Source of the DNA: Vampirovibrio chlorellavorus
Lineage (GTDB): Bacteria > Cyanobacteriota > Vampirovibrionia > Vampirovibrionales > Vampirovibrionaceae
Direction: 5' to 3'
DNA: 64,000 nt
Assembly: GCA_001858525.1 (NCBI GenBank)
Contig: LAPX01000001.1
Location: 161,473 to 225,472 of the forward strand
Part shown: positions 1-64,000 of the stretch, one piece after another
Layout: every line of letters begins with the position of its first letter
How positions within the stretch are numbered: the first letter of the stretch is position 1
The notes under the pieces: generated by a model
Databases searched by the model: none
The model's input: only the letters and a program-made list of their open reading frames with translations
What the model was told of the DNA's origin: nothing
Translations under genes and position numbers: made by a program

Positions 1-9619: not shown

Positions 9620-10870
9620 ATGCCTCAAAAGCCCATCTATCATTACCCCGTCCGTCTAGGAGCGGCTTGCGCTATTTCGGTGATGGCCTTGTCCGCAGCC
9701 CCGGCCTTTGCCTATCAACTGGACGCCCCCAATCGAACCCTCAACGTGGCCCCCGGGGCCAGCCCCAATGAGACCACCAACGATCTCAAAGGTGCTTTCA
9801 ACTATCTCGTCAATCGCAGTGACAAAGCCAACCAGTGGACTGTAAAATTCGCTCCCGGCAACTACTATATTGTGAGCCAAATTCCCATTCGAAACCTGGA
9901 AAACACCGTATTACAAGGCGATCCCAATAAACCGGCCAAGCTGATTAAGGACAAAACCTTTAACAGCGCCACCGCCGGAGAGTATTTACTGAATTTTCAA
10001 TTCGGCAAAAAGCTTTCCATGAACGGGCTACAGTTTTACGGACAAACCAGTTTTGCCGCCAGCCTGGCACCGGTGTGGCCGGATCAAGGTGTCTATTTTG
10101 GCTCCTGTAATGGGGTAACCGTGCAAAAAAACAGCTTTTATAACTTTGGCAACGCCGCCCTGCGGGTCACCACCACCGAACGGGATCCGGTGCCCGGGGT
10201 AAACAGCTTTAATACCGTGGTGGCCAATAACCTGTTCAACAACATCTATCAGATTTCCACCACGCCCAACGATGAAATTCATGGCGGCAGCACCAATTAC
10301 GTTTTGCAAAACAACGTGTTCTACAACCTGCGAGGCTCCATTAAATTCGCCTCTCGCACCGCCGGGGCCAAAAACGTGAAGATCCTCAATAATAAGGTCA
10401 ACGGCGGCGATCACTACGCCTTTGAAATTAACAATTACGATGACATGGAAATTCGGGGCAACAGCCTGCAAAACCTCAAGGAATTTGCCATCAACATCTA
10501 CAACAATCCCCGGGCCAGCCAGTCCTTCAATTGGGGCAACAATTTCATCATCGCCGATAACCTGATTAATACGGTGGGCCGGGGGATTCGCTTTAGCACC
10601 GAGCCTTACGCCGATGGCACCCTAGTGACGCCCAGCAACGTCACGTTCACCAACAACAGTCTGGACAAAGTCACTGACACCAGCGGCCTGCCAGCCATCG
10701 CCCAGGTCAACGGCACCATCAAAGGGCTAACCATTACCAGCAATAAATTCAACAACATTACCAACAAAAAATACATTGGCTACAATGCGGCCTCCAGTAA
10801 CGTGACCTACTTTAACAATCAAGCTAACGGACAACCTTACGGACCGCAACAAAGTACGACCAGTAACTAG
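9620..10870 (+). CDS. secreted right-handed parallel beta-helix repeat protein (pectate-lyase-fold; possible adhesin or polysaccharide-active enzyme)
   Basis: Signal peptide AISVMALSAAPAFA; Asn-rich periodic repeats (NNxFxN..., VxNNxF) typical of PbH1 beta-helix. Confidence 0.75.
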   Translation: MPQKPIYHYPVRLGAACAISVMALSAAPAFAYQLDAPNRTLNVAPGASPNETTNDLKGAFNYLVNRSDKANQWTVKFAPGNYYIVSQIPIRNLENTVLQGDPNKPAKLIKDKTFNSATAGEYLLNFQFGKKLSMNGLQFYGQTSFAASLAPVWPDQGVYFGSCNGVTVQKNSFYNFGNAALRVTTTERDPVPGVNSFNTVVANNLFNNIYQISTTPNDEIHGGSTNYVLQNNVFYNLRGSIKFASRTAGAKNVKILNNKVNGGDHYAFEINNYDDMEIRGNSLQNLKEFAINIYNNPRASQSFNWGNNFIIADNLINTVGRGIRFSTEPYADGTLVTPSNVTFTNNSLDKVTDTSGLPAIAQVNGTIKGLTITSNKFNNITNKKYIGYNAASSNVTYFNNQANGQPYGPQQSTTSN

Positions 10871-10893
10871 GCAAAGCGATCTCACAACAACAG

Positions 10894-10932
10894 GCGGGCT
10901 GAGGAAGCCAGGGTTCCCTTAGCCCGCTTTTG
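10894..10932 (+). terminator. rho-independent terminator
   Basis: GCGGGCTGAGG ... CTTAGCCCGC stem followed by TTTT immediately after the beta-helix gene. Confidence 0.55.
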
Positions 10933-11161
10933 CTGGAAGGCTTTATAAGGCGGCCAGCACCTTCCTCACATGAGCTGGCTATGAAAGAATGAAAGATAAA
11001 GTGCCATCCTGCAAGCCCAGGTTGGTACACTATGTTAAGAAATATAAACATCATTTTCAGCCGCCTCCTCAAGTATTGGTTCAGTCTGCCGATACTGATA
11101 AAGGAAAGGGCTAGCCAAAATGGTACACTCGCGAATTCTCTCCAAGAGAAGGACAGCATGT

Positions 11162-11770
11162 ATGTTCTCCACCCTGCGGCCTCAGCATTACCATCCATTC
11201 GGATTTACCCTGGCCGAATTGTTGATTTCTTTAGCCATTTTGGGAGTGATTGCCACCTTCACCATCCCCAAAATTCTTTCAAGTCAGCAGGATTCCAAAT
11301 ACAGCGCCTCCGCCAAAGAAGTGGTCGCCATGTTTTCCGACGCTTACCAACAAGCAAAGTTTTCCAGTAGTAACGTGGCCAGTATCGCACCTGCCAACTT
11401 GTTTCAATACATGAACTATGTAAAAACTGACACCACCTCTTCTATTGATGGTCTTTACACGCAAGGCGTCTACGGTGTTAATTGCTCTCAAAGACCCTGT
11501 ATTCAGCTGCACAATGGTGGCATTGTGTTGGCCAGTCAATGGAATTTCGGGGGAACCGGCACCACCAACTCCATCAACTTTATTTACGACCCCGATGGAA
11601 AAGTAACCGATGGCACCACCACCGGGCCCGGTAAGTCCGTCATTTTTTACCTCTATGCCAACGGGAGAATCGTAACCAGCGCCAATGTTCTGCCCGGGAC
11701 CACCAATCAATCTGGCGGAACGTATTCGGCAAACGCCAACCTGGACCCGCCCTGGTTCAGCTGGAATTAG
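11162..11770 (+). CDS. type IV pilin-like protein (prepilin-type N-terminal cleavage/methylation domain), paralogue 1
   Basis: Leader ...HYHPFG|FTLAELLISLAILGVIATFTIPKIL with Glu+5; RBS GAAGGA before ATG 11162 (ORF opens at 11120); Cys pair mid-protein; C-terminal DPPWFSWN shared with paralogues. Confidence 0.8.
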   Translation: MFSTLRPQHYHPFGFTLAELLISLAILGVIATFTIPKILSSQQDSKYSASAKEVVAMFSDAYQQAKFSSSNVASIAPANLFQYMNYVKTDTTSSIDGLYTQGVYGVNCSQRPCIQLHNGGIVLASQWNFGGTGTTNSINFIYDPDGKVTDGTTTGPGKSVIFYLYANGRIVTSANVLPGTTNQSGGTYSANANLDPPWFSWN

Positions 11771-11888
11771 AATTGATTTTTACAATTCCAAAAATCACCC
11801 TCAAGTTTTGGGATACCCTGTCGATAAGCGTCGTAGGTCAATTTATAAAGCGCCAAGTTAGTGCAGTCCTTTTCAAGAGGTTTAACCC

Positions 11889-12524
11889 ATGTATGAGCAG
11901 ACAGACAGACAGACAGACAGACAGACACGCCAGCTTAAACAACTTAATCTGAGCTGGCAAGGCTTTACACTCGCTGAACTGCTCATTAGTCTAGCCATTC
12001 TGGGCGTCATCGCTACCTTTACCATTCCTAAAATCCTGAGCGCCAGCCAAAACGAGGCAAATGAGGCGAAAGTAAAAGAAGCCGCAGCAACCCTTTCAGC
12101 AGCGTATCAACAAGCCAAACTAGACGGGGTCATCAATAGCAATACCAAGGGCTCGGATCTCACCCCATACCTGAATTATCTGGCCTGGGATAACAATGGA
12201 ACCACGACTATCGATCACGGGCCTTGGTCCACTTTTCAAACTTGTAATATCACTTTTCCCTGCGTCAAACTCGCGAACGGAGCAACGATCCTGTTTGACG
12301 GGGCGCAATTTGGGGGCACGGCTACCACCAACATGATTGCTTTTTATGTAGACCCGGAACCCGGCTACTCAGGCACCACCAATCCCGTGCGTTCCGTTTC
12401 AATGGTACTTTATTATGATGGCTTTATAACATCCCGCGCATACACCCGAGCGAATAGCTTTACCTCCGCCGGGGGACCTTACGGCCCTGGCAGTTTTGAT
12501 CCACCCTGGTTTACCTGGAACTAG
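11889..12524 (+). CDS. type IV pilin-like protein, paralogue 2, with (CAGA)7 repeat in the leader-coding region
   Basis: MYEQTDRQTDRQTRQLKQLNLSWQG|FTLAELLISLAILGVIATFTIPKIL...DPPWFTWN; RBS AGAGG. Confidence 0.8.
   Translation: MYEQTDRQTDRQTRQLKQLNLSWQGFTLAELLISLAILGVIATFTIPKILSASQNEANEAKVKEAAATLSAAYQQAKLDGVINSNTKGSDLTPYLNYLAWDNNGTTTIDHGPWSTFQTCNITFPCVKLANGATILFDGAQFGGTATTNMIAFYVDPEPGYSGTTNPVRSVSMVLYYDGFITSRAYTRANSFTSAGGPYGPGSFDPPWFTWN
11898..11927 (+). repeat. tetranucleotide repeat (CAGA)7CA inside the 5' coding region of pilin paralogue 2
   Basis: Read directly: cagacagacagacagacagacagacaca, encoding QTDRQTDRQT. Confidence 0.95.
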
Positions 12525-12629
12525 GGCAAAAATACACTTTTTACTATGATTTGAGGCGTTTATTAAAGTTTTTGGATGATGGGTCGATACCAAGAATGTC
12601 TGGAACCTAGCAATCGAGGTCAGTTGGTT

Positions 12630-13297
12630 ATGTTTCTAGCCCCCCCCCCCCCCCCCCCCCCCCCCGAAAACGCCTAAAGTCAGTCCTGGGCTTTACACTC
12701 GCTGAATTGCTGATTTCTCTGGCCATATTAGGGGTGATTGCTACCTTTACCATCCCTAAAATTTTATCCACCCAGCAAAACGCTCAGAACGTTGCCAAGG
12801 CAAAAGAAGCAGCAGCAATGATTTCAGAGGCTTTTCAGAAAGCAAAACTGAATGGTGTTATTACTTCAGCTACCAAACCCTCTGATTTAGCTGCTTACAT
12901 GAATTACGTCAGTCTGGACACTTCTGGCACACTCATGGATCACGTACCAGGCGTTGGTTCCAGGCCTTGTAATAATACATATCCCTGTATAAAACTTCAT
13001 AATGGCGGTATACTAAGTTTTGATGATGGGGCTACCTTTGGCGGCACTTCCAGTTTACATGCAATGTTTATTCTTTTTGATCCAGACGGGATTTACAGTG
13101 GTTCCACCGCGGACGGGCCTTCTAAATCTGTGCAATTTGCTATTTATTACGATGGCTTCTTAACGACCAGGGGGATAGTCAAAACCGGTACTGTTTATAG
13201 CTTGGGATCTCTTTCACCTGCTCCTAGCGAAGATCCATCTTGGTTTAGCTGGCAAGAATCTGGCGTCAGTACCATTGAGCCCGTAAGGCAAGAATAG
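12630..13297 (+). CDS. type IV pilin-like protein, paralogue 3. Its 5' end contains a 26-nt poly-C tract; ATG 12630 is out of frame with the pilin body in this assembly (phase OFF, or a homopolymer length error)
   Basis: ATG at 12630 (MFLAPPPPPPPP...) reaches a stop; the pilin frame (…PPP RKRLKSVLG|FTLAELLISLAIL… DPSWFSWQ) has no in-frame ATG after the stop at 12608. C25 or C28 would restore frame. Confidence 0.6.
12640..12665 (+). repeat. homopolymeric poly-C tract (about 26 nt) in the leader-coding region of pilin paralogue 3
   Basis: Read directly from the sequence. Confidence 0.95.
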
Positions 13298-13334
13298 TAC
13301 AATGGCGGCGCAGTGTTAGAGGAGCCAGCCGCGC

Positions 13335-14183
13335 ATGAGCATGACCGAAACCATTCCCGCCGTTTTGCCACTGGAAGACGGGTTTACGGATGTGCTGGGC
13401 AAAGCCCGCAAAGGCCTCAAGCTCTCCACAGAAACGCTGGCGGAACGCACCGGTTTATCCGCTCCTCAGGTGGAAGCCGCTTTTCAAGGCCAGTTGGACG
13501 AATCGACCCTACTCAAACTGGCCTTCACCCTGAATTTGCATGGGCCTTCTTTAATCGCTCTGGCCAAAAACGAATGGCAGCCCAAGCGCTTTCCAGATCT
13601 GGATGGATTGCAGCAGTTCACCACCTGGTACGGGGACATGACCGTCAACGCATACTTGCTGTGGGATACCGCCACCAAAGAAGCAGCCACCTTCGATACC
13701 GGGGCCAACTGTCAGAATATACTGGATTTCATCGAGTGTAACGGACTCTCCCTGAAAAAAATATTCATCACCCACACCCACATGGATCATCTGGCCGATC
13801 TAGAGCGTTTGGCCGGCAAGCATCCCACCGCCGTCTGTTACGGGTCCGCCGTGGATAACCCCTTGGGCCTCAAGCCGCTGATTGAGGGAGATGGGTTGAT
13901 TGTGGGCAATCTGAGCATTCGGGTACTGGGCACTTCTGGGCACACCCCGGGGGGCCTGAGCTACCGGGTTGAGGGACTGAGCCAGCCCGTGGTGGTGGTG
14001 GGCGACGCCCTGTTTGCCAGCTCTATGGGAGGGGCCCCCTACGCCTATCAGGAGGCCCGCAGTAATAACCTGAACAAACTTCTGACCTTGCCGGAGCAGA
14101 CCATTATCTGTCCCGGCCATGGCCCCATGACCACGGTGGGCGAAGAAAAAGCCCACAACCCGTTTTTCCCGGAAACCAAATAG
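13335..14183 (+). CDS. MBL-fold metallo-hydrolase with N-terminal HTH domain
   Basis: THTHMDH (HxHxDH) metallo-beta-lactamase motif plus downstream His/Asp ligands; N-terminal LSTETLAERTGLSAPQV helix-turn-helix. Confidence 0.8.
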   Translation: MSMTETIPAVLPLEDGFTDVLGKARKGLKLSTETLAERTGLSAPQVEAAFQGQLDESTLLKLAFTLNLHGPSLIALAKNEWQPKRFPDLDGLQQFTTWYGDMTVNAYLLWDTATKEAATFDTGANCQNILDFIECNGLSLKKIFITHTHMDHLADLERLAGKHPTAVCYGSAVDNPLGLKPLIEGDGLIVGNLSIRVLGTSGHTPGGLSYRVEGLSQPVVVVGDALFASSMGGAPYAYQEARSNNLNKLLTLPEQTIICPGHGPMTTVGEEKAHNPFFPETK

Positions 14184-14230
14184 ACCGGGCAATCAATTTT
14201 TACTATTTTGCAGCAGGGGAGATCACGCTG

Positions 14231-15139
14231 ATGACGCTTCAAAAGATTGGAATCGTTGGGGTGGGCCGCATGGGCTCCAACATGGCCCGACGCCTCAAAG
14301 AGCAAGGCTTTACCATTGCCGCCGTCTACGATGTGCAAACGGCCCTGACCGAGGAAATCGCCCAGGAGCTTTCTGCCACGGCCTGCCAAAGCCTCTCTGA
14401 GGTGACCCGCCTGTCGGACGCCATTATTACCGTGGTGAGCGATGATGCCGCCATGCGCTTTATCTTCCACAATCCCGATGATCATTTGTTGATGAATGCC
14501 ACAGGCAAGTTGTTCATCAACTGCGCTACCATTAGCCCGGAAGTGCATATTGCCTTGCATGCTCAGGCCTCAAAAGTTGGCGCTAAAACTCTGGAATGCC
14601 CCATGGCCTCCAGCATCAGCCAGGCCCGCACCGGCACCTTGTACCTGATGTGCGCAGGCGATGAAACGGTTTACCTGGAAGCCCAACCCCTGCTCAAGGC
14701 CCTGAGCGTCTCCAGTATTTACACGGGTGAACCCGGCACAGCGGCCCAGCTAAAGGCCCTGGTCAACATGGTCATGAACATCAACACCGCAGGCTTGGCG
14801 GAAGGCTTGGGGCTGGCGGATTCTCTGGGACTGGATCTCAATCTGGTGCGCCAAGTCTTTTCGCAAACCGGAGCCAATTCAAGGGTGCTGGAAACCGACG
14901 GCGAAGACATGCAAAATCGGGAGCACGACACTTATTTTTCAGCGGCCCACGCGGCCAAGGACAGCAGCATTGCCCTGTCCCTGGGACAGGCCTATGGCTT
15001 GCATTTGCCCATGGCGGAGGCCGCCAAACAACAGTACGAGCGCATGATTGCGCTGGGCCTGGGAGACTTGGACAAGTCCGGCGTCTCCGAATTAACCTTT
15101 CGGGACCGCTTGCAGGAAAGAACCCAGACCCCGGTTTAG
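14231..15139 (+). CDS. NAD(P)-dependent oxidoreductase, 3-hydroxyisobutyrate dehydrogenase/6PGDH-NAD-binding family
   Basis: N-terminal Rossmann motif IGIVGVGRMGSNMARRL; family-typical length and C-terminal domain. Confidence 0.85.
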   Translation: MTLQKIGIVGVGRMGSNMARRLKEQGFTIAAVYDVQTALTEEIAQELSATACQSLSEVTRLSDAIITVVSDDAAMRFIFHNPDDHLLMNATGKLFINCATISPEVHIALHAQASKVGAKTLECPMASSISQARTGTLYLMCAGDETVYLEAQPLLKALSVSSIYTGEPGTAAQLKALVNMVMNINTAGLAEGLGLADSLGLDLNLVRQVFSQTGANSRVLETDGEDMQNREHDTYFSAAHAAKDSSIALSLGQAYGLHLPMAEAAKQQYERMIALGLGDLDKSGVSELTFRDRLQERTQTPV

Positions 15140-15240
15140 CCAATTAACTTAACTCTAAGCTCATGCAGGGCAAAAAAAGAAATGGACCGGATTTATTATG
15201 TATACTTCCGATTTATTTTGTTCTGGTGACGAGGTTTCTA

Positions 15241-15672
15241 ATGGGCTCCCTGCCAATTCGCCCCCTGCCCAACAACTTACCAACCCCGGTAGCGCCACCC
15301 CCTGCGGTGGCCTATGCCTCCACGCCCGGATCACCCTTGCCAACGGCATCCAGCAGCCTGCCAAGAGCAACAGCAAGACCCATGCCCCGATCCTACACCC
15401 CGGAAATCTCCCCCGCTTTATCCGACTTTATTGATTTCCAAACCATGATGGCCTCCTCTCGCTACCTGCACCTCAAAGAAAAAAAACGAGTGTCTGTAGC
15501 TAAAACATCTTTTTTCTCGGCCATGCTTACAGCTGGACTGACGGCCATTCCGGTGACCGTGTCCGCCATTAACGGGCAAAGTGAAAAAGTGTTCCTCATT
15601 CCCATTCTGGGAACGCTGGCCGCCTTTCACGGAGCCGTGCTAGGCTTGCTGCTGAATCATAATCAGGATTAA
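15241..15672 (+). CDS. hypothetical Pro-rich protein with C-terminal TM helices
   Basis: RBS GAGGT before ATG 15241 (ORF opens at 15163); no recognisable domain. Confidence 0.35.
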   Translation: MGSLPIRPLPNNLPTPVAPPPAVAYASTPGSPLPTASSSLPRATARPMPRSYTPEISPALSDFIDFQTMMASSRYLHLKEKKRVSVAKTSFFSAMLTAGLTAIPVTVSAINGQSEKVFLIPILGTLAAFHGAVLGLLLNHNQD

Positions 15673-15717
15673 GCCCCAGCGGGGAAATGCTTTCAAGACA
15701 TCCTGTAATTCCCGCGC

Positions 15718-17898
15718 CTAAGAGACTGTCCGCATGGACAAGGCAATGCGCTTGCGAGGAATGTCCACTTCCACCACGCTGACCTTGACCACATCGCCCG
15801 CTTTCACCACGCTGTGCGGGTCTTTCACATAGCGATCGGCCAGCATGGAAATGTGCACCAAGCCGTCCTGATGCACCCCCACATCCACGAAAGCGCCAAA
15901 GTTGGTCACGTTGGTCACCACGCCTTCCAGCTGCATACCCGGCTTTAAATCGCTCATGGTTTCCACCCCGTCGGCAAAGGTGGCCGTTTGAAAAGCTGGG
16001 CGTGGGTCGCGTCCCGGTTTGTCTAGCTCCGCCAGAATATCCCGCACCGTGGGCAAACCAAACTGATCGTCGGTAAACTCCGTGGGCTTTAAAGTAGATA
16101 AAAAGGCCTTATCCCCAATCACAGCCCGAAGTTCTCGCCCGGATTGCTTCAGGATTTTCTGCACCACTGGATAGGCTTCCGGGTGCACCGCTGAGGCGTC
16201 CAGGGGATTGTCCCCATTGGTGATGCGCAAAAAGCCAGCGGCCTGCTCAAAGGCCTTGGGCCCCAATCGGGGCACTTTTTTTAGGGCCGTCCGGTTGGAA
16301 AAGGCGCCCTGCTGATTGCGATACTCCACAATGGACTGGGCCAAACTGGGAGACAACCCGGCCACATAACGCAGCAAGGCAGGCGATGCCGTATTCACAT
16401 CCACGCCCACGGCGTTCACGCAATCCTGCACCACGGCATCCAGTCCCCGTTCCAACTGGGTTTGATTCACATCGTGCTGGTACTGGCCCACCCCAATGGC
16501 CTTGGGCTCAATTTTCACCAGCTCGGCCAGGGGATCTTGCAAACGACGGGCAATGGACACCGCCCCCCGCAGGGACACGTCCATGTCCGGCAGTTCCTGA
16601 GAGGCCAAAGCGGAGGCTGAATAGACAGAGGCCCCCGCTTCCGAGACCAGGGCCTTGGTAATTTTCAGATCGGGGTGCCGCTTCATTAAGGTGGTCACCA
16701 GCCGATCGGTCTCCCGGGAGCCGGTACCGTTGCCAATGCTAACCAAGGTCACCGCATGCTTTCGAATCAGGGCTACCAACGCATCTATGCTGGCCTGCTC
16801 CTGATTTTGGGGCGGGTGCGGATAAATAACGGACGTTGCCAGCACCTTGCCGGTGGCATCTACCACGGCCACTTTCACCCCGGTACGCAGGCCCGGGTCC
16901 AGCCCCAAGGCCACCTGATGTCCCGCCGGGGCGGCCAGCAACAGATCCCGCAAGTTTCGGGTAAACACCTGAATGGCTTCCGCCTCAGCCCGTTCCCGCA
17001 GCTGGGCCATTAAATCGCTTTCCAAATGGGGCAGTAATTTATCCCCCCAGGCCGCTTGAAAGCAGGCCGCCAGCCAATTGTCAGCAGGCCGGTTTTGAGA
17101 CCGCCAGTTAAAGTGCCGGGTAATGCGCCCCACTAGTTGCTCAGTGGCCCGTTCCACATCCGCTTTTTGGGCAGCGGGCTTTAAAGACACCCGTAAAAAA
17201 CCTTCCTGCTTCCCCCGGAACAAGGCCAAAGCCCGATGCGAGGGAATGGCCCGAATGGGTTCCACGTAATCGAAATAATCGGTAAATTTAGCCGCCTCCG
17301 CCTGCTTGGCTTTCACCACCGTGGAAATCACCACCCCGCTATTCCACAAAAATTCCCGTAAGGCCCCAATTAAAGGCGGGGATTCCGAAAACTGCTCCAC
17401 CAGAATATGAGCCGCCCCTTCCAGGGCCGTTTTCACATCGGGTATGCCCGCTTCCGGGTTCACGAAGGCAGTGGCCGCCGTTTCCGGGGCCTGATTCGGA
17501 TTCTGAAACAACCGCTCCGCCAAGGGGGCCAAGCCCGCCTCTCTGGCCATTTGGGCTTTAGTTCGACGCTTGGGCTTGAAGGGCAGATACAAATCTTCCA
17601 GCTGGGCCTTGGTTTGAGCCGTCTCAAAGGCCTGCTTCAATTCATCGGTCAGCTTGCCCTGTTCCGTCACGCTCTCTAAAATGGCCTCCCGGCGCTTGGA
17701 TAAATCCCGTAAATACTGCAAGCGCTCATCCAAGGTGCGCAGTTGCGTGTCATCCAATCCGCCGGTGGCTTCCTTGCGGTAGCGGGCGATAAAGGGGATG
17801 GTGGCCCCCTCTTGGAGCAAGGCTAAAACGGCACTGACCTGGCGCTCCTGCACCTGTAATTCCTGGGCAATTTGGCGACTAATCAGGACGTCATTCAT
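15718..17898 (-). CDS. tex: transcription accessory protein Tex (S1 RNA-binding, YqgF and HhH domains)
   Basis: N-terminus [43 protein letters not shown] and C-terminal S1 domain are diagnostic of Tex. Confidence 0.9.
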
Positions 17899-18065
17899 GG
17901 AAAAAAGGCCTTCAACACACACACAACGGGAAGCGGTAAAAGACGGGCTTTGACATATTCTGCGACTTTACTGCCGCTTTATTATACACAAAGCGCTGGT
18001 CAAATAAGGTCGCCTCGCCCCATTCAAGACTATACGCACTCTACTGGAAGTGCTTCAATGAGGGC

Positions 18066-18959
18066 ATGAGCAAAACCACAACCATTTACGGGGTGGATTT
18101 CACCAGCGCCCCCAGCCGGAAAAAACCCATTGTAGTGGCCCAATGCGCCTTGCACCACCAAACCCTGACCTTGCGACAACTCTTGAAGATCACCGATTTC
18201 GAGGAATTTGAACAGTTTTTAAGAACCGAAGGCCCCTGGATAGCGGCCATGGATTTCCCGCTGTCCTTGCCCCACAGTTGGTTGCAAGCCATACAGTGGC
18301 CCACGGACTGGGCGGCATCTGTCAGCCACATCCGACAACTCACCCTAAAAGCCTTTTGCCAAACCATCAACGACTACTGCCACCAGCAACCAACCGGGCA
18401 AAAGCATCACTTTCGGCCCATCGATAGACTGGCCGGAGCCTGTAGCCCCATGACCATTTACTACACTCCGGTGGGCAAAATGTTTTATCAGGGGGCCTTT
18501 CGCTTGCTGGAAGCCGGGGTGACCGTGCTGCCTTTTCAACTGAATCAGCTCAGCCAAGTCAATCCGCCCCGCATAGTGGTGGAAGGTTACCCGGCCCTAA
18601 TCGCCCGCCAGCTGTGCCCCAAGCAGGGCTACAAGTATGACAGCCCGCCGGCCAGTGCCGCCCAAAAATCGGCCAAGGACTTTGCCCGTCAGGAGATGAT
18701 CCAGAAACTGTCTGCCCAATGGCTGGAAGAAGACTTTGGTATAACAATCGATCTGAATGGGCACGCTGACACACTGAGGCAAGATGCCACCGGGGATTCT
18801 CTGGACGCTGTGTTTTGCGCCATTCAGGCCGCTTGGGCTTATAGCCAGCGAGAGGCAAACTTTGGCATCCCGCAAACCGAAGAGACCCAAGAGGGGTGGA
18901 TTACTGTGCCGCTTCACTTTCTGAAGCAAAATCAACCAAACCCATTGCGCAAAAATTAG
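18066..18959 (+). CDS. hypothetical protein, DUF429-like (predicted RNase H-fold)
   Basis: N-terminal IYGVDFTSAP...KPIVVA resembles DUF429 openings; no other motif; divergent from tex. Confidence 0.45.
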   Translation: MSKTTTIYGVDFTSAPSRKKPIVVAQCALHHQTLTLRQLLKITDFEEFEQFLRTEGPWIAAMDFPLSLPHSWLQAIQWPTDWAASVSHIRQLTLKAFCQTINDYCHQQPTGQKHHFRPIDRLAGACSPMTIYYTPVGKMFYQGAFRLLEAGVTVLPFQLNQLSQVNPPRIVVEGYPALIARQLCPKQGYKYDSPPASAAQKSAKDFARQEMIQKLSAQWLEEDFGITIDLNGHADTLRQDATGDSLDAVFCAIQAAWAYSQREANFGIPQTEETQEGWITVPLHFLKQNQPNPLRKN

Positions 18960-19275
18960 GCAATTTAAGCCAATTTGTTGTTTTTATTAAATCAGCATAT
19001 AAAGCACAGGCCGAGGCGAACCGTATGAGTGCGTGCTTAAAGTAAGTACGGTTCTTATTATGCCCGGCCTGTCTTTTTTATAAGGCCAGCATAAGGTCAG
19101 GCTGCCTTCATCATCTGTTTGTAACTGTATGAGTACAGCGAGTTAAGAAATTCAGGCTGGGCAATTTTGCCAGAAGCAATTCCACGCCTTGTTTAAGCTG
19201 CACGCAGTTTTACAAACCGGTGATGAAGGAAGCCTGACCTTAAATATATTCGAGGCCTTAAAGCCGGGCGTGGCC

Positions 19276-19614
19276 TTAGCGATCCTGAGGGAAGGCGGCC
19301 AGCAATTTTTGAACCACATGCGGAGTGGCCCCTTGCCCCAATGACACCAGCTTTTGGTTCAGAAAAACCACATCCAGCCGGGTGTTGCACTGGGCCAACC
19401 CTTCATTGATTTGAGAAAACTGCTGATCCAGTCCACTGGGGCTGAGTCCGCCCAAGGCCATGGCCTGCCGCAGCAAAGTGACCCCGGCCACCACATTGGG
19501 AATTTTCAATTCCAGAATGTTTAAAGTGGGCGAAGGGCTTGATTGCAAACGCAACCGCTGGCCATCGTTTAGCTCAATGTCCAGGTCAGCCTGAACCAGC
19601 AGATTCTCAAACAT
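19276..19614 (-). CDS. hypothetical protein (112 aa), downstream member of a two-gene pair
   Basis: ORF with good codon usage, 10 nt downstream of the 19624..19833 ORF; no recognised motif. Confidence 0.45.
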   Translation of the reverse strand: MFENLLVQADLDIELNDGQRLRLQSSPSPTLNILELKIPNVVAGVTLLRQAMALGGLSPSGLDQQFSQINEGLAQCNTRLDVVFLNQKLVSLGQGATPHVVQKLLAAFPQDR

Positions 19615-19623
19615 GGGTCATCC

Positions 19624-19833
19624 CTACTTTTGGTCGCGGGTGGTAATTTTTACCACGCCGTTTACTTTCCATTTGGCCTGCTGAGAGTCCTGCGCCGTGC
19701 TGGAAGGCACAAATACTTCCAGGTTCTCAAACTGATAGGTAATTTCAGCCCCACGGCCGGTCAGTTTGTCGTATAAACCAATGGCCAATTCCGGCCAGGT
19801 GTGCGTTTCTTTGTCAGCAATTACATTCGCCAT
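19624..19833 (-). CDS. hypothetical small protein (69 aa), upstream member of the pair
   Basis: ORF MANVIADKETHTWPELAIGLYDKLTGRGAEITYQFENLEVFVP...; coding-like. Confidence 0.45.
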   Translation of the reverse strand: MANVIADKETHTWPELAIGLYDKLTGRGAEITYQFENLEVFVPSSTAQDSQQAKWKVNGVVKITTRDQK

Positions 19834-20070
19834 AATGAATCAACTCCCATCTCTCAATAACAGCCAGTACGCATTTAAAACCTGTATACCGATCAGTATA
19901 CTGATGAACTTTGTTTTTTACAAGTTCTCACGGATTATCGATTTTAGCGGTCTTTCATTCTCAAGAAAATTAGTCAGGTCGCTAGGCAGGCCTGCCTCCT
20001 GTCATCCTTCCAATCTTCAACTTGATAAAACCCACTTAAAGTTGGCCTGAGATTGATCTAGACTAAGCCT

Positions 20071-20550
20071 ATGAAAAAATACATGCCGTTTTTTATCATC
20101 TTTTTGCTGATCAGCACCATTCCGGCGCTGGTGTTTGCCCTCTTTCCCAAGGCCGCTTCCAATATCAACAGCGGCGATATTCCCAGTTTCAATCAAGCGA
20201 CGAGTAAAAATTCAACCGGTGAGCAGGAAGTACAGACCGCGGATTATCTGCTGCGTTGGCGCAGCGAGCCCGGTCCGCTCAAAGCGGGCCAACCCACTCG
20301 TTTGACGCTGAATATTTTAAGTCGGGCCTCTGGCAGCCCTTGGGATGGACACCCCACCGCCACCCTGATTAGCCGCTCCAAACTTGGTAGCGAGACCAAG
20401 CCCATTCCGGTGAACGTGAAAGCCACCCAGCAAAGCGGCACCTTCCAACTGGGAGCCAGCATTCCTCAAGCAGGCCCGTGGGCCCTGCACTTAAACTTAA
20501 ACGAGCATCAAGAACCTTTGGTTATCCAACTCTATATTCCTGAGTCTTAG
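20071..20550 (+). CDS. secreted hypothetical protein (YtkA/FixH-like fold possible)
   Basis: Signal peptide MKKYMPFFIIFLLISTIPALVFA; no catalytic motif. Confidence 0.55.
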   Translation: MKKYMPFFIIFLLISTIPALVFALFPKAASNINSGDIPSFNQATSKNSTGEQEVQTADYLLRWRSEPGPLKAGQPTRLTLNILSRASGSPWDGHPTATLISRSKLGSETKPIPVNVKATQQSGTFQLGASIPQAGPWALHLNLNEHQEPLVIQLYIPES

Positions 20551-20720
20551 CGAGTTACTTTCAATCATTGCTTTCAAGGGGGCTTTGCCCCCTGTAACCC
20601 CCACTGGAGGGAGAACAGAGTCCAGCGCCAGCGCTGCCCCCCCTCCAGACCTCCCCATGCTTATCTATTTTCTCTCATCCTCAGAAGTGTTGGTGACAAG
20701 CGCCCCAGCCAAGCCATCTT

Positions 20721-20862
20721 GTCATTCCCGCGCAGGCGGGAATCCACTAAGCCAACTTGCGTTCAACTTTCTGAATATTTCCTGCATTTTTTCCGAGCAC
20801 GTTTTCTTGAAAAGGGCTTACAGTTCCAGTGCTGAATGGATTCCCGCCTGCGCGGGAATGAC
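20721..20862. mobile_element. MITE-like element, copy 2, same 26-bp dRS3-like inverted termini as 7444..7561
   Basis: GTCATTCCCGCGCAGGCGGGAATCCA at 20721-20746 and its reverse complement ending at 20862; internal sequence differs from copy 1 (mosaic). Confidence 0.55.
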
Positions 20863-20922
20863 AAATAACACATCAAGGGATAATTCAGACCATTCAATCA
20901 AGACCGGCCCCCAATCTTCTGA

Positions 20923-21966
20923 TTACGGGGAGGGATTGGGATATCGGGTATGGATGGCCTCGATGGCGGCCAGCAACTCAGGGGATAAGGTCACCTGGGC
21001 GCTGTCGATATTCTCCTGCAACTGGGCCAGACTGGTGGCCCCAATGATATTGCTGGTCACAAAGGGCTGCTGATTGACAAAGGCCAGACACATCTGGGCC
21101 GGGCTGAGGCCATGTTGGCCAGCCAGCTCTACATAGGCATCGGCGGCGGCCAGGGCTTGCGCATTGGAATAGCGATCAAAATAATCGCCAAACAGGGCCA
21201 TGCGGGAACCGGTGGGTTTTTGCCCATTTCGATACTTCCCGCTCAACAGGCCAAAGGCCATGGGGGAATAGGCTAACAGACCCACTTGCTCCCGAATGGC
21301 CATTTCGGCCAGACCAATTTCAAAGGTTCGGTTCAACAAGCTGTAAGGGTTCTGGATGCTGACTACCCGGGGCAGATTCAATTGCTCGGCCACTTTTAAA
21401 AACTGGGCCACGCCCCAGGGGGTTTCGTTGGACAAACCGATTGCCCGCACTTTGCCCGCTTGCACAAATTCTTGCAACACAGACAAGGTTTCCGCAACCG
21501 GGGTAAAGGTTTCATCGGGTTGGTGTTTGTAGCCCAATTGCCCGAAAAAGTTGGTGGTGCGCTCCGGCCAATGGAGCTGATAGAGATCCAGGTAATCCGT
21601 TTGCAGACGCTTCAGGCTATCGTGCAAGGCTTTTTCCATGTTCTTTCGATCAAAGCGCAGGTTGCCATCCCGAATGTAGGTGAGGCGCTGGGTAGGACCC
21701 GCCACTTTGGAGGCCAATACGATCTTCTCCCGGCATCGGCGAGCGGACAACCAGGTGCCAATAAACGTTTCGGTGATGCCGTAGGTTTCCCCCCGAATGG
21801 GCACCGGATAAACTTCAGCGGTATCAAAAAAGTTGACCCCATGCTCTAGGGCGAAATCCATTTGAGCATGCGCTTCCGTTTCGGTGTTTTGCTCGCCCCA
21901 GGTCATGGTGCCCAAGGCAATCACGCTGACCTTGACCTCGGTATTTCCCAATAAGCGCATTTCCAT
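20923..21966 (-). CDS. NADP(H)-dependent aldo/keto reductase (Tas-like)
   Basis: MEMRLLGNTEVKVSVIALGTMTWGEQNTE...DTAEVYPVP AKR signature; 348 aa from Met at 21966. Confidence 0.88.
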   Translation of the reverse strand: MEMRLLGNTEVKVSVIALGTMTWGEQNTETEAHAQMDFALEHGVNFFDTAEVYPVPIRGETYGITETFIGTWLSARRCREKIVLASKVAGPTQRLTYIRDGNLRFDRKNMEKALHDSLKRLQTDYLDLYQLHWPERTTNFFGQLGYKHQPDETFTPVAETLSVLQEFVQAGKVRAIGLSNETPWGVAQFLKVAEQLNLPRVVSIQNPYSLLNRTFEIGLAEMAIREQVGLLAYSPMAFGLLSGKYRNGQKPTGSRMALFGDYFDRYSNAQALAAADAYVELAGQHGLSPAQMCLAFVNQQPFVTSNIIGATSLAQLQENIDSAQVTLSPELLAAIEAIHTRYPNPSP

Positions 21967-22510
21967 TAGACCATTGCCTCGCCAGTCAACAAACTGACAG
22001 CATCTTATCAGGCCGGTGCCCCATTCCCAATGAGAAAAAAAGAAAAAGCCATGCCCGCAAACAAGAGGCATGGCAGTTCAAGGTTATTGAACTAAATTGT
22101 TAAAGTCATAGTGTATATTACTCAATCCATTCAAATAATTGACAAAAATTGAAAAACTCGTAAACAATCGTTACAATTTTCCGTATGGCTGAGATCAAAG
22201 ACAGTCACAAAGTATCAACCCCATGCCCGGGAAGTTCATGCCGGATCGTTTGAAACCCCAGACTCTTTTCCCTTGATTTTTGACCATCCCCCTCCCAAAA
22301 AAGTGAATGCCGTTCCCAGCCTTGTGTGCGGCACGCCATTTTATAAACGAGTTGTCCCGTAAGGCAACCCTGCGGACAAAGACACATCGCCTGTTCTTTC
22401 GCCACTGAAATCGACCCTTTTAGGCAATTCGTGGCAGATGCCTCACCCCCAAGCCGATGGCTTTCCGCTACAATCAAACCAGCATACCTGAGTATGAATA
22501 ACGAGCAACT

Positions 22511-23635
22511 GTGACCACACCTAAAAAAGAGAGAGTTCAGATGACCGCTATGACGCATCGGTTTAGACGAACCTGTGCCAATCCGATCCGGCTTTTGGGG
22601 ATGCTGGCTCTGCTTGTGGTTCTTGGCGGAAACGCGCAGGCCATGCCGCCGGTCCCCATGCAGTTGCCCGATTCGAGTCCCCCCATTCAGGCACCTATTG
22701 CTACCAATCAAGCGTTGCCACTAAATCCCATTGCCAGCGTTCAACTGATTAATCAAGAATTGCGCCTGATCAGCCCGCCGGGTACTCAGCTACTGGTAAA
22801 AAATCGCTTTGTGCTGCCCAACCCCACCCGATTAGTGGTGGATATCGATCAGGCCCTGCTACCGGAAAAGGCCATACAACTGCCCAGCGGCACCCTGGGC
22901 CCTATGCCTTACACCACCATTCGTCTGGGACAGTTTGACGCCACCACGGTGCGACTGGTCATTGAATCGCCCCAAGCTGACAAACTGAACATCAGCCTGG
23001 GACGAGGTACCAATCATGTCCTTCGGGTGTACGCGCCGGAAGCACCCGGCTTGGCCAGCCGCTTCTTTCAGCGCATGATGGGACGCCCTCAGCCAAAGAA
23101 TCCCCAAATTGCCTACAACGCCCCACCCAGTCCTTATACGGCCACGGATTACCGACCCAATTTTGGCCCACCGCCGCTCTCGTATTCGGCCACCCCTCTC
23201 AACCGCATGAAAATCGTGGACGTGGCCCGTTCTCAGTTGGGCGTTAGCAAAGCCGAAGCCAGAGAGTATGTCAACAACTCCTACAGCTTGGGGAAAGATC
23301 AAGCCTGGTGCGCCGATTTCGTCTCCACAGTGCTGAACTGGGCCGGTGGCTCGCCTTGGGGGCACACCTCGCTGGTGCGGGATATCTACGACTGGGGCAT
23401 TAGTCACCAACGCATCAAACCCTTCCCCGAGCCCGGCGACATCGCCATTTTTCGCTTCAGTGTGTCTGGCTTTGATCACACCGCCATTGTGGAAAGCCTG
23501 CTACCCGATCAGAGCTTCACCACCATTGGGGGGAACGAGGGGACACGCTCTGGCAACGCCCCCGGCGGCATGGTGCAGCGCAATCGTTACCCGGTTGGCG
23601 ATCCTCGCATTCTGGGCTATATCGCGCCACTCTAG
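22511..23635 (+). CDS. secreted cell-wall hydrolase with AMIN domain and C-terminal CHAP amidase/peptidase domain
   Basis: Signal peptide; AMIN-like RLVVDIDQA...TVRLVIE; CHAP catalytic Cys (QAWCADFVS) and His (GFDHTAIVE). Confidence 0.75.
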   Translation: MTTPKKERVQMTAMTHRFRRTCANPIRLLGMLALLVVLGGNAQAMPPVPMQLPDSSPPIQAPIATNQALPLNPIASVQLINQELRLISPPGTQLLVKNRFVLPNPTRLVVDIDQALLPEKAIQLPSGTLGPMPYTTIRLGQFDATTVRLVIESPQADKLNISLGRGTNHVLRVYAPEAPGLASRFFQRMMGRPQPKNPQIAYNAPPSPYTATDYRPNFGPPPLSYSATPLNRMKIVDVARSQLGVSKAEAREYVNNSYSLGKDQAWCADFVSTVLNWAGGSPWGHTSLVRDIYDWGISHQRIKPFPEPGDIAIFRFSVSGFDHTAIVESLLPDQSFTTIGGNEGTRSGNAPGGMVQRNRYPVGDPRILGYIAPL

Positions 23636-23769
23636 AGTGGTCATCAGCATTTTGCAAACCGCTTTGCCCCGCATCACAGCGAGTTGAGACAGCCGAACCC
23701 CTCAGGGCGTATAATAAAATCTGTTGAGGCAGGTGAGGGCAAGAGAATCCGGAAGTATCCCCCAATGCC

Positions 23770-24741
23770 TTGCTTCAGCCGTCGTCGTCTGCTTACCGGA
23801 AACCGTGGTTTATGTGGCCGTTTTTACAATTCCTGACCGTGGGAAACCCTCATTTTAGCGTACTGGCCTTTTACACGGTGCTGGTGCTTACCCTGTATGG
23901 TCTGCTGGGTGCCTTAATTTGGTTAAAACCGTTAGAGGTGGCCAAAAAGCCCTACCTGACCTGGGCCATCATGATTCCCATGTTGATCCTGCCCCTGTGG
24001 CTGGGGCCGGTGTTCTGGATTCTCACCGTGCTGCTGATTTCCATTTACGGATTCAAGGAATTCGCCAAAGGCACCGGGCTGTACGAACAAAAAGCCTATT
24101 GCCTGACCGTCTATGCCGTCATGATCGCCTTGGCTGGCTTTGCCATCATCAACGATTACGGGTTGTTTATGGTCACCCCCATCTGGGGCGTGGTGGCCCT
24201 GACCACCATTCCGGTCTTCCAGAATCGCTTTGAAAACGCCATCCAGAATATGGCCCTATCCGTGGTGGGGCTGGTTTATTTTGGCTGGTTTTTAGGGCAT
24301 CTGGGCTTTTTGGTGCGTTCCGAATATGGGCTGGGCTACCTGCTCTTTGTATTGATTTTCACCCAATTTAACGACGCCATGTGCTTTTTATGGGGCAAGC
24401 TCTTCGGAAAAACCCACTTTACGGCCATCTCTCCCAAGAAAACCATTGAAGGCTCCGTGCTGGCCCTGCTCAGTAGCATGGTCATCGCCTTTTTAAACTG
24501 GCCCATCGCTTTTCCGCATTTTGAATGGTGGTTAGTGGCCCTGGCCGGATTTGCGGTCAGTTTTGGCGGCCAAATGGGCGATTTGGTCATGTCCACCTTC
24601 AAACGGGATTTGGGGGTGAAGGACTTTGGCACCCTGCTACCCGGCCATGGCGGCATTCTGGATCGGGTGGACAGTCTGGTGTGGGTGTCACCCATCTTTT
24701 TCCATATGGTGCGTTATTTTCATTCCGGTTTTGGCTGCTGA
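23770..24741 (+). CDS. cdsA: phosphatidate cytidylyltransferase (CDP-diglyceride synthase)
   Basis: Multi-TM protein with C-terminal signature GKTHFTAISPKKTIEGS...GDLVMSTFKRDLGVKDFGTLLPGHGGILDRVDSL. Confidence 0.88.
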   Translation: MLQPSSSAYRKPWFMWPFLQFLTVGNPHFSVLAFYTVLVLTLYGLLGALIWLKPLEVAKKPYLTWAIMIPMLILPLWLGPVFWILTVLLISIYGFKEFAKGTGLYEQKAYCLTVYAVMIALAGFAIINDYGLFMVTPIWGVVALTTIPVFQNRFENAIQNMALSVVGLVYFGWFLGHLGFLVRSEYGLGYLLFVLIFTQFNDAMCFLWGKLFGKTHFTAISPKKTIEGSVLALLSSMVIAFLNWPIAFPHFEWWLVALAGFAVSFGGQMGDLVMSTFKRDLGVKDFGTLLPGHGGILDRVDSLVWVSPIFFHMVRYFHSGFGC

Positions 24742-25790
24742 TGACCAACATTCGAGAGGCCAGCGTGAATTTAAACCACTGGTGGCCAGTGGCTCACCGG
24801 GAGCGCTTTCCCCGCTCTGGCATCCGTGGTATTCGCATTGGCCCGATGGAGCTGGTGGTGGTTCGCACCGCCCAGGGTTTTGCCGTGTACGAGGACGCCT
24901 GCCCGCACAAACGGGTGCGCCTCAGTCAGTTCGGCACTCTGAAGCAACAACAACTACTGTGCACTTATCACGGCTGGGAATTTGAGACCCGGCAAGGTCA
25001 CTGTACCTCCCTTTGCGGCATGTCCGGCCAGCCGGAACAATTTAACCTGACCCCCTACCCGGTGCGGGAGTATGGGGGCTGGGTGTGGGCCTTCCCCGGA
25101 GAGGCGGCAGGGGCCGAAGCAACCCCCTTGCCCGATATCATGCCCGCCAACACCCCCCATCGCTTTTACCGGGTGCCCATGGAGGGCACCGTCAATTGCC
25201 ACTTCAGCTTTATTACCGAAAACGCCACGGATCTGTTTCACGCGGAATTGCACAAGGCCCAGCAGCCCTGGGCCAATCCCCAACTGCTTTCCATCGAGGA
25301 AACCGAGGCCAGCGTGATGGCCCGTTACCGGGTGGAGACCCCCAATCCGCTTTCGGCTTTGTTCACGGGCCGGGGCCAAAAAGAAGTCATCGTTCGCTAT
25401 GAGTACCCCTACATCCACCTATACGAAGCCGGGGGCGGCTTCTACCTGTTTGTGACCTACCTGCCCCATGATGCGGAGAATACCTATGTGTTCTCCTCCT
25501 TCTACTTTCCGCACATCCTGAAAATAGAGGCCCTGTCCCGCCTGCTGCTCCCCTTGGTCGAGCCCTTGCTCATCCCCATTCTCAATCAGGGCACCTTTCG
25601 GCAAGTCTTTTTACAAGACATTCGGGCGGTGGAGGAAGAACAGCGGGCTTACAACCTCACTGGCCAAGAAGCCAGCCGGGACCCCAACCCGGTCACCCAC
25701 GCCGTGCGAAGGGTCATCCTGAAGCAAACCGAGCACTGCCCACCCCTGCGTCCGGAACCACTCATCCGCCGACCGGGAGCCCCGCTGTGA
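24741..25790 (+). CDS. Rieske [2Fe-2S] non-heme iron oxygenase (PaO/Tic55-like)
   Basis: Rieske motif CPHKRVRLS...CTYHGWEF; start ATG overlaps the cdsA stop (TGATG); the ORF track's upstream extension overlaps cdsA and is not used. Confidence 0.8.
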   Translation: MTNIREASVNLNHWWPVAHRERFPRSGIRGIRIGPMELVVVRTAQGFAVYEDACPHKRVRLSQFGTLKQQQLLCTYHGWEFETRQGHCTSLCGMSGQPEQFNLTPYPVREYGGWVWAFPGEAAGAEATPLPDIMPANTPHRFYRVPMEGTVNCHFSFITENATDLFHAELHKAQQPWANPQLLSIEETEASVMARYRVETPNPLSALFTGRGQKEVIVRYEYPYIHLYEAGGGFYLFVTYLPHDAENTYVFSSFYFPHILKIEALSRLLLPLVEPLLIPILNQGTFRQVFLQDIRAVEEEQRAYNLTGQEASRDPNPVTHAVRRVILKQTEHCPPLRPEPLIRRPGAPL

Positions 25791-26455
25791 AGTTTGAGTA
25801 TCAGCACACCCCGGACTTTGGGCAGCCCCTCCGTCAGCGCTTGGGGAACTATCCCCGCATCCCGGATTTAAGCTGGGATTTTTTTCGCTGGCTGGGCAGC
25901 TGGCTGAGTGTGTTGTTCATTCGTACCCAATTCCGGTTGACCGTGGAAGGGCAATTGCCCCAAGCCAAACGACTAGCCATTGTGGCCAACCACCAATCGC
26001 ATCTGGATACGGCCACCCTGTTGGCGGCCTTGCCTTTCGTCCACCGAAAAAACTCTGTGGTGCTGGCCGCTGAGGATTATTTTTTCAGAAGCGCCCCCAA
26101 AGCCATGGCCGCTTCCCTGCTCTGTCAGGCCGTGGCATTTGATCGATTGCACTGGACTGCCGTGCGGGCATGGTATCAGCACCTTAAAAATCTGGAACAG
26201 GGCTGGCTGCTGTTTTATCCCAGTGGCAGTCGCCATTCCACCACCATTCAGGCCGGATTGCTGAAGATTCTCCTAAAAGAAGGCTGGCAAATTCTGCCCG
26301 CCCGCCTGGAAGGAGCCGATGCGGCCTGGCCCAGTCATGCCCCTCTGTGGCGTCCCTTTCGTCGTTTAAAAGTTACATTTTATGAGCCTTTTCAAGGGCA
26401 TGAAATAGACCGTTTAATAGAGAAACTAGAGCGAGAATTGTACCCGCATGAGTAA
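25787..26455 (+). CDS. 1-acyl-sn-glycerol-3-phosphate acyltransferase-family (PlsC-like) lysophospholipid acyltransferase
   Basis: HxxxxD motif (ANHQSHLD); GTG start overlapping the Rieske stop by 4 nt. Confidence 0.78.
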   Translation: MKFEYQHTPDFGQPLRQRLGNYPRIPDLSWDFFRWLGSWLSVLFIRTQFRLTVEGQLPQAKRLAIVANHQSHLDTATLLAALPFVHRKNSVVLAAEDYFFRSAPKAMAASLLCQAVAFDRLHWTAVRAWYQHLKNLEQGWLLFYPSGSRHSTTIQAGLLKILLKEGWQILPARLEGADAAWPSHAPLWRPFRRLKVTFYEPFQGHEIDRLIEKLERELYPHE

Positions 26456-27101
26456 GCAATCCCCCAACCCAGCAATAAAACCAGACTTGGGTCTGTATCA
26501 AACCAAGTACCTGTTGCGCAACGTGCTGCGCAACATCCCCGGTGTGGGACAGCTTTCCCCCAACCTGCTTTCTATCGCCGCGCTGGGGCCGGGCATGCTG
26601 GCTGCCGTATTTTTGTTTGAAGGCTACTGGCTGGGGGCCATCCTCAGCATTCTGGGACGAATGGTGATTAACACGCTGGACGGGCTGGTGGCAGAAGAGT
26701 TCAATAAAAAATCCCAGATCGGTGGCTACCTGAACCGTCTGCCCGGCGAGTTCACCGATATCCTGATCGTGCTGTCCCTGTACCCGCATGCTTCCATGCA
26801 CTGGGTTCTGGCCTTGATCATCCTGACCGGCTGGGTGCAGATATTTGGACTGCTGGGACTGGCCGCCGGAGGTTCTTCTCAATCGGTCGGCCCTTGCGGG
26901 CAAACCGATCGTCTGGCCATCCTGCTGATAGGCGCTTTACTGGCCCTATTCAAAGTGGATGTCTGGCCTACCCTGGTTCCCCTGATGTGCGCCGGGTGCA
27001 CCCTGACCATTGGCTTACGGATATTCCGCTCTATCCGGGAAATTCACGGTCTGGATCAGGCCAAACCGGAAACGATCAAACAGGATGCAGTCATCGAATG
27101 A
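26448..27101 (+). CDS. CDP-alcohol phosphatidyltransferase family protein
   Basis: Multi-TM; DG(x)2A(x)8G(x)3D(x)3D-like motif NTLDGLVAEEF...GGYLNRLPGEFTDILI; 8-nt overlap with upstream gene. Confidence 0.7.
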   Translation: MSKQSPNPAIKPDLGLYQTKYLLRNVLRNIPGVGQLSPNLLSIAALGPGMLAAVFLFEGYWLGAILSILGRMVINTLDGLVAEEFNKKSQIGGYLNRLPGEFTDILIVLSLYPHASMHWVLALIILTGWVQIFGLLGLAAGGSSQSVGPCGQTDRLAILLIGALLALFKVDVWPTLVPLMCAGCTLTIGLRIFRSIREIHGLDQAKPETIKQDAVIE

Positions 27102-28135
27102 TTTACATGAACTACGCGGGCATGGCCCCGTTACGATTCGGTGCATACCTGAAGGGCCTGCTGGCCCCCGAATTATTCGGCAATACTCGCCTGCCTCAAT
27201 GGTTTGCCCAAGCGGAGCGATTACGCGGTAAAGTAGCGGACTGGCTGGGTTGCCATGCCGATCAGGTGGCCTTTGTGCCTTCTACCAGCATGGCCCTGAA
27301 CACGGCCGCCTACAGCCTGAACTGGCAACCGGGCGATGTGGTGCTATACAACCCGAACGACTTTCCGGCCAATGTGCTGCCCTGGGAAAAACTGGCCCGC
27401 TTCGGGGTGAACCCGGTGGCGGTGGAAAACTGGCAAGACCCTTGGCCCAGCCGTACCCGCATGGTCAGTATTTCCACGGTCAATTACGCCACCGGCATCG
27501 AGCAACCCTGGCGAGACGTGATTCTGCAAGCCCAGGCTCGGGGTATCTGGACCTGTGTGGATGCCATTCAATCGGCAGGCGTTTTACCCAGCTGGAATCC
27601 CGATATCGATTTTTGGTGCGCGGGCACCCAAAAGTGGTTAGTGTCCGGCACAGGCCTGGCGGTGATGGTGCTGAGTCCCCGGGTGTTAAAGCAGTTGCAG
27701 CCGCCCTTCCCCAATTGGTTGAGTTTAAAAGAACCGGGCAAAGTCGCTTCCGGCTTGCTGGAAACCGCCCGGGCCTGGGAGTGTGGCTGGATTAGTCAGG
27801 CCGCGCTGGCCCGACTGGAGAGCAATCTGGATTACCTAACCAAAATCAGTTGGGAAGCCATTACGGAAAAAGTCAAACAACGCCGCAACTACCTGCATGA
27901 GCGTCTGCTGGATATGGGCTGGCACGTGGTTTCCTGCCCCAAACGCTGGTCTGGCATTGTGTCCATTGATCCGGGACCGGGGCGGGCGGAACTGTTGGTG
28001 AAAAGCGCCCAAAGCCGCAAAATTATCGTAACTCAGCGAGGCGATTACGTGCGACTGTCTCCCCATATTTTTAACCCCATGGGACACCTGAAAACCGTGA
28101 CCCAATGGCTGGCAGAGAGTTATACGGCCCTATGA
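27098..28135 (+). CDS. class V (PLP-dependent) aminotransferase-fold enzyme
   Basis: Putative PLP-lysine in CAGTQKWLVSGTG; ATGA overlap with upstream gene; the ORF track's longer 5' extension is rejected. Confidence 0.65.
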   Translation: MIYMNYAGMAPLRFGAYLKGLLAPELFGNTRLPQWFAQAERLRGKVADWLGCHADQVAFVPSTSMALNTAAYSLNWQPGDVVLYNPNDFPANVLPWEKLARFGVNPVAVENWQDPWPSRTRMVSISTVNYATGIEQPWRDVILQAQARGIWTCVDAIQSAGVLPSWNPDIDFWCAGTQKWLVSGTGLAVMVLSPRVLKQLQPPFPNWLSLKEPGKVASGLLETARAWECGWISQAALARLESNLDYLTKISWEAITEKVKQRRNYLHERLLDMGWHVVSCPKRWSGIVSIDPGPGRAELLVKSAQSRKIIVTQRGDYVRLSPHIFNPMGHLKTVTQWLAESYTAL

Positions 28136-28208
28136 CGGCCTGTAATGGCTTATAACGGCGGCCCCGATTCAAGAATTTTTTAAGCGGTCTTTTAAAGAGG
28201 ATGAACCA

Positions 28209-28964
28209 TTGAAATACCTACTCACCCGCATCCTGTTGCAAACCGTTGGTCGCCTGAGTGAAGGCATTCGCCTGGGCTGGCGCACCGGTTTTGATTCTGG
28301 AGTTATGCTGGAGTACATCTATGAAAATAAGCCCCGAGGTACCACCCCCTTGGGAGTATGGGTGGATCGTAAATTCATCTCTCACCCGGTGTGGGACGGG
28401 GTGCGCTCCCGTCGGAATCTACTGATTGGCCAACTGGAGGAGACTTTAACCCACTATGCTCACCCTGTTGTGTTTGATTTCGCTGCGGGCGTTGGCTCGT
28501 ATCTGTTTGCCCTTCCGCAAAACAAAGCCCAAATCATCGCCGGAGATTTTGCCCCCGAAGCGGTAGCTCAGGGCCAGAAAAAGGCCCAAACACTGGGTCG
28601 AAGCGATATCACCTTCCAGAAAAGCAACGCCTTTATGCCCAGCGAACTGGCCTGCCAGCAGGCGGATATTCTGGTCAGTTCCGGCTTTTTCGACATTCTG
28701 GTAAAAGACGAAGAAATCCTGAAGGTGCTGGAAAACGGGTCCAACATTACCCAACCCGGCGCCCGTTGGGTGTTTACCATTCAGGAGCATCACCCCGATT
28801 TGCGCCTGCTGAGGGAAACCATGGTGGATCTGCATCAGCAAGAGTGGGAACTGGTGCCTCGCCCCGCCGAGCAGTTGGCCGACTGGGCCAAACCGCATGG
28901 CTGGGTGCTGGAAAAACTGGAGCGCAATGACTTTTTCGCAGTGGGCACCCTAGTACGCCAATAG
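28209..28964 (+). CDS. class I SAM-dependent methyltransferase
   Basis: Motif I VFDFAAGVGSY and overall Rossmann MTase pattern. Confidence 0.7.
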   Translation: MKYLLTRILLQTVGRLSEGIRLGWRTGFDSGVMLEYIYENKPRGTTPLGVWVDRKFISHPVWDGVRSRRNLLIGQLEETLTHYAHPVVFDFAAGVGSYLFALPQNKAQIIAGDFAPEAVAQGQKKAQTLGRSDITFQKSNAFMPSELACQQADILVSSGFFDILVKDEEILKVLENGSNITQPGARWVFTIQEHHPDLRLLRETMVDLHQQEWELVPRPAEQLADWAKPHGWVLEKLERNDFFAVGTLVRQ

Positions 28965-29013
28965 TTAGTCCGCCAATAGAGCCCTGATAACCCAAAAGTG
29001 AGTTCATTCATTC

Positions 29014-29709
29014 ATGCCAACCAAGCCAAATCTTTATCATAATCCGGGAATCGCCTGGGTCAGCGGGGCCAGTGGATACTGGGGTCGTAAAACTGTCATG
29101 AGCCTGTTGCGCTTGAACTGGCAGGTCATCGCCCTCAGCCGACAAGAACCCCAGGATTTGCCGGAATGGGCCATGGCCCAGCAAAAAAGCCTGTTTTGGC
29201 AGCCCTTTGATCTGGAGTCCGAAGATTGGTCCAGCATCCTGAGCGACGTGCCAACACCGCAAGCGGTCTTTCATTGCGTGGGCATTTACGATGAGGATTT
29301 TGAGCGCATGCTGCGGGTCAACGTGGTGCAATCCACCCGCTTTCTGGAAGAGGCCAGCCAGCTCATGGAAACCCAGGGTGCCGGATGCCTAGGGGTCTAT
29401 CTGGGGCAAAATGGACGCCTGGGCCTGCCCGGACTGGGCAATTTCAGCGCCAGCCAGGGTGCCCTGTGGACCTGGTGCGAAGCCAAAGCCAGAACCCTGA
29501 AACAACAAAAATCCGGCCCCACCTTGAGTCTGGTCTTTCCGCAACGGGCCCCCTCTCACCTGCAAGCGGAACTGGCCAAACGCGTGGATCGTAAAGTCAA
29601 ACTAAACCCACCGGAAACGGCCGATGATCTGGTGGCCGGGGTCCTGCAAGGTAAAAGCCGGGTGGGTCGCAAGCCTTGGCTGGCCGGACTCTCCACGTTG
29701 TTGACCTAG
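29014..29709 (+). CDS. NAD(P)-binding short-chain dehydrogenase/reductase-like protein
   Basis: N-terminal glycine-rich VSGASGYWGRK dinucleotide-binding motif; about 230 aa. Confidence 0.6.
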   Translation: MPTKPNLYHNPGIAWVSGASGYWGRKTVMSLLRLNWQVIALSRQEPQDLPEWAMAQQKSLFWQPFDLESEDWSSILSDVPTPQAVFHCVGIYDEDFERMLRVNVVQSTRFLEEASQLMETQGAGCLGVYLGQNGRLGLPGLGNFSASQGALWTWCEAKARTLKQQKSGPTLSLVFPQRAPSHLQAELAKRVDRKVKLNPPETADDLVAGVLQGKSRVGRKPWLAGLSTLLT

Positions 29710-29781
29710 ACAAAATGAAAAGGCCTTGGCGGCAGCTATTTTGGCTTTTCCGAAGTGAGAAAACGGCCAAGCGACAAGAGC

Positions 29782-29813
29782 AAGCTCGGGATCAAAATCC
29801 CTGAGCTCTTTTT
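29782..29813 (+). terminator. rho-independent terminator ending the lipid operon
   Basis: AGCTCGGGA ... TCCCTGAGCT stem followed by CTTTTTTAA. Confidence 0.5.
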
Positions 29814-30140
29814 TAATTTGTAAAGAAATATAAAGCATTTGCAGGGCTTTGTAAAACAAAGCCTAAAAACAAACGTCATGCGCTTTAACGTCCTATAACG
29901 GATGAGACAAATCGATTCAATTTGAAGGAAGAAGCTGCGAGATTTCAATCTCAATCAGCAGAAGGCCTAAAGTTTTGGGGAAGGGGACCGACTAAACATG
30001 TTGGATTCATCTTTTTGGATTTTTGAAAACTTGCGGCTGACTCGGCATGCGATGCCAACGCTCAGCCACCCCCTTCTTCTCCAAAAACAAACGAGTCTCT
30101 CTCCAAATCCAATACAGCACGAAACCTGACTAATACGAAA

Positions 30141-33100
30141 GTGGGAAGTGCCATCATGCCTAGTAATTTTTCGCCCATCCACGCCTTTTACAAACTGCTG
30201 GTGTACACCGCCATGGCCCCCCTGCGGGATCAGGCCTTTCAGGGCACCCGTAAAGCCAAGATCTCCGACACTGAGAAAGAAGCCCTGGCCTCCGGCTCCG
30301 TGGGCTTTGAGCGAGAAATCCTGAGTGGACACCCGGATTGGCGCAAGCTGCTGGATCTGCCCAAACCGCACCTGAACGAAATCGAGCAGGCCTTTCTGGA
30401 TGGGCCGGTGGAACAACTGTGTGCCCTATTGGATGACTGGAAAATCAGGACAGAACTGAAAGATTTACCCCCGGAAGCCTGGGCTTTTTTGAAAGAAAAA
30501 GGCTTCTTCGGCATGATCATTCCCAAGGAATACGGCGGCTTGGGCTTTTCCGCCAGAGCCCACTCGGAAGTGGTCTTGAAGCTGGCCAGCCGCAGTACCA
30601 CCGCATGCGTCACCACCATGGTACCCAATTCGCTAGGCCCGGCAGAGTTGCTGATTCGGTATGGAACGGATGAGCAAAAAAATCATTACCTACCTCGCCT
30701 GGCCAAAGGCGAAGAAATTCCCTCCTTTGCACTGACCGAACCCGATGCAGGATCTGATGCGTCCAGCATGACCGCCCATGGGGTGGTCTGTGAGCGCGAT
30801 GGCCAACTGGGCATATTGCTGAATTGGGACAAGCGCTATATTACCCTCAGCCCCATTGCCACCCTGTTGGGGGTGGCCTTTAAACTGCGCGATCCGGATT
30901 GTCTGCTGGGCCAGAAAAAAGAGCTGGGCATCACGCTGGCCCTCATCCCCACCAATGCCTCGGGCGTAGAAATTGGCCGCCGTCACAACCCCTTGGGCAT
31001 TCCCTTTATGAACGGTCCAACCCACGGCAAAGACGTGTGGATCACCCTGGATCAGATCATCGGGGGCCGGGAGTACGCCGGGCAAGGCTGGCGCATGCTG
31101 ATGGAATGCTTATCGGTGGGACGCTGTATTTCCCTGCCGGCATTGTCGGTGGGTTCAGCCAAACTGGTCAGCCGCATGACCGGTGCTTACAGCCGGGTGC
31201 GCAAGCAATTCAAGGTATCCATCAACCAGTTTGAAGGCGTAGAAGAACTACTGGCCCGCATGGCCGGTACCACCTATCTCATGGAGGCCTGCCGCATCGC
31301 CACCCTGCAAATGCTGGATCGGGGCGAGCATCCCACCATTCTGTCCGCCATCCTGAAGTACCACATGACCGAGTACGGGCGCAAAATCGTCAACGACGGC
31401 ATGGACGTGCTGGGCGGAAAAGCCATCTGCGAAGGGCCAGACAACCTGATTGCCCCGCTCTATCACGGCATTCCCATCGGCATCACCGTGGAAGGGGCCA
31501 ACATCCTGACCCGCAACATGATCATTTTCGGGCAAGGATCGGTGCGCTCGCATCCCTATCTGCTCAAAGAAATCGAAGCGGCCCGTCTGGACGATGAAAA
31601 TCAGGCCCGCGCCGAGTTCAGCGATTTAATGGCCCAGCACGTTCGCCACAGCGTGGAAAACACCATCCGCAGCCTGGTTTTTGGCCTGACCAACGGACAC
31701 GGCAGCGGTGTGCCCAATGCCGATCAAACCGAGGCCTATTACTTCCGGCACATCAACCGCCTCAGCGCCGCCTATGCCACGTTGGCCGATAACATCCTGA
31801 TGCTGCTGGGCGACAGCGTGAAACGCAAGGAACGCATTTCCGCCTTGCTGGGCGATGCCATGAGTTACCTGTTTATGGCCTCCGCGGTGTTGCGCCATTA
31901 TCAGGCCCACGGGCGACTTCAGGATGAACGGCCTTTGGTGCACTGGGCTTGTCAAACCCTGTTGCATCAAGCCGAAGAGAGCATGGATCGTCTCTTGCAA
32001 AACTTCCCCAACCCCATTCTGGGGGCCTTGCTGCGACCCATCATTTTCCCGTTGGGTCGACGCATTCAACTGCCCAGTCACCGTCAGGATCGCAAGCTGG
32101 CCCAACTGCTGGTCACGCCCGGCGCACTGCGGGATCGGCTCACCCAGGGCATTTACCTACCGACCAGCGACAGCGAACCACTGGCCCAACTGGAGCAATG
32201 CATGGCCATGGCCGTGCAAGCCGATGTGCTGGAAGCCACCATTCGCCAGGCCAAAAAAGAAGGCCGCCTGAGCGCACAAACCCCAGAGGCCCTGTTGGAA
32301 GAAGCCACCGCCCAGAAAATCATCAGCGCCCAGGAACGGGCCCTGTTGAAGCAAGTGGAAGTGCTGCGAAAACAGGTGTTGGCCGTCGATGATTTTGACC
32401 TTCACTTCAATTTCCTGGAAAAAAAAAGGGCATTTGTCAGCGGGAGCCAGCTAAAGACGGTTTATCCACTGGGAACCCGCTGGGATCTTGAGTTACCGAA
32501 CCAAAATTTGGTGGCATTATTTGAAGCCGCCGTGGATCGATACCGGCATTTGCCCTGTATGGATTCCATGGGTAAAAAGTACGACTATCAGGAAATGGGC
32601 AGTCTGGTGAACCGAGCCGCCGCTGGGCTGCAAGGTTTGGGCATTCAAAAGGGCGATCGCATCGGCCTGTACATGCCCAATACGCCTTACTACCCCATTC
32701 TGTTTTTTGCCGCCCTGAAAGTGGGCGCGGTAGTGGTCAATGTCTGCCCCATGCACACCCTGAGCGAACTTCGGGAGCAATTGGCTGACAGCGGGACGCA
32801 AACCCTGATTACACTGGATCTAAAGGATTCTTTCAACAAAACGGCCCAGCTACTGGATGAAGGTCTGCTTTCCCGAATGATCGTGTGCAAAATGGAAGAG
32901 GTGCTCCCCTTCTTTAAATCGCACGCCTACCGGCTGTTTCGCAGTTCACAAATTGCCCGCACAGAAGATTGGAGAAAGGACTGGGGAAAAAGCAGTAAAG
33001 CGGGCAAAAATCATAAAGAATCCGTGGCAGAAGTCTCCTCCTCTGGCCTGCGACTGGGCTTCCGGGATCTCATTCACAGCAAGCATGTGTTGCAACCCGT

Positions 33101-34292
33101 GCCCATCGTTCCCCAAGATGTGGCCCTGTTGCAATACACCGGCGGAACCACTGGTACGCCCAAAGGGGCTATGCTGACCCACGCCAATCTGGTGGCCAAT
33201 ATTTGCCAGATTGAAGAGTTCTTTGGATTCTCTGCCAACAAACCCCAGTGTGAAGCACTCCTCCGGCCGGGCCAAGAACGGGTGCTGGCCACCATCCCCT
33301 ACTTCCATATTTTCGGGCTGGCCGTGGCCATGCTCTCCAGCCTGAAAATGGGCGCGGAACTGATCATCCTGCCCGACCCGCGCAACATTACGGAAACCCT
33401 GAAAACCATCCACGAGAAAAAGCCCACCCTGTTTCCAGCGGTTCCCCGGCTCCTGCAGGCCATTTGTGAGCATCCCAAATTGGGCCAATTTGACCTCAGC
33501 AGTCTGCAAACGGTTATCTCCGGTGGCGCCGCTATCCCTCTCTCCGTGCATCAGGCCTTTGAACAGGTGACTGGCAAGCCGGGGCTGATCAAACAGGGCT
33601 ATGGGCTCACGGAAACAGCCCCGGTGGCTGCGGCCAATCCGCCCTTTGGCACCAACAAACCGGAATCCATTGGTTTGCCCTTGCCCCAAACCCGCATTCA
33701 AATCGTGGATCCCCAAGATCCGGATCGGGTGCTGGCCATGGGCGAAGTGGGAGAAATCTGCATCAGCGGCCCACAGGTGATGAAAGGCTACTACCAGCGT
33801 CCGGAGGAAACCGAGCAGATCCTCAGAAACGGCTGGTTTTTCACCGGGGATTTGGGATACCTGGATGACGATCATTACCTGCACATCGTGGACCGCAAAA
33901 AACGACTGATTCTGGTGAATGGCTTTAACGTCTACCCCACTCAACTGGAACACGCCATTACCCGACATCCGGCGGTGGCCGAGTGTATGGTCATCAGCGT
34001 GCCTGACGCCCGATCCGGTGAAGCGGCCAAGGCTTTTGTCCGACTCAAGAACGGGCATCCTCTCAATAGCCAGCAGCTCAAAGATTTCCTGAGCGAGTAT
34101 CTCAGCCGCATTGAAGTGCCCAAGTACGTGGAGTTCATACACTTTGAACTGCCCAAAACGGCGGTCGGGAAACCCGATTGGCGGGCCATGCAGGAACGGC
34201 AAAAGCTGACCGAGCTGCCGCACGGCGACCACCCCGGAGAACACATGATTACCGACATCAACGAAGGACTGGATATGGAGCAGGCATCATGA
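30141..34292 (+). CDS. fusion protein: acyl-CoA dehydrogenase (FadE-like, residues about 1-760) plus long-chain fatty-acid-CoA ligase (FadD-like, about 770-1383)
   Basis: The N-terminal part aligns along E. coli FadE as recalled from memory (KPDWRKL...EQAFLDGPVE...RYGTDEQKNHYLPRLAKGEEIP...GQGWRML..ECLSVGR...DDFD). The C-terminal part carries the AMP-binding motif YTGGTTGTPKGAMLTH and FadD-like N-terminus. A9 tract lies at the junction. Confidence 0.85.
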   Translation: MGSAIMPSNFSPIHAFYKLLVYTAMAPLRDQAFQGTRKAKISDTEKEALASGSVGFEREILSGHPDWRKLLDLPKPHLNEIEQAFLDGPVEQLCALLDDWKIRTELKDLPPEAWAFLKEKGFFGMIIPKEYGGLGFSARAHSEVVLKLASRSTTACVTTMVPNSLGPAELLIRYGTDEQKNHYLPRLAKGEEIPSFALTEPDAGSDASSMTAHGVVCERDGQLGILLNWDKRYITLSPIATLLGVAFKLRDPDCLLGQKKELGITLALIPTNASGVEIGRRHNPLGIPFMNGPTHGKDVWITLDQIIGGREYAGQGWRMLMECLSVGRCISLPALSVGSAKLVSRMTGAYSRVRKQFKVSINQFEGVEELLARMAGTTYLMEACRIATLQMLDRGEHPTILSAILKYHMTEYGRKIVNDGMDVLGGKAICEGPDNLIAPLYHGIPIGITVEGANILTRNMIIFGQGSVRSHPYLLKEIEAARLDDENQARAEFSDLMAQHVRHSVENTIRSLVFGLTNGHGSGVPNADQTEAYYFRHINRLSAAYATLADNILMLLGDSVKRKERISALLGDAMSYLFMASAVLRHYQAHGRLQDERPLVHWACQTLLHQAEESMDRLLQNFPNPILGALLRPIIFPLGRRIQLPSHRQDRKLAQLLVTPGALRDRLTQGIYLPTSDSEPLAQLEQCMAMAVQADVLEATIRQAKKEGRLSAQTPEALLEEATAQKIISAQERALLKQVEVLRKQVLAVDDFDLHFNFLEKKRAFVSGSQLKTVYPLGTRWDLELPNQNLVALFEAAVDRYRHLPCMDSMGKKYDYQEMGSLVNRAAAGLQGLGIQKGDRIGLYMPNTPYYPILFFAALKVGAVVVNVCPMHTLSELREQLADSGTQTLITLDLKDSFNKTAQLLDEGLLSRMIVCKMEEVLPFFKSHAYRLFRSSQIARTEDWRKDWGKSSKAGKNHKESVAEVSSSGLRLGFRDLIHSKHVLQPVPIVPQDVALLQYTGGTTGTPKGAMLTHANLVANICQIEEFFGFSANKPQCEALLRPGQERVLATIPYFHIFGLAVAMLSSLKMGAELIILPDPRNITETLKTIHEKKPTLFPAVPRLLQAICEHPKLGQFDLSSLQTVISGGAAIPLSVHQAFEQVTGKPGLIKQGYGLTETAPVAAANPPFGTNKPESIGLPLPQTRIQIVDPQDPDRVLAMGEVGEICISGPQVMKGYYQRPEETEQILRNGWFFTGDLGYLDDDHYLHIVDRKKRLILVNGFNVYPTQLEHAITRHPAVAECMVISVPDARSGEAAKAFVRLKNGHPLNSQQLKDFLSEYLSRIEVPKYVEFIHFELPKTAVGKPDWRAMQERQKLTELPHGDHPGEHMITDINEGLDMEQAS

Positions 34293-35470
34293 CCCAACAG
34301 GCTGTCATAATCGATTATGTGCGTACCCCCTTTGCCAAGGCCGTAGAACCCACCTCGGGCAGCTCCAAACAGGGAAAATTCGCCAACCTGCTGCCCGATG
34401 ACATGGTGGCTGCTCTCATTGCCGAAAGCCTCAAACGCACCGGCATCCATCCCAGCCACGTGGAAGCCCTGCTGCTGGGCTGTGTGCATCAGGAAGCAGA
34501 GCAAGGGCTGAATCTGGCCCGCATGATTGTGCTCAATCCGGATGCCGGTTTGCCACACAGTGTGGGCGGGGTCAGTGTGGATCGCTTTTGCGGATCGTCG
34601 ATGCACATTATCGCCGATGCCAAAAACGCCATTCTGGCGGGTGAGGCCGAGGTCATGCTGTGCGCCGGGGTGCAGTCGATCAGCCGCATTCCCATGGCGG
34701 GCTGGAACCCCATGCTCAACCCCAAAGTGTATGGGGGCAACGCCAAAGGCTTTATGAATATGGGCATCACCGCTGAAAATCTGGCTGCCCAATTCAAAAT
34801 TTCCCGGCAGGCTCAGGAGGAATTTGCCTTACAGTCGCATCAGAAGGCGGCCAAAGCCCAGCAGGCCGGTTACTTTGCCTCGGAAATTATGCCACTGGCC
34901 GGATTACCGTTGGATGACAGCGTGCGCTCCGATAGCTCGCTGGAGCAACTGCAAAAACTGAAACCGGCCTTTCAGCAGGATGGCACGGTGACCGCCGGAA
35001 CATCCTCTCCCCATACCGATGGGGCTTCCCTGGTGGTAGTGGCTTCTCACCACTATGCCCAACAGCATCAACTACCCATTTTAGCGCATATCAAGGCCTT
35101 TGCCGGGTCCGGCTGCGAACCGGAGATCATGGGCATTGGCCCGGTCAGCGCCATCCAGAAAGCGCTGCAACGAGCCGGATTAAGTATGCAAGACATTGGC
35201 GTGGTGGAATTAAACGAAGCCTTCGCCGTGCAAACCCTGGCCGTCTTGCAGGAACTGGATCGGGTGGGGCTGAGTGTGGATGCAGCCAAACTCAATATAG
35301 ATGGCGGGGCCATTGCTCTGGGTCATCCACTGGGCGCCTCCGGGGCCCGCATTACCGGCAAAGTGGCCCGCCTGCTGCAACGCACGGGTCAACGCTACGG
35401 ACTGGCCGCCATGTGTATCGGCGGCGGTCAAGGGGTGGCTATCGTTCTGGAGAACCCCAACATCCACTAA
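34289..35470 (+). CDS. fadA: acetyl-CoA C-acyltransferase (3-ketoacyl-CoA thiolase)
   Basis: Thiolase active-site regions (VDRFCGSS..., NEAFA..., GGAIALGHPLGASGARI, CIGGGQG); ATGA overlap with the upstream stop. Confidence 0.9.
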   Translation: MTQQAVIIDYVRTPFAKAVEPTSGSSKQGKFANLLPDDMVAALIAESLKRTGIHPSHVEALLLGCVHQEAEQGLNLARMIVLNPDAGLPHSVGGVSVDRFCGSSMHIIADAKNAILAGEAEVMLCAGVQSISRIPMAGWNPMLNPKVYGGNAKGFMNMGITAENLAAQFKISRQAQEEFALQSHQKAAKAQQAGYFASEIMPLAGLPLDDSVRSDSSLEQLQKLKPAFQQDGTVTAGTSSPHTDGASLVVVASHHYAQQHQLPILAHIKAFAGSGCEPEIMGIGPVSAIQKALQRAGLSMQDIGVVELNEAFAVQTLAVLQELDRVGLSVDAAKLNIDGGAIALGHPLGASGARITGKVARLLQRTGQRYGLAAMCIGGGQGVAIVLENPNIH

Positions 35471-35521
35471 AAAAATCGCGCAGCTCACTGAAAAAGATCA
35501 CTGAAAGGATAGGGACTGGTT

Positions 35522-38152
35522 ATGGCGGAAACACCGTTCATTCGAAAAGCGGCTGTTCTGGGCGCGGGGGCCATGGGCTCCGGTATTGCCGCCCAATTGG
35601 CCAACGCCGGGGTACAGGTGTATCTGCTGGATATTGTGCCGCCCAATGCCCCCAGTGAAGATGCCTCTGCCCGAAATCTCATTGCCAACAACGCCATCCA
35701 GCGCATGTTGAAAGCCACGCCGGCCACCGATCCGCTGAACGCCGGCTTCATGCACCCGGACAACGCCAAACGCATTACCCCCGGCAATCTGGAAGATCAT
35801 CTGGCCGAAGCGGTGGCCGATGCCGATTGGGTGGTGGAAGTGGTCATTGAGAATCTGGACATCAAACGAAACCTCTACGCCCGACTGGAAACCCTCTGTA
35901 AACCCACAGCGGTGATCTCCTCCAACACCTCCACCATCCCGCTTGAAACCCTGATTGAAGGGCGATCGATGCCCTTTAAAAAACGGTTTATCATCACCCA
36001 CTTTTTCAACCCGCCCCGCTTTATGCACCTGCTGGAAATCGTCAGCGGGCCAGATACCGATGCGGACATTGCCCCGCAAATGCAAACCTTTGGCGATGTA
36101 CATCTGGGTAAAAACGTCATTATCTGCAAAGACACCCCGGCCTTTTTGGCCAATCGTATTGGCATTTACTTCATGTTTCGGGCCATTACCGAGGCCATTG
36201 AGCAGGACATGCCCATTGAAATTGTAGACGCCATTCTGGGCAAGCCCATTGGCTACCCCAAGGAAGGCATTTTTGGCCTGCTGGATCTGGTGGGCATTGG
36301 CATTATTCCGCTGGTTACGGAAAGCTTGTTGAAAACCCTGCCCGCCGATGACGCATTCCGCAAGTTTGATCACGAAAAAGGACTGACCCTGGTGGGCAAT
36401 TTACTCAAAGCAGGATGTACCGGCCGCAATGCCCCCAACGGCGGATTTTACCGCATGCAAAAAAACGCCGATGGCACCAGGCAAAAACTGGCTATTCGCC
36501 TGAGTGATGGCGGCAACTACCCGGTGGAAAAACCCAAACTTGCCTGCGTGAAAGCGGCCCGAAAAGACGGGCCCAAAGCCATGTTTGAAACAGACGATCG
36601 CTACGGACGTTTCGCCTGGGTGGTGGTGCGGGATACCTTGTTGTATGCGGCCACGTTAATCCCCGAAATTGCCGATGACATCGCCGAGGTGGACGCCGCT
36701 TTGCGTGGCGGATACAACGCCCACTGGGGCCCCTTTGAGCAGATTGATCAAGTGGGGGTGGACTGGTTCTGTAAGCGGGTGCAAGCCGATGGCATTGCGC
36801 TACCACCTGCCTTGAAACTGGCTCAGAATCGACCCTTTTACAAAACGGTGAACGGCAAACTGCTTCGGCTGGTGTTTGATTTTGAGCGCCAACAAGCCGA
36901 ATATGCCCCCTTGCTGGATCGACCGGGCTGCCTCAACTTCGGGGAAATCAAACACAGCCAAAACGTTTTAGTCCATCACCATTCGGCCAGCCTGTGGGAT
37001 TTGGGTGATGGGGTCACCTGTCTGGAATTTCACTCCAAAATGAACACCCTGGACCCATCCGTGTTGCACGTGGTCAATGAAAGCGTGCGGTTTATGACTC
37101 AAAACGCCGCCCAATACAAAGCCATGGTCATATACAACGCGGAAAAAAACTTCTCGCTGGGGGCCAATTTGGGCCTTATTGACGCCGGCTTTCAGCTCAT
37201 CCGCCAGCCCTTCATGCGGCAAACCGGCTTAAGCCAACTCTTTGGCCTTGGATTGTACAAAGGCATTGAATGCCTGGTGTTTCAGGGGCAAAGCGTGTTC
37301 AGCGCCTTGCGCTATGCGCCATTCCCGGTGGTGGGCGCTCCCAACGGCATGGCCATCGGGGGCGGCTGCGAAATTTTAATGCACTGCGACGCCCTGCAAC
37401 TAAACGCGGAAGCCTACATGGGGCTGGTGGAAAGCGGGGTGGGTCTTATCCCCGGCTGGGGCGGCTGCGCCCGCTATCTGGCCCGATGCCAGGAGGAAGC
37501 AAACCGCAAAGGTGGGGTGATTCCCCCGGTTCGCAAAGCCTTTCAGGCCATTCTGATGCCCCAACTGGCCGTGTCCACTTCCGGGCAGGACGCCCAAGGC
37601 AAACTGTGGGGCAGCCCGCAAGATGGCATAACCATGAACCCGGATCGGGTGCTGGCCGATGCCAAAGCAAAAGCGCTCTCCCTGATTCCAAACTATCAGC
37701 CGCCACAACCCAGCACCTATCGCTTGCCTGGCCCCAGCGGCAAAGCGGCCTTGCAAATGGCCATTGATGATTTCTATGCCAAAGGCGATGCAACCTGGCA
37801 CGATGTGGTGGTGGCCGATGCCCTGGCCGACGTGTTGACCGGGGGTCCCACCAGCAGCGCACAAACTGTATCCGAAAACGATTTGTTACAGCTGGAGCGG
37901 GAACAGTTTTTATCCCTGATTCGGCTGAAGCAAACCCAAAAACGCATTGCCCACACCCTGAAAAGCGGCAAGCCACTGCGAGAAGATCCCGCCCGTGTGA
38001 GCGATTCACTGGATGAGTTACGAAAGGCTCGTACCGTCAAAGCACTGGCCAAACGAACTGTGACCGGGCTGCCCTTGATTGGGCTGGATGCCCTGCAACT
38101 GCGCTGGATGGCCGAGTTTACAGCGATTTTACTGAAGAAATTCGCTCCCTAG
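35522..38152 (+). CDS. bifunctional 3-hydroxyacyl-CoA dehydrogenase / enoyl-CoA hydratase (HAD domain N-terminal, crotonase domain C-terminal)
   Basis: NAD-binding AAVLGAGAMGSGIAAQLA at the N-terminus; crotonase-fold VVGAPNGMAIGGGCEILMHCD...GLIPGWGG in the C-terminal half. Confidence 0.88.
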   Translation: MAETPFIRKAAVLGAGAMGSGIAAQLANAGVQVYLLDIVPPNAPSEDASARNLIANNAIQRMLKATPATDPLNAGFMHPDNAKRITPGNLEDHLAEAVADADWVVEVVIENLDIKRNLYARLETLCKPTAVISSNTSTIPLETLIEGRSMPFKKRFIITHFFNPPRFMHLLEIVSGPDTDADIAPQMQTFGDVHLGKNVIICKDTPAFLANRIGIYFMFRAITEAIEQDMPIEIVDAILGKPIGYPKEGIFGLLDLVGIGIIPLVTESLLKTLPADDAFRKFDHEKGLTLVGNLLKAGCTGRNAPNGGFYRMQKNADGTRQKLAIRLSDGGNYPVEKPKLACVKAARKDGPKAMFETDDRYGRFAWVVVRDTLLYAATLIPEIADDIAEVDAALRGGYNAHWGPFEQIDQVGVDWFCKRVQADGIALPPALKLAQNRPFYKTVNGKLLRLVFDFERQQAEYAPLLDRPGCLNFGEIKHSQNVLVHHHSASLWDLGDGVTCLEFHSKMNTLDPSVLHVVNESVRFMTQNAAQYKAMVIYNAEKNFSLGANLGLIDAGFQLIRQPFMRQTGLSQLFGLGLYKGIECLVFQGQSVFSALRYAPFPVVGAPNGMAIGGGCEILMHCDALQLNAEAYMGLVESGVGLIPGWGGCARYLARCQEEANRKGGVIPPVRKAFQAILMPQLAVSTSGQDAQGKLWGSPQDGITMNPDRVLADAKAKALSLIPNYQPPQPSTYRLPGPSGKAALQMAIDDFYAKGDATWHDVVVADALADVLTGGPTSSAQTVSENDLLQLEREQFLSLIRLKQTQKRIAHTLKSGKPLREDPARVSDSLDELRKARTVKALAKRTVTGLPLIGLDALQLRWMAEFTAILLKKFAP

Positions 38153-38966
38153 GGTAGTCGATCAGAAAACCGTCATAGGCCAACCAGCCCTTCATGTCTC
38201 GACCAGGGCGATTCACTTGGCCTTGAGGGACGTACCGTAGCAAGGCTTTCTCCAGGGTGACAAAACCCAATTGTTTAAAACGCGTTCTATCCTCGGCAGA
38301 TTCTGGCTTGATAAGCAGGCGCAAGTTCTCTTTTCGGGCTTGTTGCATGGCTTCCTGCAACAGATAATCTTCAATGGCTTCTCCCAACTCGCTCTGTCGA
38401 ATGGCATTAGGAATATCGACTTCCAGTGCGTAAAAGGTCTTGGGTTCGGTGTTGCCCAGCATACGAGAAGCCCGCTCACGCCGCAGGGTACCCAAGGTAA
38501 GACCGATTGAGTTTTTCAACCAAAAAGCCCCATGGTCACTTAAATTGCCATATTGGGATAACACATGCTCCACAGCCTTGGCGTCGTCTACCACAGCCAC
38601 TTTTTTCTCAATTTTAAGGCGTTGTGGAATGGGAATTTGTGGGGCTTGATAAAGCCCAGGCGCCCCAAAACGAACCGGGCTTGCCTTAGACGGGGCTGGT
38701 TTTCGGTGGGTCGAACCCAGCGGCAGTAACATCAGCTCGGTCACAGAAGGTTGCTTTTTGAAACGATTACCAAGCCCCTGCCAGAGCGTTTGCAGCTTTT
38801 GCCAAATCATGGTGGCGCAATGAACATCATTTTCAGCAGTTGAATCCAGCGGCAAGGGTGCCGTCAAGGGCCAGTTGGGATAACGCTCCGCAACAGTCAC
38901 AGGCTTCAATTGCCTGTTCATTCTGGAAACTGGCTGTTGCCCCAATGAGGATACAGTGCTGTTCAT
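38118..38966 (-). CDS. hypothetical protein with GNAT-like acetyltransferase C-terminal half
   Basis: C-terminal region FYALEVD...GEAIEDYLLQEA...LRLLI compatible with the GNAT fold; the true start is probably internal. Confidence 0.35.
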   Translation of the reverse strand: MNSTVSSLGQQPVSRMNRQLKPVTVAERYPNWPLTAPLPLDSTAENDVHCATMIWQKLQTLWQGLGNRFKKQPSVTELMLLPLGSTHRKPAPSKASPVRFGAPGLYQAPQIPIPQRLKIEKKVAVVDDAKAVEHVLSQYGNLSDHGAFWLKNSIGLTLGTLRRERASRMLGNTEPKTFYALEVDIPNAIRQSELGEAIEDYLLQEAMQQARKENLRLLIKPESAEDRTRFKQLGFVTLEKALLRYVPQGQVNRPGRDMKGWLAYDGFLIDYPRERISSVKSL

Positions 38967-39282
38967 AAGATAGCCCTCCGCAGTAAGGTCGTTTCATAGG
39001 CTACAAAAAGGATGACGTTGAGAATAATACATATATCTACAATAAATAACCCCTAAAATAAAGAGCCCTCATTGGTTTGTGGCCTTGAATACGCTCTAAC
39101 GTGGGACCTTTTGATCTTAAAGGACCCAAGAGCCTGATTAGGACTTGAATAAACCGGATGAAAAGAAATGTAAAAATAAACTCAAAAACACTGTAGGTTT
39201 CAGCGAATTTGCCGAAAACAAAAAAAGGAATGAAAAAAGGAAATATTGCCCCTCCCCACTTTGCAAATAAAGGGATAACCAA

Positions 39283-40203
39283 ATGCCCAATCATCCCGGT
39301 CAATCGAGATTACATCGCCGTGCTTGGGGAAATGTAACGCCCGAGTATGCCCTGATTGGTGCGATTGTTCTCGGCGCGTCCTGTGTGGCCTTGGCCAATA
39401 TTGGAGATACGGTCTCCATTCTGTTTAATAATATGCTGGGCACCAAGCCAAAGCAAACCACTGAAGTCACCGCGCCGCCAACAGGCAACGGGCAAGTTAA
39501 TCCTCCCCCTCAGCAAGGTGCAGGGGTGCGCATCACCCTCTCTGATGGGACCATCATCCACTTACCGGAATACCCGCAGGATCTCACCTCATTAATCAGC
39601 ACGGCAGGGGCAAATGGAGCCACCGATGTACTGGCCAACACCATCAAAGTACTGGCCCAACAATTGCTGGATAGTGGCGCCATTACAAAGGCAGAATTCA
39701 ATAACCTGATTGCTATGTCCAACCAGGGTCACCGCATTGCCAATGTTCAAAAAGCCATTGAATCCGTGGCCCAAAATTCGAGCAGTCCCTCAGAGTTTAG
39801 TTCCAGTATGTTTGAGTTCGATGGGAACACATACAGTCTGGATGAAATCACTGCGCTCATTGGTTTCGATAACGATTCCATGGATCCCAACGCGGTTGTG
39901 GATCACCTAACCGACCCCACAGCCAGCCCCGAAATCAGTGCTTTTCAAAATCTTTTCGCAAAAGCACTGCAGACCGGCGCGTTGGATGATCCAGTGCTCC
40001 GGGATGTGGTTCAGACCTTATCAGAACAAATTCTGTCATTAAGCGACCTGACTAACATTGCAGCCTACAATATTGCAGATTACTCAGCACCTCCAAGCAG
40101 TATGACTCAGAATATAACAAGCAATTTAACCGATCAAAAAGCGGCTGGAATCTGTGGTGCCGGGGCCGGTGTGGATTCCGGAGTGCAATGCTCAGCCACC
40201 TGA
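39283..40203 (+). CDS. large Flp/Tad-type pilin-like protein, copy 1 (class III signal peptide plus ~270-aa C-terminal domain with terminal Cys-Cys loop)
   Basis: Leader MPNHPGQSRLHRRAWG|NVTPEYALIGAIVLG matches the Flp G|xxxxEY(G/A)(L/I)I motif; conserved mid-region NQGHRIANVQKAIE; C-terminal C-GAGAGVDSGVQ-C. Confidence 0.7.
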   Translation: MPNHPGQSRLHRRAWGNVTPEYALIGAIVLGASCVALANIGDTVSILFNNMLGTKPKQTTEVTAPPTGNGQVNPPPQQGAGVRITLSDGTIIHLPEYPQDLTSLISTAGANGATDVLANTIKVLAQQLLDSGAITKAEFNNLIAMSNQGHRIANVQKAIESVAQNSSSPSEFSSSMFEFDGNTYSLDEITALIGFDNDSMDPNAVVDHLTDPTASPEISAFQNLFAKALQTGALDDPVLRDVVQTLSEQILSLSDLTNIAAYNIADYSAPPSSMTQNITSNLTDQKAAGICGAGAGVDSGVQCSAT

Positions 40204-40352
40204 TTTTTCGATACGCCTGACCGTGACTTAAAGTTAACCGACCGACAAAAACAAGTCTGTAATTTGGAAGCTACAGGGGCCTCTAGAATGGAGGATTGAT
40301 GAAAGCCCACCCGTTTTTTAAACCCAATGTAAAAACATTTATAAATCCCTAA

Positions 40353-40640
40353 AGATTTGAGAAAAACCGTCGAAAAAAAGCTAAAGATTAGGATTTACCA
40401 ACTTTAACCATCATTTACTTTATCAGGAGAACCTTATGCGGCGTAAATACCCAGGCAGACCATACCGAACCGCCACTGTGGGGAATACTCTAACAGAATA
40501 TGGAATTATCGGTTTCATTGTCTTGGGGCTTAGCTGGTTGGCACTCAGCAACATGGGGGACTTTGTCTCTACCCTGTTCAAAAATATGTTGGGACAAAAA
40601 CCATCGCCAACGGCACAAGTCGCTGCACCACCGTCTTCAG
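40353..40640 (+). repeat. direct repeat A (~290 bp): conserved promoter, 5'UTR, leader and N-terminal coding module of Flp-like copy 2
   Basis: About 95% nucleotide identity to 41456..41741 (GAAAAACCGTCGAAAAAAAGCTAAAGATTAGGATTTACCAACTTTAACCA...ATCAGGAGAACCTTATG...); similarity ends abruptly after ...GCTGCACCACCGTC. Confidence 0.8.
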
Positions 40641-41356
40641 TAAGCCCTCCCACGGATACTGAGGGGCCACTGACCAGTGATGTACAAGTGACCTTAGGCA
40701 ATGGCACTACCCTGGATCTGTCAAGCTACCCCCTGGATTTTACAGAATCTGTTGTCACATCAGGCGCCAACGGAACTACCAACCTGCTCGCCAATACCCT
40801 TAAATCTCTTTCTCAACAACTCCTGGAAAAAGGAGAAATCAACCAAGATCAGTTCAACACACTAATCGCCCTGGCCAATCAAGGGCACCGGATGGCAAAG
40901 ATCCAAAAAGTCATTGAGACAATGGCCTTGAACTCAACTAGCTCCAATAAATATTACAACAGTGTTTTTAATTTTGATGGACAGACTTATACCGTAGATG
41001 AAATCAGTATGATGATAGGGTTTGACTATGATGATCCCTCTTCAATTTCAGACCCTTTAACGGATCCAAACGGTGGTGCAGAAGTCATAGAATACCAAAT
41101 GCTTTTTCAACAGGCAGTCAACAGCGGCGCCTTAAATGATCCGACTTTAAATCAAGTCATACGAACATTATCATCCCAAATCATATCGTTATCGGCTTTA
41201 ACCGAACATGCCTCTTACAATATCGCTATTATTGGAGATCCCCCAGACAGTATAAGAGAAAATATTACCAGTAATTTAAACAATAAAAACGCAGCCGGGA
41301 TCTGCGGGGCAGGCAACGGTGTGGATAATGGAGTCCAGTGTGCGTCAGGCGGCTAG
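40436..41356 (+). CDS. large Flp/Tad-type pilin-like protein, copy 2
   Basis: MRRKYPGRPYRTATVG|NTLTEYGIIGFIVLG; conserved NQGHRMAKIQKVIE; C-terminal C-GAGNGVDNGVQ-C; RBS CAGGAGAA. Confidence 0.7.
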   Translation: MRRKYPGRPYRTATVGNTLTEYGIIGFIVLGLSWLALSNMGDFVSTLFKNMLGQKPSPTAQVAAPPSSVSPPTDTEGPLTSDVQVTLGNGTTLDLSSYPLDFTESVVTSGANGTTNLLANTLKSLSQQLLEKGEINQDQFNTLIALANQGHRMAKIQKVIETMALNSTSSNKYYNSVFNFDGQTYTVDEISMMIGFDYDDPSSISDPLTDPNGGAEVIEYQMLFQQAVNSGALNDPTLNQVIRTLSSQIISLSALTEHASYNIAIIGDPPDSIRENITSNLNNKNAAGICGAGNGVDNGVQCASGG

Positions 41357-41455
41357 AATCCTGATTAGTCCATTCGCCTGAGCTGTGGAAAACTAGCCGA
41401 CCACAATTCTTAGAAAGTTTTGATTCGAATGTAGAAAATAATATAGAAATGCCTT

Positions 41456-41741
41456 CAGATTAAAGAAAAACCGTCGAAAAAAAGCTAAAGATTAGGATTT
41501 ACCAACTTTAACCAATGCTCACTGTATCAGGAGAACCTTATGTAGCGTAAATACCGAGGCAAAACGTACCGAACCACCACTGTGGGGAATTCCCTAACAG
41601 AATATGGAATCATCGGTCTCATTGTCTTGGGGCTTAGCTGGTTGGCACTCAGCAACATGGGGGACTTTGTCTCCACCCTGTTCAAAAACATGTTGGGAGA
41701 AAAACCATCGTCAACGGCACAAGTCGCTGCACCACCGTCCT
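41456..41741 (+). repeat. direct repeat B (~290 bp): 5' module of Flp-like copy 3, near-identical to repeat A
   Basis: See 40353..40640. Confidence 0.8.
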
Positions 41742-42460
41742 CAGGCGCAGGTATCAACACCCCTGACGCACTCACGAATAACCTGAACGATGGAAGCTTA
41801 CTTGAAATTGGATTAAGTAAAAGGTTGCAAACGTTAGGGGCAAACGGTGCAACTTCTACTCTGGCAAACGAATTGATAAGAGTGGCAGAGGAGGCCTTGG
41901 CTACTGAAAAAATCAATCAAGAGCAGTATGATATTTTGATACAGCTTGCTAATCAAGGTCACAGAATGGCTGACATTCAGTTTATGATTGAGAATGCCAT
42001 TGAACTTTCTAATGGGAATTATAATGAATTTAGTTCGAGTGAAGTTACCTGGGATGGGCGTACTTATACGGTATTAGAACTCTCTAAGATGTTAGGTCAT
42101 GATGGCTCGCCTAATATTTACACATCAGAAGGAAATATTTTAGAAGATCTATCTTCTATGAAAAACAGTGCCGTAGATCCTGAACTGGCTGCATTTATAA
42201 ATCTGTATAAGCAAGCACTGGATAGCGGCGCTCTATCGGATCCTTTGGTGAGCTCCACCGTGGAAAGCGCAGCCACTCAGATTGCAAGTATTGGGGAAAT
42301 TGTACAGCATTCTATTTATGAATTTTCAGAAGGTGATGTTAACACCGTTTCCGAGTTTAAGGATAACCAGGTTTCCATTGCAACAGATATGGAGTCTTCT
42401 AATATTTGCAAGGCTGGAGATTACGACGACAGTGGCGTTTACTGTTCACCCAAGAATTAG
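41582..42460 (+). CDS. large Flp/Tad-type pilin-like protein, copy 3. The ancestral start ATG at 41537 is followed immediately by TAG, so the ORF can only initiate at GTG 41582 (leader reduced to about 2 aa). Possible pseudogene or silent cassette
   Basis: atgTAGcgtaaatac... vs copy 2 atgCGGcgtaaatac...; downstream frame encodes ...TTTVG|NSLTEYGIIGLIVLG, NQGHRMADIQFMIE, C-terminal C-KAGDYDDSGVY-C. Confidence 0.55.
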   Translation: MGNSLTEYGIIGLIVLGLSWLALSNMGDFVSTLFKNMLGEKPSSTAQVAAPPSSGAGINTPDALTNNLNDGSLLEIGLSKRLQTLGANGATSTLANELIRVAEEALATEKINQEQYDILIQLANQGHRMADIQFMIENAIELSNGNYNEFSSSEVTWDGRTYTVLELSKMLGHDGSPNIYTSEGNILEDLSSMKNSAVDPELAAFINLYKQALDSGALSDPLVSSTVESAATQIASIGEIVQHSIYEFSEGDVNTVSEFKDNQVSIATDMESSNICKAGDYDDSGVYCSPKN

Positions 42461-42615
42461 GGATTGAAAAATCAGGAGATTATCTCTGAGGAACTAAAAA
42501 TCAGCCGAATGACTATCTCAGGACCCCAATTCGGGTAATCCAGAGACTGGCAGAAAAGAATAAAATAAAGGGGTTCCACCCTCCCGTCAGGAGATAGCTA
42601 TCAAGGAGGCTCCTG

Positions 42616-42981
42616 ATGACATGCTCAGACTTAGCTCTTCTTAAAACGGAATGGCTCTCAAGAAGAAAGCCTGACGCTACCCTATTGCGGGCAACCCACT
42701 TTGAAAAACTGATTCAATGCTTTAGTCAGGGCTACCCGCCCTCAGTTCAAATGCCATCGGTTGTATCACTGGCAGCGCTTTACCAGTGCGAGATTCTGTC
42801 CTTGTTGGGCAGCCTGAAACAATTGCATCAACATGCCTACGACTACAGGATGAACAGCCTGGATTTACCGCTGGTGCTTCTGGATCCGCTGTCTCGTTTT
42901 CGTTGCAGAAAATCACTGCTACGCCTGAAAAAAAGACAGACTCTCAAAAATAAGAAACAGGTAAACCCTTACCACTTATGA
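42616..42981 (+). CDS. hypothetical protein (121 aa)
   Basis: Strong SD AAGGAGG 8 nt upstream of ATG; no recognised domain. Confidence 0.5.
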   Translation: MTCSDLALLKTEWLSRRKPDATLLRATHFEKLIQCFSQGYPPSVQMPSVVSLAALYQCEILSLLGSLKQLHQHAYDYRMNSLDLPLVLLDPLSRFRCRKSLLRLKKRQTLKNKKQVNPYHL

Positions 42982-43030
42982 TACCCAGAGTAAACCACCC
43001 ATCGTGATTCACTTGGAGGAGAGACCCACT

Positions 43031-43486
43031 ATGAAGATTTTATTGCCCATTGATGGCTCCGATTGCTCAAACCGCACGCTGGAATGGGCAAGCCAAACCT
43101 TTGATCCACAAAACACCCAGTATCACTTATTGTTTGTCATACCAGTTTTGCCGGACTTAAACACAGTGGAATTCGATATCGTGGAAGCCACGGCCATGTT
43201 ACGAAAAGCCGGTAATTACCTGGAGCGCCAGCATTGTACCGTGGGCAGCTCCGATTACGCGCTGGGAGACACGGTGGATCAGATTTGCCGATACGCCGAT
43301 GATATTAATGCCGATCAAATTGTACTGGGCTCCCATGGCAGAACCGGCCTGGCAAAGCTGATTATGGGGAGCACCAGTACCCAGGTTTTGGAACGCAGCC
43401 GCAGACCGGTCACCATCCATCATCCAGTGCCCATCAGTGGCAGTGCCAAAGCGGTCAGCCAGACCGAAGAAGCACTCAGCACCTGA
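43031..43486 (+). CDS. universal stress protein (UspA family)
   Basis: MKILLPIDGS...IVLGSHGRTGLAKLIMGSTSTQVLERSRRPVTIHH Usp ATP-binding motif; SD GGAGGAG before the Met at 43031. Confidence 0.8.
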   Translation: MKILLPIDGSDCSNRTLEWASQTFDPQNTQYHLLFVIPVLPDLNTVEFDIVEATAMLRKAGNYLERQHCTVGSSDYALGDTVDQICRYADDINADQIVLGSHGRTGLAKLIMGSTSTQVLERSRRPVTIHHPVPISGSAKAVSQTEEALST

Positions 43487-43979
43487 AGCACGGGCTTACA
43501 CAAAAAGCATTCAGTTTGCATTTAACCCAAGGGCATAAAACTCAGCCCTGCAACAGAAGCCCTGCGGAAGGCTTCTGTTGGTTATGCAAAATTTCAATAG
43601 CCCATCAGCATCAACAGATTGTGCGGTCAGTCTTACCATTTCCGGAGAAATTACCCAAGTGGTTAGGTATGTTTACACAGCATTTTGCATACAATAAACA
43701 CTGTTCGGAGTCTCAAAGCCCAAGGCGTTGACTCCCTTTTGGACCCCAGTTTTTACGTTTGGAATGGTTATTTACCCGTGGAAAAGGATATCGTTTGATT
43801 AAACTCATTGGCTGAATGCGCCTTTTTCTCTTCTAACGAGAAAGTGGCTAAAGACTTAGCGTGGTCACAGTACATCATTCCCAGCCCCTCCAGGCTTTGC
43901 TGAGGGGTTTTTTCATGTCTGGAACACCACAACAAAATTTACTCAAGCAGTGACAAATATGTTGTGAAAGGATACTGAC

Positions 43980-44330
43980 CTAATATTTTGCTGGAAAACG
44001 ACGATGGCCAGGAATCTGTCGTTTATAGCTGGCGGGTTGCGAAGGAGCTTTTGCCGTGCCATTCAGCGCCGCAACACCGGGACGCAACAACGGACTCTGA
44101 GTGTAAAGCTGACTCTTGAATTCCAGAATATCCACAGCGCCTTGCTGGGCCCGTTGCTCCGTGCGGGGAACGTTGACTCTGCGCAGTAACTTCATGACCT
44201 GCTGTGTACCGGCCAATTCCGCAGGAATCCGCACAGACGATTTGGCAAAACCAACGCCCGTCACCAAAAATAAGGTAACTACTAATCCAGTCACGTAACC
44301 AGTGAATCGAGTCATATTATGAGACCTCAT
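43980..44330 (-). CDS. hypothetical membrane-anchored small protein
   Basis: N-terminal TM helix (TGYVTGLVVTLFLVTGVGFA); start uncertain (Met at 44330 or 44315). Confidence 0.3.
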   Translation of the reverse strand: MRSHNMTRFTGYVTGLVVTLFLVTGVGFAKSSVRIPAELAGTQQVMKLLRRVNVPRTEQRAQQGAVDILEFKSQLYTQSPLLRPGVAALNGTAKAPSQPASYKRQIPGHRRFPAKY

Positions 44331-44545
44331 CCGGGCTAACCTCGTTGTCTTCCTCTGTGAACCTGATATCGAACTGACATCGGTAAAATGAGAGTTGCTC
44401 ACTAAAAAACAAAAAACATACAATAGTTGCCTCTAACCCATCATTTTACACAGTACCTAAACAGCCACTGAAATACATCCCCAGTTTGTAGGGGTCAACC
44501 GTCTAATCGAGCAAGATGGGGTCTGATTTTCCCGTTAAACCAGAA

Positions 44546-44581
44546 CAAAAAGGGCACCCTCGAAGTGAGGATGCCCTTTTT
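44546..44581 (-). terminator. bidirectional rho-independent terminator
   Basis: GGGCACCCTC gaagt GAGGATGCCC stem flanked by AAAAA (left) and TTTTT (right), immediately downstream of the PFOR beta gene. Confidence 0.55.
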
Positions 44582-44601
44582 CAGGAATCAGAGGACAGCG
44601 A

Positions 44602-46239
44602 TTAAGCAGTCACTGTCTTTTTGGCTTCCATTTCAGCCAAGAGGTCCTTGTTTTCAATGCCAGCCAGCTCTTGCAGCAAACGCCAGTTTAACTGCCGATC
44701 CAGTTTAGCGTTCTGGATATCCTGAGTGGTTGGATTACCGTCTTTGTCAAAGTGCTTTTTGAAGCGCCCTTCAGTTTTGGCCCAATCAATGAAGGTCAAC
44801 TCCTGCATCTCGCCATCCGGCCCTTTGACCCAGGCCCAATCCCGATCCGGGTTGGGGTTGCCGGTCATGTTGAAGCGGCTCTTCATAGTGGGGCCAGCCT
44901 CTGGATCGTAGATGAACAGAGGGAAGGCCCGGCTTTGAACGGCCAGCTTGGCTTGATGGGCAGCCATGTTGTCAGCCACACCGTGTTCAGGTTGGCAAGT
45001 GGTGAACACGTTAATGACAGCAGGCCCTTTGAATTCCAAAGCCCGGTTAATGACCTTGAAGAAGTGGGTGGTGTTAGACCCAATGGTTTGGGCCACAAAC
45101 ACATTGGGGTGCATCACGCAGATCTGACCCAACTCTTTACGGCGCTCCAGCTTACCGTGATGGGATTTACCGTAGGCGCCCATTTTGGACTCCTGACCGG
45201 TGTAAGAAGAGGTGGACTGCTGACCGCCGGTGTTGGAGTACACCTGAGTATCCAGAACCAGCACCTTGATGTTCATGCCCGACATCAACATCCGGCTCAG
45301 GGCCTGGAATCCGATGTCCAACATGGCGCCGTCGCCGCCCATGTTCCACAATACCCAGTCTTCATGACCGTTTTGATCCCAGTAGGCACGAACGCCCATG
45401 GCATCGGTGGGGCCATTTTCAAACAGGGAGTTGGTCCACGGCACCGTGTAAGGGTTGTAAGGGTAGGTGGAACCGTACACGGTGTTACAGCCAGTGGAGG
45501 CCACGATACCGAAACGATCGCCTACTTTTTCGTGCGTGGCAGCCAACATTTGACGGATGACCGAGGCTTCACCGCAACCCATGCAGGAGCCAGCGCCGCC
45601 TTTGTACATGTTCAGGTTACCCAGCTTCAGCATCAAGTCACGCATATCGGCTTTGTTGATGTGGGTGAACGGAGACTCTGGCAGGGATTTGTAGAAACCA
45701 TAGGTTTCCAGATAGGTGGGCAGATTTTCGGGGGTTTTCTTGATCATCTTCAAAGCGTCGTGGTTGCCGCAGACTTCCACGCACTCGCCGCAGCCCTTGC
45801 ACTTGGTGGGATCGATGAAAATACCGAACAAGGCGCCTTCAGGCAGAGAAGAATCCTTGGCCCGCTTTTTCTCGAACTGGCCGTGGTACTTCACGGTGGT
45901 AGCAAACTGCTTGCGCAGGTACTCTTTGTGGGATTCATCCGTGACGTTGGCCAGTTCTTTTTCCAAATCTTCCGGCTTCACGATTTTGCCCAAAATAGCG
46001 GTATCCGGGCAATTGTTGACGCAATCCATACAGCCGACGCAATTTTCAGCCAGGTACTCCGGCAGTTCCGGCGCAATGTAGCTGAAATCACGCGCACCAC
46101 CGGTACCGGCAGGCAGTACACTCTGGGCCACGAATTCATCGGCAGGCTGACTGGAGCCAGCGCCTTTGTTATAGGCGTCTACCACTTCTTCCGCTCGCTG
46201 GTAGTCGTACCAGTGATTGTTCTTTTCTTGTGCACTCAT
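44602..46239 (-). CDS. pyruvate/2-oxoacid:ferredoxin oxidoreductase, beta subunit with fused N-terminal 2x[4Fe-4S] ferredoxin (delta) domain and TPP-binding domain
   Basis: Two CxxCxxCxxxCP clusters (CVGCMDCVNNCP, CKGCGECVEVCG); TPP motif GGDGAMLDIGFQAL...VLDTQVYSNTGGQ; corresponds to domains V-VI of single-chain PFOR. Confidence 0.88.
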   Translation of the reverse strand: MSAQEKNNHWYDYQRAEEVVDAYNKGAGSSQPADEFVAQSVLPAGTGGARDFSYIAPELPEYLAENCVGCMDCVNNCPDTAILGKIVKPEDLEKELANVTDESHKEYLRKQFATTVKYHGQFEKKRAKDSSLPEGALFGIFIDPTKCKGCGECVEVCGNHDALKMIKKTPENLPTYLETYGFYKSLPESPFTHINKADMRDLMLKLGNLNMYKGGAGSCMGCGEASVIRQMLAATHEKVGDRFGIVASTGCNTVYGSTYPYNPYTVPWTNSLFENGPTDAMGVRAYWDQNGHEDWVLWNMGGDGAMLDIGFQALSRMLMSGMNIKVLVLDTQVYSNTGGQQSTSSYTGQESKMGAYGKSHHGKLERRKELGQICVMHPNVFVAQTIGSNTTHFFKVINRALEFKGPAVINVFTTCQPEHGVADNMAAHQAKLAVQSRAFPLFIYDPEAGPTMKSRFNMTGNPNPDRDWAWVKGPDGEMQELTFIDWAKTEGRFKKHFDKDGNPTTQDIQNAKLDRQLNWRLLQELAGIENKDLLAEMEAKKTVTA

Positions 46240-46305
46240 GGGGATAAAACTCCTTTATTCGCAAGTTTTAAAACGATTGGCGGCAGTATGCCAGAGATTG
46301 CCGGG

Positions 46306-48363
46306 CTAGATAAAGAACGCGTTGGTGTCTTTACCTTTGGCTTCCCATTCCAGACGGCCTTTTTCCAGCACATCAGCCGGAGTACCATCAATCACGGAAC
46401 GAGGAACCTCCAGAACCTGGTTGAAGCCTTTGCGAGCCGCTTCCAGGTTGTCCCGAACCACGTCAGCCCCTTTGCGACCAAAGTATTTCTCAATGGGGAT
46501 ACGCACCCGATCGAACAACTCATCGTCGCTCAAGCCAGCATCCTTCTGGAACGGCGTGAGGCGCAGGAACACGCCCAGCAACACAATTCCCTGGAAGCGC
46601 TGTACCAGCGAGTCATCGGATTTACAGCTTTCCTGAGCAATGCGGATGGTATCAACGCCGTAGAAGCGAATATTATTTTCTTTAATAAAGTATTTGGCCC
46701 AATCCGGCACCGAGTTCCACAACAATTGAGGATCTTCGGTGGGGGTGTGCTGGAAGAGGGTGCAACCGGGCTGTAAGCCAACCAGGGGGTTACCCATGTT
46801 CCAGGTGTTGGGGTCCATCAGGGGAACAAACTCTACTTGAATCAGCTCGCTGTGGGTCCCGATTTTACCGGACTTGGTCGTGGTCAGGTAAGTGTTGGTG
46901 GGCAAGCCTTTTTTCTCGGAACCATATTTGGGAGAAGCCTGCACTTTGAAACCAAAGATGTCGCCCAAGCAGGTCGCGATAATTTTATTGGTGGTCACCG
47001 AACCGTAACCGCCCACGGAGTGGCCGCGAATGGAGAAGGCACCGGCAGGACGCACATCCGGCTCATCGCTCACTTCCAGTGCACTGGCGTGATCAATGCC
47101 CAAACTAAAGAAGCGCTTGTTCAAGCCCTTCTCGGTCATATTTTCAACGGTAGCAACCATTTGACCCGGGGTTACATCACGGCTACCCAGACCGGCCACA
47201 CCGGAGTAAATCACCGGAATACGGTCGATTTTTGGATAACCAGGCGTGCCCATAGCCGCCTTAGCGAAGGCCGCTTCAATTTCAGCGGTCAAGGGGTTGG
47301 AGACACCCAGGGGGTTGTCCATCCGCTCAATGACAGCAAAGGCTTTCAGGTGCTTGAGGGCCTCGACCACTTGTGGGCCGGGGAAAGGACGGAAAGAAGT
47401 AATGGTCAGGCTGCCGGTTTTGTGACCCAGGCTGCGCAGGTGATCCAGGGTAACCGAGGCGGTTTCAGCCGTAGAACCCATTGCCACGATGCCATACTCG
47501 GCATCTTTCAGCTGGAAAGGCACCGTTAAGGAATAACGACGGCCGGTCAGCTTGTAGAATTCTTCCATAGCCTCTTCCAGGGCCGCAGGAATTTGATCGT
47601 AGAAGATGCGCTGAGCGATTTTTCCAGCCATGTAGCTGTCTTGGTTCTGAACCACACCACTCATCAGGGGAAAGTTGGGATCAAACAGTTTGCGCAGTTT
47701 CTCTTCCGGGGCGCCCAGGAACTCCCGAACCAGTTCATCTTCCTGGAACAGAACGTTTTCAATGGTGTGCGTGGTCAAAAAGCCATCCTGAATGTTCATA
47801 AACGGCGTTTTGGTTTTTTCAGCCACCCGACGGGAAATCAAGCACAAATCGCCAGCTTCCTGAGCGTTTTGGGCAAACAACATGCCCCAACCCACATCGG
47901 TAACGGACATTACATCATCGTGTCCGGCGTGTACGTTCAGAGAATGAGAGGTCAAAGCACGGGCACCAATGTTAAACACAAGCCCCAAACGCTTCCCGGA
48001 GATGGTGTAAAGCACTTCCTTCATCAAAACCAGGCCTTGACCGGAGGTGAAGTTGGTTACCCGGCCACCAGCCACGGCATAGCCTTCGGAAGCGGAAGCC
48101 GAACTATGCTCGGATTCCGGCTGGAGCCACATAATGTCTTTGCCCCAAACGTTTTTCATACCGTTAGAATAAGCGGTTTGATAGCCAACCCCCATGCTGG
48201 TTGAAGGGGTGATGGGGTAAGCAATACCAGCCTCACAGGCACGTGTTTCCACGTGTACCACCATGGCCGAGCCATCAGCAGTACCGGGAATACCGGGGTA
48301 CTTGAATTTTTGCGCTGACACGTTAGATTCTTCCTGTGTTTTAGGCGGTTGGGCAAGAGCCAT
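46306..48363 (-). CDS. pyruvate/2-oxoacid:ferredoxin oxidoreductase, alpha subunit (domains I-II-III, alpha+gamma fused)
   Basis: N-terminal ...GIAYPITPSTSMG... PFOR domain I signature; length 685 aa; in an operon with the beta subunit. Confidence 0.88.
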   Translation of the reverse strand: MALAQPPKTQEESNVSAQKFKYPGIPGTADGSAMVVHVETRACEAGIAYPITPSTSMGVGYQTAYSNGMKNVWGKDIMWLQPESEHSSASASEGYAVAGGRVTNFTSGQGLVLMKEVLYTISGKRLGLVFNIGARALTSHSLNVHAGHDDVMSVTDVGWGMLFAQNAQEAGDLCLISRRVAEKTKTPFMNIQDGFLTTHTIENVLFQEDELVREFLGAPEEKLRKLFDPNFPLMSGVVQNQDSYMAGKIAQRIFYDQIPAALEEAMEEFYKLTGRRYSLTVPFQLKDAEYGIVAMGSTAETASVTLDHLRSLGHKTGSLTITSFRPFPGPQVVEALKHLKAFAVIERMDNPLGVSNPLTAEIEAAFAKAAMGTPGYPKIDRIPVIYSGVAGLGSRDVTPGQMVATVENMTEKGLNKRFFSLGIDHASALEVSDEPDVRPAGAFSIRGHSVGGYGSVTTNKIIATCLGDIFGFKVQASPKYGSEKKGLPTNTYLTTTKSGKIGTHSELIQVEFVPLMDPNTWNMGNPLVGLQPGCTLFQHTPTEDPQLLWNSVPDWAKYFIKENNIRFYGVDTIRIAQESCKSDDSLVQRFQGIVLLGVFLRLTPFQKDAGLSDDELFDRVRIPIEKYFGRKGADVVRDNLEAARKGFNQVLEVPRSVIDGTPADVLEKGRLEWEAKGKDTNAFFI

Positions 48364-48844
48364 AAACGCTTCTCCTATTCAGTATGAACAAAGTGGTCAA
48401 AAAAAAACTTCAGTTGAGGGTTCGAGTCGTAAGTAAAACAGCAAATGGCTCAGTGAGACTTGTTTCAGGGTCACTGGCCCATTGCCAAGCTCTTGAGTCA
48501 TTAACTCCTGAGCCGTAAAACCGGGGGTGAGGATCTCAAACTGCCATCTATTGTACAGAAAATGCGGTATTTTCAAAGCGCTGTTTTCAATCCTTGGGGG
48601 ATAAGCCGCTTGAAGCCTATGCCTGAAAACGACTGCCCGTGTATGATTCTGGGGATTTGTTAACTTTATCGAATTTTTTTTCGAATTAACGCTTGCCTTT
48701 TTGCCAAGGAAGAGTATCATAGAATTTACGTTCGATAGAAAAAGCGTTCGAGAGCAATTAAAACACCGCTCATCAATCGCTTACCTGTCAATCAATCGAA
48801 CCCCATTACAATCACTCTCATTTAGAGAACACGCCGCCAGCAAG

Positions 48845-49528
48845 ATGGACCTGAATAAGATGAAAGACGATTTGACCGCCAAACAACAAGAAGTGCTGAA
48901 CCAGTTGCTGGCCTTTGTTCTGGAGAACAACTACCCCCCTTCCATTCAGCAACTTTGCCAGTTATGCGGAGTCAGTTCCACTTCCACCATTCACTTTCAT
49001 CTCAGCGCCTTAAAAAAGAAGGGGCTGATTGACTGGAACCCCTCTGAAAAAAGGGCCATCAGTATTCGGGAAGATCTGCGAGACGAGTATCGCGCTTCTC
49101 AACATCGCGGTGATGACAACGAAGCACTAGAAAATACCGAGCCTGAAGCGGTCAAAAATGGCGTGCTTCCCCTGTTGGGGTCTATCGCGGCGGGCTCTCC
49201 CCTGCAAACCCTGAAAGATACTGTGGAACGCATTGATCTGAGCGAAGACTTGTGCCCGCCGGGCTGCTATGCCCTGAAGGTTCGAGGGACCAGCATGATT
49301 GAAGATCATATTATGGATGAGGATGTGGTCATCATTAATCCGAAAGCCCGAGTGCGGGAGGGTGATGTGGTCGTTGCCCTGGTTGATCAGGAAATGGCCA
49401 CCCTCAAACGCTTTTACCGTGAGAAAGATCGGATTCGCCTGCAGCCCGCCAATTCCGAGATGGAACCTATCTATGTCAAAGACGTCCATATCCAAGGAAA
49501 GGTTGAGGCCGTCATCCGCAAGTTTTAA
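48845..49528 (+). CDS. lexA: LexA repressor (SOS regulator, S24 peptidase)
   Basis: Winged-HTH N-domain (QLCQLCGVSSTSTIHFHLSALKKKGLI); C-terminal S24 catalytic Ser (VRGTSMIED) and Lys (ATLKRFYRE) regions; start taken at Met 48845 rather than the ORF-track 48701. Confidence 0.88.
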   Translation: MDLNKMKDDLTAKQQEVLNQLLAFVLENNYPPSIQQLCQLCGVSSTSTIHFHLSALKKKGLIDWNPSEKRAISIREDLRDEYRASQHRGDDNEALENTEPEAVKNGVLPLLGSIAAGSPLQTLKDTVERIDLSEDLCPPGCYALKVRGTSMIEDHIMDEDVVIINPKARVREGDVVVALVDQEMATLKRFYREKDRIRLQPANSEMEPIYVKDVHIQGKVEAVIRKF

Positions 49529-49646
49529 AGTCCCCTGTCGCTTAAACCAATTGTAGAAACGATGTTTGTAGTCGCTGTTGTTTCAGCGCGCAGTTAATAG
49601 CGAATTGATTAGACAACCCAACTGAAAGAATAAGGAGCTTATCTCT

Positions 49647-49730
49647 ATGAGTATCCGTCGCTTGTTACGTGATGTTTTTTACGGCGCCTTGCTGGTCTGG
49701 CCCTACTTTTTTATCCCGGGCAACGCCTAA
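49647..49730 (+). CDS. 27-aa hydrophobic small ORF with canonical SD (possible leader peptide or small membrane protein), not in the ORF track
   Basis: AATAAGGAGCTTATCTCT-ATG; MSIRRLLRDVFYGALLVWPYFFIPGNA*; sits between lexA and rlmN. Confidence 0.35.
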   Translation: MSIRRLLRDVFYGALLVWPYFFIPGNA

Positions 49731-49894
49731 AACCACAGTCTCTTTAAGTATTGTCCTAATCGAGGATGGGAACTTTATTTTTTAAACACTTCTAACTCTA
49801 TCTATACACACTCCACTCTTTATCCCACAAATCTCACCGAGGCAAATCTATTTGCCTCTTTTTCTTTTATTATTAGGAACACCACTTTTTACCT

Positions 49895-51046
49895 TTGGCG
49901 ACCCATGTCCCCCCAACGAAAGTACAACGCATGATCAACACCATTTTACCCAGTGCTCCAGAATCCGCCCCAGAGCTCCCAGAGCTGATGATTACCCCAC
50001 CGGATGATCGCAAACCGGCTTTGATTGGCATGTCCCTGCCTGAATTGCGAGCCCTGGTTCAAGAGATGGATGAACCCACCTTCCGGGCGGATCAGCTCCA
50101 CCACTGGCTGTATGTCAAGTGCGTGCGTCATTTTGATGACATGAGCAATCTGAAAAAGAGCTTTCGGGACAAATTAGCGGAGCGCTATCAGGTTGGCTCC
50201 CTGGTGATTGATCGCAAGGAAATCAGCCAGGATGGCACTATCAAGTACCTGTTCCGCCTGCCGGACGGTAAAGTGGTGGAATCGGTGCTCATGTACTTTG
50301 AAGAGCGGGGCTCTTACGCCATTTGCCTGAGCACTCAGGTGGGCTGTGCCGTCAATTGCGGTTTTTGCGCCACGGCCAAATTGGGTTTTCTGAGAAATTT
50401 AAGCATCGGCGAAATTGCGGAACAGTATATTTATGTTCAGGCCGATAGTGGCAAAGAAATCCGCAACATCGTATTCATGGGCCAAGGGGAACCCCTGTTG
50501 AACTACGACAACCTGATACAGAGCATCCAAATCCTGAACCAATCGGCAGAAGTGGGCATTCGACACATTACCATTTCCACCTCCGGCATTGTGCCCCGTA
50601 TTTACGACCTGGCTCGGGAAAATCGTCAATTGACTCTGGCCGTTTCCCTGCACGCCCCGGACGATGAAACCCGGGAAGCCATCATGCCCATCAACCGAAA
50701 ATGGCCGCTGGATCAACTGATGCCGGCCCTCCATCACTATGTCGATACCACTGGCAAGCGCCTGACCATTGAGTACATCTTGCTGGCCGGGGTGAACGAT
50801 CAACCCAGCCACGCCCATGCCCTGGGAGAACTGTTAAAAGGGCTCAAGTGCAACGTCAACCTGATTCCCTACAACCCCATTGGCGATGGCTATGGCTATA
50901 AACGGCCCTCCGGAAATGCCATTCACCGCTTCCGGGAAGTAGTTAGCAGCTACGGCAAAAAAGTGACCATTCGGGTGGAACGTGGTGTGGACATTGCCGC
51001 GGCATGTGGTCAGCTGGCCAATAAAGTTCAGGCCGGGCTCGCCTAG
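49895..51046 (+). CDS. rlmN: 23S rRNA (adenine2503-C2)-methyltransferase, radical SAM
   Basis: Radical-SAM CxxxCxxC (CAVNCGFC) and the family motifs GQGEPLLN, ISTSG. Confidence 0.9.
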   Translation: MATHVPPTKVQRMINTILPSAPESAPELPELMITPPDDRKPALIGMSLPELRALVQEMDEPTFRADQLHHWLYVKCVRHFDDMSNLKKSFRDKLAERYQVGSLVIDRKEISQDGTIKYLFRLPDGKVVESVLMYFEERGSYAICLSTQVGCAVNCGFCATAKLGFLRNLSIGEIAEQYIYVQADSGKEIRNIVFMGQGEPLLNYDNLIQSIQILNQSAEVGIRHITISTSGIVPRIYDLARENRQLTLAVSLHAPDDETREAIMPINRKWPLDQLMPALHHYVDTTGKRLTIEYILLAGVNDQPSHAHALGELLKGLKCNVNLIPYNPIGDGYGYKRPSGNAIHRFREVVSSYGKKVTIRVERGVDIAAACGQLANKVQAGLA

Positions 51047-51133
51047 CGCTGGTGCCCCATTTTTAATACCTAACTTGTAATCTCGGATACGATCGGTCGA
51101 TGCCTGATTCCGCTCCCAGATCTGTGCGCTTTA

Positions 51134-51400
51134 TTAAGCCCACAGATCCAGACGCTTTGTAGAACTCGAGCCCAGCCAGGACGCCTCGGGCTCTTCCAGG
51201 CCGGTGAGATAGGACAAGCCATTCACGCCCAACAGCACGGGGATGGTCATGAGCATGCCCATCTGTTCCAAGGCTGTTTGCCTTGGGGGCTGTGTTTTGT
51301 GATCTGTTGACGTCTTACCGGCAAAAGTGGGGCGAATTGGACTTTGACTGTAATTTTTAGGGGTGGCAGAGACCACAGCCTCGCTGCGTAATGAAAACAT
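51134..51400 (-). CDS. doubtful hypothetical ORF
   Basis: 88-aa ORF with genome-like GC but no motif; weak support. Confidence 0.2.
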   Translation of the reverse strand: MFSLRSEAVVSATPKNYSQSPIRPTFAGKTSTDHKTQPPRQTALEQMGMLMTIPVLLGVNGLSYLTGLEEPEASWLGSSSTKRLDLWA

Positions 51401-52056
51401 AAGGAACCCGCCTCTTATATAGCAAATCTTTTATAGAACAGTTTGGAAAAATGGATGTTCAGAAACCCCAAAGACCATTTTACGAATACTACTTACTACA
51501 TAGATACTAATACGTGTGACTAACCAAATTTTCAGGAGATTAAGGCTTTTGAAGGCGTTTCCGTTCGGCCTAAAACCTTAACTCAACGATTCGAAAAGTT
51601 TTGTTATTATAAGTGACTTTTCAGAAATAGCAAAGTACTCCATAGAGTGATAGACAATATCGACATCAAGTGTGAACTTTTTTGAAGCGTTCAACCCCAT
51701 TTCAGAACCGAACCGTTCTCTTGCCTGAAGAAAATGCTGAAATCCTTGTGAGTCAAGAATGAAAGCCCGTTCTGCAATCAACAACGTCAGCAGATCATCA
51801 GCAAAGGCCTTTCTCCCTCCCCCCAAAGCAAAAGCACTGAAACATAGGACAGAAGGCCATTTCAGACAGTTTCATCTTGCTTGCGGATTGCGAGGCTGCT
51901 TCTCTGCCAAGCAAGTCTAAACAAAGCTTTTTGTTTGCTTTCAGTACTTTTTTCATATCATGGTCACAAAGTTTTGTTGCAATTAGTACAAACGAGCAAC
52001 TTTCCTCCTTCACCGTCATTGATAGCAGTATCAAGCTCGTTAGCTACTAGGGTGTT

Positions 52057-53151
52057 ATGGTAACGACAACTCTAAACAGCATTACCTTGCCGTCCAAACG
52101 GTCCACAGGGAAAACTCTACCTGTGCGCTTTGGTTCCGGCAGCGCCATCCTGGCCAAAACGGCCGGGCCAGAGGTTCAGCATGAAGCCGTGGTACGCGGA
52201 TACCGTTTTGCCAGCTTCATCAAAAACCGCCTGCTGGGTGGAAAGCTGTTTAATAATGATATCCGTTGGGGCGGTTTATCCCTGGAGGATATGGCCAGTC
52301 GGGTACAAACCCTGTTGGGCGTTTATCTGCTGCAAGGCTACTACGCCATTAAAGACGACAAACACCCTTGGGAAACCAATGGCCGGAACGCTGTTATCTG
52401 GGTGATGACCCTGTTGCTGCAAAACCTGGCCAAAAGTGAGAATTACGGGGTCAATACCCTGCTCTTCAACCCGTTTATGCGGCAAAAAGGATACCTCTCC
52501 TCAGAAATGTCCGGGCTGCAAAAATTCCTCGATCGCGGCCGCATGGACGTGGATTATCTGGATATCCTGCAAGATGCCGGCATTAAAATCAGTGATGACG
52601 AGCTAAAGGGCGCCCGAAAGGGTAAAAAAGCCTTGTGGGCCTCCTCTTGGCTGGACGCTAACAAGACGGATATCATTAAAAAACGATATCGGGACCTCCA
52701 TCAAAAGATACAGGAAAACGCCAAAGCCCTGGCCGACAAAAAGCCCATTCCCCATATCCTGACCCCTCTGGAAAAAGCCATAGAAAAAGAGATTCCCCGG
52801 TTTTTTAAACGAATAAATGGCTGGAACATGGCATCCACAGGGCTAGTCGTCGGAGCCACCATATATTTCATTGGCGGGGTGGCCATGGATATCGTCAACA
52901 AAGTCATCTCTCCCCTGGACAAAGACTTTGAAGGCAACAAGAACCTACCCCCCGACCAAATTCTTAAAAATCCCATCCTGGCCAAAACCCACCCGCCTCA
53001 GAGTACCCTCACCAACACCCCGTTTTCACCCACCACTACCAGTAGCATCACCACACCGCCAATCCAATTTTTTCAGAGTTATGTGAGTCACCGTCGTCAT
53101 AGCACCCCATCTACCCTTCCCGGCTCTAGTCTTCCCGGAGGGCTTGGTTGA
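52057..53151 (+). CDS. hypothetical alpha-helical protein with C-terminal hydrophobic segment and S/T/P-rich tail (first gene of a coupled pair behind an AT-rich island)
   Basis: 364-aa ORF, K/E-rich coiled-coil-like; TM-like GLVVGATIYFIGGVAM; stop TGA overlaps the next start (TGATG). Confidence 0.55.
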   Translation: MVTTTLNSITLPSKRSTGKTLPVRFGSGSAILAKTAGPEVQHEAVVRGYRFASFIKNRLLGGKLFNNDIRWGGLSLEDMASRVQTLLGVYLLQGYYAIKDDKHPWETNGRNAVIWVMTLLLQNLAKSENYGVNTLLFNPFMRQKGYLSSEMSGLQKFLDRGRMDVDYLDILQDAGIKISDDELKGARKGKKALWASSWLDANKTDIIKKRYRDLHQKIQENAKALADKKPIPHILTPLEKAIEKEIPRFFKRINGWNMASTGLVVGATIYFIGGVAMDIVNKVISPLDKDFEGNKNLPPDQILKNPILAKTHPPQSTLTNTPFSPTTTSSITTPPIQFFQSYVSHRRHSTPSTLPGSSLPGGLG

Positions 53152-56081
53152 TGGGCATGCTTCCAATGGCTATGCAGCTGAACCCCTGGGCACAACGAGC
53201 GCTGGCTCAGTCAGTGAACCTGGGCTACGCTGGACGGGGCACCTATCGGGTTCATGAAACCAACCCGGAGCGCAAAGGGGATTATTGGTTTCGGGACTTT
53301 GGCATGGTCATGGCTTGCACCTACATGACCGAAATGGGCTTCCGGGGAACCGAACGCTTTTACACCATGCCCTTGTTGACCAACGCCCTGGAGCTTCAGG
53401 CCCTCAGAACCGAGCTTGGCCAAAAGCGGGTTATCCCCACCTTTGATACAGTGCAAATAAAAAATGGCGCACGCACAGACTCTGTCCAGTTGCTCAATTC
53501 CAAGCCCCTGTATCCACGGGCCTGGAACTATTCCGAGTTGCCCGAAGCGCTGCGTGAGAAGATGATGGGCACCCTGATCCGCAACAGTTCCGAGCTGGTG
53601 CCCCAAGTGTTGCAGGAAGAAGCCCTGAATGAAATCAGGGCGCTAGAAATCAAGGCGTTAAAAGAAAAGGCGTTAAAAGAAAAGAATCCCCCGCCTTATA
53701 AAAGCTTGAAACAGCTCATCACCCATCCGCTCAACCCGGATAATGGCAACTTGGTGGAAGCGTTCATCGAAAAAACCGCCGGACTCAGCAGCCATCGGGC
53801 CGAGTTGGAACGCATCGCCAAAATTGACAACAAAGCCACGGCCGAGGCGGAAACCCAAAAACTCTTTCAGAAACTATCCGCCACCCACACGGACAAAGAA
53901 ACGCTGAAGGCCCACATTCAGCAATCCGTGCAACTGCTCAAAACCGAGCAGTTGGGCATTCTGATCAACCATCTGGATCGCAACCTGAACTTTCAGCATT
54001 ATTTGGAAAGCAACTTTTTAAAACCCAAAGCAGAAGTCCTCAAGCCCAAGGGCGCCATTGAGCCTCGTTACTTCAAGTTGCCGGAAGCTTTGGCCCCGCG
54101 TAACCCCTTTAGCGCCGTGGATGAAATATCCGGCATTGTGTCCGATCGGATGCGCTTTTACATTGATAAACTCAATAGCCTACAGCACCAGGGAAAAGCC
54201 GATTTACGCAGCCTGGCCGAAAAAGTCCGGAGGCTGCCTCTGGATCAGCGGGAAAAAGCCTTCACCAAAGGTATTCAGGAAATCGAAAACCTGCAGTTTC
54301 TGTACAAAAAACAATCTCTGACCGACCACTGGCATGCCTCCACCAGCAAAGATATTTTGAAACTGATGGAAGAAGAGAAGTTAGATACTAACGCGGCGCA
54401 GGATCTCATCAAACAGGAAAACCTGGAGCGACAAACAATCCTGCAAGGCATTCAAAAAAGTAAAAAGCAGCTTGGCAACCAGGATCAAAAGCTAAAGTGT
54501 CTGGAAGAATGGGCCGACAACAACCACAATTATCTGCTGAACTGGGAAAACGAATTCCGCATTGAAAAAGACCGGCTTCAGGCTTTTCTGACCAAACCCA
54601 CCGAGCGGGCCCACAAGCCCAAGGGATACATTTCCATGAACCAGCTGAACACCCAGCTAGGGCATTTTGAAGGCTGGTTTGAAACGATCTCCAAAAGCCT
54701 GCAAGTCCGAAACGCCATTTTGGACAACTTGTGGCAGCACTTGGGCGAGGATTTGCTGCTGCAAGTGAAGAAAAAAGTAAAAACCGCCTTTGAAGACGTC
54801 AACAAACTCTCCTACGAGCACTTACCCCTCTATACCGAAGGTCCGCTGAAAGGCCAACCGGTGGAGAAAGGGAAACTGCTAGAAGCCCGATTACAAGATA
54901 TTGGCCTGCGGCACTGGCTGGATGATAGCGAAATCAAGCATTTAAGTGAAGATTTGGCCCAGCATTTACCAAAAATGTCCAGTACCACTGAGACCGCCAA
55001 AGACCTTGAGCAGCACAGCGTGGAATCAGTCATGGGCAAGGTCAAAAAGACCATTTGGGCTCACCTGACCGGTGATGTGGATTACAACAACCTGAACGAT
55101 TCGTTCTGTAAAAACTTAAAAGCCCAAGTGGATGCCAAACTGAACGCGCTGAGCCCAGAACAGCAAACCACGCTGAAGGCCGGAAAAATACGGGGCAAGC
55201 TGTTCAGTCAGCTTACCAACACCGATGCCTTCGGCAACCCGCTCTCCAATCAGTACGAAGAGGGCATGGAAACCCTGCTGAAAAAAATCCTGAACGAAGC
55301 AAACCTGCACGTTGTTAAGAATCAGAGCGGTCACGAGGTTAAAAGTGCGGAGTGGACGGTTAAAAGCCTGATTACTGATGGCTTGCAAAGCCATATGGTC
55401 AAGTCCGCGGTGGATAAGATTCAGAAAAACGGCACCTGGCCCAAAATTCTGGCCACCGTGGGGCTTAACTTCGTCTTCTACGGATGGCTGGCCAGCCGCT
55501 TTGACAATAAAGTTCTGCAACCCTACCAGGAAAAGCTGGTGGCTGAAAAAGGAACCGCTCAGGATATCGTCAATGCCGGCTATCTGGGTACCTTGCCCGC
55601 CGTTGCTATTCTCTCCCAGGCCTGGGACAAAACCACCTTGCCAATGCTCAACGGCCTGAGACGTATGAACCACTTCAGCCGCTTTGCCTCCGTGGGTGGC
55701 GTAGCGCTGGGCGTGTTTGCAGCCTCTTCCTATGGATTCCTGAAAGTTTTGGAAAAAAAGTCAGCCCCCCAACCCGGATATCCCAAAAAGCAACCCCCTG
55801 CGGTGACACCAAACACCCAGCCATCCGTGCAACCAACCTTTAACGCCCTATCAAAGCCCGCCATTACGCCGCCTGCATCCAGTCTGGATAGCCCCTTCAG
55901 TAATCGAAGCCAGTTGAACGGCCTACCCTTTCAAAGTTATCGTCCTCAGGCCACCGCGTTCAACCAGCCGCAAAAGCGTCCCGTACTGAATCGATCCAGT
56001 GCCGGGCCGACTTTTCTATTTCCACCCTGCTTTCAAGGACAACCCTTTCCTGTAAAGCAACCGCTGCCTAAGGCTGAGTAG
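53151..56081 (+). CDS. large hypothetical coiled-coil protein (976 aa) with bilobed C-terminal hydrophobic region and Pro/Gln-rich tail
   Basis: Long K/E/Q/L-rich helical sequence (e.g. EIKALKEKALKEKNPPP); hydrophobic ILATVGLNFVFYGWLA and FASVGGVALGVFAASSYGF near the C-terminus; no enzymatic motif; ATG at 53151 (ORF track starts at TTG 53148). Confidence 0.6.
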   Translation: MGMLPMAMQLNPWAQRALAQSVNLGYAGRGTYRVHETNPERKGDYWFRDFGMVMACTYMTEMGFRGTERFYTMPLLTNALELQALRTELGQKRVIPTFDTVQIKNGARTDSVQLLNSKPLYPRAWNYSELPEALREKMMGTLIRNSSELVPQVLQEEALNEIRALEIKALKEKALKEKNPPPYKSLKQLITHPLNPDNGNLVEAFIEKTAGLSSHRAELERIAKIDNKATAEAETQKLFQKLSATHTDKETLKAHIQQSVQLLKTEQLGILINHLDRNLNFQHYLESNFLKPKAEVLKPKGAIEPRYFKLPEALAPRNPFSAVDEISGIVSDRMRFYIDKLNSLQHQGKADLRSLAEKVRRLPLDQREKAFTKGIQEIENLQFLYKKQSLTDHWHASTSKDILKLMEEEKLDTNAAQDLIKQENLERQTILQGIQKSKKQLGNQDQKLKCLEEWADNNHNYLLNWENEFRIEKDRLQAFLTKPTERAHKPKGYISMNQLNTQLGHFEGWFETISKSLQVRNAILDNLWQHLGEDLLLQVKKKVKTAFEDVNKLSYEHLPLYTEGPLKGQPVEKGKLLEARLQDIGLRHWLDDSEIKHLSEDLAQHLPKMSSTTETAKDLEQHSVESVMGKVKKTIWAHLTGDVDYNNLNDSFCKNLKAQVDAKLNALSPEQQTTLKAGKIRGKLFSQLTNTDAFGNPLSNQYEEGMETLLKKILNEANLHVVKNQSGHEVKSAEWTVKSLITDGLQSHMVKSAVDKIQKNGTWPKILATVGLNFVFYGWLASRFDNKVLQPYQEKLVAEKGTAQDIVNAGYLGTLPAVAILSQAWDKTTLPMLNGLRRMNHFSRFASVGGVALGVFAASSYGFLKVLEKKSAPQPGYPKKQPPAVTPNTQPSVQPTFNALSKPAITPPASSLDSPFSNRSQLNGLPFQSYRPQATAFNQPQKRPVLNRSSAGPTFLFPPCFQGQPFPVKQPLPKAE

Positions 56082-56418
56082 CCCGCACCTGGCTAATGGC
56101 CTGCGCCTCTGATTCCCAGATATCCAACACCCGATCCATGTGGGTTAACTCCATTAAACCGGAGATCTGCTTATTCAACCCGAACAGGGTCAAATTCCCG
56201 TGAATTTCCCGACACAGCTTGAGCAGGGAAATTAAAACAGCAATGCCAAAGCTGTCCAGCATTTGCACCTCGGAAAAATTCAGCACAATATGCCGGTGCC
56301 CTTCCATTAACAACTTGGCGACATGATTTTTTAAGACCATCGTCTTGGGATATCCGAACTTATCGTCGGTCACGTCTACCACAACACAACCCGGCAAAAA
56401 ACGATTGGCCAAATCCAT
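56068..56418 (-). CDS. STAS-domain anti-sigma-factor antagonist (SpoIIAA-like)
   Basis: 116 aa; ...HIVLNFSEVQMLDSFGIAVLISLLKL... typical STAS pattern. Confidence 0.7.
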   Translation of the reverse strand: MDLANRFLPGCVVVDVTDDKFGYPKTMVLKNHVAKLLMEGHRHIVLNFSEVQMLDSFGIAVLISLLKLCREIHGNLTLFGLNKQISGLMELTHMDRVLDIWESEAQAISQVRATQP

Positions 56419-56715
56419 CCAACAACTCCAGTATGGAAATACTGTCCTATCATACCATTTTTACCAAATCGAACCGGCTTTGGCAGCGGGAAAAAATGCA
56501 TTGTTCATGGCCCCAAAATCAAGGGCTGGTTAGCATCCTTTTGGATTACCCGAAATAGGGGAGCAAACTGTCGCAAAAAATGGGCATAATAAGTTAAATT
56601 GGGACTGTCAAAAAAAAAGCAAACTTTGTGAACGCCCCTTCCCTTCTCTCTGTTTAAAGTTTCTGTGTTTGCCGCCCCCCCCAAAAGTGAGGAACTCGCT
56701 AATTGAGAGCCACCC

Positions 56716-57534
56716 ATGATTGATCGAATTTTTGCCGCCCCCAAAGGCACAGCGCTGGAAGCCGGAATCGATTTCGCACTGGCTCATGGGCTTGATTACG
56801 AGATTCCGACCTTTTACGAGGTGGAGAACCTGGACAACCGTGAAGCGGAAATAACCCGCTATCGACATCTGTTGAGAGACTTTCAGGGTATCCTGTCCAT
56901 GCATGGGCCTATTTTTGACACCAACGTGGTCAGCCTCGATCCGGAAATCCTGAAAATCTCTCAGCATCGCTACCGACAAGCCATTGATGTGGCCAAAACG
57001 CTGGATGTGCGGTATCTGGTCTTTCACTCCCAGTGGACGCCCATTTACAGAGCGGCCAATGCCACTCGTCTTTGGGTAAACAAGGTCACTGACTTTTGGC
57101 TCAAGCTGCTAGAGGAAGAGGTCAAGGATTCCAACCTGACCATTCTGATTGAAAACTTTCTGGATGACGACCCAGAGTCAATTCAAACCATACTCACCCG
57201 GGTAAACTCCCCCCATCTCAAGGCCTGTGTGGATATCGGGCATATCAATATTTTTTCCCAACGCTCTCCGATTGATTGGCTGCAAGAACTGGGAGGACAA
57301 GTGGCCTATATCCACGCCCATAACAACGGGGGAGCGCTGGATAGTCATGATTCCTTTGAAAAAGGCCTGATTGACATGGAGGGATTCCTCAACCACCTGG
57401 CCCTGCTGCCACAAAAGATTCATTTGGCCATCGAAACCGCCACCATCGAGGGGCTGGCCAGCAGCTACGAACTGATCAAACCGCATCTGTCGGTTCAAAA
57501 AGAGCAATTCTTGGCCAAAAGCTTCCTGATTTAG
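56716..57534 (+). CDS. sugar phosphate isomerase/epimerase (xylose isomerase-like TIM barrel)
   Basis: Family-typical LVFHS, ENF and DIGH metal-ligand regions; a C8 tract lies 35 bp upstream of the start. Confidence 0.7.
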   Translation: MIDRIFAAPKGTALEAGIDFALAHGLDYEIPTFYEVENLDNREAEITRYRHLLRDFQGILSMHGPIFDTNVVSLDPEILKISQHRYRQAIDVAKTLDVRYLVFHSQWTPIYRAANATRLWVNKVTDFWLKLLEEEVKDSNLTILIENFLDDDPESIQTILTRVNSPHLKACVDIGHINIFSQRSPIDWLQELGGQVAYIHAHNNGGALDSHDSFEKGLIDMEGFLNHLALLPQKIHLAIETATIEGLASSYELIKPHLSVQKEQFLAKSFLI

Positions 57535-57612
57535 GAAGCAGAGAGTCAATCACCCTCAAAAGACGGCCTGGTCCATATAGATTCTGACGCAGGGCAAGGC
57601 TTGTCAGGGCTT

Positions 57613-57981
57613 TTACTTGCTTTTGGCACCCGATACGGTACCCCAGATGGAGAGTCCTATGGGGGCTACACCCATCAGCGCCGCCACCGGCAGCAATGGG
57701 TGAATAAAAATGCCTAAAAGCCCCACAGCAATACTGAGTGGCCACAGTATGACGCCACTGGCCAGGCCACCCACGCCAAAGGCCGCGGCTTTAAGACCGC
57801 CTGCAAACTGGACAGGCTTGCCTTTAACGGCTTGGGCAGACAAACCCGTGAACTGATCGGTACTGGCAATGGCAGGTCTCTGTGATACAGGAGCATACAA
57901 AGGTTGGGCACCAAAAGAAGCTTTGGCAGGGGAGGAGCCGGGTAAGCTCTGAGGGGGGGAAGAAGGTAATACGGACAGCAT
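57613..57981 (-). CDS. hypothetical small membrane protein (Pro/Ser-rich N-terminus, 2 TM helices)
   Basis: Start taken at MLSVLP (57981); no domain. Confidence 0.35.
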   Translation of the reverse strand: MLSVLPSSPPQSLPGSSPAKASFGAQPLYAPVSQRPAIASTDQFTGLSAQAVKGKPVQFAGGLKAAAFGVGGLASGVILWPLSIAVGLLGIFIHPLLPVAALMGVAPIGLSIWGTVSGAKSK

Positions 57982-58228
57982 GGCAATAGCCTTTCTGGCA
58001 AAAATATTTGCAGGCTTAGGAAATGGACAAGTACTGGTATAAAACCACCACAAGAATTTTGTTGCTAGTGCGGAATGTATTACTACAAACAGACCCAATA
58101 ATCTTTTTTTCGACCCTATCTAACAGTGCAATTTATTTTTGGGGTAATCTTGTTAAAATCATTGCAATTGATTATAAATAAACAGCAAGTGGTTCGTCGT
58201 TTAATTATGGAATGAGAAGAGTTTTACC

Positions 58229-60142
58229 GTGATTACCCCACAAATGTATGATCCCAAGTCTTTTTTTGACGCTATCTTCCAACAGAGTTGTGCAGGAGTG
58301 GGACTGGTTAATACAAGCGGCCATTTTGTCAGTGTCAATCCTCGATTTTGCCAAATTACCGGATATAGCGAATCTGAGCTATTAGAGCGAACCTTTGGCA
58401 GCATCACCCATCCAGAAGATTTGGCAATGGATTTGCAGCAGGCCGAACGACTCTACCAAGGCGAAATAGAAAACTATGAGCTTGAAAAACGGTATATTCG
58501 AAAATCGGGAGATATCATTTGGGTTTATATTTCCTGCTCACTGATAAAGCCACCCCAATACGCGGAGCATGACAGCCCCCCGGGGACTCCATTGGGTCTG
58601 GCTGTGGTGCAGGATATTTCTCTCAGAAAGCAAAAAGAAGCTGAATTAATTGAAAGCCAGACAAAACTGGAGACCAGTGAAGCCCATTTTCGCTTTGTAA
58701 CCGATAGTGTGCCGATTATGATATGGCTAACCGATGCCGACCTGAAAGCAACTTATCTTAATCAGGCCTGGCATCAATTTACAGGTCTCACCCAGGAACA
58801 AATCCTGAAGTCAGGCTGGTTGGAACAAATTCATCCGGAAGATCGCGAAAAAGTGCGCCTGGCATTCTGGGAAGCGGCTGAGCTCCGTCAGGAGATTTCA
58901 CTGGAGTATCGATTAAGCCGCAAAGATGGGGCATATCGCCACATGTCCGAAGTAGGCATCCCTTTGCGCACTGAAAATGGTGACTTTCAAGGCTATATTG
59001 GCTACGTCATTGATATCACGGAACGCAAGCAGGCAGAATTTGTGATTGCCCAAAATGAGGCCAATTGGAGAGCGCTGGTCAATTCCATCCCTCAACAGGC
59101 ATGGATGGCTGATGGTGAGGGGAAACGCTTTTGGTTCAACCAACCCTACCTCGATTATACCGGCGCAACGGTAGAAGAATTAAAAGACTGGGGATGGACA
59201 ACTTATATCCGAGAGGATCAGGCAAAAACGCTGGTTGAAAACATCAAGCTGGCCAGCCAAAGCAAAGCGCCGTTTGAAGCTACCATTGCCATAAGATCCA
59301 AAGATGGGCAATATCGTTGGTTTCTATCCAGAGCCCTGCCCATTCAGAACGCCCAGGGAGACATCATACGGTGGTTTGGCACCAATACGGATATCCATGA
59401 ATTGCGAGAGATACAAGAAGCCCTAGAGCGCAGTGAAAGGCAATTGGCCATCAGCAACCGGGATCTGGAGCAATTCGCCACCATCGCCTCCCATGATTTG
59501 CAAGCCCCACTGCGCAAAGCCAAAAGCTTTTGCAACATCATCCAGGATAAGGTAAAAGATCAGCTCGATCCAGAAACATTGGACATGATGGGCCGCATTC
59601 ATGTATCCCTGGAAAATATGCAAAGCCTGGTCTCGGATTTATTATCACTGTCTCTGGTGACCACAGAGAGCCAGGCCTTTGATTCGGTTGATCTTTCCAA
59701 GCTTTTAAGGCGAGTGACGACCACTTTATCGGATTTAATCGATGAGACCGGGGCCGTTATTCAAGTGCGGCAACTCTCCCGTATTTATGGCGATGGGGAG
59801 CAACTGACCCTGCTTCTGCAAAACCTGTTAGAAAATGCCATTAAATACCAGCCCCCCGGCCAAAAACCGCAAGTGGAAATTGAGGCGGTGAATCAAGAGA
59901 ACCGCTTGTGCCAAATTTCCGTGCGAGACAACGGCATTGGCTTCCCTCAAAGTCAGGCCGAACGAATTTTTCGACCCTTTGAGCGTCTCCACGGAAAATC
60001 CAGCCCCTATCATGGCAACGGTATTGGCCTGGCCATCTGTCACCGCATTGTAGAGCGACACAATGGTCATATCTGGGCTTCCAGCACCCCCGGGCAGGGT
60101 TCCCTGTTTATTGTGCAGCTTCCCCTGGATGCACCAAGCTAA
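58229..60142 (+). CDS. PAS/PAC-domain sensor histidine kinase (orphan)
   Basis: H-box IASHDLQAPLRK; HATPase N-box/G-boxes (SVRDNGIGF, GNGIGLAICHRIVERHNGHIWA); several PAS/PAC repeats; no adjacent response regulator. Confidence 0.85.
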   Translation: MITPQMYDPKSFFDAIFQQSCAGVGLVNTSGHFVSVNPRFCQITGYSESELLERTFGSITHPEDLAMDLQQAERLYQGEIENYELEKRYIRKSGDIIWVYISCSLIKPPQYAEHDSPPGTPLGLAVVQDISLRKQKEAELIESQTKLETSEAHFRFVTDSVPIMIWLTDADLKATYLNQAWHQFTGLTQEQILKSGWLEQIHPEDREKVRLAFWEAAELRQEISLEYRLSRKDGAYRHMSEVGIPLRTENGDFQGYIGYVIDITERKQAEFVIAQNEANWRALVNSIPQQAWMADGEGKRFWFNQPYLDYTGATVEELKDWGWTTYIREDQAKTLVENIKLASQSKAPFEATIAIRSKDGQYRWFLSRALPIQNAQGDIIRWFGTNTDIHELREIQEALERSERQLAISNRDLEQFATIASHDLQAPLRKAKSFCNIIQDKVKDQLDPETLDMMGRIHVSLENMQSLVSDLLSLSLVTTESQAFDSVDLSKLLRRVTTTLSDLIDETGAVIQVRQLSRIYGDGEQLTLLLQNLLENAIKYQPPGQKPQVEIEAVNQENRLCQISVRDNGIGFPQSQAERIFRPFERLHGKSSPYHGNGIGLAICHRIVERHNGHIWASSTPGQGSLFIVQLPLDAPS

Positions 60143-60380
60143 AAAATTTCAGAACTGAAAATCTAGCGTGTATCCTAACCCCATTGAAACGCTCTTGGTA
60201 CCAAGGGCTTCTCGTTCAATTGCAATAATGTTAAAATAAAGCCCTTCAAACGCTTCCGCCTAAAACAACGCCAGCGTCACTTTTCCAAGCGCCCCAGGCT
60301 GGATCACGCGTCCAGCTTTATCTCCCCACAACTGCGCATTGTGTAATCAGCCTTATTTCTGTTTTTAAAGGACCTCCGTT

Positions 60381-61541
60381 TTGCAATCGGCACCCTCAAG
60401 TACGGCTCCCAGAATTTACAGTATCGACATCGTGCGTGGTCTGGCCATCACTCTCATGACCGTGGATCACGCCCGTGAGTTTTTCTTTAAAGGCATTTCT
60501 CTCTCAGACCCCATGTGTGTGGGCTGCTTGCCCCCCGAGCTCTTTTTTACCCGCTGGCTGACCCATTTTTGCGCCCCAACCTTTGTATTTCTAGCCGGGG
60601 TATCCGCTTATTTATACAGTCAAAAACCGGGGCTCACCCAAAAAGAATTAAGTCGCTTCCTGCTCACACGAGGCCTTGTCCTTCTTTTGTTGGAAATCAC
60701 CCTGATTAACGTGGCCTGGACATTTATCATCCCCCCTACCACCCTTTACCTGCAAGTAATCTGGGCCATCGGCATGAGCATGCTCTCTCTGGCCGGGTTG
60801 ATATGGCTCCCGCGTCCCATCATGGTTTTGATCACCCTGTTGCTAATTGCCGCCCACCCATTGCTAAACAACATTCATTTTACGGAAGGTACTCCCCAGC
60901 ATTTGCTTTGGTCCATGCTGCACGAACGTAACCGGATTCCCATCACTGAGGCCTTTAAAATTCGGACTTCCTACCCTTTGCTGCCGTGGATTGGCATAAT
61001 GAGTGCCGGTTTTTTGACCGGTCCAGTGTTTAATCAAAACATCCTGCCTCAGCAACGAAAAACTGGGCTATTCTGGGCGGGCGTGGCCCTTTTATTGGGT
61101 TTTGCTTTGCTCCGGCTGGGCAACGTTTATGGGGAAGCCAGTCTTTTTACCCCCTTTGCGGGTCTGCCGTTGCAAACCGTAATGTCCTTTGTCAACCTGA
61201 CCAAATACCCGCCCTCATTTTTATTTACCCTGATGACTCTGGGCGTCAGTAGTCTGGCACTAAGTTGGTTTGAAGGCCCCTTGAACGCGACCAAAAAGAT
61301 TTTGATGCAATTTGGGCGGGTCTCTATGTTCTATTACCTGCTGCATTTATACCTGTTGCACACGGCCGCTTGTGTGGCCGCCCTGTTTTGGCCTCCCGCC
61401 ACCGGACAAAAATTTAGCGTTCCGCACATTGGCTGGGTATGGCTGATTGCCGCAGCTTGCCTGCTGGTTTCTTACCCTCTGATTCAGCAATATTCGGCAC
61501 TGAAGAGGCGGTATCCCAACAGTTGGTTGCGCTATATTTAA
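60381..61541 (+). CDS. multi-pass membrane protein, DUF1624/HGSNAT-like acyltransferase-fold family
   Basis: About 10 TM helices; conserved N-terminal SIDIVRGLAITLMTVDHA (typical of the family, catalytic-His region); TTG start. Confidence 0.55.
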   Translation: MQSAPSSTAPRIYSIDIVRGLAITLMTVDHAREFFFKGISLSDPMCVGCLPPELFFTRWLTHFCAPTFVFLAGVSAYLYSQKPGLTQKELSRFLLTRGLVLLLLEITLINVAWTFIIPPTTLYLQVIWAIGMSMLSLAGLIWLPRPIMVLITLLLIAAHPLLNNIHFTEGTPQHLLWSMLHERNRIPITEAFKIRTSYPLLPWIGIMSAGFLTGPVFNQNILPQQRKTGLFWAGVALLLGFALLRLGNVYGEASLFTPFAGLPLQTVMSFVNLTKYPPSFLFTLMTLGVSSLALSWFEGPLNATKKILMQFGRVSMFYYLLHLYLLHTAACVAALFWPPATGQKFSVPHIGWVWLIAAACLLVSYPLIQQYSALKRRYPNSWLRYI

Positions 61542-61617
61542 AGGACAAGCAAAAGCACAATGGGTCTAAGAACCCTCAACAATGTTAACCCCTAAACACC
61601 ACTCTCAATAATAAATA

Positions 61618-61689
61618 TGGGCGCTACTGGACTTGAACCAGTGACTTCCACCGTGTGAAGGTGGCACTCTACCGCTGAGTTAAGCGCCC
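61618..61689 (-). tRNA. tRNA-Val (anticodon CAC)
   Basis: Reverse complement folds as a cloverleaf: acceptor GGGCGCT/AGCGCCC, D-arm ACTC-AGCGGTAGA-GAGT, anticodon arm CCACC-TTCACAC-GGTGG, T-arm ACTGG-TTCAAGT-CCAGT, discriminator A; CCA not encoded. Confidence 0.8.
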
Positions 61690-61787
61690 AAGACTCAATC
61701 ATTTCTCTAAGCACAGTATAGGGAAAAGGGATTGGCACAACAAGTCCCCACCATTCAATTGTCCAAATAAAAATATATCAGATGCAT

Positions 61788-62198
61788 TCAAAGTGGTATC
61801 TCTTCCTCTAAACCCCGCGAAATAGGAGACTCCTCGGGGGGCGGAGACATTAAAGCGCAGTGGCCTAGCAGTGCGATGCGCCGCTCAGTGCGTTGCGTGG
61901 CACCTTTCAGCATTTCTTCCAGTGCTGCCGACAGTGGCATATTCTGGGCCGCTGCTATGGCCCGAGCCCTGATAATCAAGGTTTGAATCCCTTTTTCGGG
62001 CTTCTGGGCGCTGACCCTTTGAAACAGGCTATCCAGCTGATCCCAGTAATTTTTTTCCAACGGGGTGAGTGAGGCATAAAAGTTTTGGGCATCCATTGGG
62101 GGTGACCTCTTTAAAATTTGATTTTTAATTTTTTCATAAAGGCTTTCATTTTTCGGCTCTTTAACGAGGATAGCCACCTTTGCGTCTACACAGACCAA
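61788..62198 (-). CDS. hypothetical protein
   Basis: 136-aa ORF (start possibly at the internal Met MDAQNF); no motif. Confidence 0.3.
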   Translation of the reverse strand: MVCVDAKVAILVKEPKNESLYEKIKNQILKRSPPMDAQNFYASLTPLEKNYWDQLDSLFQRVSAQKPEKGIQTLIIRARAIAAAQNMPLSAALEEMLKGATQRTERRIALLGHCALMSPPPEESPISRGLEEEIPL

Positions 62199-62296
62199 AT
62201 TCCGGGAACTGACTTCAGCTAACTATTGCTATTGGCCTTCAGAAATGCGAAGTCTGGCCGATACGTGATTTGTAGTCAAATCCTGGGAGTTTAGAT

Positions 62297-62395
62297 ATGA
62301 CTTGTCAGCACTGTGGCGCTTATATCCCGGATGGGAACTATCGTTGTGAAGACTGTGGCGCCCCTATCCTTCAACCAGAGCCGGAAACTACTTGA
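62297..62395 (+). CDS. 32-aa zinc-ribbon small protein (CxxC-N10-CxxC), not in the ORF track
   Basis: GGGAG 10 nt upstream of ATG; MTCQHCGAYIPDGNYRCEDCGAPILQPEPETT*; followed by a strong terminator. Confidence 0.4.
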   Translation: MTCQHCGAYIPDGNYRCEDCGAPILQPEPETT

Positions 62396-62431
62396 GCCTC
62401 CCCTGAGAAAGCCGGGGAAACCTCTCAAAAA

Positions 62432-62471
62432 AGAACAGTGGCGCTCGTAAAGCATTACCACTGTTCTTTTC
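62432..62471. terminator. bidirectional rho-independent terminator
   Basis: Perfect 10-bp stem AGAACAGTGG/CCACTGTTCT flanked by AAAAAA and TTTT; downstream of both fbaA (-) and the zinc-ribbon ORF (+). Confidence 0.6.
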
Positions 62472-62493
62472 AAAGCCAGGCTAAACGGATTGC

Positions 62494-63576
62494 TTATTCC
62501 GCAATGGATTTGCCAGCGGATTTCAAATCCCGAAACGCTTCATCCAGGCGGGAAATAATCCCTTCTTCGCCAGTCCGCAGCCATTTGCGTGGATCGTAGG
62601 CCTTTTTGTAAGGGGTATTGGTCTCTGGATCAATCTGATACTGGAACGCTTTGGGGTTGGCCATCACGTACTTGCCCACTTCATGGGCAAAGGCGAACTG
62701 CAAGTCCGTATCAATGTTCATTTTGAACACGCCGTAGTGCAAGGTTTCCTCGATTTTGGCTTGTTCAGAGCCTGAACCACCGTGAAACACCAGATTCAGC
62801 GGGTTTGGTCCAGTCTTGTGCGTGGACTCCACCAAAGCCTGGGAGTTTTTCAAAATTTCTGGGCGCAACTTGACGTTACCAGGGGCGTAAACACCATGCA
62901 CATTCCCGAAAGAAGCGGCGATAGAGAAGAACCCGAGGGAAGATAGGCGTTCAAAGGCTTGCAGTACATCTTGCGGTTGGGTGTAGAGGTTAGGGTTGTC
63001 CAAATCATCATCCTCAGAACCAATGCCGTCCTCTTCGCCACCGGTAATGCCCAGCTCAATCTCGATGCTCATATCAATGGCCGCAGCTCTCTTGAGAATC
63101 CGGGCGGACTCAGACAGGTTCTCTTCCAGCGTTTCCTCGGATAAATCCAGCATGTGCGAGGTGAACAGGGGACGTCCGGTTTGTTTATAGTGGGCCTCGC
63201 CGTGGGTTAACAGGGCTTCCACCCAGGGAACCAGCTTTTTATTGGCATGATCGGTGTGCAATACCACGCAAACCCCATAATGCTGGGCCAGCAAATGGAC
63301 ATGCTGGGCTGCTGAAACCGCCCCTAATACTTTGGCCTGAAAAGCATCAGGAAAGCCTTTGCCTGCATAGAATTCGGCCCCACCGTTGGAGAGCTGGATA
63401 ATGACATCCGATTTATTTTTCCGGGCTGCTTCCAACACAGCGTTGATGCTGTTGGTTCCCACCACATTTACGGCAGGCAGAATATACTTTCCTGCCTTAC
63501 AGGATTCTACCAGGGTTTGATAATCCTTCCCGGAAACAACGCCCGGTTTTAGCTTGGCTTGAGTGGCAATGCTCAT
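62494..63576 (-). CDS. fbaA: fructose-bisphosphate aldolase, class II
   Basis: 360 aa; N-terminal ...AGKYILPAVNVVGTNSINAVLEAA... and His-rich metal-binding regions of class II FBA. Confidence 0.9.
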   Translation of the reverse strand: MSIATQAKLKPGVVSGKDYQTLVESCKAGKYILPAVNVVGTNSINAVLEAARKNKSDVIIQLSNGGAEFYAGKGFPDAFQAKVLGAVSAAQHVHLLAQHYGVCVVLHTDHANKKLVPWVEALLTHGEAHYKQTGRPLFTSHMLDLSEETLEENLSESARILKRAAAIDMSIEIELGITGGEEDGIGSEDDDLDNPNLYTQPQDVLQAFERLSSLGFFSIAASFGNVHGVYAPGNVKLRPEILKNSQALVESTHKTGPNPLNLVFHGGSGSEQAKIEETLHYGVFKMNIDTDLQFAFAHEVGKYVMANPKAFQYQIDPETNTPYKKAYDPRKWLRTGEEGIISRLDEAFRDLKSAGKSIAE

Positions 63577-63741
63577 GTCAAAATCCTTTGATCAACATTA
63601 TGACGGTCATTGGATTATTTTCTTACAAAAGCCACCATTGTCACCCCGCCAACTGTCGCAAAACCGGATTCAAACATGACACGACTCTGCCCCCGCCAGC
63701 AAAAACGCACCAATCCGAATCTCATGACGTCAAGACTGCTG

Positions 63742-64000
63742 CTAATTTTCCAGGCGAATCCGCATACCAGAGGTTTGATCGGTAATGGCCTCAGCCACAC
63801 GCTCCTTGGGTGTTTTTGCATTGAACCCGCCGGGTTGTGCCGGTGAGGACGGTTGAGGCGTTGTATCAGCCGCCTCTGTCGCTCTGGAGAAGTACTTCTG
63901 GAACTTTCCATGGATGACCGATAACAAATCCTGAGCCTCGTGCAGCCCGCCTTGCACGTACGTTCCGGTCAAGCGTTCCACAATGGCCAGCTGGATTTTT
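63742..64000 (-). CDS. 3' part of a hypothetical protein continuing beyond the window edge
   Basis: Open frame running off the window end on the minus strand; identity not determinable. Confidence 0.3.
   Translation of the reverse strand, partial: KIQLAIVERLTGTYVQGGLHEAQDLLSVIHGKFQKYFSRATEAADTTPQPSSPAQPGGFNAKTPKERVAEAITDQTSGMRIRLEN

Follow-up and report, generated by a model that had tools for sequence, protein, structure and literature searches.

A tandem trio of pilin-like genes with leader repeats and FliA-type promoter motifs as part of a probable phase-variable pilin repertoire in Vampirovibrionales

Phase variation driven by repeats is mostly known from host-adapted bacteria, e.g. Neisseria, Haemophilus and Campylobacter. 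In Neisseria pilC, a poly-G tract lies in the part of the gene coding for the signal peptide and, as described by Jonsson et al. in 1991, reportedly leads to ON and OFF piliation phenotypes. The pilE/pilS system of Neisseria comprises one expression locus and silent partial cassettes, and the pilus surface is changed by gene conversion. The opa genes of the same genus are scattered, multi-copy genes for surface proteins with CTCTT repeats in the leader-peptide coding region, where slipped-strand mispairing shifts the reading frame and the copies switch independently (PMC3960869). In the predatory Bdellovibrio, FliA drives an attack-phase regulon, including a Tad/Flp pilin operon needed for predation, and the motif TTAAG-N16-CCGATA is located before pilin genes (PMC3627812, PMC5430801). 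Repeat-switched pilins in the bacterial group analysed here were not mentioned in the searchable literature.

The analysed stretch of DNA (64 kb, referred to as the window) is derived from an organism congeneric with Vampirovibrio chlorellavorus, a pest of Chlorella cultures; the source species is present once in the collections searched. Three tandem pilin-like genes (g1, g2 and g3) were confirmed on the plus strand at the positions given in the preliminary description (Table 1), while the syntenic locus of V. chlorellavorus harbors one pilin gene. The body of g2 is the orthologue of this single pilin (75 to 80% amino acid sequence identity). The assigned start of g1, ATG 11162, is also that of the NCBI product P0172, and in an alignment with the orthologous leader of L007 the start codons and Shine-Dalgarno sequences correspond; an alternative ATG at 11120 results in a leader of 28 aa. 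No gene for a PilD-type prepilin peptidase and no pil, gsp or com machinery genes were found within the 64 kb, and tRNA-Val was the only Rfam match across the window.

Table 1. Features of the pilin-like gene trio and its surroundings in the window. A slash marks the prepilin cleavage site.
Feature	Position	Strand	Remarks
Beta-helix neighbour	9620..10870	+	secreted, right-handed, 416 aa; Pfam Beta_helix 33 bits
Sigma-28 (FliA)-type motif of g1	11069..11094	+	TCAAGTAT-N11-GCCGATA
g1 prepilin	11162..11770	+	leader 14 aa, MFSTLRPQHYHPFG/F; mature 188 aa; without repeat tract
g1 conserved 27-codon segment	11201..11281	+	G-1 to S26
Sigma-28-type motif of g2	11801..11826	+	TCAAGTTT-N11-GTCGATA
g2 prepilin	11889..12524	+	leader 25 aa, MYEQTDRQTDRQTRQLKQLNLSWQG/F; mature 186 aa
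(CAGA)7.5 in g2 leader	11898..11927	+	TRF; in frame (ON)
g2 conserved 27-codon segment	11961..12041	+	
Sigma-28-type motif of g3	12564..12589	+	TAAAGTTT-N11-GTCGATA
g3 prepilin gene with leader frameshift	12630..13297	+	pilin frame open 12611-13297
C26 homopolymer in g3 leader	12640..12665	+	TRF; candidate ON/OFF switch; OFF as assembled
g3 conserved 27-codon segment	12689..12769	+	
g3 C-terminal extension	13253..13297	+	QESGVSTIEPVRQE + stop; from alignment

A 27-aa segment, G/FTLAELLISLAILGVIATFTIPKILS (GFTLAELLISLAILGVIATFTIPKILS), is identical in the three gene products. The corresponding 81 nt show DNA identities of 72%, 80% and 79% for the three pairs, with 10 to 15 third-position differences per pair and additional codon-family switches at Leu and Ser. 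Nei-Gojobori analysis of the whole genes resulted in saturated pS values (0.73 to 0.84; in two of the pairs, the JC correction is undefined) and in pN values of 0.33 to 0.41, at an overall amino acid sequence identity of 45 to 55%. The preliminary description of a trio of old paralogues with saturated synonymous divergence and strong purifying selection on the N-terminal helix is borne out by these values. A recent tandem duplication was rejected, since g2 resembles its V. chlorellavorus orthologue more than either of its neighbours g1 and g3. Identity of the N-terminus is a trait of the whole family, as the segment is nearly invariant in 119 homologues, and is thus not particular to the trio. 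The C-terminal motif reported earlier was recovered in all three proteins (DPPWFSWN, DPPWFTWN and DPSWFSWQ). The mid-protein cysteine pair is present as well, but with four residues between the cysteines in g1 (C-x4-C) and five in both g2 and g3 (C-x5-C), and not x5-6 as previously given. Leader repeats in two of the genes, the g3 frameshift, the FliA-type promoter motifs and the mosaic nature of the array had been overlooked in that reading.

The tracts in the leaders of g2 and g3 are the only short-unit arrays with a TRF score of at least 50 in the 64 kb. Both are located between the start codon and the prepilin cleavage site, so that each gene carries a frame-shifting repeat inside its reading frame close to the 5' end, as is characteristic of contingency loci. 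Gain or loss of a single CAGA unit shifts the frame of g2. In g3, the ATG at 12630, which has a Shine-Dalgarno sequence (GAGG) 10 nt upstream, is one base out of frame across the 26-nt poly-C run and reads MFLA-P8-ENA-stop (12630-12677), and the pilin frame as assembled contains no ATG, GTG or TTG upstream of the cleavage site. For a run of 27 or 24 C, the predicted product is MFLA-Pn-RKRLKSVLG/F..., with a mature length of 201 aa and, in the case of 27 C, a leader of 21 aa. The start at 12630 is supported by P0047, since its homologous leader of the g3 type (MFLCPPPPRKRLKITRG/F) is in frame and translated through the tract. A further homologous leader, ATGTATGA-(AGAC)13.2 in L072, is out of frame. 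Exact-protein look-ups of P0001 and P0047 returned no record. No form of the g3 product was present in the protein collection; a homologue search with its ON version gave a best match of 66% identity and neither a close orthologue nor a deposited form.

Most probably, although with some reserve, the trio represents part of a phase-variable pilin repertoire driven by FliA. At (CAGA)n of g2 and at the poly-C run of g3, slipped-strand mispairing would change the reading frames, and both genes would flip ON and OFF in a stochastic and reversible manner; in this assembly, g2 would be ON and g3 OFF, while g1 would be without a switch. The predicted switching at this locus resembles that of opa in the position of the repeat between start codon and signal cleavage site and in the multi-copy nature of the family. 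The opa products, however, form beta-barrels in the outer membrane and carry Sec signal peptides; here, pilin-like proteins with class III (prepilin) leaders are encoded, three repeat types occur, only about 10% of the copies carry one, and a FliA-like promoter is present. With pilC, the locus shares a homopolymer within the leader-coding part of a pilus gene; PilC, in contrast, is a tip adhesin and assembly factor rather than a pilin subunit, and is encoded in one or two copies and not in a large repertoire.

Repeats in leaders are not confined to the window. In a survey of 1.36 Mb, comprising the window and 88 related loci, 10 of 16 repeats were located in the 200 nt preceding a pilin cleavage motif (P about 8e-15), although such leader zones account for 1.6% of the sequence, which corresponds to an approximately 40-fold concentration. 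Similarly, 9 of 13 C/G runs of at least 9 nt were found inside pilin leader zones of the window and the related loci (P about 5e-14), while A/T runs, used as negative control, were not enriched there. The same leader position is taken by poly-C, AGAC or the heptamer TCAAGCC. Two of the 10 leader-zone tracts are in frame (g2 and L020), in seven the first start codon is not in frame, and the one in L032 is located upstream of the start codon; the share of in-frame tracts is about that of frame-random tracts.

This distribution has to be weighed against a set of static paralogues, i.e. ordinary constitutive pilins with neutral leader insertions or assembly artefacts as repeats and with g3 as a pseudogene. 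Such an explanation would be in line with the lack of repeats in the majority of the family (about 90% of the members, among them g1 and the orthologues of g2 in V. chlorellavorus), with the absence of g3 from the protein collection, i.e. its not being called by annotators, and with metagenome scans for C11-N15-45-pilin and (AGAC)4-N20-50-pilin motifs, both of which gave 0 matches. Moreover, homopolymer lengths in assemblies are error-prone; the length of the 26-nt run is uncertain, and an error in sequencing or in the consensus could account for the OFF state of g3. We nevertheless regard static paralogues as unlikely, given the concentration of three independent repeat types at one position of pilin leaders and the location of the tracts inside contigs, with flanks conserved in independent MAGs. 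Furthermore, the 222-codon frame of g3 is intact and retains every family-invariant residue, and the gene still has a promoter motif, a Shine-Dalgarno sequence and a start codon. Also against it stands the comparison of L089 and L011, in which 6739 bp aligned at 99.97% identity and the poly-C tract was the sole gap. L089 (C11) encodes a 243-aa prepilin (ON), while L011 (C12) is frameshifted (OFF), and the C11 and C12 product forms were found on 5 and 3 contigs, respectively. This polymorphism likewise concerns a homopolymer and was seen in a relative rather than in the window.

The tracts might also tune expression instead of switching it, with graded or leaky expression, irrespective of the tract length in the DNA, caused by transcriptional slippage at poly-C, ribosome stalling at poly-proline (EF-P dependence) or coupling to a short upstream ORF. 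A run of 26 identical bases suffices for slippage of RNA polymerase, and 8 to 9 consecutive prolines stall ribosomes. In long-leader relatives, an internal Met is located downstream of the tract, and the recorded forms of two poly-C genes (L018 and L026) are all called from this internal start, by which the switch could be bypassed in this class. None of the ON forms predicted for the L017, L018 and L026 genes was present in the protein collection. Tuning is however not applicable to the tetranucleotide and heptanucleotide repeats, and g2, g3 and the L017 gene have no in-frame start between tract and cleavage site, so that the length of the DNA must matter. It is therefore considered quite improbable.

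Each of the three genes is preceded by a sigma-28 (FliA)-type motif (Table 1) with 2 to 3 mismatches to a TAAAGTTT-N11-GCCGATAA-like consensus. The pattern has exactly 3 matches in the window, all upstream of the pilin genes, compared to 0.04 expected. Across all loci, 47 of 72 sites matching the canonical FliA consensus precede a pilin gene by less than 400 nt, and two other FliA-type sites are located before flagellin (Flagellin_N/C) genes in L052. A scan for sigma-70 promoters and terminators yielded matches at or below chance level and was uninformative. The motifs suggest that each gene has its own promoter of the class also found before flagellin genes in the genus, that transcription of the trio may depend on FliA and that the genes might be expressed together with motility or an 'attack' programme. 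As in Bdellovibrio, a flagellar sigma-factor motif precedes pilin genes in a predatory bacterium, here judged from the motif; Bdellovibrio differs in its small Flp (type IVc) pilins, its tad operon, the lack of repeat switches and its affiliation to a different phylum. The promoter motifs offer a connection between pilin expression and motility that can be tested, as a parallel to Bdellovibrio.

Type IVa pilins have leaders of about 5 to 10 aa, mature lengths of about 140 to 160 aa, a C-terminal disulfide-bonded D-region and Phe at position +1. Type IVb pilins have leaders of 15 to 30 aa, mature lengths of about 180 to 200 aa, usually a residue other than Phe at +1 and a dedicated pilus operon. 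All three proteins of the trio contain a prepilin (class III) signal with G-1, F+1 and E+5, followed by about 20 hydrophobic residues. TIGR02532 was matched by all of them (22.3 to 27.2 bits, cut-off 16.3) and PF07963 by g2 (24.8 bits) and g3 (22.9 bits), while g1 (20.6 bits) was under the cut-off of 21.2. The AF2 model of g2 (pLDDT 89.7) has a helix from residue 28 to 78, followed by a beta-rich head. The proteins are similar to the type IVa pilins PilA (P. aeruginosa) and PilE in the residues at -1, +1 and +5 and in the long hydrophobic N-terminal helix, and the AF2 model suggests a possible lollipop shape of helix and beta head. They differ in leader length (14, 25 and 21 aa for g1, g2 and g3 instead of 5 to 7) and in mature size (186 to 201 aa instead of about 150). 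Instead of a C-terminal disulfide-bonded D-region, they have an invariant C-x4/5-C in the middle of the head as the sole cysteine pair, and the head domain gave no significant match to solved pilins, either by sequence or with Foldseek. From the earlier assignment to type IVa, only F+1, which is shared by nearly the whole family, holds, while the short leader, the size of about 150 aa and the C-terminal disulfide loop do not.

A type IVb assignment agrees with the size and with the leaders of two of the proteins, but not with the Phe at +1, the missing pilus operon in the surroundings or the median leader length of the family, which is 11 aa (range 3 to 68). The translated repeat itself counts in the leader and accounts for part of the leader length of g2 and g3; M-x-PPP(P)-K/R is found at the start of 12 of 304 family proteins. 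The suggestion that the long leaders of 14 to 25 aa point to type IVb or T2SS-like systems did not hold, as T2SS pseudopilin models were also far below their cut-offs. That the proteins might be minor pilins or pseudopilins serving a machine for secretion or uptake, such as a T2SS or a competence-like system, rather than subunits of surface pili, is nonetheless suggested by the names NCBI gives to relatives ('type II secretion system protein', 'FimT family') and by the best partial NCBIfam matches, ComGE and GspG, which cover the N-terminal helix only. With GspG (TIGR01710), 28.1 to 33.6 bits were reached compared to a cut-off of 88.85, and all other equivalog models were far below cut-off as well. 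The lack of gsp genes in the 64 kb speaks against a gsp operon, and com genes are likewise missing. Dozens of scattered copies per genome and a very diverse Vampirovibrionales-specific family (617 clusters at 50% identity, counted at E<=1e-30) are at odds with a fixed set of five pseudopilins. Pili have been observed on V. chlorellavorus (PMC4451040). About 36 prepilin-type genes are listed for this species, together with genes for a secretin, PilB/C/T and a prepilin peptidase; the machinery gene names include pulO, pilB, pilC, pilT, pulD and pilN (PMC4451040 Table S3). A role as pseudopilins or minor pilins of such a machine is highly improbable, and the three proteins would instead be assembled into pili.

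In a phase-variable repertoire, g1, g2 and g3 would be independently transcribed family members, each built from a near-invariant N-terminal helix for assembly and a beta-rich head that varies, and a clonal population might display differing pilin heads on the same filament core. A constant N-terminal helix and a variable exposed head are also found in pilE/pilS of Neisseria. Here, however, complete paralogues with their own promoter and start codon are present, which are 72 to 80% identical in the shared 81 nt. Silent pilin cassettes were not seen within the window; all three motif copies belong to complete genes, and a silent-cassette system of the pilE/pilS kind was rejected. The three-gene array reads as a mosaic with junctions at the conserved 5' helix-coding segment and at the 3' gene end, so that recombination between paralogues may also reshuffle leaders and bodies. 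In g3, the ancestral stop codon (TAA, TAG or TGA in relatives) is now CAA, and the ORF continues into the conserved 3' flank.

A wider reading, which we put forward tentatively and hold to be somewhat doubtful, extends this to a combinatorial lottery of pilus surfaces in Vampirovibrionales. Dozens of complete pilin genes would share the helix and the FliA promoter, a subset would carry independent leader switches, recombination would reshuffle them, and clonal predators mixed in their pilus heads would hedge their bets in prey recognition or phage evasion. If correct, this would mark the first time that a contingency-locus system is described for the cyanobacterial phylum or for an algal predator. 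Already the phase-variable repertoire, if true, would widen the range of contingency loci to include predator-prey interactions and the phylum Cyanobacteriota, with the design on a structural pilus subunit of a free-living predator of green algae. Its purpose might, speculatively, be prey attachment or evasion of pilus-specific phages, and a variable attachment organelle could affect prey range as well as control by phages or resistant algae.

The secreted beta-helix protein encoded next to the trio was previously proposed as an associated adhesin. This proposal was not sustained: it derives from adjacency in a region that is syntenic as a whole in the congeneric genomes in which the adjacency is kept, and the protein is regarded here as genomic context. 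In the V. chlorellavorus loci L001, L005 and L007, the beta-helix protein (88 to 90% amino acid sequence identity) adjoins the single orthologous pilin.

The three tandem pilin-like genes of the window (g1, g2 and g3; see table) probably encode a phase-variable pilin repertoire, as suggested by repeat tracts in their leaders together with FliA-type promoters. The preliminary description of old, conserved pilin paralogues was confirmed in what it observed and partly right in its interpretation, and had overlooked both features. In the whole 64 kb, Tandem Repeats Finder detected no more than two short-unit arrays with a score of at least 50, (CAGA)7.5 in g2 and C26 in g3, both located between a start codon bearing a Shine-Dalgarno sequence and the prepilin cleavage site (G|F). 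The repeat of g2 is in frame (leader MYEQTDRQTDRQTRQLKQLNLSWQG). As assembled, g3 has no in-frame start codon: its ATG encodes MFLA-P8-ENA-stop, the pilin frame would be entered only if the tract had 27 or 24 C, and this frame offers no other start. That this ATG is the real start is indicated by the homologue P0047, in which this leader, with a shorter tract, is in frame (MFLCPPPPRKRLKITRG|F). Otherwise g3 is intact: its frame is open over 222 codons, every family-invariant residue is retained, and both a Shine-Dalgarno sequence and the promoter motif are present.

Coordinates of features in the window and in related loci
Feature	Sequence	Position	Strand	Remark
Beta-helix protein gene	window	9620-10870		5' neighbour of trio
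g1	window	11162-11770	+	likely start ATG 11162; alternative ATG 11120
g2	window	11889-12524	+	
g3	window	12630-13297	+	start ATG 12630
Metallo-beta-lactamase-fold (MBL) gene	window	13335-14183		3' neighbour of trio
(CAGA)7.5	window	11898-11927		g2 leader; Tandem Repeats Finder
C26	window	12640-12665		g3 leader; Tandem Repeats Finder
Sigma-28-type motifs	window	11069, 11801, 12564		
Stretch colinear with L007 6438-8111	window	9601-11272		
g2 body	window	11961-12518		
Stretch orthologous to single-gene 3' end and flank	window	13232-14300		
g3 extension	window	13253-13297		
Sigma-28-type motifs before flagellin genes	L052 (V. chlorellavorus Vc_AZ_2, QFWI01000031.1)	610, 1971	-	
C16 tract	L080	9963-9978		
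Long-leader pilins	L011	~8576-9330		
	L018	~10625-		
	L026	~9865-		
	L032	~9900-		
Second paralogue trio	window	39283-42460	+	ORFs 39283-40203, 40436-41356, 41582-42460
Two ORFs with overlapping ends	window	52057-56081	+	364 and 977 aa

The likely start of g1 is that of the product recorded by NCBI (P0172) and lines up with the orthologous leader of L007 (a V. chlorellavorus locus with a single pilin) at both the Shine-Dalgarno sequence and the start codon. The shared N-terminus described previously was confirmed: 27 residues (GFTLAELLISLAILGVIATFTIPKILS) are identical in all three proteins, while the 81 nt coding for them are 72-80% identical, with differences mostly at third positions or as Leu/Ser codon-family switches. 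Over the whole genes, Nei-Gojobori values were 0.73-0.84 for pS (saturated) and 0.33-0.41 for pN, at 45-55% protein identity. The saturated pS and the orthology of the g2 body to the single V. chlorellavorus pilin bear out the claim that the genes are not recent duplicates, and recent tandem duplication was rejected as origin of the array. A cysteine pair is present as described, but its spacing is C-x4-C or C-x5-C and not x5-6.

Flanking proteins are 85-93% identical to those of V. chlorellavorus: 92-93% for Tex, 88-90% for the beta-helix protein and 85-87% for MBL. The window therefore stems from a congeneric species. The same locus holds one pilin in three V. chlorellavorus-type genomes. 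In a DNA alignment with L007, colinearity spans the beta-helix gene, the intergenic region, and the leader and helix segment of the single pilin, reaching the end of the conserved segment of g1. The body of g2 is orthologous to that of the single pilin, and from the last codons of g3 on, the sequence is orthologous to the 3' end and flank of the single gene. Since the ancestral stop codon (TAA/TAG/TGA in relatives) is CAA in g3, the protein carries a 13-residue C-terminal extension reading 13 codons into the conserved 3' flank. Judged by these three relationships, the array is a mosaic. Its junctions fall in the helix-coding segment conserved on the 5' side and in the likewise conserved 3' gene end and flank, which points to recombination between paralogues at short conserved ends. 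Either two paralogue bodies and leaders were brought in by recombination, or a three-gene array was collapsed in the V. chlorellavorus lineage by recombination via these short conserved segments. In the present arrangement, the promoter, leader and helix segment in front of the g1 body are ancestral, g2 combines the ancestral body with a new leader that bears the repeat, and the 3' flank downstream of g3 is the ancestral one. The g3 extension ends within a sigma-70-like element (TTGAGC-17-TACAAT) that precedes the MBL-fold gene.

Repeats were scanned in 79 related loci taken from species-representative genomes, in loci fetched earlier and in the window (1.36 Mb in total). Of the 16 repeats, 10 fall in the 200 nt preceding a pilin cleavage motif; these zones make up 1.6% of the scanned DNA (binomial P about 8e-15). 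Pilin leader zones contain 9 of 13 C/G runs of 9 or more; A/T runs were not enriched there in the same 1.36 Mb. Three unrelated repeat types occupy the same leader position: poly-C (window, L011, L017, L018, L020, L026, L032), AGAC/CAGA (window, L072) and a heptamer (L080). L072 shows the ATGTATGA start of g2, but with 13 units, out of frame. Tracts of L017, L080, L011, L018 and L026 are likewise out of frame with the first start codon, that of L020 is in frame, and that of L032 lies upstream of the start. The in-frame share (2/10) is about what frame-random tracts would yield. Several poly-C genes have a conserved module in common (AGGAGCGGTTTA-ATG/GTG-(G)TA-Cn-GAAATC). Of 304 annotated family proteins, 12 begin with M-x-PPP(P)-K/R, and a 4-aa repeat occurs in one. 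The pilin-like gene of the L080 MAG (Lake Mendota Vampirovibrionales) bears (TCAAGCC)11.9; a C16 tract in this locus, within or ahead of an ORF and without recognisable adjacent pilin motif, could be a further contingency locus. A subclass of the family (P0029, P0031, P0040, P0070, P0248) has a conserved 'leader' of 40-57 aa (...M.LWLACCSSLCLKPSPWL.EKA.R.LGWLPSACH.RA..G|FTL) that includes conserved cysteines. ATG-(G)TA-polyC often stands ahead of this 'leader', whose length and conservation are unusual for a prepilin leader.

A difference in tract length between assemblies was seen in the poly-C pilin gene adjoining the gene of P0029. Two independent assemblies of this region, L011 (NCBI) and L089 (ENA), share 99.97% identity across 6739 bp; they differ by a single mismatch and by a single gap, which is the poly-C tract: C11 yields the full 243-aa prepilin, C12 a frameshift. 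An assembly error at the homopolymer is the obvious alternative; in the protein collection, 5 contigs encode the 243-aa form and 3 a form whose call starts at an internal Met, in agreement with the 8 contigs on which P0029 is found. The C11/C12 difference agrees with the prediction of phase variation, in a relative and not in the window. For the poly-C genes of L018 and L026, internal-start forms alone are found in the collection, and the internal Met of the long-leader class may serve as an alternative start bypassing the tract. The species of the window occurs once in the collections, and metagenome scans (C11-N15-45-pilin motif; (AGAC)4-N20-50-pilin motif) gave 0 matches each. Switching at g2 and g3 is therefore inferred; a phase-variable pilin repertoire is fairly likely as the overall mechanism.

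An alignment of the upstream regions of g1, g2 and g3 revealed T[CA]AAGT[AT]T-N11-G[CT]CGATA ahead of each gene; the window contains exactly 3 matches (0.04 expected) to this pattern, which was derived from those very sites. In an independent scan of all loci with the canonical FliA consensus (TAAAGTTT-N11-GCCGATAA, up to 3 mismatches, CGATA core required), 47 of 72 non-redundant sites were located less than 400 nt upstream of a same-strand pilin motif, several of them perfect matches. Of the other sites, two are found ahead of bona fide V. chlorellavorus flagellin genes. Each pilin gene would thus have its own promoter, and the family would be transcribed alongside the motility programme. In Bdellovibrio, a motif of this class (TTAAG-N16-CCGATA) both marks out the attack-phase regulon and controls the Tad pilin operon needed for predation (PMC3627812, PMC5430801). 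The flagellin genes of L052 (Flagellin_N/C) are in tandem, each 187-200 nt downstream of a sigma-28-like motif. Other such sites precede conserved proteins without Pfam match (e.g. MTFFQND... in L062 and L017), which may be further regulon members.

With Pfam and NCBIfam, the prepilin N-terminal cleavage/methylation motif was the sole feature recognised in g1-g3 (TIGR02532 above cut-off in all three, PF07963 in g2 and g3), placing them in the type IV pilin superfamily. All specific models (GspG, GspH, ComG, Myxococcus PilA) aligned with the helix alone at scores far below cut-offs. Of type IVa pilins, type IVb pilins and GspG alike, at least one tested defining feature is lacking in the genes. 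A profile built from 119 family members matched solved type IV pilins in the N-terminal helix only. The AlphaFold model of g2 (pLDDT 89.7) comprises a 50-residue helix and a beta-rich head, for which Foldseek found no significant relative among solved structures. The family has 1181 matches in a 90%-clustered protein collection, and 617 of 1.84 billion 50%-identity representatives match at E<=1e-30; named sources are almost all Vampirovibrio or Vampirovibrionales, with 6-10 or more loci from single MAGs among the 80 loci kept. The invariant N-terminus is a trait of the whole family, as would follow if every paralogue had to fit a single assembly machine and a single filament core. For V. chlorellavorus, about 36 'prepilin-type' genes are listed in the published genome besides prepilin peptidase, PilB, PilC, PilT, secretin and PilN, and pili were observed by electron microscopy (PMC4451040). 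Family members were also deposited as a 'Microcystis phage MaAM05' protein (P0101, 273-kb contig), in many MAGs labelled Coleofasciculaceae or Oculatellaceae cyanobacterium (L025, L027, L034, L035, L038 etc.) and in one 'Candidatus Doudnabacteria' locus, probably reflecting mis-binning or mislabelling of Vampirovibrionales DNA.

The closest functional analogue of this pilin set is the Neisseria opa family; the other close case is Neisseria pilC, with a poly-G tract in the signal-peptide region. Like pilE/pilS, the set would combine a constant helix with a changing head, but through complete genes with independent switches instead of silent cassettes. The opa genes are many and scattered, and a repeat in the leader-coding region of each sets the frame (PMC3960869). 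Apart from the gene table in PMC4451040, the searchable literature made no mention of phase variation, repeat tracts or the pilin expansion for Vampirovibrio or Melainabacteria.

Elsewhere in the window, the two ORFs with overlapping ends had no Pfam match at E<=0.001. A second tandem paralogue trio (306, 306 and 292 aa; 37-52% mutual identity), also without Pfam match, is located in a low-GC stretch (44-46%). Its N-termini (G|NVTPEYALIGAIVLG, G|NTLTEYGIIGFIVLG, G|NSLTEYGIIGLIVLG) resemble the Flp/Tad-type prepilin motif G-x4-EY, and the proteins are about 5 times the length of Flp pilins.

Follow-up and report, generated by a model that had tools for sequence, protein, structure and literature searches.

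A poly-C tract in a prepilin leader of Vampirovibrio chlorellavorus as a probable slipped-strand switch of pilin translation

The window analysed here, a stretch of 64,000 nucleotides from the genome of Vampirovibrio chlorellavorus, contains three tandem pilin paralogues on its forward strand: pilin 1 (positions 11162-11770), pilin 2 (11889-12524) and pilin 3 (12630-13297). The first of these, which comprises 202 amino acids from the ATG at 11162, has a leader without a simple repeat and is identical to the recorded protein P0195, and the second, of 211 amino acids, is identical to P0087; both recorded proteins are encoded on one contig. Only two long simple repeats occur in the 64 kb, and each is situated between start codon and cleavage site in one of two adjacent pilin genes. 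In the leader-coding region of pilin 2, a (CAGA)7 repeat (11898-11925, forward strand) directly follows ATG-TAT-GAG, and in pilin 3 an uninterrupted run of 26 C residues (C26; 12640-12665, forward strand) begins 7 nucleotides past the start codon at 12630-12632. A GAGG at 12616-12619, 10 nucleotides 5' of that ATG, is a putative Shine-Dalgarno element. The C26 tract is the sole homopolymer longer than 9 nucleotides in the window: a C12 probe gave 15 overlapping matches, all of them within the tract, against an expectation of 0.10 from shuffled sequence, and the expectation for a C26 run in the window, calculated from its C fraction of 0.273, is approximately 1e-10. A promoter and terminator scan around 12630 returned nothing informative, and a comparison with Rfam across 10800-13500 returned no credible RNA family.

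At the recorded tract length, the frame of the ATG at 12630 reads TTT CTA GCC, then (CCC)8, then GAA AAC GCC, and terminates at a TAA (12675-12677), yielding a product of 15 amino acids (MFLAPPPPPPPPENA). The frame that encodes the pilin itself is closed 5' of the tract by a TAG (12608-12610), and between that stop and the Gly(-1) codon at 12689-12691 it contains no ATG, GTG or TTG; the earliest such codon is a TTG at 12707, already within the mature protein. Reinitiation or translational coupling after the TAA at 12675 was considered as a means of translating pilin 3 and was ruled out, since the stretch between that stop and the cleavage site contains no start codon and offers only a CTG at 12686. 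A first-pass annotation of this DNA had described a 26-nucleotide poly-C run between the ATG and the prepilin cleavage site, the termination of the ATG frame at 12675 and the lack of an in-frame start after the stop at 12608, and all of these descriptions held, the run being exactly C26. Its in-frame lengths, given as C25 or C28, were off by one: the ATG joins the pilin frame at C21, C24, C27 and C30, so that the recorded C26 requires a change of +1 or -2.

Across the cleavage site (marked here by a slash), the pilin frame reads ...PPPRKRLKSVLG/FTLAELLISLAILGVIATFTIPK..., such that the basic remainder of the leader, RKRLKSVLG, is encoded at 12665-12691 up to Gly(-1), and the mature coding region extends from Phe(+1) (TLAELLISLAILGVIATFTIPK...) to the stop codon (12692-13297, forward strand). 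The sequence ...RKRLKSVLG/FTLAELL displays the features of a class III leader, with a short basic leader, Gly(-1), Phe(+1) and Glu(+5). When the product was scored with an in-frame tract, both models of the prepilin N-terminal cleavage/methylation domain exceeded their cut-offs (Pfam PF07963, 22.8 against 21.2; NCBIfam TIGR02532, 22.1 bits against 16.3), and the NCBIfam equivalogs for ComGE, GspG and PilA all scored below theirs. A profile of the family matched the N-terminal helix of solved type IV pilins, over the N-terminal 40-100 residues, namely PilE1 (8pfb, E 5e-8) and geopilin; the globular domain gave no sequence match. The mature region is 66% identical to P0001, and the more than 1000 homologues derive nearly all from Vampirovibrio and Vampirovibrionales genomes and metagenomes. 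Members of this family are also found in metagenome-assembled genomes (MAGs) labelled Doudnabacteria, Oculatellaceae, Coleofasciculaceae and Gammaproteobacteria (L021, L024, L026, L031, L032 and L063), and one, P0183, in an entry titled Microcystis phage MaAM05; the odd labels probably result from mis-binning of contigs that belong to predators living alongside cyanobacteria.

The leader of pilin 3 has a counterpart in a related genome, in which the protein P0013 begins in frame with MFLCPPPPRKRLKITRG immediately ahead of FTLAELL. That leader corresponds to MFLC-P4-RKRLKITRG/FTLAELL, and the leader in the window to MFLA-Pn-RKRLKSVLG, so that the two share an MFL start and a basic tail, the proline run of P0013 being the shorter. 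Additional in-frame poly-Pro leaders were found in relatives (P0102, P0032 and L080), and a protein search with the 46-residue N-terminus alone recovered short fragments, none with a poly-Pro leader. Since both flanks of the tract match the leader of P0013, they constitute one conserved leader and an assembly join is excluded; by this comparison the tract lies in a genuine coding context. An origin of the tract in poly-G/C read noise or in a chimeric join is, for these reasons, scarcely credible: runs of such artefact-like character do occur among the loci compared, as in L046 (3523-3589), where G9, G13, G8 and G20 crowd the very end of a contig, but the window tract is internal, and the order of genes across it fits the pattern of the family.

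The repeat in pilin 2, which the first-pass annotation had mentioned as a (CAGA)n tract in the neighbouring gene and which is present as described, in 7 copies, is in frame at 4, 7 and 10 copies and is thus in frame as recorded. The orthologues of pilin 2 (P0077, P0063 and P0100, at 75-80% identity) have ordinary leaders without a CAGA repeat, and the (CAGA)4 and (CAGA)10 forms of pilin 2 were not found in the protein collection. At the syntenic locus of a relative (L082), the flanks are conserved at 82-84% DNA identity, but a single pilin is present (L082 3501-4097, against three in tandem at 11120-13297 of the window). That single gene indicates that the three-gene array and both simple repeats are specific to this lineage, and the array is best read from these alignments as a recent local expansion. 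The pilin 3 gene also lacks the stop that is customary in the family (window 13255-13297 against L082 4095-4140) and continues for 14 further codons (ESGVSTIEPVRQE), which correspond to intergenic DNA in the single-pilin locus; its C-terminus therefore extends 14 residues beyond the WFSW(N/Q) with which family members usually end.

The recent origin of the array, together with the loss of the usual stop, would accommodate a reading of pilin 3 as a recently inactivated duplicate in which the tract has been expanding neutrally. The same reading could draw on the length of the tract, which exceeds those of relatives (8-15 nucleotides) and could be the outcome of unchecked expansion once selection on the gene had ceased, and on the protein collection, in which conceptual pilin 3 products (C18 to C33, or truncated to a TTG or GTG start) are absent. 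That absence is equally expected if annotation discarded a frameshifted gene. Inactivation is nevertheless very unlikely, given that the open reading frame of approximately 200 codons is free of stops and frameshifts apart from the tract, that all invariant columns of a 12-sequence family alignment are kept, and that this architecture is found repeatedly, across many genomes and with some of its members in frame.

That recurrence was surveyed in Vampirovibrionales genomes that represent their species, across 79 loci totalling 554 kb. Among 20 sense-strand C runs of at least 8 nucleotides, 12 are located within 200 nucleotides upstream of a pilin FTLAEL motif, a zone that makes up 1.9% of the surveyed sequence and in which 0.39 would be expected (binomial p 3e-16, a value inflated by the shared ancestry of paralogous 5' modules, behind which stand about 3-4 independent sequence classes). 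Expressed per gene, 9.5% of pilin 5' regions contain such a run, against 0.28% of random 200-nucleotide windows. These tracts are all of C on the sense strand (12 of C, none of G); so strict a bias is not demanded by a pure model of DNA slippage, and it may derive from the shared ancestry of the 5' modules or from a constraint at the level of RNA or translation.

At least three distinct tract architectures are found at the 5' ends of these pilin genes. In the first (class A), to which the window belongs, a start codon is followed by Cn and then by GAAA(A/T)C, and most tracts are preceded by a strong ribosome-binding site of the form AGGAG-N7; its further members are L018 (GTG-C15), L003 and L080 (ATG-GTA-C12 and ATG-GTA-C11), L015 (ATG-TA-C8, twice) and L043 (GTG-TA-C12). 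Six of the seven recorded states in this class, the window included, are out of frame with the start codon proximal to the Shine-Dalgarno sequence, a proportion close to the two-thirds expected for random phase. In the second (class B; L010, L029 and L006), a tract of the form ccttaC9-13gagccgg lies approximately 25 nucleotides upstream of the ATG. In the third (class C), aaagttttaC8-9 is separated by approximately 20 nucleotides from an ATG without a Shine-Dalgarno sequence (L034 35-42 and 668-675; L046 2905-2913; L056 4001-4009; L074 19-27). The class C tracts overlap a promoter-like -35 element and spacer, with TTTACC, 16 nucleotides and TAAAAT in L034, and with a GATAAT approximately 6 nucleotides before the ATG; judged by this layout, they could control the promoter spacing of a leaderless mRNA.

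Within class A, some paralogues with long leaders display a further arrangement, in which a short open reading frame begins at the start codon next to the Shine-Dalgarno sequence, passes through the C tract, and has a stop codon that overlaps an internal pilin ATG (L015 3867-3915 and 4689-4737; L043 3876-3905). The overlap takes the form ATGA in L015, where the tract is C8, and TAATG in L043, where it is C12. This layout suggests termination-reinitiation coupling in some tract states, and the tracts concerned may switch between leader forms instead of acting as a simple ON/OFF device.

A difference in tract length was found at one of these loci. L080, a metagenome scaffold from ENA, and L003, which comes from a V. 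chlorellavorus-like MAG, are 99.97% identical over 6739 bp. Besides a single mismatch they differ by one gap, C11 against C12 in a class A tract, and this gap decides whether the upstream ATG is in the pilin frame. Both forms of the product are on record, a 243-residue in-frame form on 5 contigs and a 227-residue form from an internal ATG on 3, and all 8 encode an identical product of the next gene (P0032). The contigs may include duplicate deposits, but the difference holds between no fewer than two independent assemblies. An assembly miscall could account for the C11/C12 difference. An adjoining paralogue (L080 3006-3017; L003 3868-3879) carries an interrupted tract, CCCCCCtCCCCC, which encodes MVPPPPQ and is the same in both; it is likely a stabilised former switch. 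Length polymorphism was thus seen at a paralogous locus in a relative, and the window tract is known from one assembly: exact-protein look-ups with pilin 2 and with the adjacent MBL hydrolase recorded no other assembly of the same strain, and metagenome scans gave 0 matches both for a degenerate MFL-polyC-RKRLK leader pattern and for C12 followed by N15-45 and codons for GFTLAE.

Taken together, the sequence comparisons argue, with a probability of roughly 0.7, that pilin 3 is a slipped-strand phase-variable prepilin gene, the translation of which is set by the length of its poly-C tract. The tract is a G:C homopolymer in the range in which hypermutability is expected (about 8-9 nucleotides or more), and it is placed where the gain or loss of single units would alter expression, the outcome being frame-dependent and the gene having no alternative start. 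Under this reading, slipped-strand mispairing during replication would add or remove C residues, one at a time. With a tract length divisible by 3 (24 or 27), the ATG at 12630 would read through seven or eight prolines and RKRLKSVLG into pilin 3, and at other lengths, including 26, translation would end after 15 codons, with the gene OFF; the OFF assignment at C26 follows from that early stop combined with the lack of another start. One tract length in three would correspondingly be ON, and, since the tract lies in a leader that is removed at Gly(-1), the mature pilin would stay the same whatever the tract length. An analogous (CAGA)n switch may operate in the adjacent pilin 2, and the two repeats together would allow a clonal population to express differing combinations of the three pilins. 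We infer, for this organism, variation in tract length, its reversibility, a true OFF state and any phenotype that would accompany it.

The length of a 26-nucleotide homopolymer is unreliable on every sequencing platform, and the OFF call may consequently be wrong by 1 nucleotide. A reading built on that fact holds that the true modal length is 27 or 24, that the poly-Pro leader is constitutive, and that any regulation takes the form of an EF-P-dependent throttle. A change of 1 nucleotide does restore the pilin 3 frame, and the in-frame poly-Pro leaders of P0013, P0102, P0032 and L080 provide precedents for such a product. Translation of eight or nine prolines in a row should depend on EF-P, and for this reason the ON lengths may be translated slowly under either reading. 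A tract of 24-27 C residues, however, cannot be genetically stable, so that a mixed population would be present even if the modal length were in frame. In addition, two of the surveyed classes place the C run upstream of the ATG (L010 and L029; L034, L046, L056 and L074), where it cannot encode proline, which indicates that the conserved feature is a DNA or RNA tract and not a peptide; and six out-of-frame states among seven start-proximal tracts, in independent assemblies, would be improbable if all were errors. Constitutive expression behind a miscalled length is on balance unlikely. An error of 1 nucleotide and true phase variability are in any case compatible and not mutually exclusive. 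The preference of the first-pass annotation for phase variation over a length error stands, and is strengthened by the leader of P0013, the concentration of poly-C runs at pilin 5' ends, the C11/C12 pair and the presence of two leader repeats in adjacent genes; the part that is less secure is the OFF state at exactly C26, which rests on one assembly.

A further reading places the control in decoding, and supposes that ribosomal slippage by tRNA-Pro, or slippage of RNA polymerase, gives an in-frame product at any tract length, the tract serving as a rheostat. Every shifted pairing on a homopolymer is cognate, ribosomes can be expected to stall on a row of eight Pro codons, and the stop/start overlaps in L015 and L043 suggest translational interplay in some paralogues. 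Moreover, tRNA-Pro is prone to frameshifting on CCC-C motifs (PMC7577736, PMC4519876). Coupling of the kind suggested by those overlaps is inapplicable to pilin 3, which has no start codon after the TAA at 12675, and restoration of the frame from C26 would demand a net shift of -1 or +2. Recoding would also add to variation at the level of DNA without replacing it, and as the principal explanation it is quite improbable. As a modifier of slipped-strand phase variation it is plausible: ribosomal or transcriptional slippage on 26 C residues could give some expression at nominally OFF lengths, which may leak because tRNA-Pro slips easily on C runs.

The survey raises the broader prospect of an order-wide pilin 'phasome' in the Vampirovibrionales, which are non-photosynthetic, predatory relatives of cyanobacteria. 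In it, a greatly expanded family with sense-strand poly-C modules at many of its 5' ends would lead each cell to display its own subset of pilins stochastically. We hold this proposal tentatively, at somewhat less than even odds. Its switches may comprise at least three architectures, with tracts inside the leader open reading frame, in the 5' untranslated region, or in a promoter-like spacer. If true, the display of pilin subsets might, for example, match prey surfaces or evade pilus-specific phages; no contingency-locus system would have been described before it either in the cyanobacterial lineage or in a predator from the environment; and the array in the window, which combines a C26 gene, a (CAGA)7 gene and a gene that is fixed, would represent a recently expanded example of it.

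To our knowledge, nearly all simple-repeat contingency loci have been described in host-adapted pathogens. Confirmation of the switch would extend this strategy to an environmental organism that preys on algae, with the pilin subunits as its direct target, and would explain why these genomes contain numerous pilin paralogues, some of them apparently frameshifted or with odd internal ATG starts. Annotation is affected already, in that pilin 3 is missing from the protein collection and the L003 pilin is called from an internal ATG; pipelines that drop or truncate tract-bearing genes in this manner lead to an undercount of the pilin repertoires of these MAGs. The class of mechanism is well known; new here are the lineage and the length of the tract, its recurrence across many paralogues, and its target, which is the prepilin leader of the pilin itself. 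Literature searches turned up no paper that connects Vampirovibrio or Melainabacteria with phase variation or simple repeats, and on type IV pili the V. chlorellavorus genome paper goes no further than to record the presence of the genes and the observation of pilus bundles (PMC4451040).

Several known systems bear comparison with the two leader repeats. The (CTCTT)n repeat of the Neisseria opa genes is located in the signal-peptide coding region, and opa and the tetranucleotide loci of Haemophilus influenzae follow the same logic of frame switching. The pilin 2 repeat resembles both, with (CAGA)7 placed just past the ATG and one-third of copy numbers in frame, and differs from both in gene class and in lineage, the CAGA repeat being absent from pilin 2 orthologues. 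In Streptococcus gallolyticus, phase variation of a (GCAGA)n repeat in a short leader-peptide open reading frame upstream of the pil1 pilus genes is reported to give stochastic pilus expression (PMC3894217). The likeness to the pilins of the window lies in a repeat within a leader sequence linked to pilus genes, and the difference in the use of a separate leader peptide with attenuation-like control of a terminator, whereas here the repeat is part of the pilin's own leader. In Bordetella pertussis, a promoter poly-C governs the fimbrial subunit genes fim2 and fim3, and deletion of one C alters expression (PMC10172299, PMC1891110). This arrangement is approached by L034, L046, L056 and L074, which have C8-9 upstream of the ATG in a promoter-like spacer; the tract of pilin 3, in contrast, is inside the open reading frame and would act on the frame and not on promoter geometry, and the Bordetella structures are chaperone-usher fimbriae, whereas pilin 3 is of the type IV kind.

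In Neisseria gonorrhoeae and N. meningitidis, the part of pilC1 and pilC2 that codes for the signal peptide contains a poly-G tract, which produces phase variation of piliation by frameshifting, and typical contingency tracts in Neisseria measure 9-20 nucleotides (PMC13017665, PMC5953494), shorter than the C26 of pilin 3. The two systems further differ in that PilC is an adhesin of the PilC/PilY1 type with a Sec signal peptide, whereas pilin 3 is a pilin-type subunit with a class III leader, and in that the one belongs to host-restricted pathogens and the other to environmental, predatory Vampirovibrionales. In their design they correspond closely: each has a G:C homopolymer in the open reading frame of a type IV pilus protein, within the N-terminal targeting peptide that is later cleaved off, such that a change of one nucleotide in either direction switches the frame and changes of length that preserve the frame leave the mature protein unaffected.

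Follow-up and report, generated by a model that had tools for sequence, protein, structure and literature searches.

A putatively orphaned inverted pair of NTS/CGTC-1 hairpin repeats in Vampirovibrio chlorellavorus

Two convergent genes of Vampirovibrio chlorellavorus are separated by a short element with identical inverted ends, one of two such elements with the same ends in the window (the whole 64,000-nucleotide stretch of DNA analysed here). The locus raises three questions: to which family do the ends belong, what has kept them intact around DNA that resembles no other copy, and what has the element done to the chromosome that carries it? The explanation that we favor, with a probability of about 0.75, is that the element is a head-to-head (HH; tags outward) homodimer of the 27-28-nt hairpin repeat known as NTS or CGTC-1. 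The dimer would be an orphan of an Ssn-linked family, its core passenger DNA, and dimers of this kind would serve as substrates for recombination.

Anatomy of the element and the family of its ends

The element occupies positions 20720-20863 (144 bp) and consists of two perfect 27-bp inverted termini that enclose a core of 90 bp (Table 1). A preliminary description of this DNA, made from the letters alone, had correctly recognized inverted termini common to this element and the copy at 7444..7561, but placed them between 20721 and 20862 with a length of 26 bp; each arm is one base longer per side. The core length of 96 bp given there does not agree with the sequence. The element lies in the 372-bp gap between the secreted-protein ORF and the aldo/keto reductase (AKR) gene, as had been described, and the stops of the two frames fall at 20550 (+) and 20923 (-). 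Each arm is composed of a TGTC tag, an 8-bp stem formed by ATTCCCGC and GCGGGAAT around a 4-nt loop (GCAG), and a CCA tail. Fold computation predicts that a single unit, as single-stranded DNA, adopts this 8-bp/4-nt hairpin with an energy of -8.9 kcal/mol (z about -3.7 to -3.8). The whole 144-bp element, as RNA, could form one long hairpin of -72.5 kcal/mol with a z of -9.2, and of -8.1 on the other strand.

Table 1. Features of the window at and around the element; strand is given as + or -, with a point where none applies.
Feature	Position	Strand	Remarks
Sister dimer	7443..7562	.	120 bp; identical 27-bp units, unrelated 66-bp core; sits at the second breakpoint of the 13-kb inversion
Segment between the two dimers	7690..20633	.	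13 kb; inverted in G007 (and G003) relative to V. chlorellavorus and the outgroup G001
Secreted-protein ORF, 159 aa	20071..20550	+	3' end faces the element
G-rich palindromic repeat, about 85-89 nt	20572..20660	+	G000:C3:182044-182132; 60 bp upstream of the dimer
Left hairpin unit (NTS / CGTC-1 REP)	20720..20746	+	TGTCATTCCCGCGCAGGCGGGAATCCA; TGTC tag 20720-20723, dRS3 core 20724-20743, tail CCA
Core (spacer)	20747..20836	.	90 bp, non-coding, single-copy passenger DNA
Right hairpin unit	20837..20863	-	Exact reverse complement of the left unit; tag outward (TGTC 20860-63, other strand)
Aldo/keto reductase (AKR) gene	20923..21966	-	3' end faces the element; longest ORF reaches 22071

CGTC-1 repeats are defined by a CGTC tag (with TGTC and CCTC variants), an 8-bp stem that starts with AT, a 4-nt loop and a CCA-like tail, and the family takes in the dRS3 repeat of Neisseria (Di Nocera, De Gregorio, Rocco 2013, BMC Genomics 14:522, PMC3733652). 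The units of the element agree with this definition at every point, with a TGTC tag, an AT-starting stem of 8 bp, a 4-nt loop and a CCA tail. Like CGTC-1 repeats, those of V. chlorellavorus occur mostly as HH homodimers downstream of genes, their spacers fall within 20-100 bp, and they come with no dedicated transposase, which CGTC REPs in general lack (PMC3733652). They differ in two respects: all ten spacers are unrelated, whereas spacers of HH dimers are conserved "as a rule of thumb" (PMC3733652), and the Vampirovibrio lineage is missing from the five phyla in which CGTC repeats were listed in 2013. The NTS motif, which is 28 nt long, also contains dRS3 (Chenal et al. 2025, Nat Commun, PMC11893778). 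The V. chlorellavorus unit lies 2 mismatches from this motif, contains dRS3, carries a directional 5' tag and forms inverted pairs. The element belongs to this known family (CGTC-1 REP = dRS3/NTS) in its usual dimer form.

The preliminary description had likened the element to dRS3 and to the intergenic mosaic elements (NIMEs) of Neisseria, and both comparisons hold. The 26-27-mer recurs with 100% identity in chromosomes of N. gonorrhoeae, and the arrangement dRS3-core-dRS3 is the building unit of NIMEs, in which dRS3 repeats surround RS elements of 50-150 bp (Bentley et al. 2007, PMC1797815). The element likewise presents the dRS3 pattern around a 50-150-bp segment of lower G+C and, like NIMEs, is tied to recombination and rearrangement (Parkhill 2000, Bentley 2007). 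Unlike NIMEs, the V. chlorellavorus units are isolated rather than set in long arrays, and their cores lie outside the repeated RS families; as of 2007, NIME arrays had not been seen outside Neisseria (PMC1797815). Two records used as Neisseria reference, NZ_CP119140.1 and NZ_CP119142.1, are titled N. gonorrhoeae plasmids, yet at about 2.17 Mb they are chromosome-sized and mislabelled.

Matches that are 93-100% identical to the 26-27-mer occur in Azospirillum, Sphingomonas, Cupriavidus, Legionella, Aeromonas and others, and the sequence is not restricted to one lineage. Among 41 relatives of V. chlorellavorus, the 25-mer (<=2 mismatches) is present in 18, and copy number ranges from 0 to about 200 per genome. 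The Microcystis phage MaAM05 (MW495066.1, 274 kb) has 23 unit-like places that include pairs, for example at 175800-175919; no ssn-like match was found in that record, and a search for phage carriage of ssn gave only one weak match, in an uncultured phage.

Copies, cores and a neighboring repeat

The pattern ATTCCC-N8-GGGAAT occurs at 4 sites in the window, where 0.31 are expected and none of 100 shuffles reaches 4. Across the 3.03-Mb V. chlorellavorus assembly (51.4% G+C; designated G000, the other G numbers being genomes of relatives) the pattern has 20 sites and its reversed control none. Both units of the element match the regular expression for SRM, the degenerate motif of the NTS study (PMC11893778), and 19 sites in G000 lie within 2 mismatches of the NTS consensus. 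That expression is too loose for a census, with 35 hits in G000 compared to 16-24 in shuffled genomes, and the 25-27-mer with mismatches was used instead. The census proposed in the preliminary description, which had raised the possibility that no additional copies exist, shows that they do: G000 contains about 10 HH inverted pairs (103-147 bp) and about 5 solo units (27-mer, mismatches allowed). Four further dimers have arms as perfect as those of the element. The 15 loci all fall between genes, 14 of them beside the 3' end of one gene or more. The core had been described as different from, and unrelated to, that of the sister copy; this is true of the whole set, in that blastn-short finds no similarity between any two cores and all ten are single-copy in the genome.

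Several features of the surroundings were also recorded. At G000:C27:135566-138230, units enclose a 650-aa gene (135926-137878), which has a solo unit on its upstream side and a dimer on its downstream side; this unit-gene-unit arrangement resembles one put through transformation assays by Chenal et al. (PMC11893778). None of the known DUS is enriched in G000, and an origin of this DNA in Neisseriaceae was rejected. The G-rich repeat that precedes the element comprises a GGGGC-N3-GCCCC hairpin and a longer imperfect palindrome and is not in Rfam. Its 13 copies in G000 show a physical linkage to the hairpin units, with 6 of them no more than 200 bp from one compared to 0.04 expected (maximum 2 in 20,000 permutations), and the same end is always turned to the unit. 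Composites of this kind recur in G001, G003 and G006. The G-rich repeat is either a preferred neighborhood or target for NTS units or a piece of a larger composite.

Two relatives show other arrangements of the units. In G019, a genome with about 200 units, 20 dimers (L023-L042) have common sub-terminal core segments around a variable middle, in both orientations; one end of the core bears a small GCCAGC...GCTGGC hairpin and the other a T-rich ...CTTTTCCT. These dimers look like a recently amplified family. In G006, the NIME-like array L201 (G006:C4:35750-36600) contains four perfect head-to-tail units separated by related spacers of 86-90 bp and closes with a 64-bp spacer and an inverted unit (5 units in all). 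Two other loci of that genome are tandem dimer pairs whose cores are near-identical (L202) or identical (L203).

The Ssn nuclease in relatives and its absence from the genome

SsnA is a 94-aa single-domain GIY-YIG protein of the cd10448 type that binds the NTS on single-stranded DNA and cuts upstream of it in a strand-specific manner; 42% of ssnA homologues have NTS-type motifs on both sides, and the NTS-ssnA-NTS architecture is that of an insertion sequence (PMC11893778). Among the relatives, the small GIY-YIG proteins are of two clearly distinct types, designated A and B. Type B is the Ssn type, an assignment made from 55-57% identity to a Neisseria locus and from the flanking units; the locus in question, in N. 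gonorrhoeae, is set among 11 units within 1.5 kb. Type-B genes occur in G003, G007, G014 and G031, in each case with a unit on both sides and tags outward. The gene fills the position that the core takes in the element, and its 3' end enters the hairpin. Throughout congeners and many phyla, type-B genes encode single-domain GIY-YIG proteins of roughly 95-110 aa, as in the NTS-Ssn system. The hairpin (<=4 mismatches) stands on both sides, tags outward, in 35 of 80 type-B loci from very diverse phyla, and 24 more have another hairpin arrangement; most loci hold exactly two copies. NCBIfam has no model for either small type, and a sequence search of the PDB found no Ssn chain, the nearest solved structures being UPF0213 proteins.

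Open reading frames at the element also run into the hairpins. Those at 20585-21073 (+; 162 aa, through both arms) and 20763-20897 (-) traverse both the G-rich repeat and the hairpins and yield peptides such as HSRAGGNP and IPACAGMT; the preliminary description had judged frames that translate the termini to be spurious, and the 20585-21073 frame bears this out. The real ssn ORF of G003 and G014 likewise enters the hairpin and acquires a ...DSRLRGND tail. Frames that read through the hairpins are a likely source of annotation artefacts, which the locus flags for annotators.

G000 itself contains three GIY-YIG matches (PF01541), two of which lie in UvrC-sized frames of about 600 aa and the third in a small gene at G000:C22. 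The small protein is of type A, which looks, by eye, UPF0213/YhbQ-like. Type A never adjoins a repeat and is also present in G004, G009, G012, G016 and G025, genomes with zero units. The C22 gene was rejected as a partner of the repeats: its contig carries no repeats, its type occurs in zero-unit genomes, and it scores 32 bits on a profile of type B. That profile was built from 37 sequences and gives 143-158 bits to true type B and 28-33 bits to type A; among 39,668 open frames of G000 it matches the type-A gene and no other. No ssn pseudogene was found in G000 by tblastn. Because G000 has no detectable ssn, its roughly 10 dimers and 5 solo units appear to be orphans without an Ssn nuclease.

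V. chlorellavorus therefore departs from the NTS/SRM-Ssn system in the feature of an ssn gene in the same genome, which G003, G007, G014 and G031 possess. It also has about 25 units, compared to hundreds in pathogenic Neisseria, and the host is a Vampirovibrio (Melainabacteria) rather than a proteobacterium. Nor does the number of units track ssn within the family, since ssn was detected neither in G019, a 390-contig draft with about 200 units, nor in G018, which has about 60. The association with Ssn is strong across phyla and loose within this bacterial family.

Congeners, a 13-kb inversion and competing explanations

In comparing the congeners, we examined both the site that ssn occupies and the site of the element. 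The NTS-ssn-NTS unit of G003 and G007 lies between flanks that are contiguous in G000 (empty site G000:C8:22996-23017, about 25 bp between genes). The site (L110-L118) is empty in G001 too, and G002, G004, G005 and G006 hold there four unrelated AT-rich inserts of 440-1060 bp. G000:C8:22996-23017 and its orthologues are an intergenic insertion hotspot. Because unrelated inserts fill this hotspot in four other congeners, the empty site of G000 does not disclose the direction of change. Between the two occupied loci, L095 (G003:C22) and L098 (G007:C11), identity is about 89% in the flanks and 100% in the NTS units; the enclosed ssn cassettes reach only 59% at the protein level, and blastn does not align their DNA. 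This suggests replacement of the cassette between the hairpins.

The site of the element has a history of its own. The two convergent genes stand about 38 nt apart in G006, with no repeats, and G001 has the G-rich repeat only and nothing like the dimer or the core. In G003 and G007, the copy that follows the G-rich repeat has decayed: its core is homologous, and its right arm differs from the consensus at 7 of 27 positions. We infer that arms and core entered once, as one unit, after the split from G001 (or were lost in G001), and that the core was inherited thereafter; entry as a single unit is read only from the length and the absence of the core, because the intergenic DNA of G001 is too diverged for a base-exact pair of filled and empty sites. 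The orthologous cores of G000 and G003 differ in 15 of 71 aligned columns (about 20%), and third-codon positions of the AKR gene differ from those of G000 by 19% in G003 and 24% in G007. Since the core diverges about as much as these third-codon positions, it is passenger DNA that drifts neutrally. The arms in G000 show 0 changes in 54 sites (P about 0.003 at roughly 10% change per lineage), and the termini remain identical to the family consensus. The decayed copy belongs to G003 and G007, which bear ssn, and its decay there runs counter to what maintenance by Ssn alone would predict.

Further comparison revealed a structural change that involves both dimers of the window. G001 and the window are collinear from 2348 to 26612. 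In G007, the segment between the dimers is inverted relative to both flanks, and contigs of G003 carry the two matching junctions. One dimer falls in each of the two breakpoint intervals, 7358-7690 and 20633-20923. Because identical inverted hairpins coincide with both breakpoints of the inversion in the G003/G007 lineage, the dimers act as recombination substrates, and inversion breakpoints at the dimers are the one demonstrated consequence of the element. The junction with the decayed arm fits an exchange that paired the first dimer's left arm with the second dimer's right arm, which would have been followed by decay or deletion.

Taken together, these data are consistent with a model in which the element corresponds, without a gene, to the NTS-ssn-NTS unit of sister Vampirovibrio species and many phyla. 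Ssn, or something acting with Ssn, would once have spread the units. With the tags pointing outward, the nuclease would cut one strand just outside one end and the other strand just outside the other, a pattern like that of insertion-sequence ends. Orphan units would persist in intergenic DNA, nearly always by a gene 3' end, and their hairpins may be kept uniform by selection, gene conversion or recent spread.

A more dynamic reading, which we consider unlikely, holds that inverted NTS pairs define exchangeable cassettes and that single-strand cleavage and repair directed by the hairpins excise, swap, duplicate or flip the contents, be they a nuclease gene, a unique core of 50-90 bp or 13 kb of chromosome. 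It draws on the divergent ssn cassettes between identical hairpins in G003 and G007, the ten unique cores of G000, the amplified unit-plus-spacer arrays of G006 and the 13-kb inversion that ends at two dimers. If true, the unrelated cores would be captured DNA and not decayed copies. We regard as quite unlikely a role at the level of RNA, in which the dimer, situated in the 3' UTRs of convergent genes, would be a stabilizing or processing hairpin or a bidirectional stop, and this would conserve the termini. Such a role has been proposed for REPs (PMC3733652); it accords with the position of the element between convergent 3' ends, with the 14 of 15 loci beside a gene 3' end and with the very stable RNA fold of both strands, and termini that are constrained without ssn do call for some explanation. 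However, neither hairpin is followed by a T-run, and terminator-like sites number 0 in 20000-21300 compared to a shuffle mean of 1.7. An intrinsic terminator, one of the two roles that the preliminary description had offered for the termini, finds no support in the sequence, as no hairpin-plus-T-run site exists in that interval. An Rfam search with the element returned sub-threshold noise only. In addition, the same hairpin surrounds a nuclease gene across phyla, which points to recognition at the level of DNA, and Ssn neither binds nor cuts RNA (Chenal 2025, PMC11893778).

The remaining alternatives invoke other enzymes. The element had been called MITE-like in the preliminary description, and perfect terminal inverted repeats, a length of 103-147 bp and multiple copies are what one would expect of a classical MITE, that is, a deletion derivative of an IS moved by a DDE-type transposase that recognizes the 27-bp terminal inverted repeats; the G019 dimers, with their common sub-terminal core segments, resemble a young MITE family. 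Several observations make this very unlikely. The repeating unit is the 27-28-nt hairpin, which also occurs solo and in head-to-tail arrays; the cores in G000 have nothing in common; the flanks show no direct repeats indicative of target-site duplication and lean instead towards inverted complements; no IS or transposase with these ends was found in G000 or the relatives searched; and across phyla the termini accompany a GIY-YIG gene, not a transposase. It is similarly hard to credit that the hairpins persist as attachment or target sites for IS110/Piv-type recombinases or filamentous phages, although dRS3 is documented in that role for the Nf phages of Neisseria and recombination at the hairpins is evident from the 13-kb inversion. 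Targeting by IS110/Piv was rejected: G000 has no IS110-type gene, and none of 20 IS110 loci in the relatives has a unit within about 1.5 kb. Moreover, an attachment site would account for persistence only, and for neither the dimer form nor the link to ssn. The comparison with REPIN-RAYT systems and the BIMEs of E. coli is instructive, inasmuch as two inverted REP hairpins with a spacer are the layout of a REPIN, the doublets are intergenic in both, and both feature a single-copy enzyme gene flanked by its own repeats. In the present family, the associated enzyme belongs to the GIY-YIG nucleases rather than to the Y1 HUH transposases, and no RAYT accompanies it. Spread by a single-copy Y1 (IS200-like) RAYT transposase is largely refuted, since PF01797 is absent from G000 and from 24 other genomes of the same family, including G019 with its about 200 units; the only two PF01797 matches, both short, come from another family and have no repeats in their vicinity, and CGTC REPs have no dedicated transposase (Di Nocera 2013, PMC3733652).

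The repeat family and its nuclease partner have been described already, and the element itself is ordinary. Its value lies in a natural comparison within one genus, in which orphan pairs in a genome without ssn can be set beside sister species whose NTS-ssn-NTS occupies a site that has no insert in G000. The comparison also includes a neutral core between uniform hairpins and a 13-kb inversion whose ends fall on two dimers. This set is useful for understanding how such hairpins spread, persist and shape genome structure outside Neisseria.

Follow-up and report, generated by a model that had tools for sequence, protein, structure and literature searches.

Beta-oxidation is textbook chemistry, and the handover from FadD (activation) to FadE (first oxidation) is, to our knowledge, poorly understood. 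Vampirovibrio and its kin are predatory, non-photosynthetic relatives of cyanobacteria. In a stretch of 64,000 nt from V. chlorellavorus, here called the window, one ORF appears to encode both enzymes, with a run of nine A at the junction. The locus raises the question of whether this is a single gene for a fused protein or two genes joined by a miscalled homopolymer, and whether the A-run has a role of its own.

The ORF listing gives a single uninterrupted frame of 1383 codons (30141-34292, plus strand) with a GTG at its mechanical start. The preliminary description had taken it as a 1383-aa polypeptide; the frame holds, but the true start is probably the ATG at 30156, which has GGGAAG 7 nt upstream and yields 1378 aa with the N-terminus MPSNFSP.... 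The starts of P0002 and P0004-P0006 match this ATG, and the upstream ATG of P0001 is an ACG in the window. No convincing plus-strand sigma-70-like promoter was found in the intergenic leader, where the sole promoter-like match lies on the minus strand. All features are collected in Table 1.

Table 1. Features of the fusion locus, in window coordinates.
Feature	Position	Strand	Remarks
Intergenic leader, 446 nt	29710..30155	+	5' of the fusion gene
Fusion CDS (probable start), FadE-type acyl-CoA dehydrogenase + acyl-CoA ligase	30156..34292	+	1378 aa and a stop codon
FadE-type acyl-CoA dehydrogenase module	30156..32399	+	Pfam Acyl-CoA_dh_N, _M, _1, ACDH_C; ends at conserved VDDFD
Glu of TVEGAN motif, presumed catalytic base	31491..31493	+	Translation; analogy with ACADs
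Hinge LHFNFLEKKR joining the modules	32400..32429	+	Sequence and length vary within the fusion family; low model confidence
A9 homopolymer, G AAA AAA AAA GG	32419..32427	+	GAA AAA AAA AGG = E K K R
Acyl-CoA ligase (ANL/FadD-like) module	32430..34289	+	Former N-terminal tail AFVSGSQLKTVYPLGTRW, AMP-binding, AMP-binding_C
Adenylate-forming P-loop TGGTTGTPKGA	33138..33170	+	Translation LQYTGGTTGTPKGA; invariant in the fusion family
Thiolase (acetyl-CoA C-acyltransferase)	34289..35470	+	TIGR01930, 413 bits (cutoff 241)
3-Hydroxyacyl-CoA dehydrogenase / enoyl-CoA hydratase, 876 aa	35522..38152	+	Dehydrogenase first; NF052272, 432 bits, below cutoff 999

In the N-terminal half, the Pfam domains Acyl-CoA_dh_N, _M, _1 and ACDH_C cover residues 100-752 in this order (68, 51, 57 and 327 bits; cutoffs 22.9, 33.3, 22.4 and 25), and the NCBIfam models NF007000 (1039 bits, cutoff 600) and NF009586 (987 bits, cutoff 608) place it in the FadE-type subfamily. 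The four-domain layout, including the bacterial ACDH_C, is shared with E. coli FadE (b0221) and the FadE-type subfamily PRK09463/PRK13026. Collinearity with E. coli FadE minus its N-terminal region had been proposed earlier, and this is in good agreement with BLASTP, where residues 14-748 (1378-aa numbering) are 51% identical to residues 54-793 of the 814 residues of the K-12 enzyme. As the alignment begins at residue 54, the first ~53 residues of FadE have no counterpart; its last ~20 residues, after DDFD, are likewise absent, whereas a 620-residue ligase is carried at the C-terminus. E. coli-type FadE proper is not reached, since NF038187 (FadE_coli) scores 936 bits against a cutoff of 1300 and its profile positions 1-78 stay unmatched. 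The segment ITVEGANILTR is the same in E. coli FadE, and TVEGAN (31485-31502) is invariant in the 34 fusions described below; its Glu is presumably the catalytic base, as taken from the ACAD family motif (Y/V)EG(T/A)N. The closest PDB match of this half is ACAD9 (E = 1e-44), which leaves FadE-type dehydrogenases without a close solved structure. Because it is without the hydrophobic N-terminal segment of E. coli FadE, the half is a candidate soluble FadE.

The C-terminal half carries AMP-binding and AMP-binding_C over residues 794-1344 (310 and 63 bits, above the Pfam gathering score). The motifs KQGYGLTE, FTGDLGY and PKTAVGKPDW as well as the P-loop are present and invariant in the family, so that the P-loop, GYGLTE and C-terminal catalytic-Lys motifs are all in place, which assigns this half to the ANL superfamily; both domains, TGGTTGTPKGA and GYGLTE are common to the fusion, E. 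coli FadD and the free long-chain/dicarboxylate ligases. BLASTP aligns residues 783-1350 with residues 23-554 of the 561 of E. coli FadD at 37% identity. A match to the FadD N-terminus (MKKVWLNRYP) that had been proposed earlier is thus not shown directly with the E. coli protein, which aligns only from residue 23, but the hinge does align with free ligases that are more closely related. Long-chain fatty acids are only a putative substrate, because no curated NCBIfam equivalog for ligases reaches its cutoff, e.g., FadD (NF006523/PRK08974) with 394 versus 884, PimA (TIGR03205) with 415 versus 706 and PRK05605 with 430 versus 766.

The predicted gene product is one polypeptide of ~150 kDa with both modules complete and a flexible hinge of ~10 residues; its single-polypeptide status in vivo we infer from the ORF and the conservation of the ORF. 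An AlphaFold model shows well-folded halves on either side of a segment with pLDDT <50 (model residues 311-314, i.e., residues 750-753 of the window protein), while at a pTM of 0.55 the inter-domain arrangement is not confident.

A search of other genomes for FadE–FadD fusions, as proposed in the preliminary description, retrieved the same architecture in 34 protein clusters (90% identity level), which are 59-96% identical, 1292-1541 aa long and equipped with all six Pfam domains. They belong to Vampirovibrio/Vampirovibrionales, the cluster names being Vampirovibrio sp. or 'Cyanobacteria bacterium', and the genomes include V. chlorellavorus Vc_AZ_2, Vampirovibrio sp. JTS-AC367 and Vampirovibrionales OFTM381. 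The junction peptides differ among the fusions and are in frame every time. In a scan of 1.84e9 (1.84 billion) representative proteins, P0009 was the only one among the best 150 matches to span both halves; the remaining long matches among these 150 were NRPS or acyltransferase-hydrolase-ligase fusions. On this sequence evidence, the fusion is rare, as had been supposed, chemically ordinary and previously undescribed and, as far as the searches reach, confined to one 50%-identity cluster. With the architecture kept in 34 clusters from independent assemblies despite divergent junctions, a conserved operon and a single both-halves representative among the best 150 matches, the earlier view of a natural in-frame fusion is upheld.

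Downstream, the TGA of the fusion overlaps the ATG of the thiolase gene (ATGA, 34289-34292). This 4-nt overlap occurs in 8 of the 10 loci fetched as well, and the order fusion, thiolase, dehydrogenase/hydratase is kept in all 10. The three predicted polypeptides of the operon cover activation and all four beta-oxidation steps. As in other multifunctional beta-oxidation proteins (FadB/FadJ and the FadN type of Bacillus and Staphylococcus), successive enzymes are found in one polypeptide and one operon, and the 876-aa protein two genes downstream has the domain order of the Staphylococcus FadB/FadN type. These widespread proteins, however, couple steps 2 and 3, whereas the fusion couples activation and step 1.

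The origin of the hinge can be read from free ligases that are 46-54% identical to the fusion ligase. Their N-terminus consists of a Lys-rich tail followed by ALADG..YP.GT.W, e.g., MQKDEKQKEKKPALANGE... in P0125, and the motif DRKKRLILVNGFNVYP of the hinge region is common to the fusion and the free ligases, especially the ~600-aa proteins P0122-P0127. This comparison at the sequence level shows the hinge to be what was once the N-terminal tail of the ligase. Unlike the free ligases, the fusion's ligase lacks its own start codon, and the tail has turned into an inter-domain hinge. Since the hinge matches these Lys-rich tails, the Lys-Lys pair and its A-run may be regarded as a relic of the ligase 5' end. 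That the run sits at the former ligase start, as first described, agrees with Lys-rich tails preceding the same motif in free ligases, but an ancestral ATG-AAA-AAA in particular is not demonstrable. In their operons, the free ligases come first, ahead of a thiolase and a dehydrogenase/hydratase, and a FadE of the ACDH_C type is encoded separately, either divergently or 3 kb upstream; it shares 52% identity with the FadE half of the fusion in the window. The fusion would have arisen through an in-frame attachment of fadE at the 5' end of a fadD-fadA-fadN operon, at the cost of a FadE C-terminal tail of ~20-30 residues and the ligase start. Gallionellaceae and other betaproteobacteria (L004, L008, L012-L016, L018, L025, L029) have fadE followed by a ligase gene in the same order as in the fusion, in L004 only about 3 nt apart; there, however, two ORFs are present, FadE has retained the hydrophobic N-terminus and the ligase, at 35-40% identity, is from another subfamily of ~600 aa.

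The A9 run within ctg GAA AAA AAA AGG is confirmed. It places the heptamer A_AAA_AAA in the zero frame and constitutes a sense-strand slippery run of at least 9 A. The string GAA AAA AAA A is the same in nine assemblies (the window, L001, L002, L172, L082, L083, L084, L171 and L081), although flanking synonymous sites vary and most of these genes agree in only 0.41-0.55 of their codons at identical residues. L062 has an A9 at another hinge position, making ten assemblies with an in-frame A9, and L088 an in-frame A8 at the homologous site. The A9-bearing assemblies represent at least three deep lineages, plus that of L062 with its shifted run. The window holds two further A9 runs, at 48399 and 56610, each at the very 3' end of an ORF on the minus strand; the junction run is its only A/T run of nine or more deep within a coding region, and no further sense-strand run of at least 9 A was found in ~177 kb of neighbouring CDS. 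All-AAA occurs in 5 of 35 conserved Lys columns (two of them at the junction) and all-GAA in 7 of 44 conserved Glu columns, a joint chance of ~1e-3. The longest possible A-run is realised in 9 of 12 lineages with a hinge Lys-Lys (expected ~0.27 per lineage); the binomial p of ~7e-4 rises to 0.015-0.04 if the Vampirovibrio clade is collapsed and varies with the assumed independence. Conservation of the run beyond amino-acid constraint and codon bias is thereby only hinted at.

Homopolymers are error-prone, and a miscalled length might conceal fadE and fadD genes that are really separate. The window contains a suspicious C26 run (12640-12665), and L171, with a coverage of ~4x, has an in-frame TAG within its FadE part. 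Such an artefact is nevertheless extremely improbable: assemblies from NCBI, JGI, ENA and Logan supply 34 clusters with the fused frame, some 21 of the 34 junctions are without Lys-Lys and hence without a long A-run, and five loci inspected at the DNA level have A6 at most. A separate ligase would have neither a start codon nor a ribosome-binding site in the window's hinge, and no split alleles of ~770 aa were seen among the listed relatives at >=59% identity. Two genes split at the homopolymer, which the preliminary description had named as the refuting outcome, are effectively excluded by the conserved fused frame across independent assemblies. Heritable phase variation, in which replication slippage at the A9 toggles the ligase half in subpopulations and, through polarity, the operon with it, would fit the hypermutability of A9 runs in replication as well as transcription (PMC1088944, Discussion). 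The run had been called a frameshift hotspot, which is correct in principle, but the tract is exactly A9 and in frame in all ten run-bearing assemblies, L088 is fixed at A8, likewise in frame, and neither tract-length polymorphism nor off-phase alleles were recovered among them, though consensus assemblies could hide minority variants. Hence we give phase variation hardly any weight.

Programmed recoding deserves more attention, although we consider it rather unlikely. Here, the A9 would be a selected slippage site, transcriptional or -1 ribosomal on A_AAA_AAA, from which two products result in a set ratio: the full fusion and, at ~765-778 aa, FadE alone, which would stop 8-21 residues past the run. 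When the run is changed to A8 or A10 in simulation, the product is 770 or 783 aa long and its tail 8 or 21 residues, close to the 10-25 codons first estimated. The supposed lack of an internal restart is reasonable, with no Shine-Dalgarno-like sequence present, but not absolute, as in-frame TTG/GTG codons occur at 32508-32513. The conservation described above would favour recoding, as does the spread of run-bearing lineages over the tree, basal ones included. There is precedent as well: selection against A/T runs from nine up is evident in a large proportion of 108 bacterial genomes analysed, the A9 of Thermus thermophilus dnaX gives ~50% shorter product (PMC1088944), and ribosomes slide on iterated AAA codons (PMC4363877). 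As in dnaX tau/gamma, the in-frame sense A9 of the fusion is so placed that slippage truncates after a complete N-terminal functional unit (PMC1088944). This is a resemblance only, since the fusion's run is absent from most family members and its two-product outcome is purely hypothetical. The run is not present throughout the orthologous family: about 21 of 34 members cannot carry it, which makes it dispensable, and L085, sister of the A9-bearing L171, lacks it, as do L091 and L092. With EKKT as the peptide and an AAA/GAA bias of 0.6-0.8, chance alone yields an A9 in 20-33% of synonymous shuffles per gene. Downstream RNA structure does not exceed that of shuffles (z = -0.37), so that a stimulator for ribosomal frameshifting is not apparent, and no conserved upstream SD-like stimulator was found. 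Conservation of the stop that ends the A8 frame is a by-product of conserved Leu-Lys codons.

Taken as a whole, the observations are best explained by a genuine, evolutionarily maintained FadE-ligase gene that heads a three-gene operon and whose A9 is mostly a relic, a reading that we regard as very probable. The run would encode the Glu-Lys-Lys of the former ligase tail and be upheld mostly by AAA/GAA codon bias; some transcript or ribosome slippage is to be expected, as for any coding A9, and may produce a minor FadE-only species. A conservation somewhat above the codon-bias prediction is not fully accounted for by a relic.

In the proposed function, the ligase would turn free fatty (or dicarboxylic) acids from prey into acyl-CoA, which the tethered dehydrogenase would then oxidise to enoyl-CoA. 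In the polypeptide, the dehydrogenase precedes the ligase, opposite to the order of the pathway. Tethering would bring 1:1 stoichiometry, co-localisation and possibly a hand-over of substrate; channeling between the halves is speculative. The covalent pair offers a ready-made system to probe substrate hand-over between both steps, and the compact three-gene beta-oxidation operon may be of use for engineering. The A9 hinge bears on a possible use of slippage in genes other than those of replication and mobile elements; if recoding were true, one gene would supply tethered FadE-ligase and free FadE, tuning the ratio of activation to oxidation capacity in a dnaX-like manner in a metabolic enzyme. 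The public annotation of the protein reads 'acyl-CoA dehydrogenase' only, a label under which the ligase function stays hidden from metabolic reconstructions. The fusion may be of use as a clade marker of the Vampirovibrionales, for which fatty-acid catabolism would be ecologically relevant because they prey on lipid-rich algae.

Both halves of the FadE–FadD fusion are encoded in one open reading frame of 1383 codons, and the Pfam domains of either half lie far above the gathering scores (see the table). In NCBIfam, the first half is assigned to the FadE-type subfamilies NF007000 (1039 bits, cutoff 600) and NF009586. The second half matches many long-chain and dicarboxylate CoA ligase models, none of them above its curated cutoff, and since no ligase equivalog cutoff is reached, no substrate chain length or class is assigned to it. 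Counted from ATG 30156 (1378 aa), residues 14-748 are 51% identical to residues 54-793 of E. coli K-12 FadE (814 aa), and residues 783-1350 are 37% identical to residues 23-554 of FadD (561 aa). Direct comparison with E. coli fadE and fadD hence bears out the preliminary description, including the N-terminal segment of E. coli FadE that is absent here. Signature motifs are kept in both modules (TVEGAN, the P-loop TGGTTGTPKGA, GYGLTE, the DRKKRLILVNGFNVYP hinge motif and the C-terminal Lys) and are invariant in all 34 fusion sequences. Translation likely starts at ATG 30156 (MPSNFSP...), as it does in several orthologues: where the fusion P0001 has an upstream ATG, the window reads ACG. P0001 is 96% identical to the window protein and begins with MKVGSAIM. 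The upstream ATG of this relative is thus mutated in the window, and the start has probably moved to ATG 30156.

Coordinates of the fusion and of the other features discussed (window positions, unless residues or another locus are named)
Feature	Position	Strand	Remark
Fusion open reading frame	30141..34292	+	from GTG 30141
Likely start codon	ATG 30156	+
Upstream start region	30132-30158	+	reads ACG AAA GTG GGA...
Acyl-CoA_dh_N, _M, _1 and ACDH_C (bacterial)	residues 100-752		Pfam
AMP-binding and AMP-binding_C	residues 794-1344		Pfam
A9 run at the junction	32419-32427	+	ctg GAA AAA AAA AGG
Stop codon of the fusion	TGA 34290-34292	+	overlaps ATG (34289) of the next gene
Cluster directly upstream of the fusion	24525-29709	+	Rieske/VanA_C oxygenase, acyltransferase, CDP-alcohol phosphatidyltransferase, class-V aminotransferase, Methyltransf_20 methyltransferase, short-chain dehydrogenase
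Further A9 run	48399-48407	+	extreme 3' end of minus-strand ORF 48397..48720
Further A9 run	56610-56618	+	extreme 3' end of minus-strand ORF 56608..57027
C26 homopolymer	12640-12665		ATG at 12630; region with the prepilin-like N-terminus 12630-12740
Interrupted fusion and A9–ATG sequence in locus L171	about 2940-2950 and 3791-3802		fusion split into 473-aa and 863-aa calls

Among 5.8 billion clustered proteins, 34 fusion clusters (P0001-P0034) from NCBI, JGI, ENA and Logan assemblies were found. They are 1292-1541 aa long, share 59-96% identity with the window protein and all contain the six Pfam domains. Where names are given, they read 'acyl-CoA dehydrogenase [Vampirovibrio sp.]' or 'Cyanobacteria bacterium'. 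Among the species-representative genomes with the fusion are V. chlorellavorus Vc_AZ_2 (92%), Vampirovibrio sp. JTS-AC367 (81%) and Vampirovibrionales OFTM381 (65%). Beyond these clusters, identity falls to approximately 55% and the matches are stand-alone FadE proteins only. Junction peptides vary widely among lineages in length and sequence, yet they are in frame in every case, and approximately two-thirds have no Lys-Lys, so that a long A-run is impossible there. The fused frame therefore cannot be due to a miscalled homopolymer. A metagenome scan with a junction-region alignment yielded only two more fusion loci (L091, L092), both of which lack Lys-Lys, and adds little power to the analysis of the A-run; its other 78 loci match the ligase part only and are apparently free ligases. 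In one low-coverage contig, L171 (ENA ERZ1029167 NODE_4610, approximately 4x), the fusion is split by an in-frame TAG where the orthologues have Glu (LQEI*AARLE).

When residues 200-1383 were scanned with HMMER (filters only) against 1.84 billion representatives at 50% identity, a single representative (P0009) among the best 150 matches spans both halves. As any FadE-type/FadD-type fusion would score near the top, this pairing appears to be confined to one 50% cluster within these 150 matches. No independent fusion outside the P0009 cluster was found among them, where distant dehydrogenase–ligase fusions would not show. The other long proteins in this set are NRPS or fusions of acyltransferase, alpha/beta-hydrolase and ligase. 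P0328, P0290 and P0282 are of the latter kind (acyltransferase, Hydrolase_4 and AMP-binding ligase, 868-1375 aa), a domain content that is suggestive of lipid turnover. The preliminary description had proposed a natural and unusual FadE::FadD fusion, to be sought in other genomes. Given the shared architecture of the Vampirovibrio-type clusters, the divergent in-frame junctions and the one spanning representative, the fusion is real and was correctly interpreted. We found no description of a FadE–FadD or acyl-CoA dehydrogenase/AMP-binding fusion in the literature; the V. chlorellavorus genome paper mentions the presence of beta-oxidation genes and says nothing further on them (PMC4451040).

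In each of the ten loci retrieved by protein identity, a thiolase and an approximately 870-aa, dehydrogenase-first 3-hydroxyacyl-CoA dehydrogenase/enoyl-CoA hydratase come after the fusion, which overlaps the thiolase by 4 nt in eight of them as well as in the window. The co-directional genes upstream in the window resemble a cluster for the modification of lipid head groups or acyl groups. Among free ligases, those closest to the ligase half (P0122-P0157, approximately 600 aa, 46-54% identical) have short N-terminal tails, often rich in Lys, ahead of 'ALADG.SL...YP.GT.W', e.g., MQKDEKQKEKKPALANGESLPAHYPEGIQW and MTQSAASARPALADGETLKGFYPQGTEW. The same motif recurs behind the fusion hinge, as EKKRAFVSGSQLKTVYPLGTRW in the window and as K(P/T)A(L/I)ADGKSLK..YP.GTRW in most other fusions. 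By this motif, the hinge is to be read as the former N-terminal tail of the ligase, with the Lys-Lys of the A-run as part of that tail. The earlier placement of the run at an ancestral fadD start is thereby partly vindicated.

Two of these free ligases are encoded first in ligase–thiolase–dehydrogenase/hydratase operons, with a separate ACDH_C-type FadE either divergently adjacent (L089, where it is 52% identical to the FadE half of the window) or 3 kb upstream. In the simplest history, a fadE would have been joined in frame to the 5' end of such an operon, and the C-terminal FadE tail beyond DDFD (approximately 20 residues in E. coli FadE, 30 in the L089 FadE) would have been lost. Gallionellaceae and other betaproteobacteria (loci L004, L008, L012-L016, L018, L025, L029) differ in that a stand-alone fadE of approximately 810 aa, which keeps its hydrophobic N-terminus, precedes a separate ligase of another subfamily (approximately 600 aa, C-terminus KR..V....F...I..LY.G(H/R)); in L004, both ORFs are approximately 3 nt apart. 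The gene order therefore recurs without fusion. An approximately 830-aa FadB-like gene is often located further downstream of these pairs.

The sequence 'GAA AAA AAA A' is shared unchanged by the window and loci L001, L002, L172, L082, L083, L084, L171 (65% clade) and L081 (60% clade). In L088, the run at this hinge site is A8, and L062 carries A9 thirteen codons further on. In a neighbour-joining tree rooted on free ligases, run-bearing lineages are scattered, with basal ones among them, which argues that the run is probably ancestral and was lost repeatedly. Where it was lost, the entire hinge has diverged. Synonymous sites are near saturation between most run-bearing genes (codon identity 0.41-0.55 at identical residues). 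Of the 35 Lys columns that seven genes have in common, only 5 are all-AAA, two of these being the junction, and of 44 conserved Glu columns only 7 are all-GAA.

This conservation bears on a further possibility, namely that slippage at A9 is put to use as in dnaX and yields a FadE-only protein beside the full fusion. The column counts favour it, as they give the junction codons a joint chance of approximately 1e-3. The maximal run is moreover realised in 9 of the 12 lineages with hinge Lys-Lys (binomial p of approximately 7e-4 if lineages are independent, 0.015-0.04 with the Vampirovibrio clade collapsed). These rough lineage counts were used in place of a Fisher combination of the per-gene shuffle p-values (approximately 0.2), which is conservative, the p-values being coarse and bounded below at approximately 0.2-0.3. 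Lys and Glu codon use is, however, A-biased (AAA 0.35-0.80, GAA 0.52-0.78), 20-33% of the synonymous shuffles of each gene recreate the run as observed, and RNA structure downstream of the run does not exceed that of shuffles. All in all, we consider such dual-product expression improbable. Some slippage as such is physically likely, since a large share of the bacterial genomes analysed show selection against coding A/T runs from a length of nine onwards, and about half of the product of the Thermus dnaX A9 is truncated (PMC1088944). Simulated slipped frames give FadE-only products of 770 or 783 residues with predicted tails ...EKKGHLSAGAS or ...EKKKGICQREPAK. Eight codons past the run, the A8 frame meets a conserved stop, which is accounted for by the conservation of the Leu-Lys codons (xTA AAx or CTG AAG) and so does not count as evidence. 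An internal start for a free ligase is not a general explanation, as no in-frame ATG, GTG or TTG lies near the run except in L171. There, an in-frame ATG directly follows A9 (GAA AAA AAA ATG TCG ATT GCG GAC) and resembles a free-ligase start.

No other sense-strand run of at least nine A's occurs in approximately 177 kb of neighbouring coding sequence, versus 1.6 expected. The two further A9 runs of the window are T9 on the coding strand, at or beside the stop codon. A type IV prepilin-like N-terminus (...RKRLKSVL G FTLAELLISLAILGVI) is encoded shortly behind another homopolymer, C26. The ATG preceding this tract is out of the pilin frame at C26 (MFLAP8ENA*) and would be in frame at C27 or C24. 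The poly-C tract is an assembly artefact or else a candidate for phase variation of a gene for a pilin or pseudopilin.

For residues 440-1383, the AlphaFold2 model from a 34-sequence alignment folds both halves (mean pLDDT 75) with a low-confidence hinge, and its pTM of 0.55 does not support a fixed inter-domain interface. The fusion is clade-specific and undescribed, and it joins two well-known enzymes rather than representing new chemistry. The ligase would turn free acids into acyl-CoA, which the tethered dehydrogenase would then oxidise, and the thiolase and the bifunctional enzyme would complete the beta-oxidation cycle. Tethering may offer gains in stoichiometry, co-localisation or hand-over.

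Follow-up and report, generated by a model that had tools for sequence, protein, structure and literature searches.

A tandem set of three genes in Vampirovibrio chlorellavorus encodes unusually long Flp-type proteins, hereafter long Flp proteins, which we read, at a probability of roughly 55%, as a variant of the Flp/type IVc pilins placed as sparse or tip subunits on Tad filaments. They lie in a window, i.e. the whole analysed stretch of 64,000 nt (GCA_001858525.1 LAPX01000001.1:161473-225472; positions count from its first letter), and proved to be real neighbouring ORFs on the same strand, as the initial annotation had proposed. The genes are paralogues: identity to copy 1 is 54% for copy 2 and 39% for copy 3, and the three pairs gave 54/38/48% by global alignment. 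Their features are as follows.

39283-40203, + strand: copy 1, 306 aa
39283-39330, + strand: copy 1 leader, M1-G16
39331-39441, + strand: copy 1 Flp-like module, N17-G53
39442-39525, + strand: copy 1 tether, residues ~54-81, followed by the predicted helical domain, residues 82-306
40153-40155 and 40189-40191, + strand: copy 1 Cys291 and Cys303
40204-42615, + strand: 2.4-kb segment with copies 2 and 3, missing from the syntenic V. chlorellavorus locus
40354-40653, + strand: gene-conversion block in copy 2 (partner ~41458-41757 in copy 3), 266/300 nt identical (89%)
40436-41356, + strand: copy 2, 306 aa, AGGAG ~7 nt upstream of the ATG; the copy used for the AF2 model
40436-40483, + strand: copy 2 leader, M1-G16
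40484-40594, + strand: copy 2 Flp-like helix, N17-G53
40595-40678, + strand: copy 2 tether, residues ~54-81
40679-41353, + strand: copy 2 predicted domain, residues 82-306
41303-41305 and 41339-41341, + strand: copy 2 Cys290 and Cys302
41540-41542, + strand: ancestral ATG start of copy 3, with a TAG directly after it at 41543-41545 (homologous codon in copy 2, CGG)
41582-42460, + strand: copy 3, 292 aa counted from its GTG start
42407-42409 and 42443-42445, + strand: copy 3 Cys276 and Cys288

All three products carry G|N-x3-E-Y with a hydrophobic helix, an LANQGHR core and a C-terminal Cys pair. The signal had been described as G|N-x-T-x-E-Y, of which G|N and E-Y stand, while the Thr sits at +3 only in copy 1 (both other copies have it at +4); the terminal C-x(10-11)-C narrows to a spacing of x11 in every copy. 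The conserved core of the C-terminal part was found as described, and the extra ~270 aa is made up of a low-complexity tether of ~25 aa and a folded domain of ~225 aa. A textbook charged leader had been claimed for each copy, which is wrong for copy 3: because the TAG directly follows the ancestral ATG, the 15-residue basic leader is absent, the GTG at 41582 is the sole usable start, and Met alone precedes the -1 Gly ('M-G|NSLTEY'). Copy 3 keeps all the family invariants; with its leader lost, it is probably impaired or silent.

The same architecture recurs in a family of 1,679 clusters at 50% identity (cluster representatives), almost exclusively from Vampirovibrionales, so the features shared by the three copies are not due to chance. 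The parts always come in one order: a basic leader, G|(Q/N)xxxEY with a hydrophobic α-helix of ~35 residues, a tether, a helical domain of ~225 aa and a C-terminal C-x11-C hairpin. Among 157 near-full-length members, G-x4-E-Y with the helix was found in 141 (Tyr after the Glu in 136) and the terminal Cys pair in 156, the latter implying an extracytoplasmic location. The leader before the Gly spans 2-63 residues, mostly 5-16, and is net positive in 88%; in ~90% of members Q or N occupies +1 (Gln in 85/141); G16, E21 and Y22 (G-1, E+5 and Y+6) are ≥90% conserved in 146 sequences, and conservation runs across the whole helix, beyond the cleavage site. The tether is rich in Ala/Ser/Pro/Gly/Thr and 10-53 residues long. 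In the C-domain, whose core is strongly conserved, T-x-GANGTT, LANQGH and SGALxDP are invariant, and the terminal hairpin is an 11-residue G/D-rich IC-xx-G-x-G-x-D-x-G-xx-C with an invariant Cys-x11-Cys. This domain is coupled to the Flp head in every one of the top 150 representatives. No Pfam or NCBIfam model covers the family and a literature search found no paper on it, in line with its earlier designation as undescribed; NCBI names its members 'hypothetical'. The Flp resemblance itself is not new, since the automatic IMG annotation of some members already reads 'Flp pilus assembly pilin Flp'.

Profile-profile comparison by hhalign matched the N-module with 120 PF04964 pilins at 96.9% (E 1.9e-10) over 55 columns, nearly all of Caulobacter PilA (59-aa precursor), with the leader, Gly-1 and E-Y aligned in register. 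All controls, i.e. column-shuffled (20 runs), reversed, T4a and C-domain profiles, gave E ≥ 0.011; T4a heads reached 43.8% against the family over 19 columns only, and the three window sequences alone yielded 46.8% (E 2e-4). An hmmsearch of the PDB (177,635 sequences) returned 8u1k (E 3.2e-6) and 8u2b (E 2.7e-5), both Tad pilus subunits, as sole significant matches. With Pfam Flp_Fap (PF04964; gathering threshold 32.2 bits), 42 of 146 members matched at E ≤ 0.1 (best E 1.8e-5), all under the threshold, and ten N-termini scored singly gave 15-20.5 bits; this was the dominant Pfam signal, the next family matching 10 members. The three window proteins had no match to Flp_Fap, at full length or with the N-terminus only, nor to TadE (PF07811) or N_methyl (PF07963). 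TadE was also absent from the 25 most frequent Pfam matches of the 146 members and N_methyl from the family scan, and archaeal PF04021 (Class_IIIsignal, QxSxEF) was found neither in N-terminal scans at E ≤ 10 nor among the 25 most frequent family matches. A T4a-type prepilin at window position 11120, serving as positive control, did match N_methyl. The earlier assignment of Flp-type N-termini is thus upheld by profile-profile homology, though no window protein passes the Flp HMM, and the Flp and TadE HMM comparison proposed along with it gave them a match to neither. By sequence homology, a complete Flp-type (type IVc) module makes up the first ~50 residues.

Long Flp proteins share with the Flp/Fap pilins (PF04964, e.g. 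Caulobacter crescentus PilA, 8U1K/8U2B) the basic leader, Gly-1, Glu+5-Tyr+6, the hydrophobic α-helix and L-G-x-x-L/F, and tandem paralogues are common in both. True Flp pilins, however, have precursors of 53-102 aa and a mature length of 45 aa without a globular domain, whereas long Flp proteins add a tether and a disulfide-capped domain of ~225 aa; also unlike PF04964 pilins, they have +1 Q/N in ~90%, score below the gathering threshold and are encoded away from tad loci at the loci examined. At 292-306 aa, the window proteins fall outside the size of a standard small Flp pilin (precursor ~50-100 aa, mature form ~45-60 aa).

The AF2 model of copy 2 (pLDDT 89.3) shows a helix at residues 18-51, a tether with pLDDT of ~58-64 and a domain above 90; as modelled, the C-domain of ~225 aa is mainly a helical bundle with a disulfide-stapled terminal β-hairpin. 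Foldseek returned no match with E < 0.49 for the C-domain, which is without fold relatives, so that the structure prediction recommended in the initial annotation produced a confident helical domain but no fold relative; fold and sequence matches give a function of the C-domain no support. The type IVa D-region likewise has a C-terminal Cys pair closing a short loop, but the proposed correspondence goes no further than analogy, as the predicted long Flp hairpin sits on a helical bundle and not on an α-β pilin roll.

Pfam scans of 40 ORFs found no tad/cpa genes in the window, as noted before, and no T2SSE-type Walker motif was found anywhere in it. Nor were tad, cpa or secretion-ATPase genes found within 10 kb in the window and the flanks of 21 independent loci, a screen of 430 kb up to the last two loci, each of these being covered by a check of its own. 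In the motif-scanned loci every Flp-motif ORF of ≥35 aa is 260-350 aa long, and a family-HMM pass over the later loci yielded one exception of 120 aa, at L021; there this Flp-like ORF and a sub-threshold TadE-like ORF lie 3-5 kb from a family pair, the only hint of Tad neighbours. The closely related reference V. chlorellavorus (housekeeping proteins 90-98% identical) is reported to carry two tad/cpa clusters along with a prepilin peptidase of the PulO type, with no CpaA/TadV-type enzyme listed, and four 'Flp pilins' were reported for it (Soo et al. 2015, Table S3, PMC4451040); a genome devoid of Tad machinery, which had been named as fatal to the Flp reading, is therefore not what this reference presents.

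Copy 1 is the positional and sequence orthologue of the single reference V. chlorellavorus gene, to which it is 67% identical, against 90-98% for neighbouring housekeeping proteins; it shares 67-68% identity with P0002/P0003 (73-74% in the C-domain). Compared in this way, copy 1 evolves much faster than its neighbours. In the syntenic V. chlorellavorus locus, the single gene is separated from the hyp121 homologue by 133 bp. The GC contents of copies 2 and 3 are 45% and 43%, with 52% for the window. The conversion block between them takes in ~80 bp upstream and codons 1-72, beyond which identity falls abruptly to ~45%; at the protein level their N-modules are 92% and their C-domains 37% identical, and the C-domain of copy 3 diverges most, sharing 34-37% identity with those of copies 1 and 2. 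Several within-array pairs have N-modules 91-100% identical versus C-domains 33-71%, and between genomes the N-module is conserved less than the C-domain (29% versus 35%). The evidence bearing on the putative antigenic variation consists of a recombination mosaic, rapid divergence and tandem arrays that recur; it includes neither silent cassettes nor a switch.

In the mechanism that we favour, the helix would hold the precursor in the inner membrane and leave the C-domain on the oxidising, periplasmic side, an A24-family prepilin peptidase would cleave after the Gly, and a Tad/Cpa machine encoded elsewhere would draw the Flp module into the core of an Flp-type filament. The tethered domain would then project outward, because the C-terminal end of an Flp subunit is the filament surface, as in the Caulobacter Tad pilus with its 45-aa subunit without a globular domain, rise of 4.9 Å and diameter of ~50 Å (PMC10710030). 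A homopolymer was estimated to be at least 10-12 nm thick, twice the Tad pilus, and the subunits are therefore most likely sparse or tip-located; this packing estimate argues against dense passage through the Tad secretin. The flexible tether is, to our knowledge, unlike any known major pilin. The domain may equip a thin Tad filament for binding, attaching the epibiotic predator to its prey alga or another surface, and the paralogues of one genome, which would stay compatible with one machine or filament through their shared, homogenised N-module, may provide a repertoire of diverging display domains. In predatory Myxococcus, Tad pili are customised by interchangeable domain-bearing minor pilins (PMC12075869).

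Several other explanations were weighed against this one. It is highly unlikely that these are ordinary Sec signal-anchor or secreted proteins whose Flp likeness is an artefact, produced by composition or convergence at a hydrophobic N-terminus. Hydrophobic helices do give frequent spurious matches, and no Flp_Fap, TadE or N_methyl match was obtained for the window proteins, other members giving sub-threshold Flp_Fap and no consistent TadE or N_methyl; yet the hhalign controls fail where the real comparison gives 1.9e-10, the leader, Gly-1 and E-Y keep the register of Flp pilins, the PDB matches are specific to Tad pilins, and Sec signals do not typically have a conserved Glu where the hydrophobic core begins. 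Hardly credible is a contact-delivered toxin, in which the helical domain would be an α-pore-forming or membrane-active effector (ClyA/AhlB-like) shown to prey on the pilus: the organism is a predator and SmhA appears in the Foldseek list (E ~2.3), but such matches do not stand out from the dozens of helical bundles, generic or de novo, that reach the same Z (~100-125 residues, 4-11% identity), the best Foldseek E is not below 0.49, and the sequence is without an evident hydrophobic β-tongue or amphipathic head, its conserved motifs being polar loops. Whole-domain fold similarity specific to the α-pore-forming toxin class (ClyA/AhlB/SmhA) was not found. A more serious, though still unlikely, alternative takes the class III signal as serving export or anchoring only, the peptidase-cleaved protein being membrane-anchored or envelope-associated (bindosome- or pseudopilus-like) outside an extended pilus. 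It would explain genes without genomic linkage to tad genes at the examined loci; the tether could bridge part of the periplasm, and the Gln at +1 calls archaeal EppA substrates to mind. Archaea also have large class III-signal proteins, such as the Sulfolobus bindosome sugar-binding proteins (PMC3047682). Set against it, the whole Flp helix is conserved beyond the peptidase site, filament-contact segment included, E+5 and Y+6 are near-invariant, and the N-modules are homogenised within genomes, which suggests a fit to one another or to one machine.

We also consider it rather unlikely that long Flp proteins are major subunits of a type IVc filament that would be thick (≥10 nm), sheathed in domains and similar to archaeal pili or archaella, and would be the 'thick bundles' of V. 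chlorellavorus. The domain core is strongly conserved, as a structural sheath would be expected to be, major Flp genes usually come as tandem paralogues (flp-1/flp-2 loci), and Tad helical packing matches that of archaeal T4P, which bear outer domains of ~20 kDa at a similar rise. But the domain hangs on a variable low-complexity tether (10-53 aa, pLDDT ~60), while in every major pilin known to us it is packed on α-1, and 10-12 nm, twice the Tad pilus, is problematic for a CpaC/RcpA-type secretin. In favour of the major-subunit reading, the 430 kb of Vampirovibrionales sequence contain, apart from the 120-aa ORF at L021, no short canonical Flp ORF, although this sequence takes in no tad locus, the usual site of short flp. 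Also in its favour, the IMG 'Flp pilin' calls in the clade include the long proteins, so the four of Soo et al. may all be of the long kind. Quite doubtful is the fullest form of the idea, a new bacterial type IVc pilus of at least 10 nm with an Flp-helix core and a tethered, disulfide-capped helical sheath, with which predatory Vampirovibrionales would seize algal prey and on which genome-internal recombination would swap display domains over a constant assembly module. Such a pilus would represent the fused 'helix plus outer domain' state about which Sonani et al. speculated for Tad pilins.

Under our preferred reading as sparse or tip subunits, long Flp proteins are candidate prey-attachment molecules for Vampirovibrio, a non-photosynthetic cyanobacterial relative and Chlorella predator that harms commercial algal cultures, with an attachment apparatus so far uncharacterised at the molecular level. 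As Flp/Tad pilins are defined as tiny all-helical subunits without an outer domain, that definition would be broadened by more than 1,600 clusters in which a complete Flp module is fused with a conserved domain of 25 kDa, and the family may be a test case for how pilin helical cores and outer domains are joined or split in evolution; that its C-terminal domain is without a Pfam/NCBIfam model is a practical gap. Constant N-modules beside display domains that diverge, evolution outpacing that of the neighbours and tandem arrays that recur bring to mind the 'adaptable tips' of Myxococcus, built differently.

With the Tad minor pilins TadE/TadF/TadG and the Myxococcus xanthus KilL/KilM/KilN Tips, long Flp proteins share modular C-terminal domains on Tad-associated pilin-like proteins, proposed pilus exposure, several paralogous sets in a predator and predicted disulfides (Herrou et al. 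2025, PMC12075869). The Tips, however, have TadE-type heads and a β-stranded pilin fold continuous with α-1, form heterotrimers of three proteins and are encoded in or near kil/tad clusters, whereas long Flp proteins have an Flp-type (EY) head, a predicted helical, tethered domain and tandem genes that are paralogues of one kind. TadE/TadF/TadG pseudopilins (PF07811/PF13400) were rejected as an assignment, with no TadE match for the window proteins or among the 25 most frequent family matches and an AF2 model of helix, disordered tether and helical domain. Archaeal type IV pilins, archaellins and Sulfolobus bindosome proteins similarly place a class III signal/α-1 before a large extracytoplasmic domain, and Tad packing parameters fall within the archaeal T4P range (PMC10710030), but long Flp proteins are bacterial and their domain is helical versus β-rich or SBP-like. 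Geobacter sulfurreducens PilA-N/PilA-C pose the same puzzle of a short helical core versus a separate outer domain (PMC10710030); there the head is T4a-type and the domain is on a second polypeptide, whereas here an Flp-type head and the domain are joined in one polypeptide by a flexible tether. A type IVa/IVb pilin does not fit either, given no N_methyl match and N/Q, not F/M, at +1. The true T4a-type prepilins in the window look quite different from the long Flp proteins.

Three consecutive open reading frames on one strand encode the long Flp proteins:

39283–40203, same strand as copies 2 and 3: copy 1, ORF of 306 aa
40436–41356, same strand as copies 1 and 3: copy 2, ORF of 306 aa
41582–42460, same strand as copies 1 and 2: copy 3, ORF of 292 aa with a GTG start

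The three are paralogous: relative to copy 1, identity in a three-way alignment is 54% for copy 2 and 39% for copy 3, and global alignment gives 54/38/48% pairwise. All carry the motifs G|N-x3-E-Y, LANQGHR, SGAL-DP and, at the C-terminus, I-C-x11-C, with a hydrophobic helix after the first of these, and each has its own AT-rich upstream spacer of ~230 bp. Neither promoter-like sites (4 versus 7.2 expected in shuffles) nor terminator-like sites (8 versus 4.3 ± 2.3 in shuffles) departed clearly from chance in 38.9–43.1 kb. An AGGAG lies ~7 nt 5′ of the ATG in copies 2 and 3, which in copy 3 is the ancestral ATG; this ATG at 41540, homologous to the copy 2 start, is directly followed by a TAG at 41543, where copy 2 has CGG, and therefore only GTG 41582 can start copy 3, leaving a single Met ahead of the −1 Gly. 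Family leaders place 2–63 residues, mostly 5–16, before this Gly, and 88% of them are net positive. As read from the assembly, copy 3 is thus leaderless, and it may be recently disabled, weakly re-initiated or a sequence error. The initial annotation, which had described a triplet of large Flp-type pilin-like proteins each with a charged leader, was essentially right apart from the copy 3 leader and some motif details; the Flp motif itself is found in all three copies, but copy 3 lacks the charged leader.

When the proposed comparison with Flp and TadE HMMs was run, the three proteins matched neither: Flp_Fap hit none of them individually, TadE and N_methyl gave no match to them, and the archaeal Class_IIIsignal model matched none of the N-termini tested. 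Within the family of homologues, Flp_Fap matched far more members than any other Pfam model: 42 of 146 had a hit with E ≤ 0.1 (the best at 1.8e-5), versus 10 for the next family. All of these matches scored below the 32.2-bit gathering score, and TadE, N_methyl and Class_IIIsignal were absent from the most frequent matches. The N-module, i.e. leader plus Flp-like helix, was then aligned by hhalign with 120 PF04964-labelled Flp pilins of 53–102 aa, gathered with Caulobacter PilA as bait, which yielded 96.9% probability and an E-value of 1.9e-10 over 55 aligned columns spanning the leader, the Gly, E-Y, the helix and an L-G-x-x-L/F segment, essentially the whole 59-aa PilA precursor. The controls were clean, with a best E of 0.011 in 20 column shuffles, 0.049 for the reversed alignment, 0.13 for the T4a-type prepilin heads of the window versus Flp and 0.09 for the family C-domain versus Flp. 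Searched against every sequence in the PDB, the profile had just two significant matches, 8u1k PilA (3.2e-6) and 8u2b (2.7e-5), both cryo-EM Tad pilus subunits, covering residues 2–38 of the 45-aa mature pilin. By remote homology, the N-terminal module is Flp; the 'giant Flp pilin' reading is thereby supported for the head, although the curated Flp threshold was not reached.

The family proved much larger than a word-indexed search had shown. That search found 23 clusters only, belonging to V. chlorellavorus or to metagenomes, whereas 1.84 billion representatives searched exhaustively with an HMM yielded 1,679 at E ≤ 1e-3, of which 1,025 reach ≤ 1e-10 and 472 reach ≤ 1e-30. Of the 150 best, nearly all have a length of ~285–350 aa and align to the profile over its full extent; the few others are truncated gene calls plus a variant of 524 aa (P0043). 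Among 157 near-full-length sequences, G-x4-E-(Y) followed by a hydrophobic stretch is present in 141 (exceptions are mostly truncated gene calls), Tyr follows the Glu in 136, the +1 residue is Gln in 85 and Asn in 41, and two Cys occur within the last 40 residues in 156, with a spacing of 11 in 146. The 146-sequence alignment has near-invariant or invariant positions at G-1, E+5 and Y+6 and in T-x-G-A-N-G-T-T, L-x-N-x-G-H, G-A-L-x-D-P and I-C-xx-G-x5-G-xx-C. The coupling of head and C-domain is obligate, without exception among the top 150 representatives.

Where a source is named, it is a Vampirovibrio, Vampirovibrionales or Melainabacteria MAG, apart from a single MAG with the label 'Coleofasciculaceae cyanobacterium', whose family member (L012, 9977–10894) lies on a 63-kb contig and reflects either mis-binning or an extension of the family past Vampirovibrionales. 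A genome-collection scan with a reduced alignment gave at least 12 loci, an underestimate because one strict peptide pattern was used, and a metagenome scan gave 2 loci only. No relatives were found on viral contigs, and a phage origin was rejected on that ground. At one locus (L019, 143–13391), three family genes, one of them on the opposite strand, adjoin prophage/mobile-element genes (Prim-Pol/VapE, terminase small subunit and an HTH/M78 pair). As the initial annotation had supposed, the family is undescribed: no Pfam or NCBIfam model covers it, full-length scans returned Pfam noise only (SHOCT and DUF3160, sub-threshold) and nothing consistent from NCBIfam, and literature searches found no description of long Flp proteins. 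Members are named 'hypothetical protein' at NCBI and, at IMG, 'Flp pilus assembly pilin Flp' for some and 'phasin' for others. Divergent paralogues of 261–336 aa (L004 15324–16109, L007 2–922 and L008 1617–3754) have the same Flp-type head with different helical tails, some without the terminal Cys pair and with LANLGH, LAAQGH or MANAGH in place of LANQGH, suggesting a wider 'long Flp' superfamily in Vampirovibrionales.

AlphaFold2 modelling of copy 2 with the 146-sequence alignment, deeper than that of an earlier model, reached a pLDDT of 89.3 and a pTM of 0.74, and predicted the following elements.

Predicted elements of the copy 2 model (AlphaFold2, residue numbers)
18–51: helix
~52–80: low-confidence tether
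83–95: beta-hairpin
102–131, 137–166, 215–230, 236–266 and 270–292: long-helix bundle
177–186: small beta element in the bundle
295–304: terminal hairpin between the two cysteines

A/S/P/G/T residues make up 64% of the tether, which is 10–53 residues long (median 24). In copy 2 numbering, conservation peaks at 101–160, 231–250 and 281–300, while the tether, 161–220 and 251–280 are variable. Judging by the invariant Cys pair, the protein is located in an oxidising compartment outside the cytoplasm, and the G/D-rich hairpin (G-x-G-x-D-x-G) might, speculatively, bind Ca2+.

The window and a 2.87-Mb V. chlorellavorus contig share the gene order acyl-CoA dehydrogenase/ligase fusion, thiolase, 3HCDH, hyp282 (minus strand), family gene, hyp121, Usp, PFOR, LexA and RlmN, with a single family gene at the syntenic V. 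chlorellavorus site. Copy 1 is the orthologue of that gene, with 67–68% identity overall and 73–74% in the C-domain; since housekeeping proteins are 90–98% identical, copy 1 evolves far faster than its neighbours. The flanking hypothetical genes hyp282 (38118–38966, minus strand) and hyp121 (42616–42981, plus strand) have no Pfam match and, fast-evolving like copy 1, retain 69% and 64% identity with the respective V. chlorellavorus orthologues, against 87–98% for housekeeping genes nearby, so that by these identities copy 1 and the two hypotheticals form a small fast-evolving block. As partners of the family both were rejected, being beside family genes only at the syntenic V. chlorellavorus locus.

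Copies 2 and 3 occupy a 2.4-kb segment absent from V. chlorellavorus, with GC contents of 45% and 43% versus 52% in the window. They share a sharply bounded block (266 of 300 nt identical) from ~80 bp upstream to codon 72, beyond which identity falls to ~45%; correspondingly, their N-modules are 92% and their C-domains 37% identical as protein. Tandem arrays recur independently at other family loci, namely three genes at L003/L005, three at L010, two at L018 and two at L021, with larger or mixed arrays of six genes at L016 and three at L019, one inverted. Array members often resemble each other far more in the N-module than in the C-domain, with identities of 76–78 versus 33%, 96 versus 71%, 98 versus 68% and 100 versus 67%, whereas in comparisons across genomes the N-module is conserved less well (medians 29% versus 35% for the C-domain). 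This N-module homogenisation indicates either that an assembly module undergoes concerted evolution or that domains are swapped onto a common module. The family joins a Flp-type head, a tether, a novel domain and a disulfide hairpin under rapid and modular evolution. In the six-gene L016 array (6318–14127; 282–332 aa), the E at +5 is replaced by K in the first copy (G|NGLTKY), and a FliI/T3SS-type ATPase gene sits immediately upstream of the array; a T3SS/FliI link was rejected, and the ATPase is taken as coincidental because it was seen at no other locus.

No tad/cpa genes were found in the window, in agreement with the initial annotation: Pfam scans of 40 ORFs detected neither these nor a gene for a T2SSE-type ATPase or prepilin peptidase, a Walker-motif screen found nothing, and none of these genes occurred within 10 kb of family genes at the other loci examined. 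The sole hint of a Tad link is L021, where ORFs of 120 aa (Flp-like), 175 aa (TadE-like, sub-threshold at 16.9 bits versus a cutoff of 22.9) and 318 aa lie 3–5 kb downstream of the family pair. The two family genes of that locus (4018–16830), whose N-modules are identical, sit among genes for a GH14 beta-amylase that looks secreted, an SLT/lysozyme-like protein bearing collagen repeats and a thaumatin-like protein; an opposite-strand M16 peptidase follows the pair ahead of the three ORFs, the last with a hydrophobic N-terminus. V. chlorellavorus has two tad/cpa clusters (tadB-cpaF-cpaE-cpaC-cpaB and tadE-cpaB-secretin-cpaE-cpaF-tadB-tadC), one PulO-type prepilin peptidase, four 'Flp pilin' genes and many T4a-type prepilins (Soo et al. 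2015, PMC4451040, Table S3), and because the window's genome is so close to it, Tad machinery is very probably present there as well.

Assuming such a machine, the helix would insert the long Flp protein into the membrane, prepilin peptidase would cut after Gly-1, and the Tad machine would draw the head into a Flp filament. The subunit of the Caulobacter Tad pilus, a single helix of 45 aa, has its C-terminal end at the filament surface (rise 4.9 Å, twist 102.8°, diameter ~50 Å; PMC10710030), therefore a C-terminal tether would exit outward. That the long Flp proteins are the major filament subunit would agree with the lack of a short Flp ORF in the clade's sequences examined, but a volume estimate demands a 10–12 nm outer diameter for a homopolymer, archaellum-like and ~2-fold the width of the Tad pilus. 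Because of this estimate and the flexible tether, sparse or tip incorporation is more likely than the major-subunit role. Functionally, the closest parallel is the Kil Tad pilus of Myxococcus, in which TadE/F/G-like minor pilins present exchangeable domains that serve to recognise prey (PMC12075869), although head type, fold and organisation differ. The long Flp proteins are best filed as a type IVc (Flp) pilin variant with a new domain family, and they may bear on both pilus biology and Vampirovibrio predation.

Other genes were noticed in the window. At 11120–12524 (plus strand), two T4a-type prepilins of 216 and 211 aa have near-identical heads, G|FTLAELLISLAILGVIATFTIPKIL, while their tails diverge but both end in DPPWF(S/T)WN, the first prepilin matching N_methyl; a beta-helix protein (9620–10870) lies just upstream. 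The third of these tandem type IVa-style prepilin genes (12630–13297, plus strand) retains its leader and G|FTLAEL site with no in-frame start: ATG 12630 precedes a 26-nt poly-C tract (12640–12665) and is out of frame, reading MFLAP8ENA*, and 27 or 24 C would join it to the prepilin frame. The tract could act as a slipped-strand phase-variation switch, which the assembly would show in the OFF state, or its length could be a homopolymer error. A protein at 22511–23635 (plus strand) combines AMIN and CHAP peptidoglycan-hydrolase domains, and overlapping-stop ORFs of 364 and 977 aa at 52057–56081 (plus strand) have no Pfam match at E ≤ 0.01.
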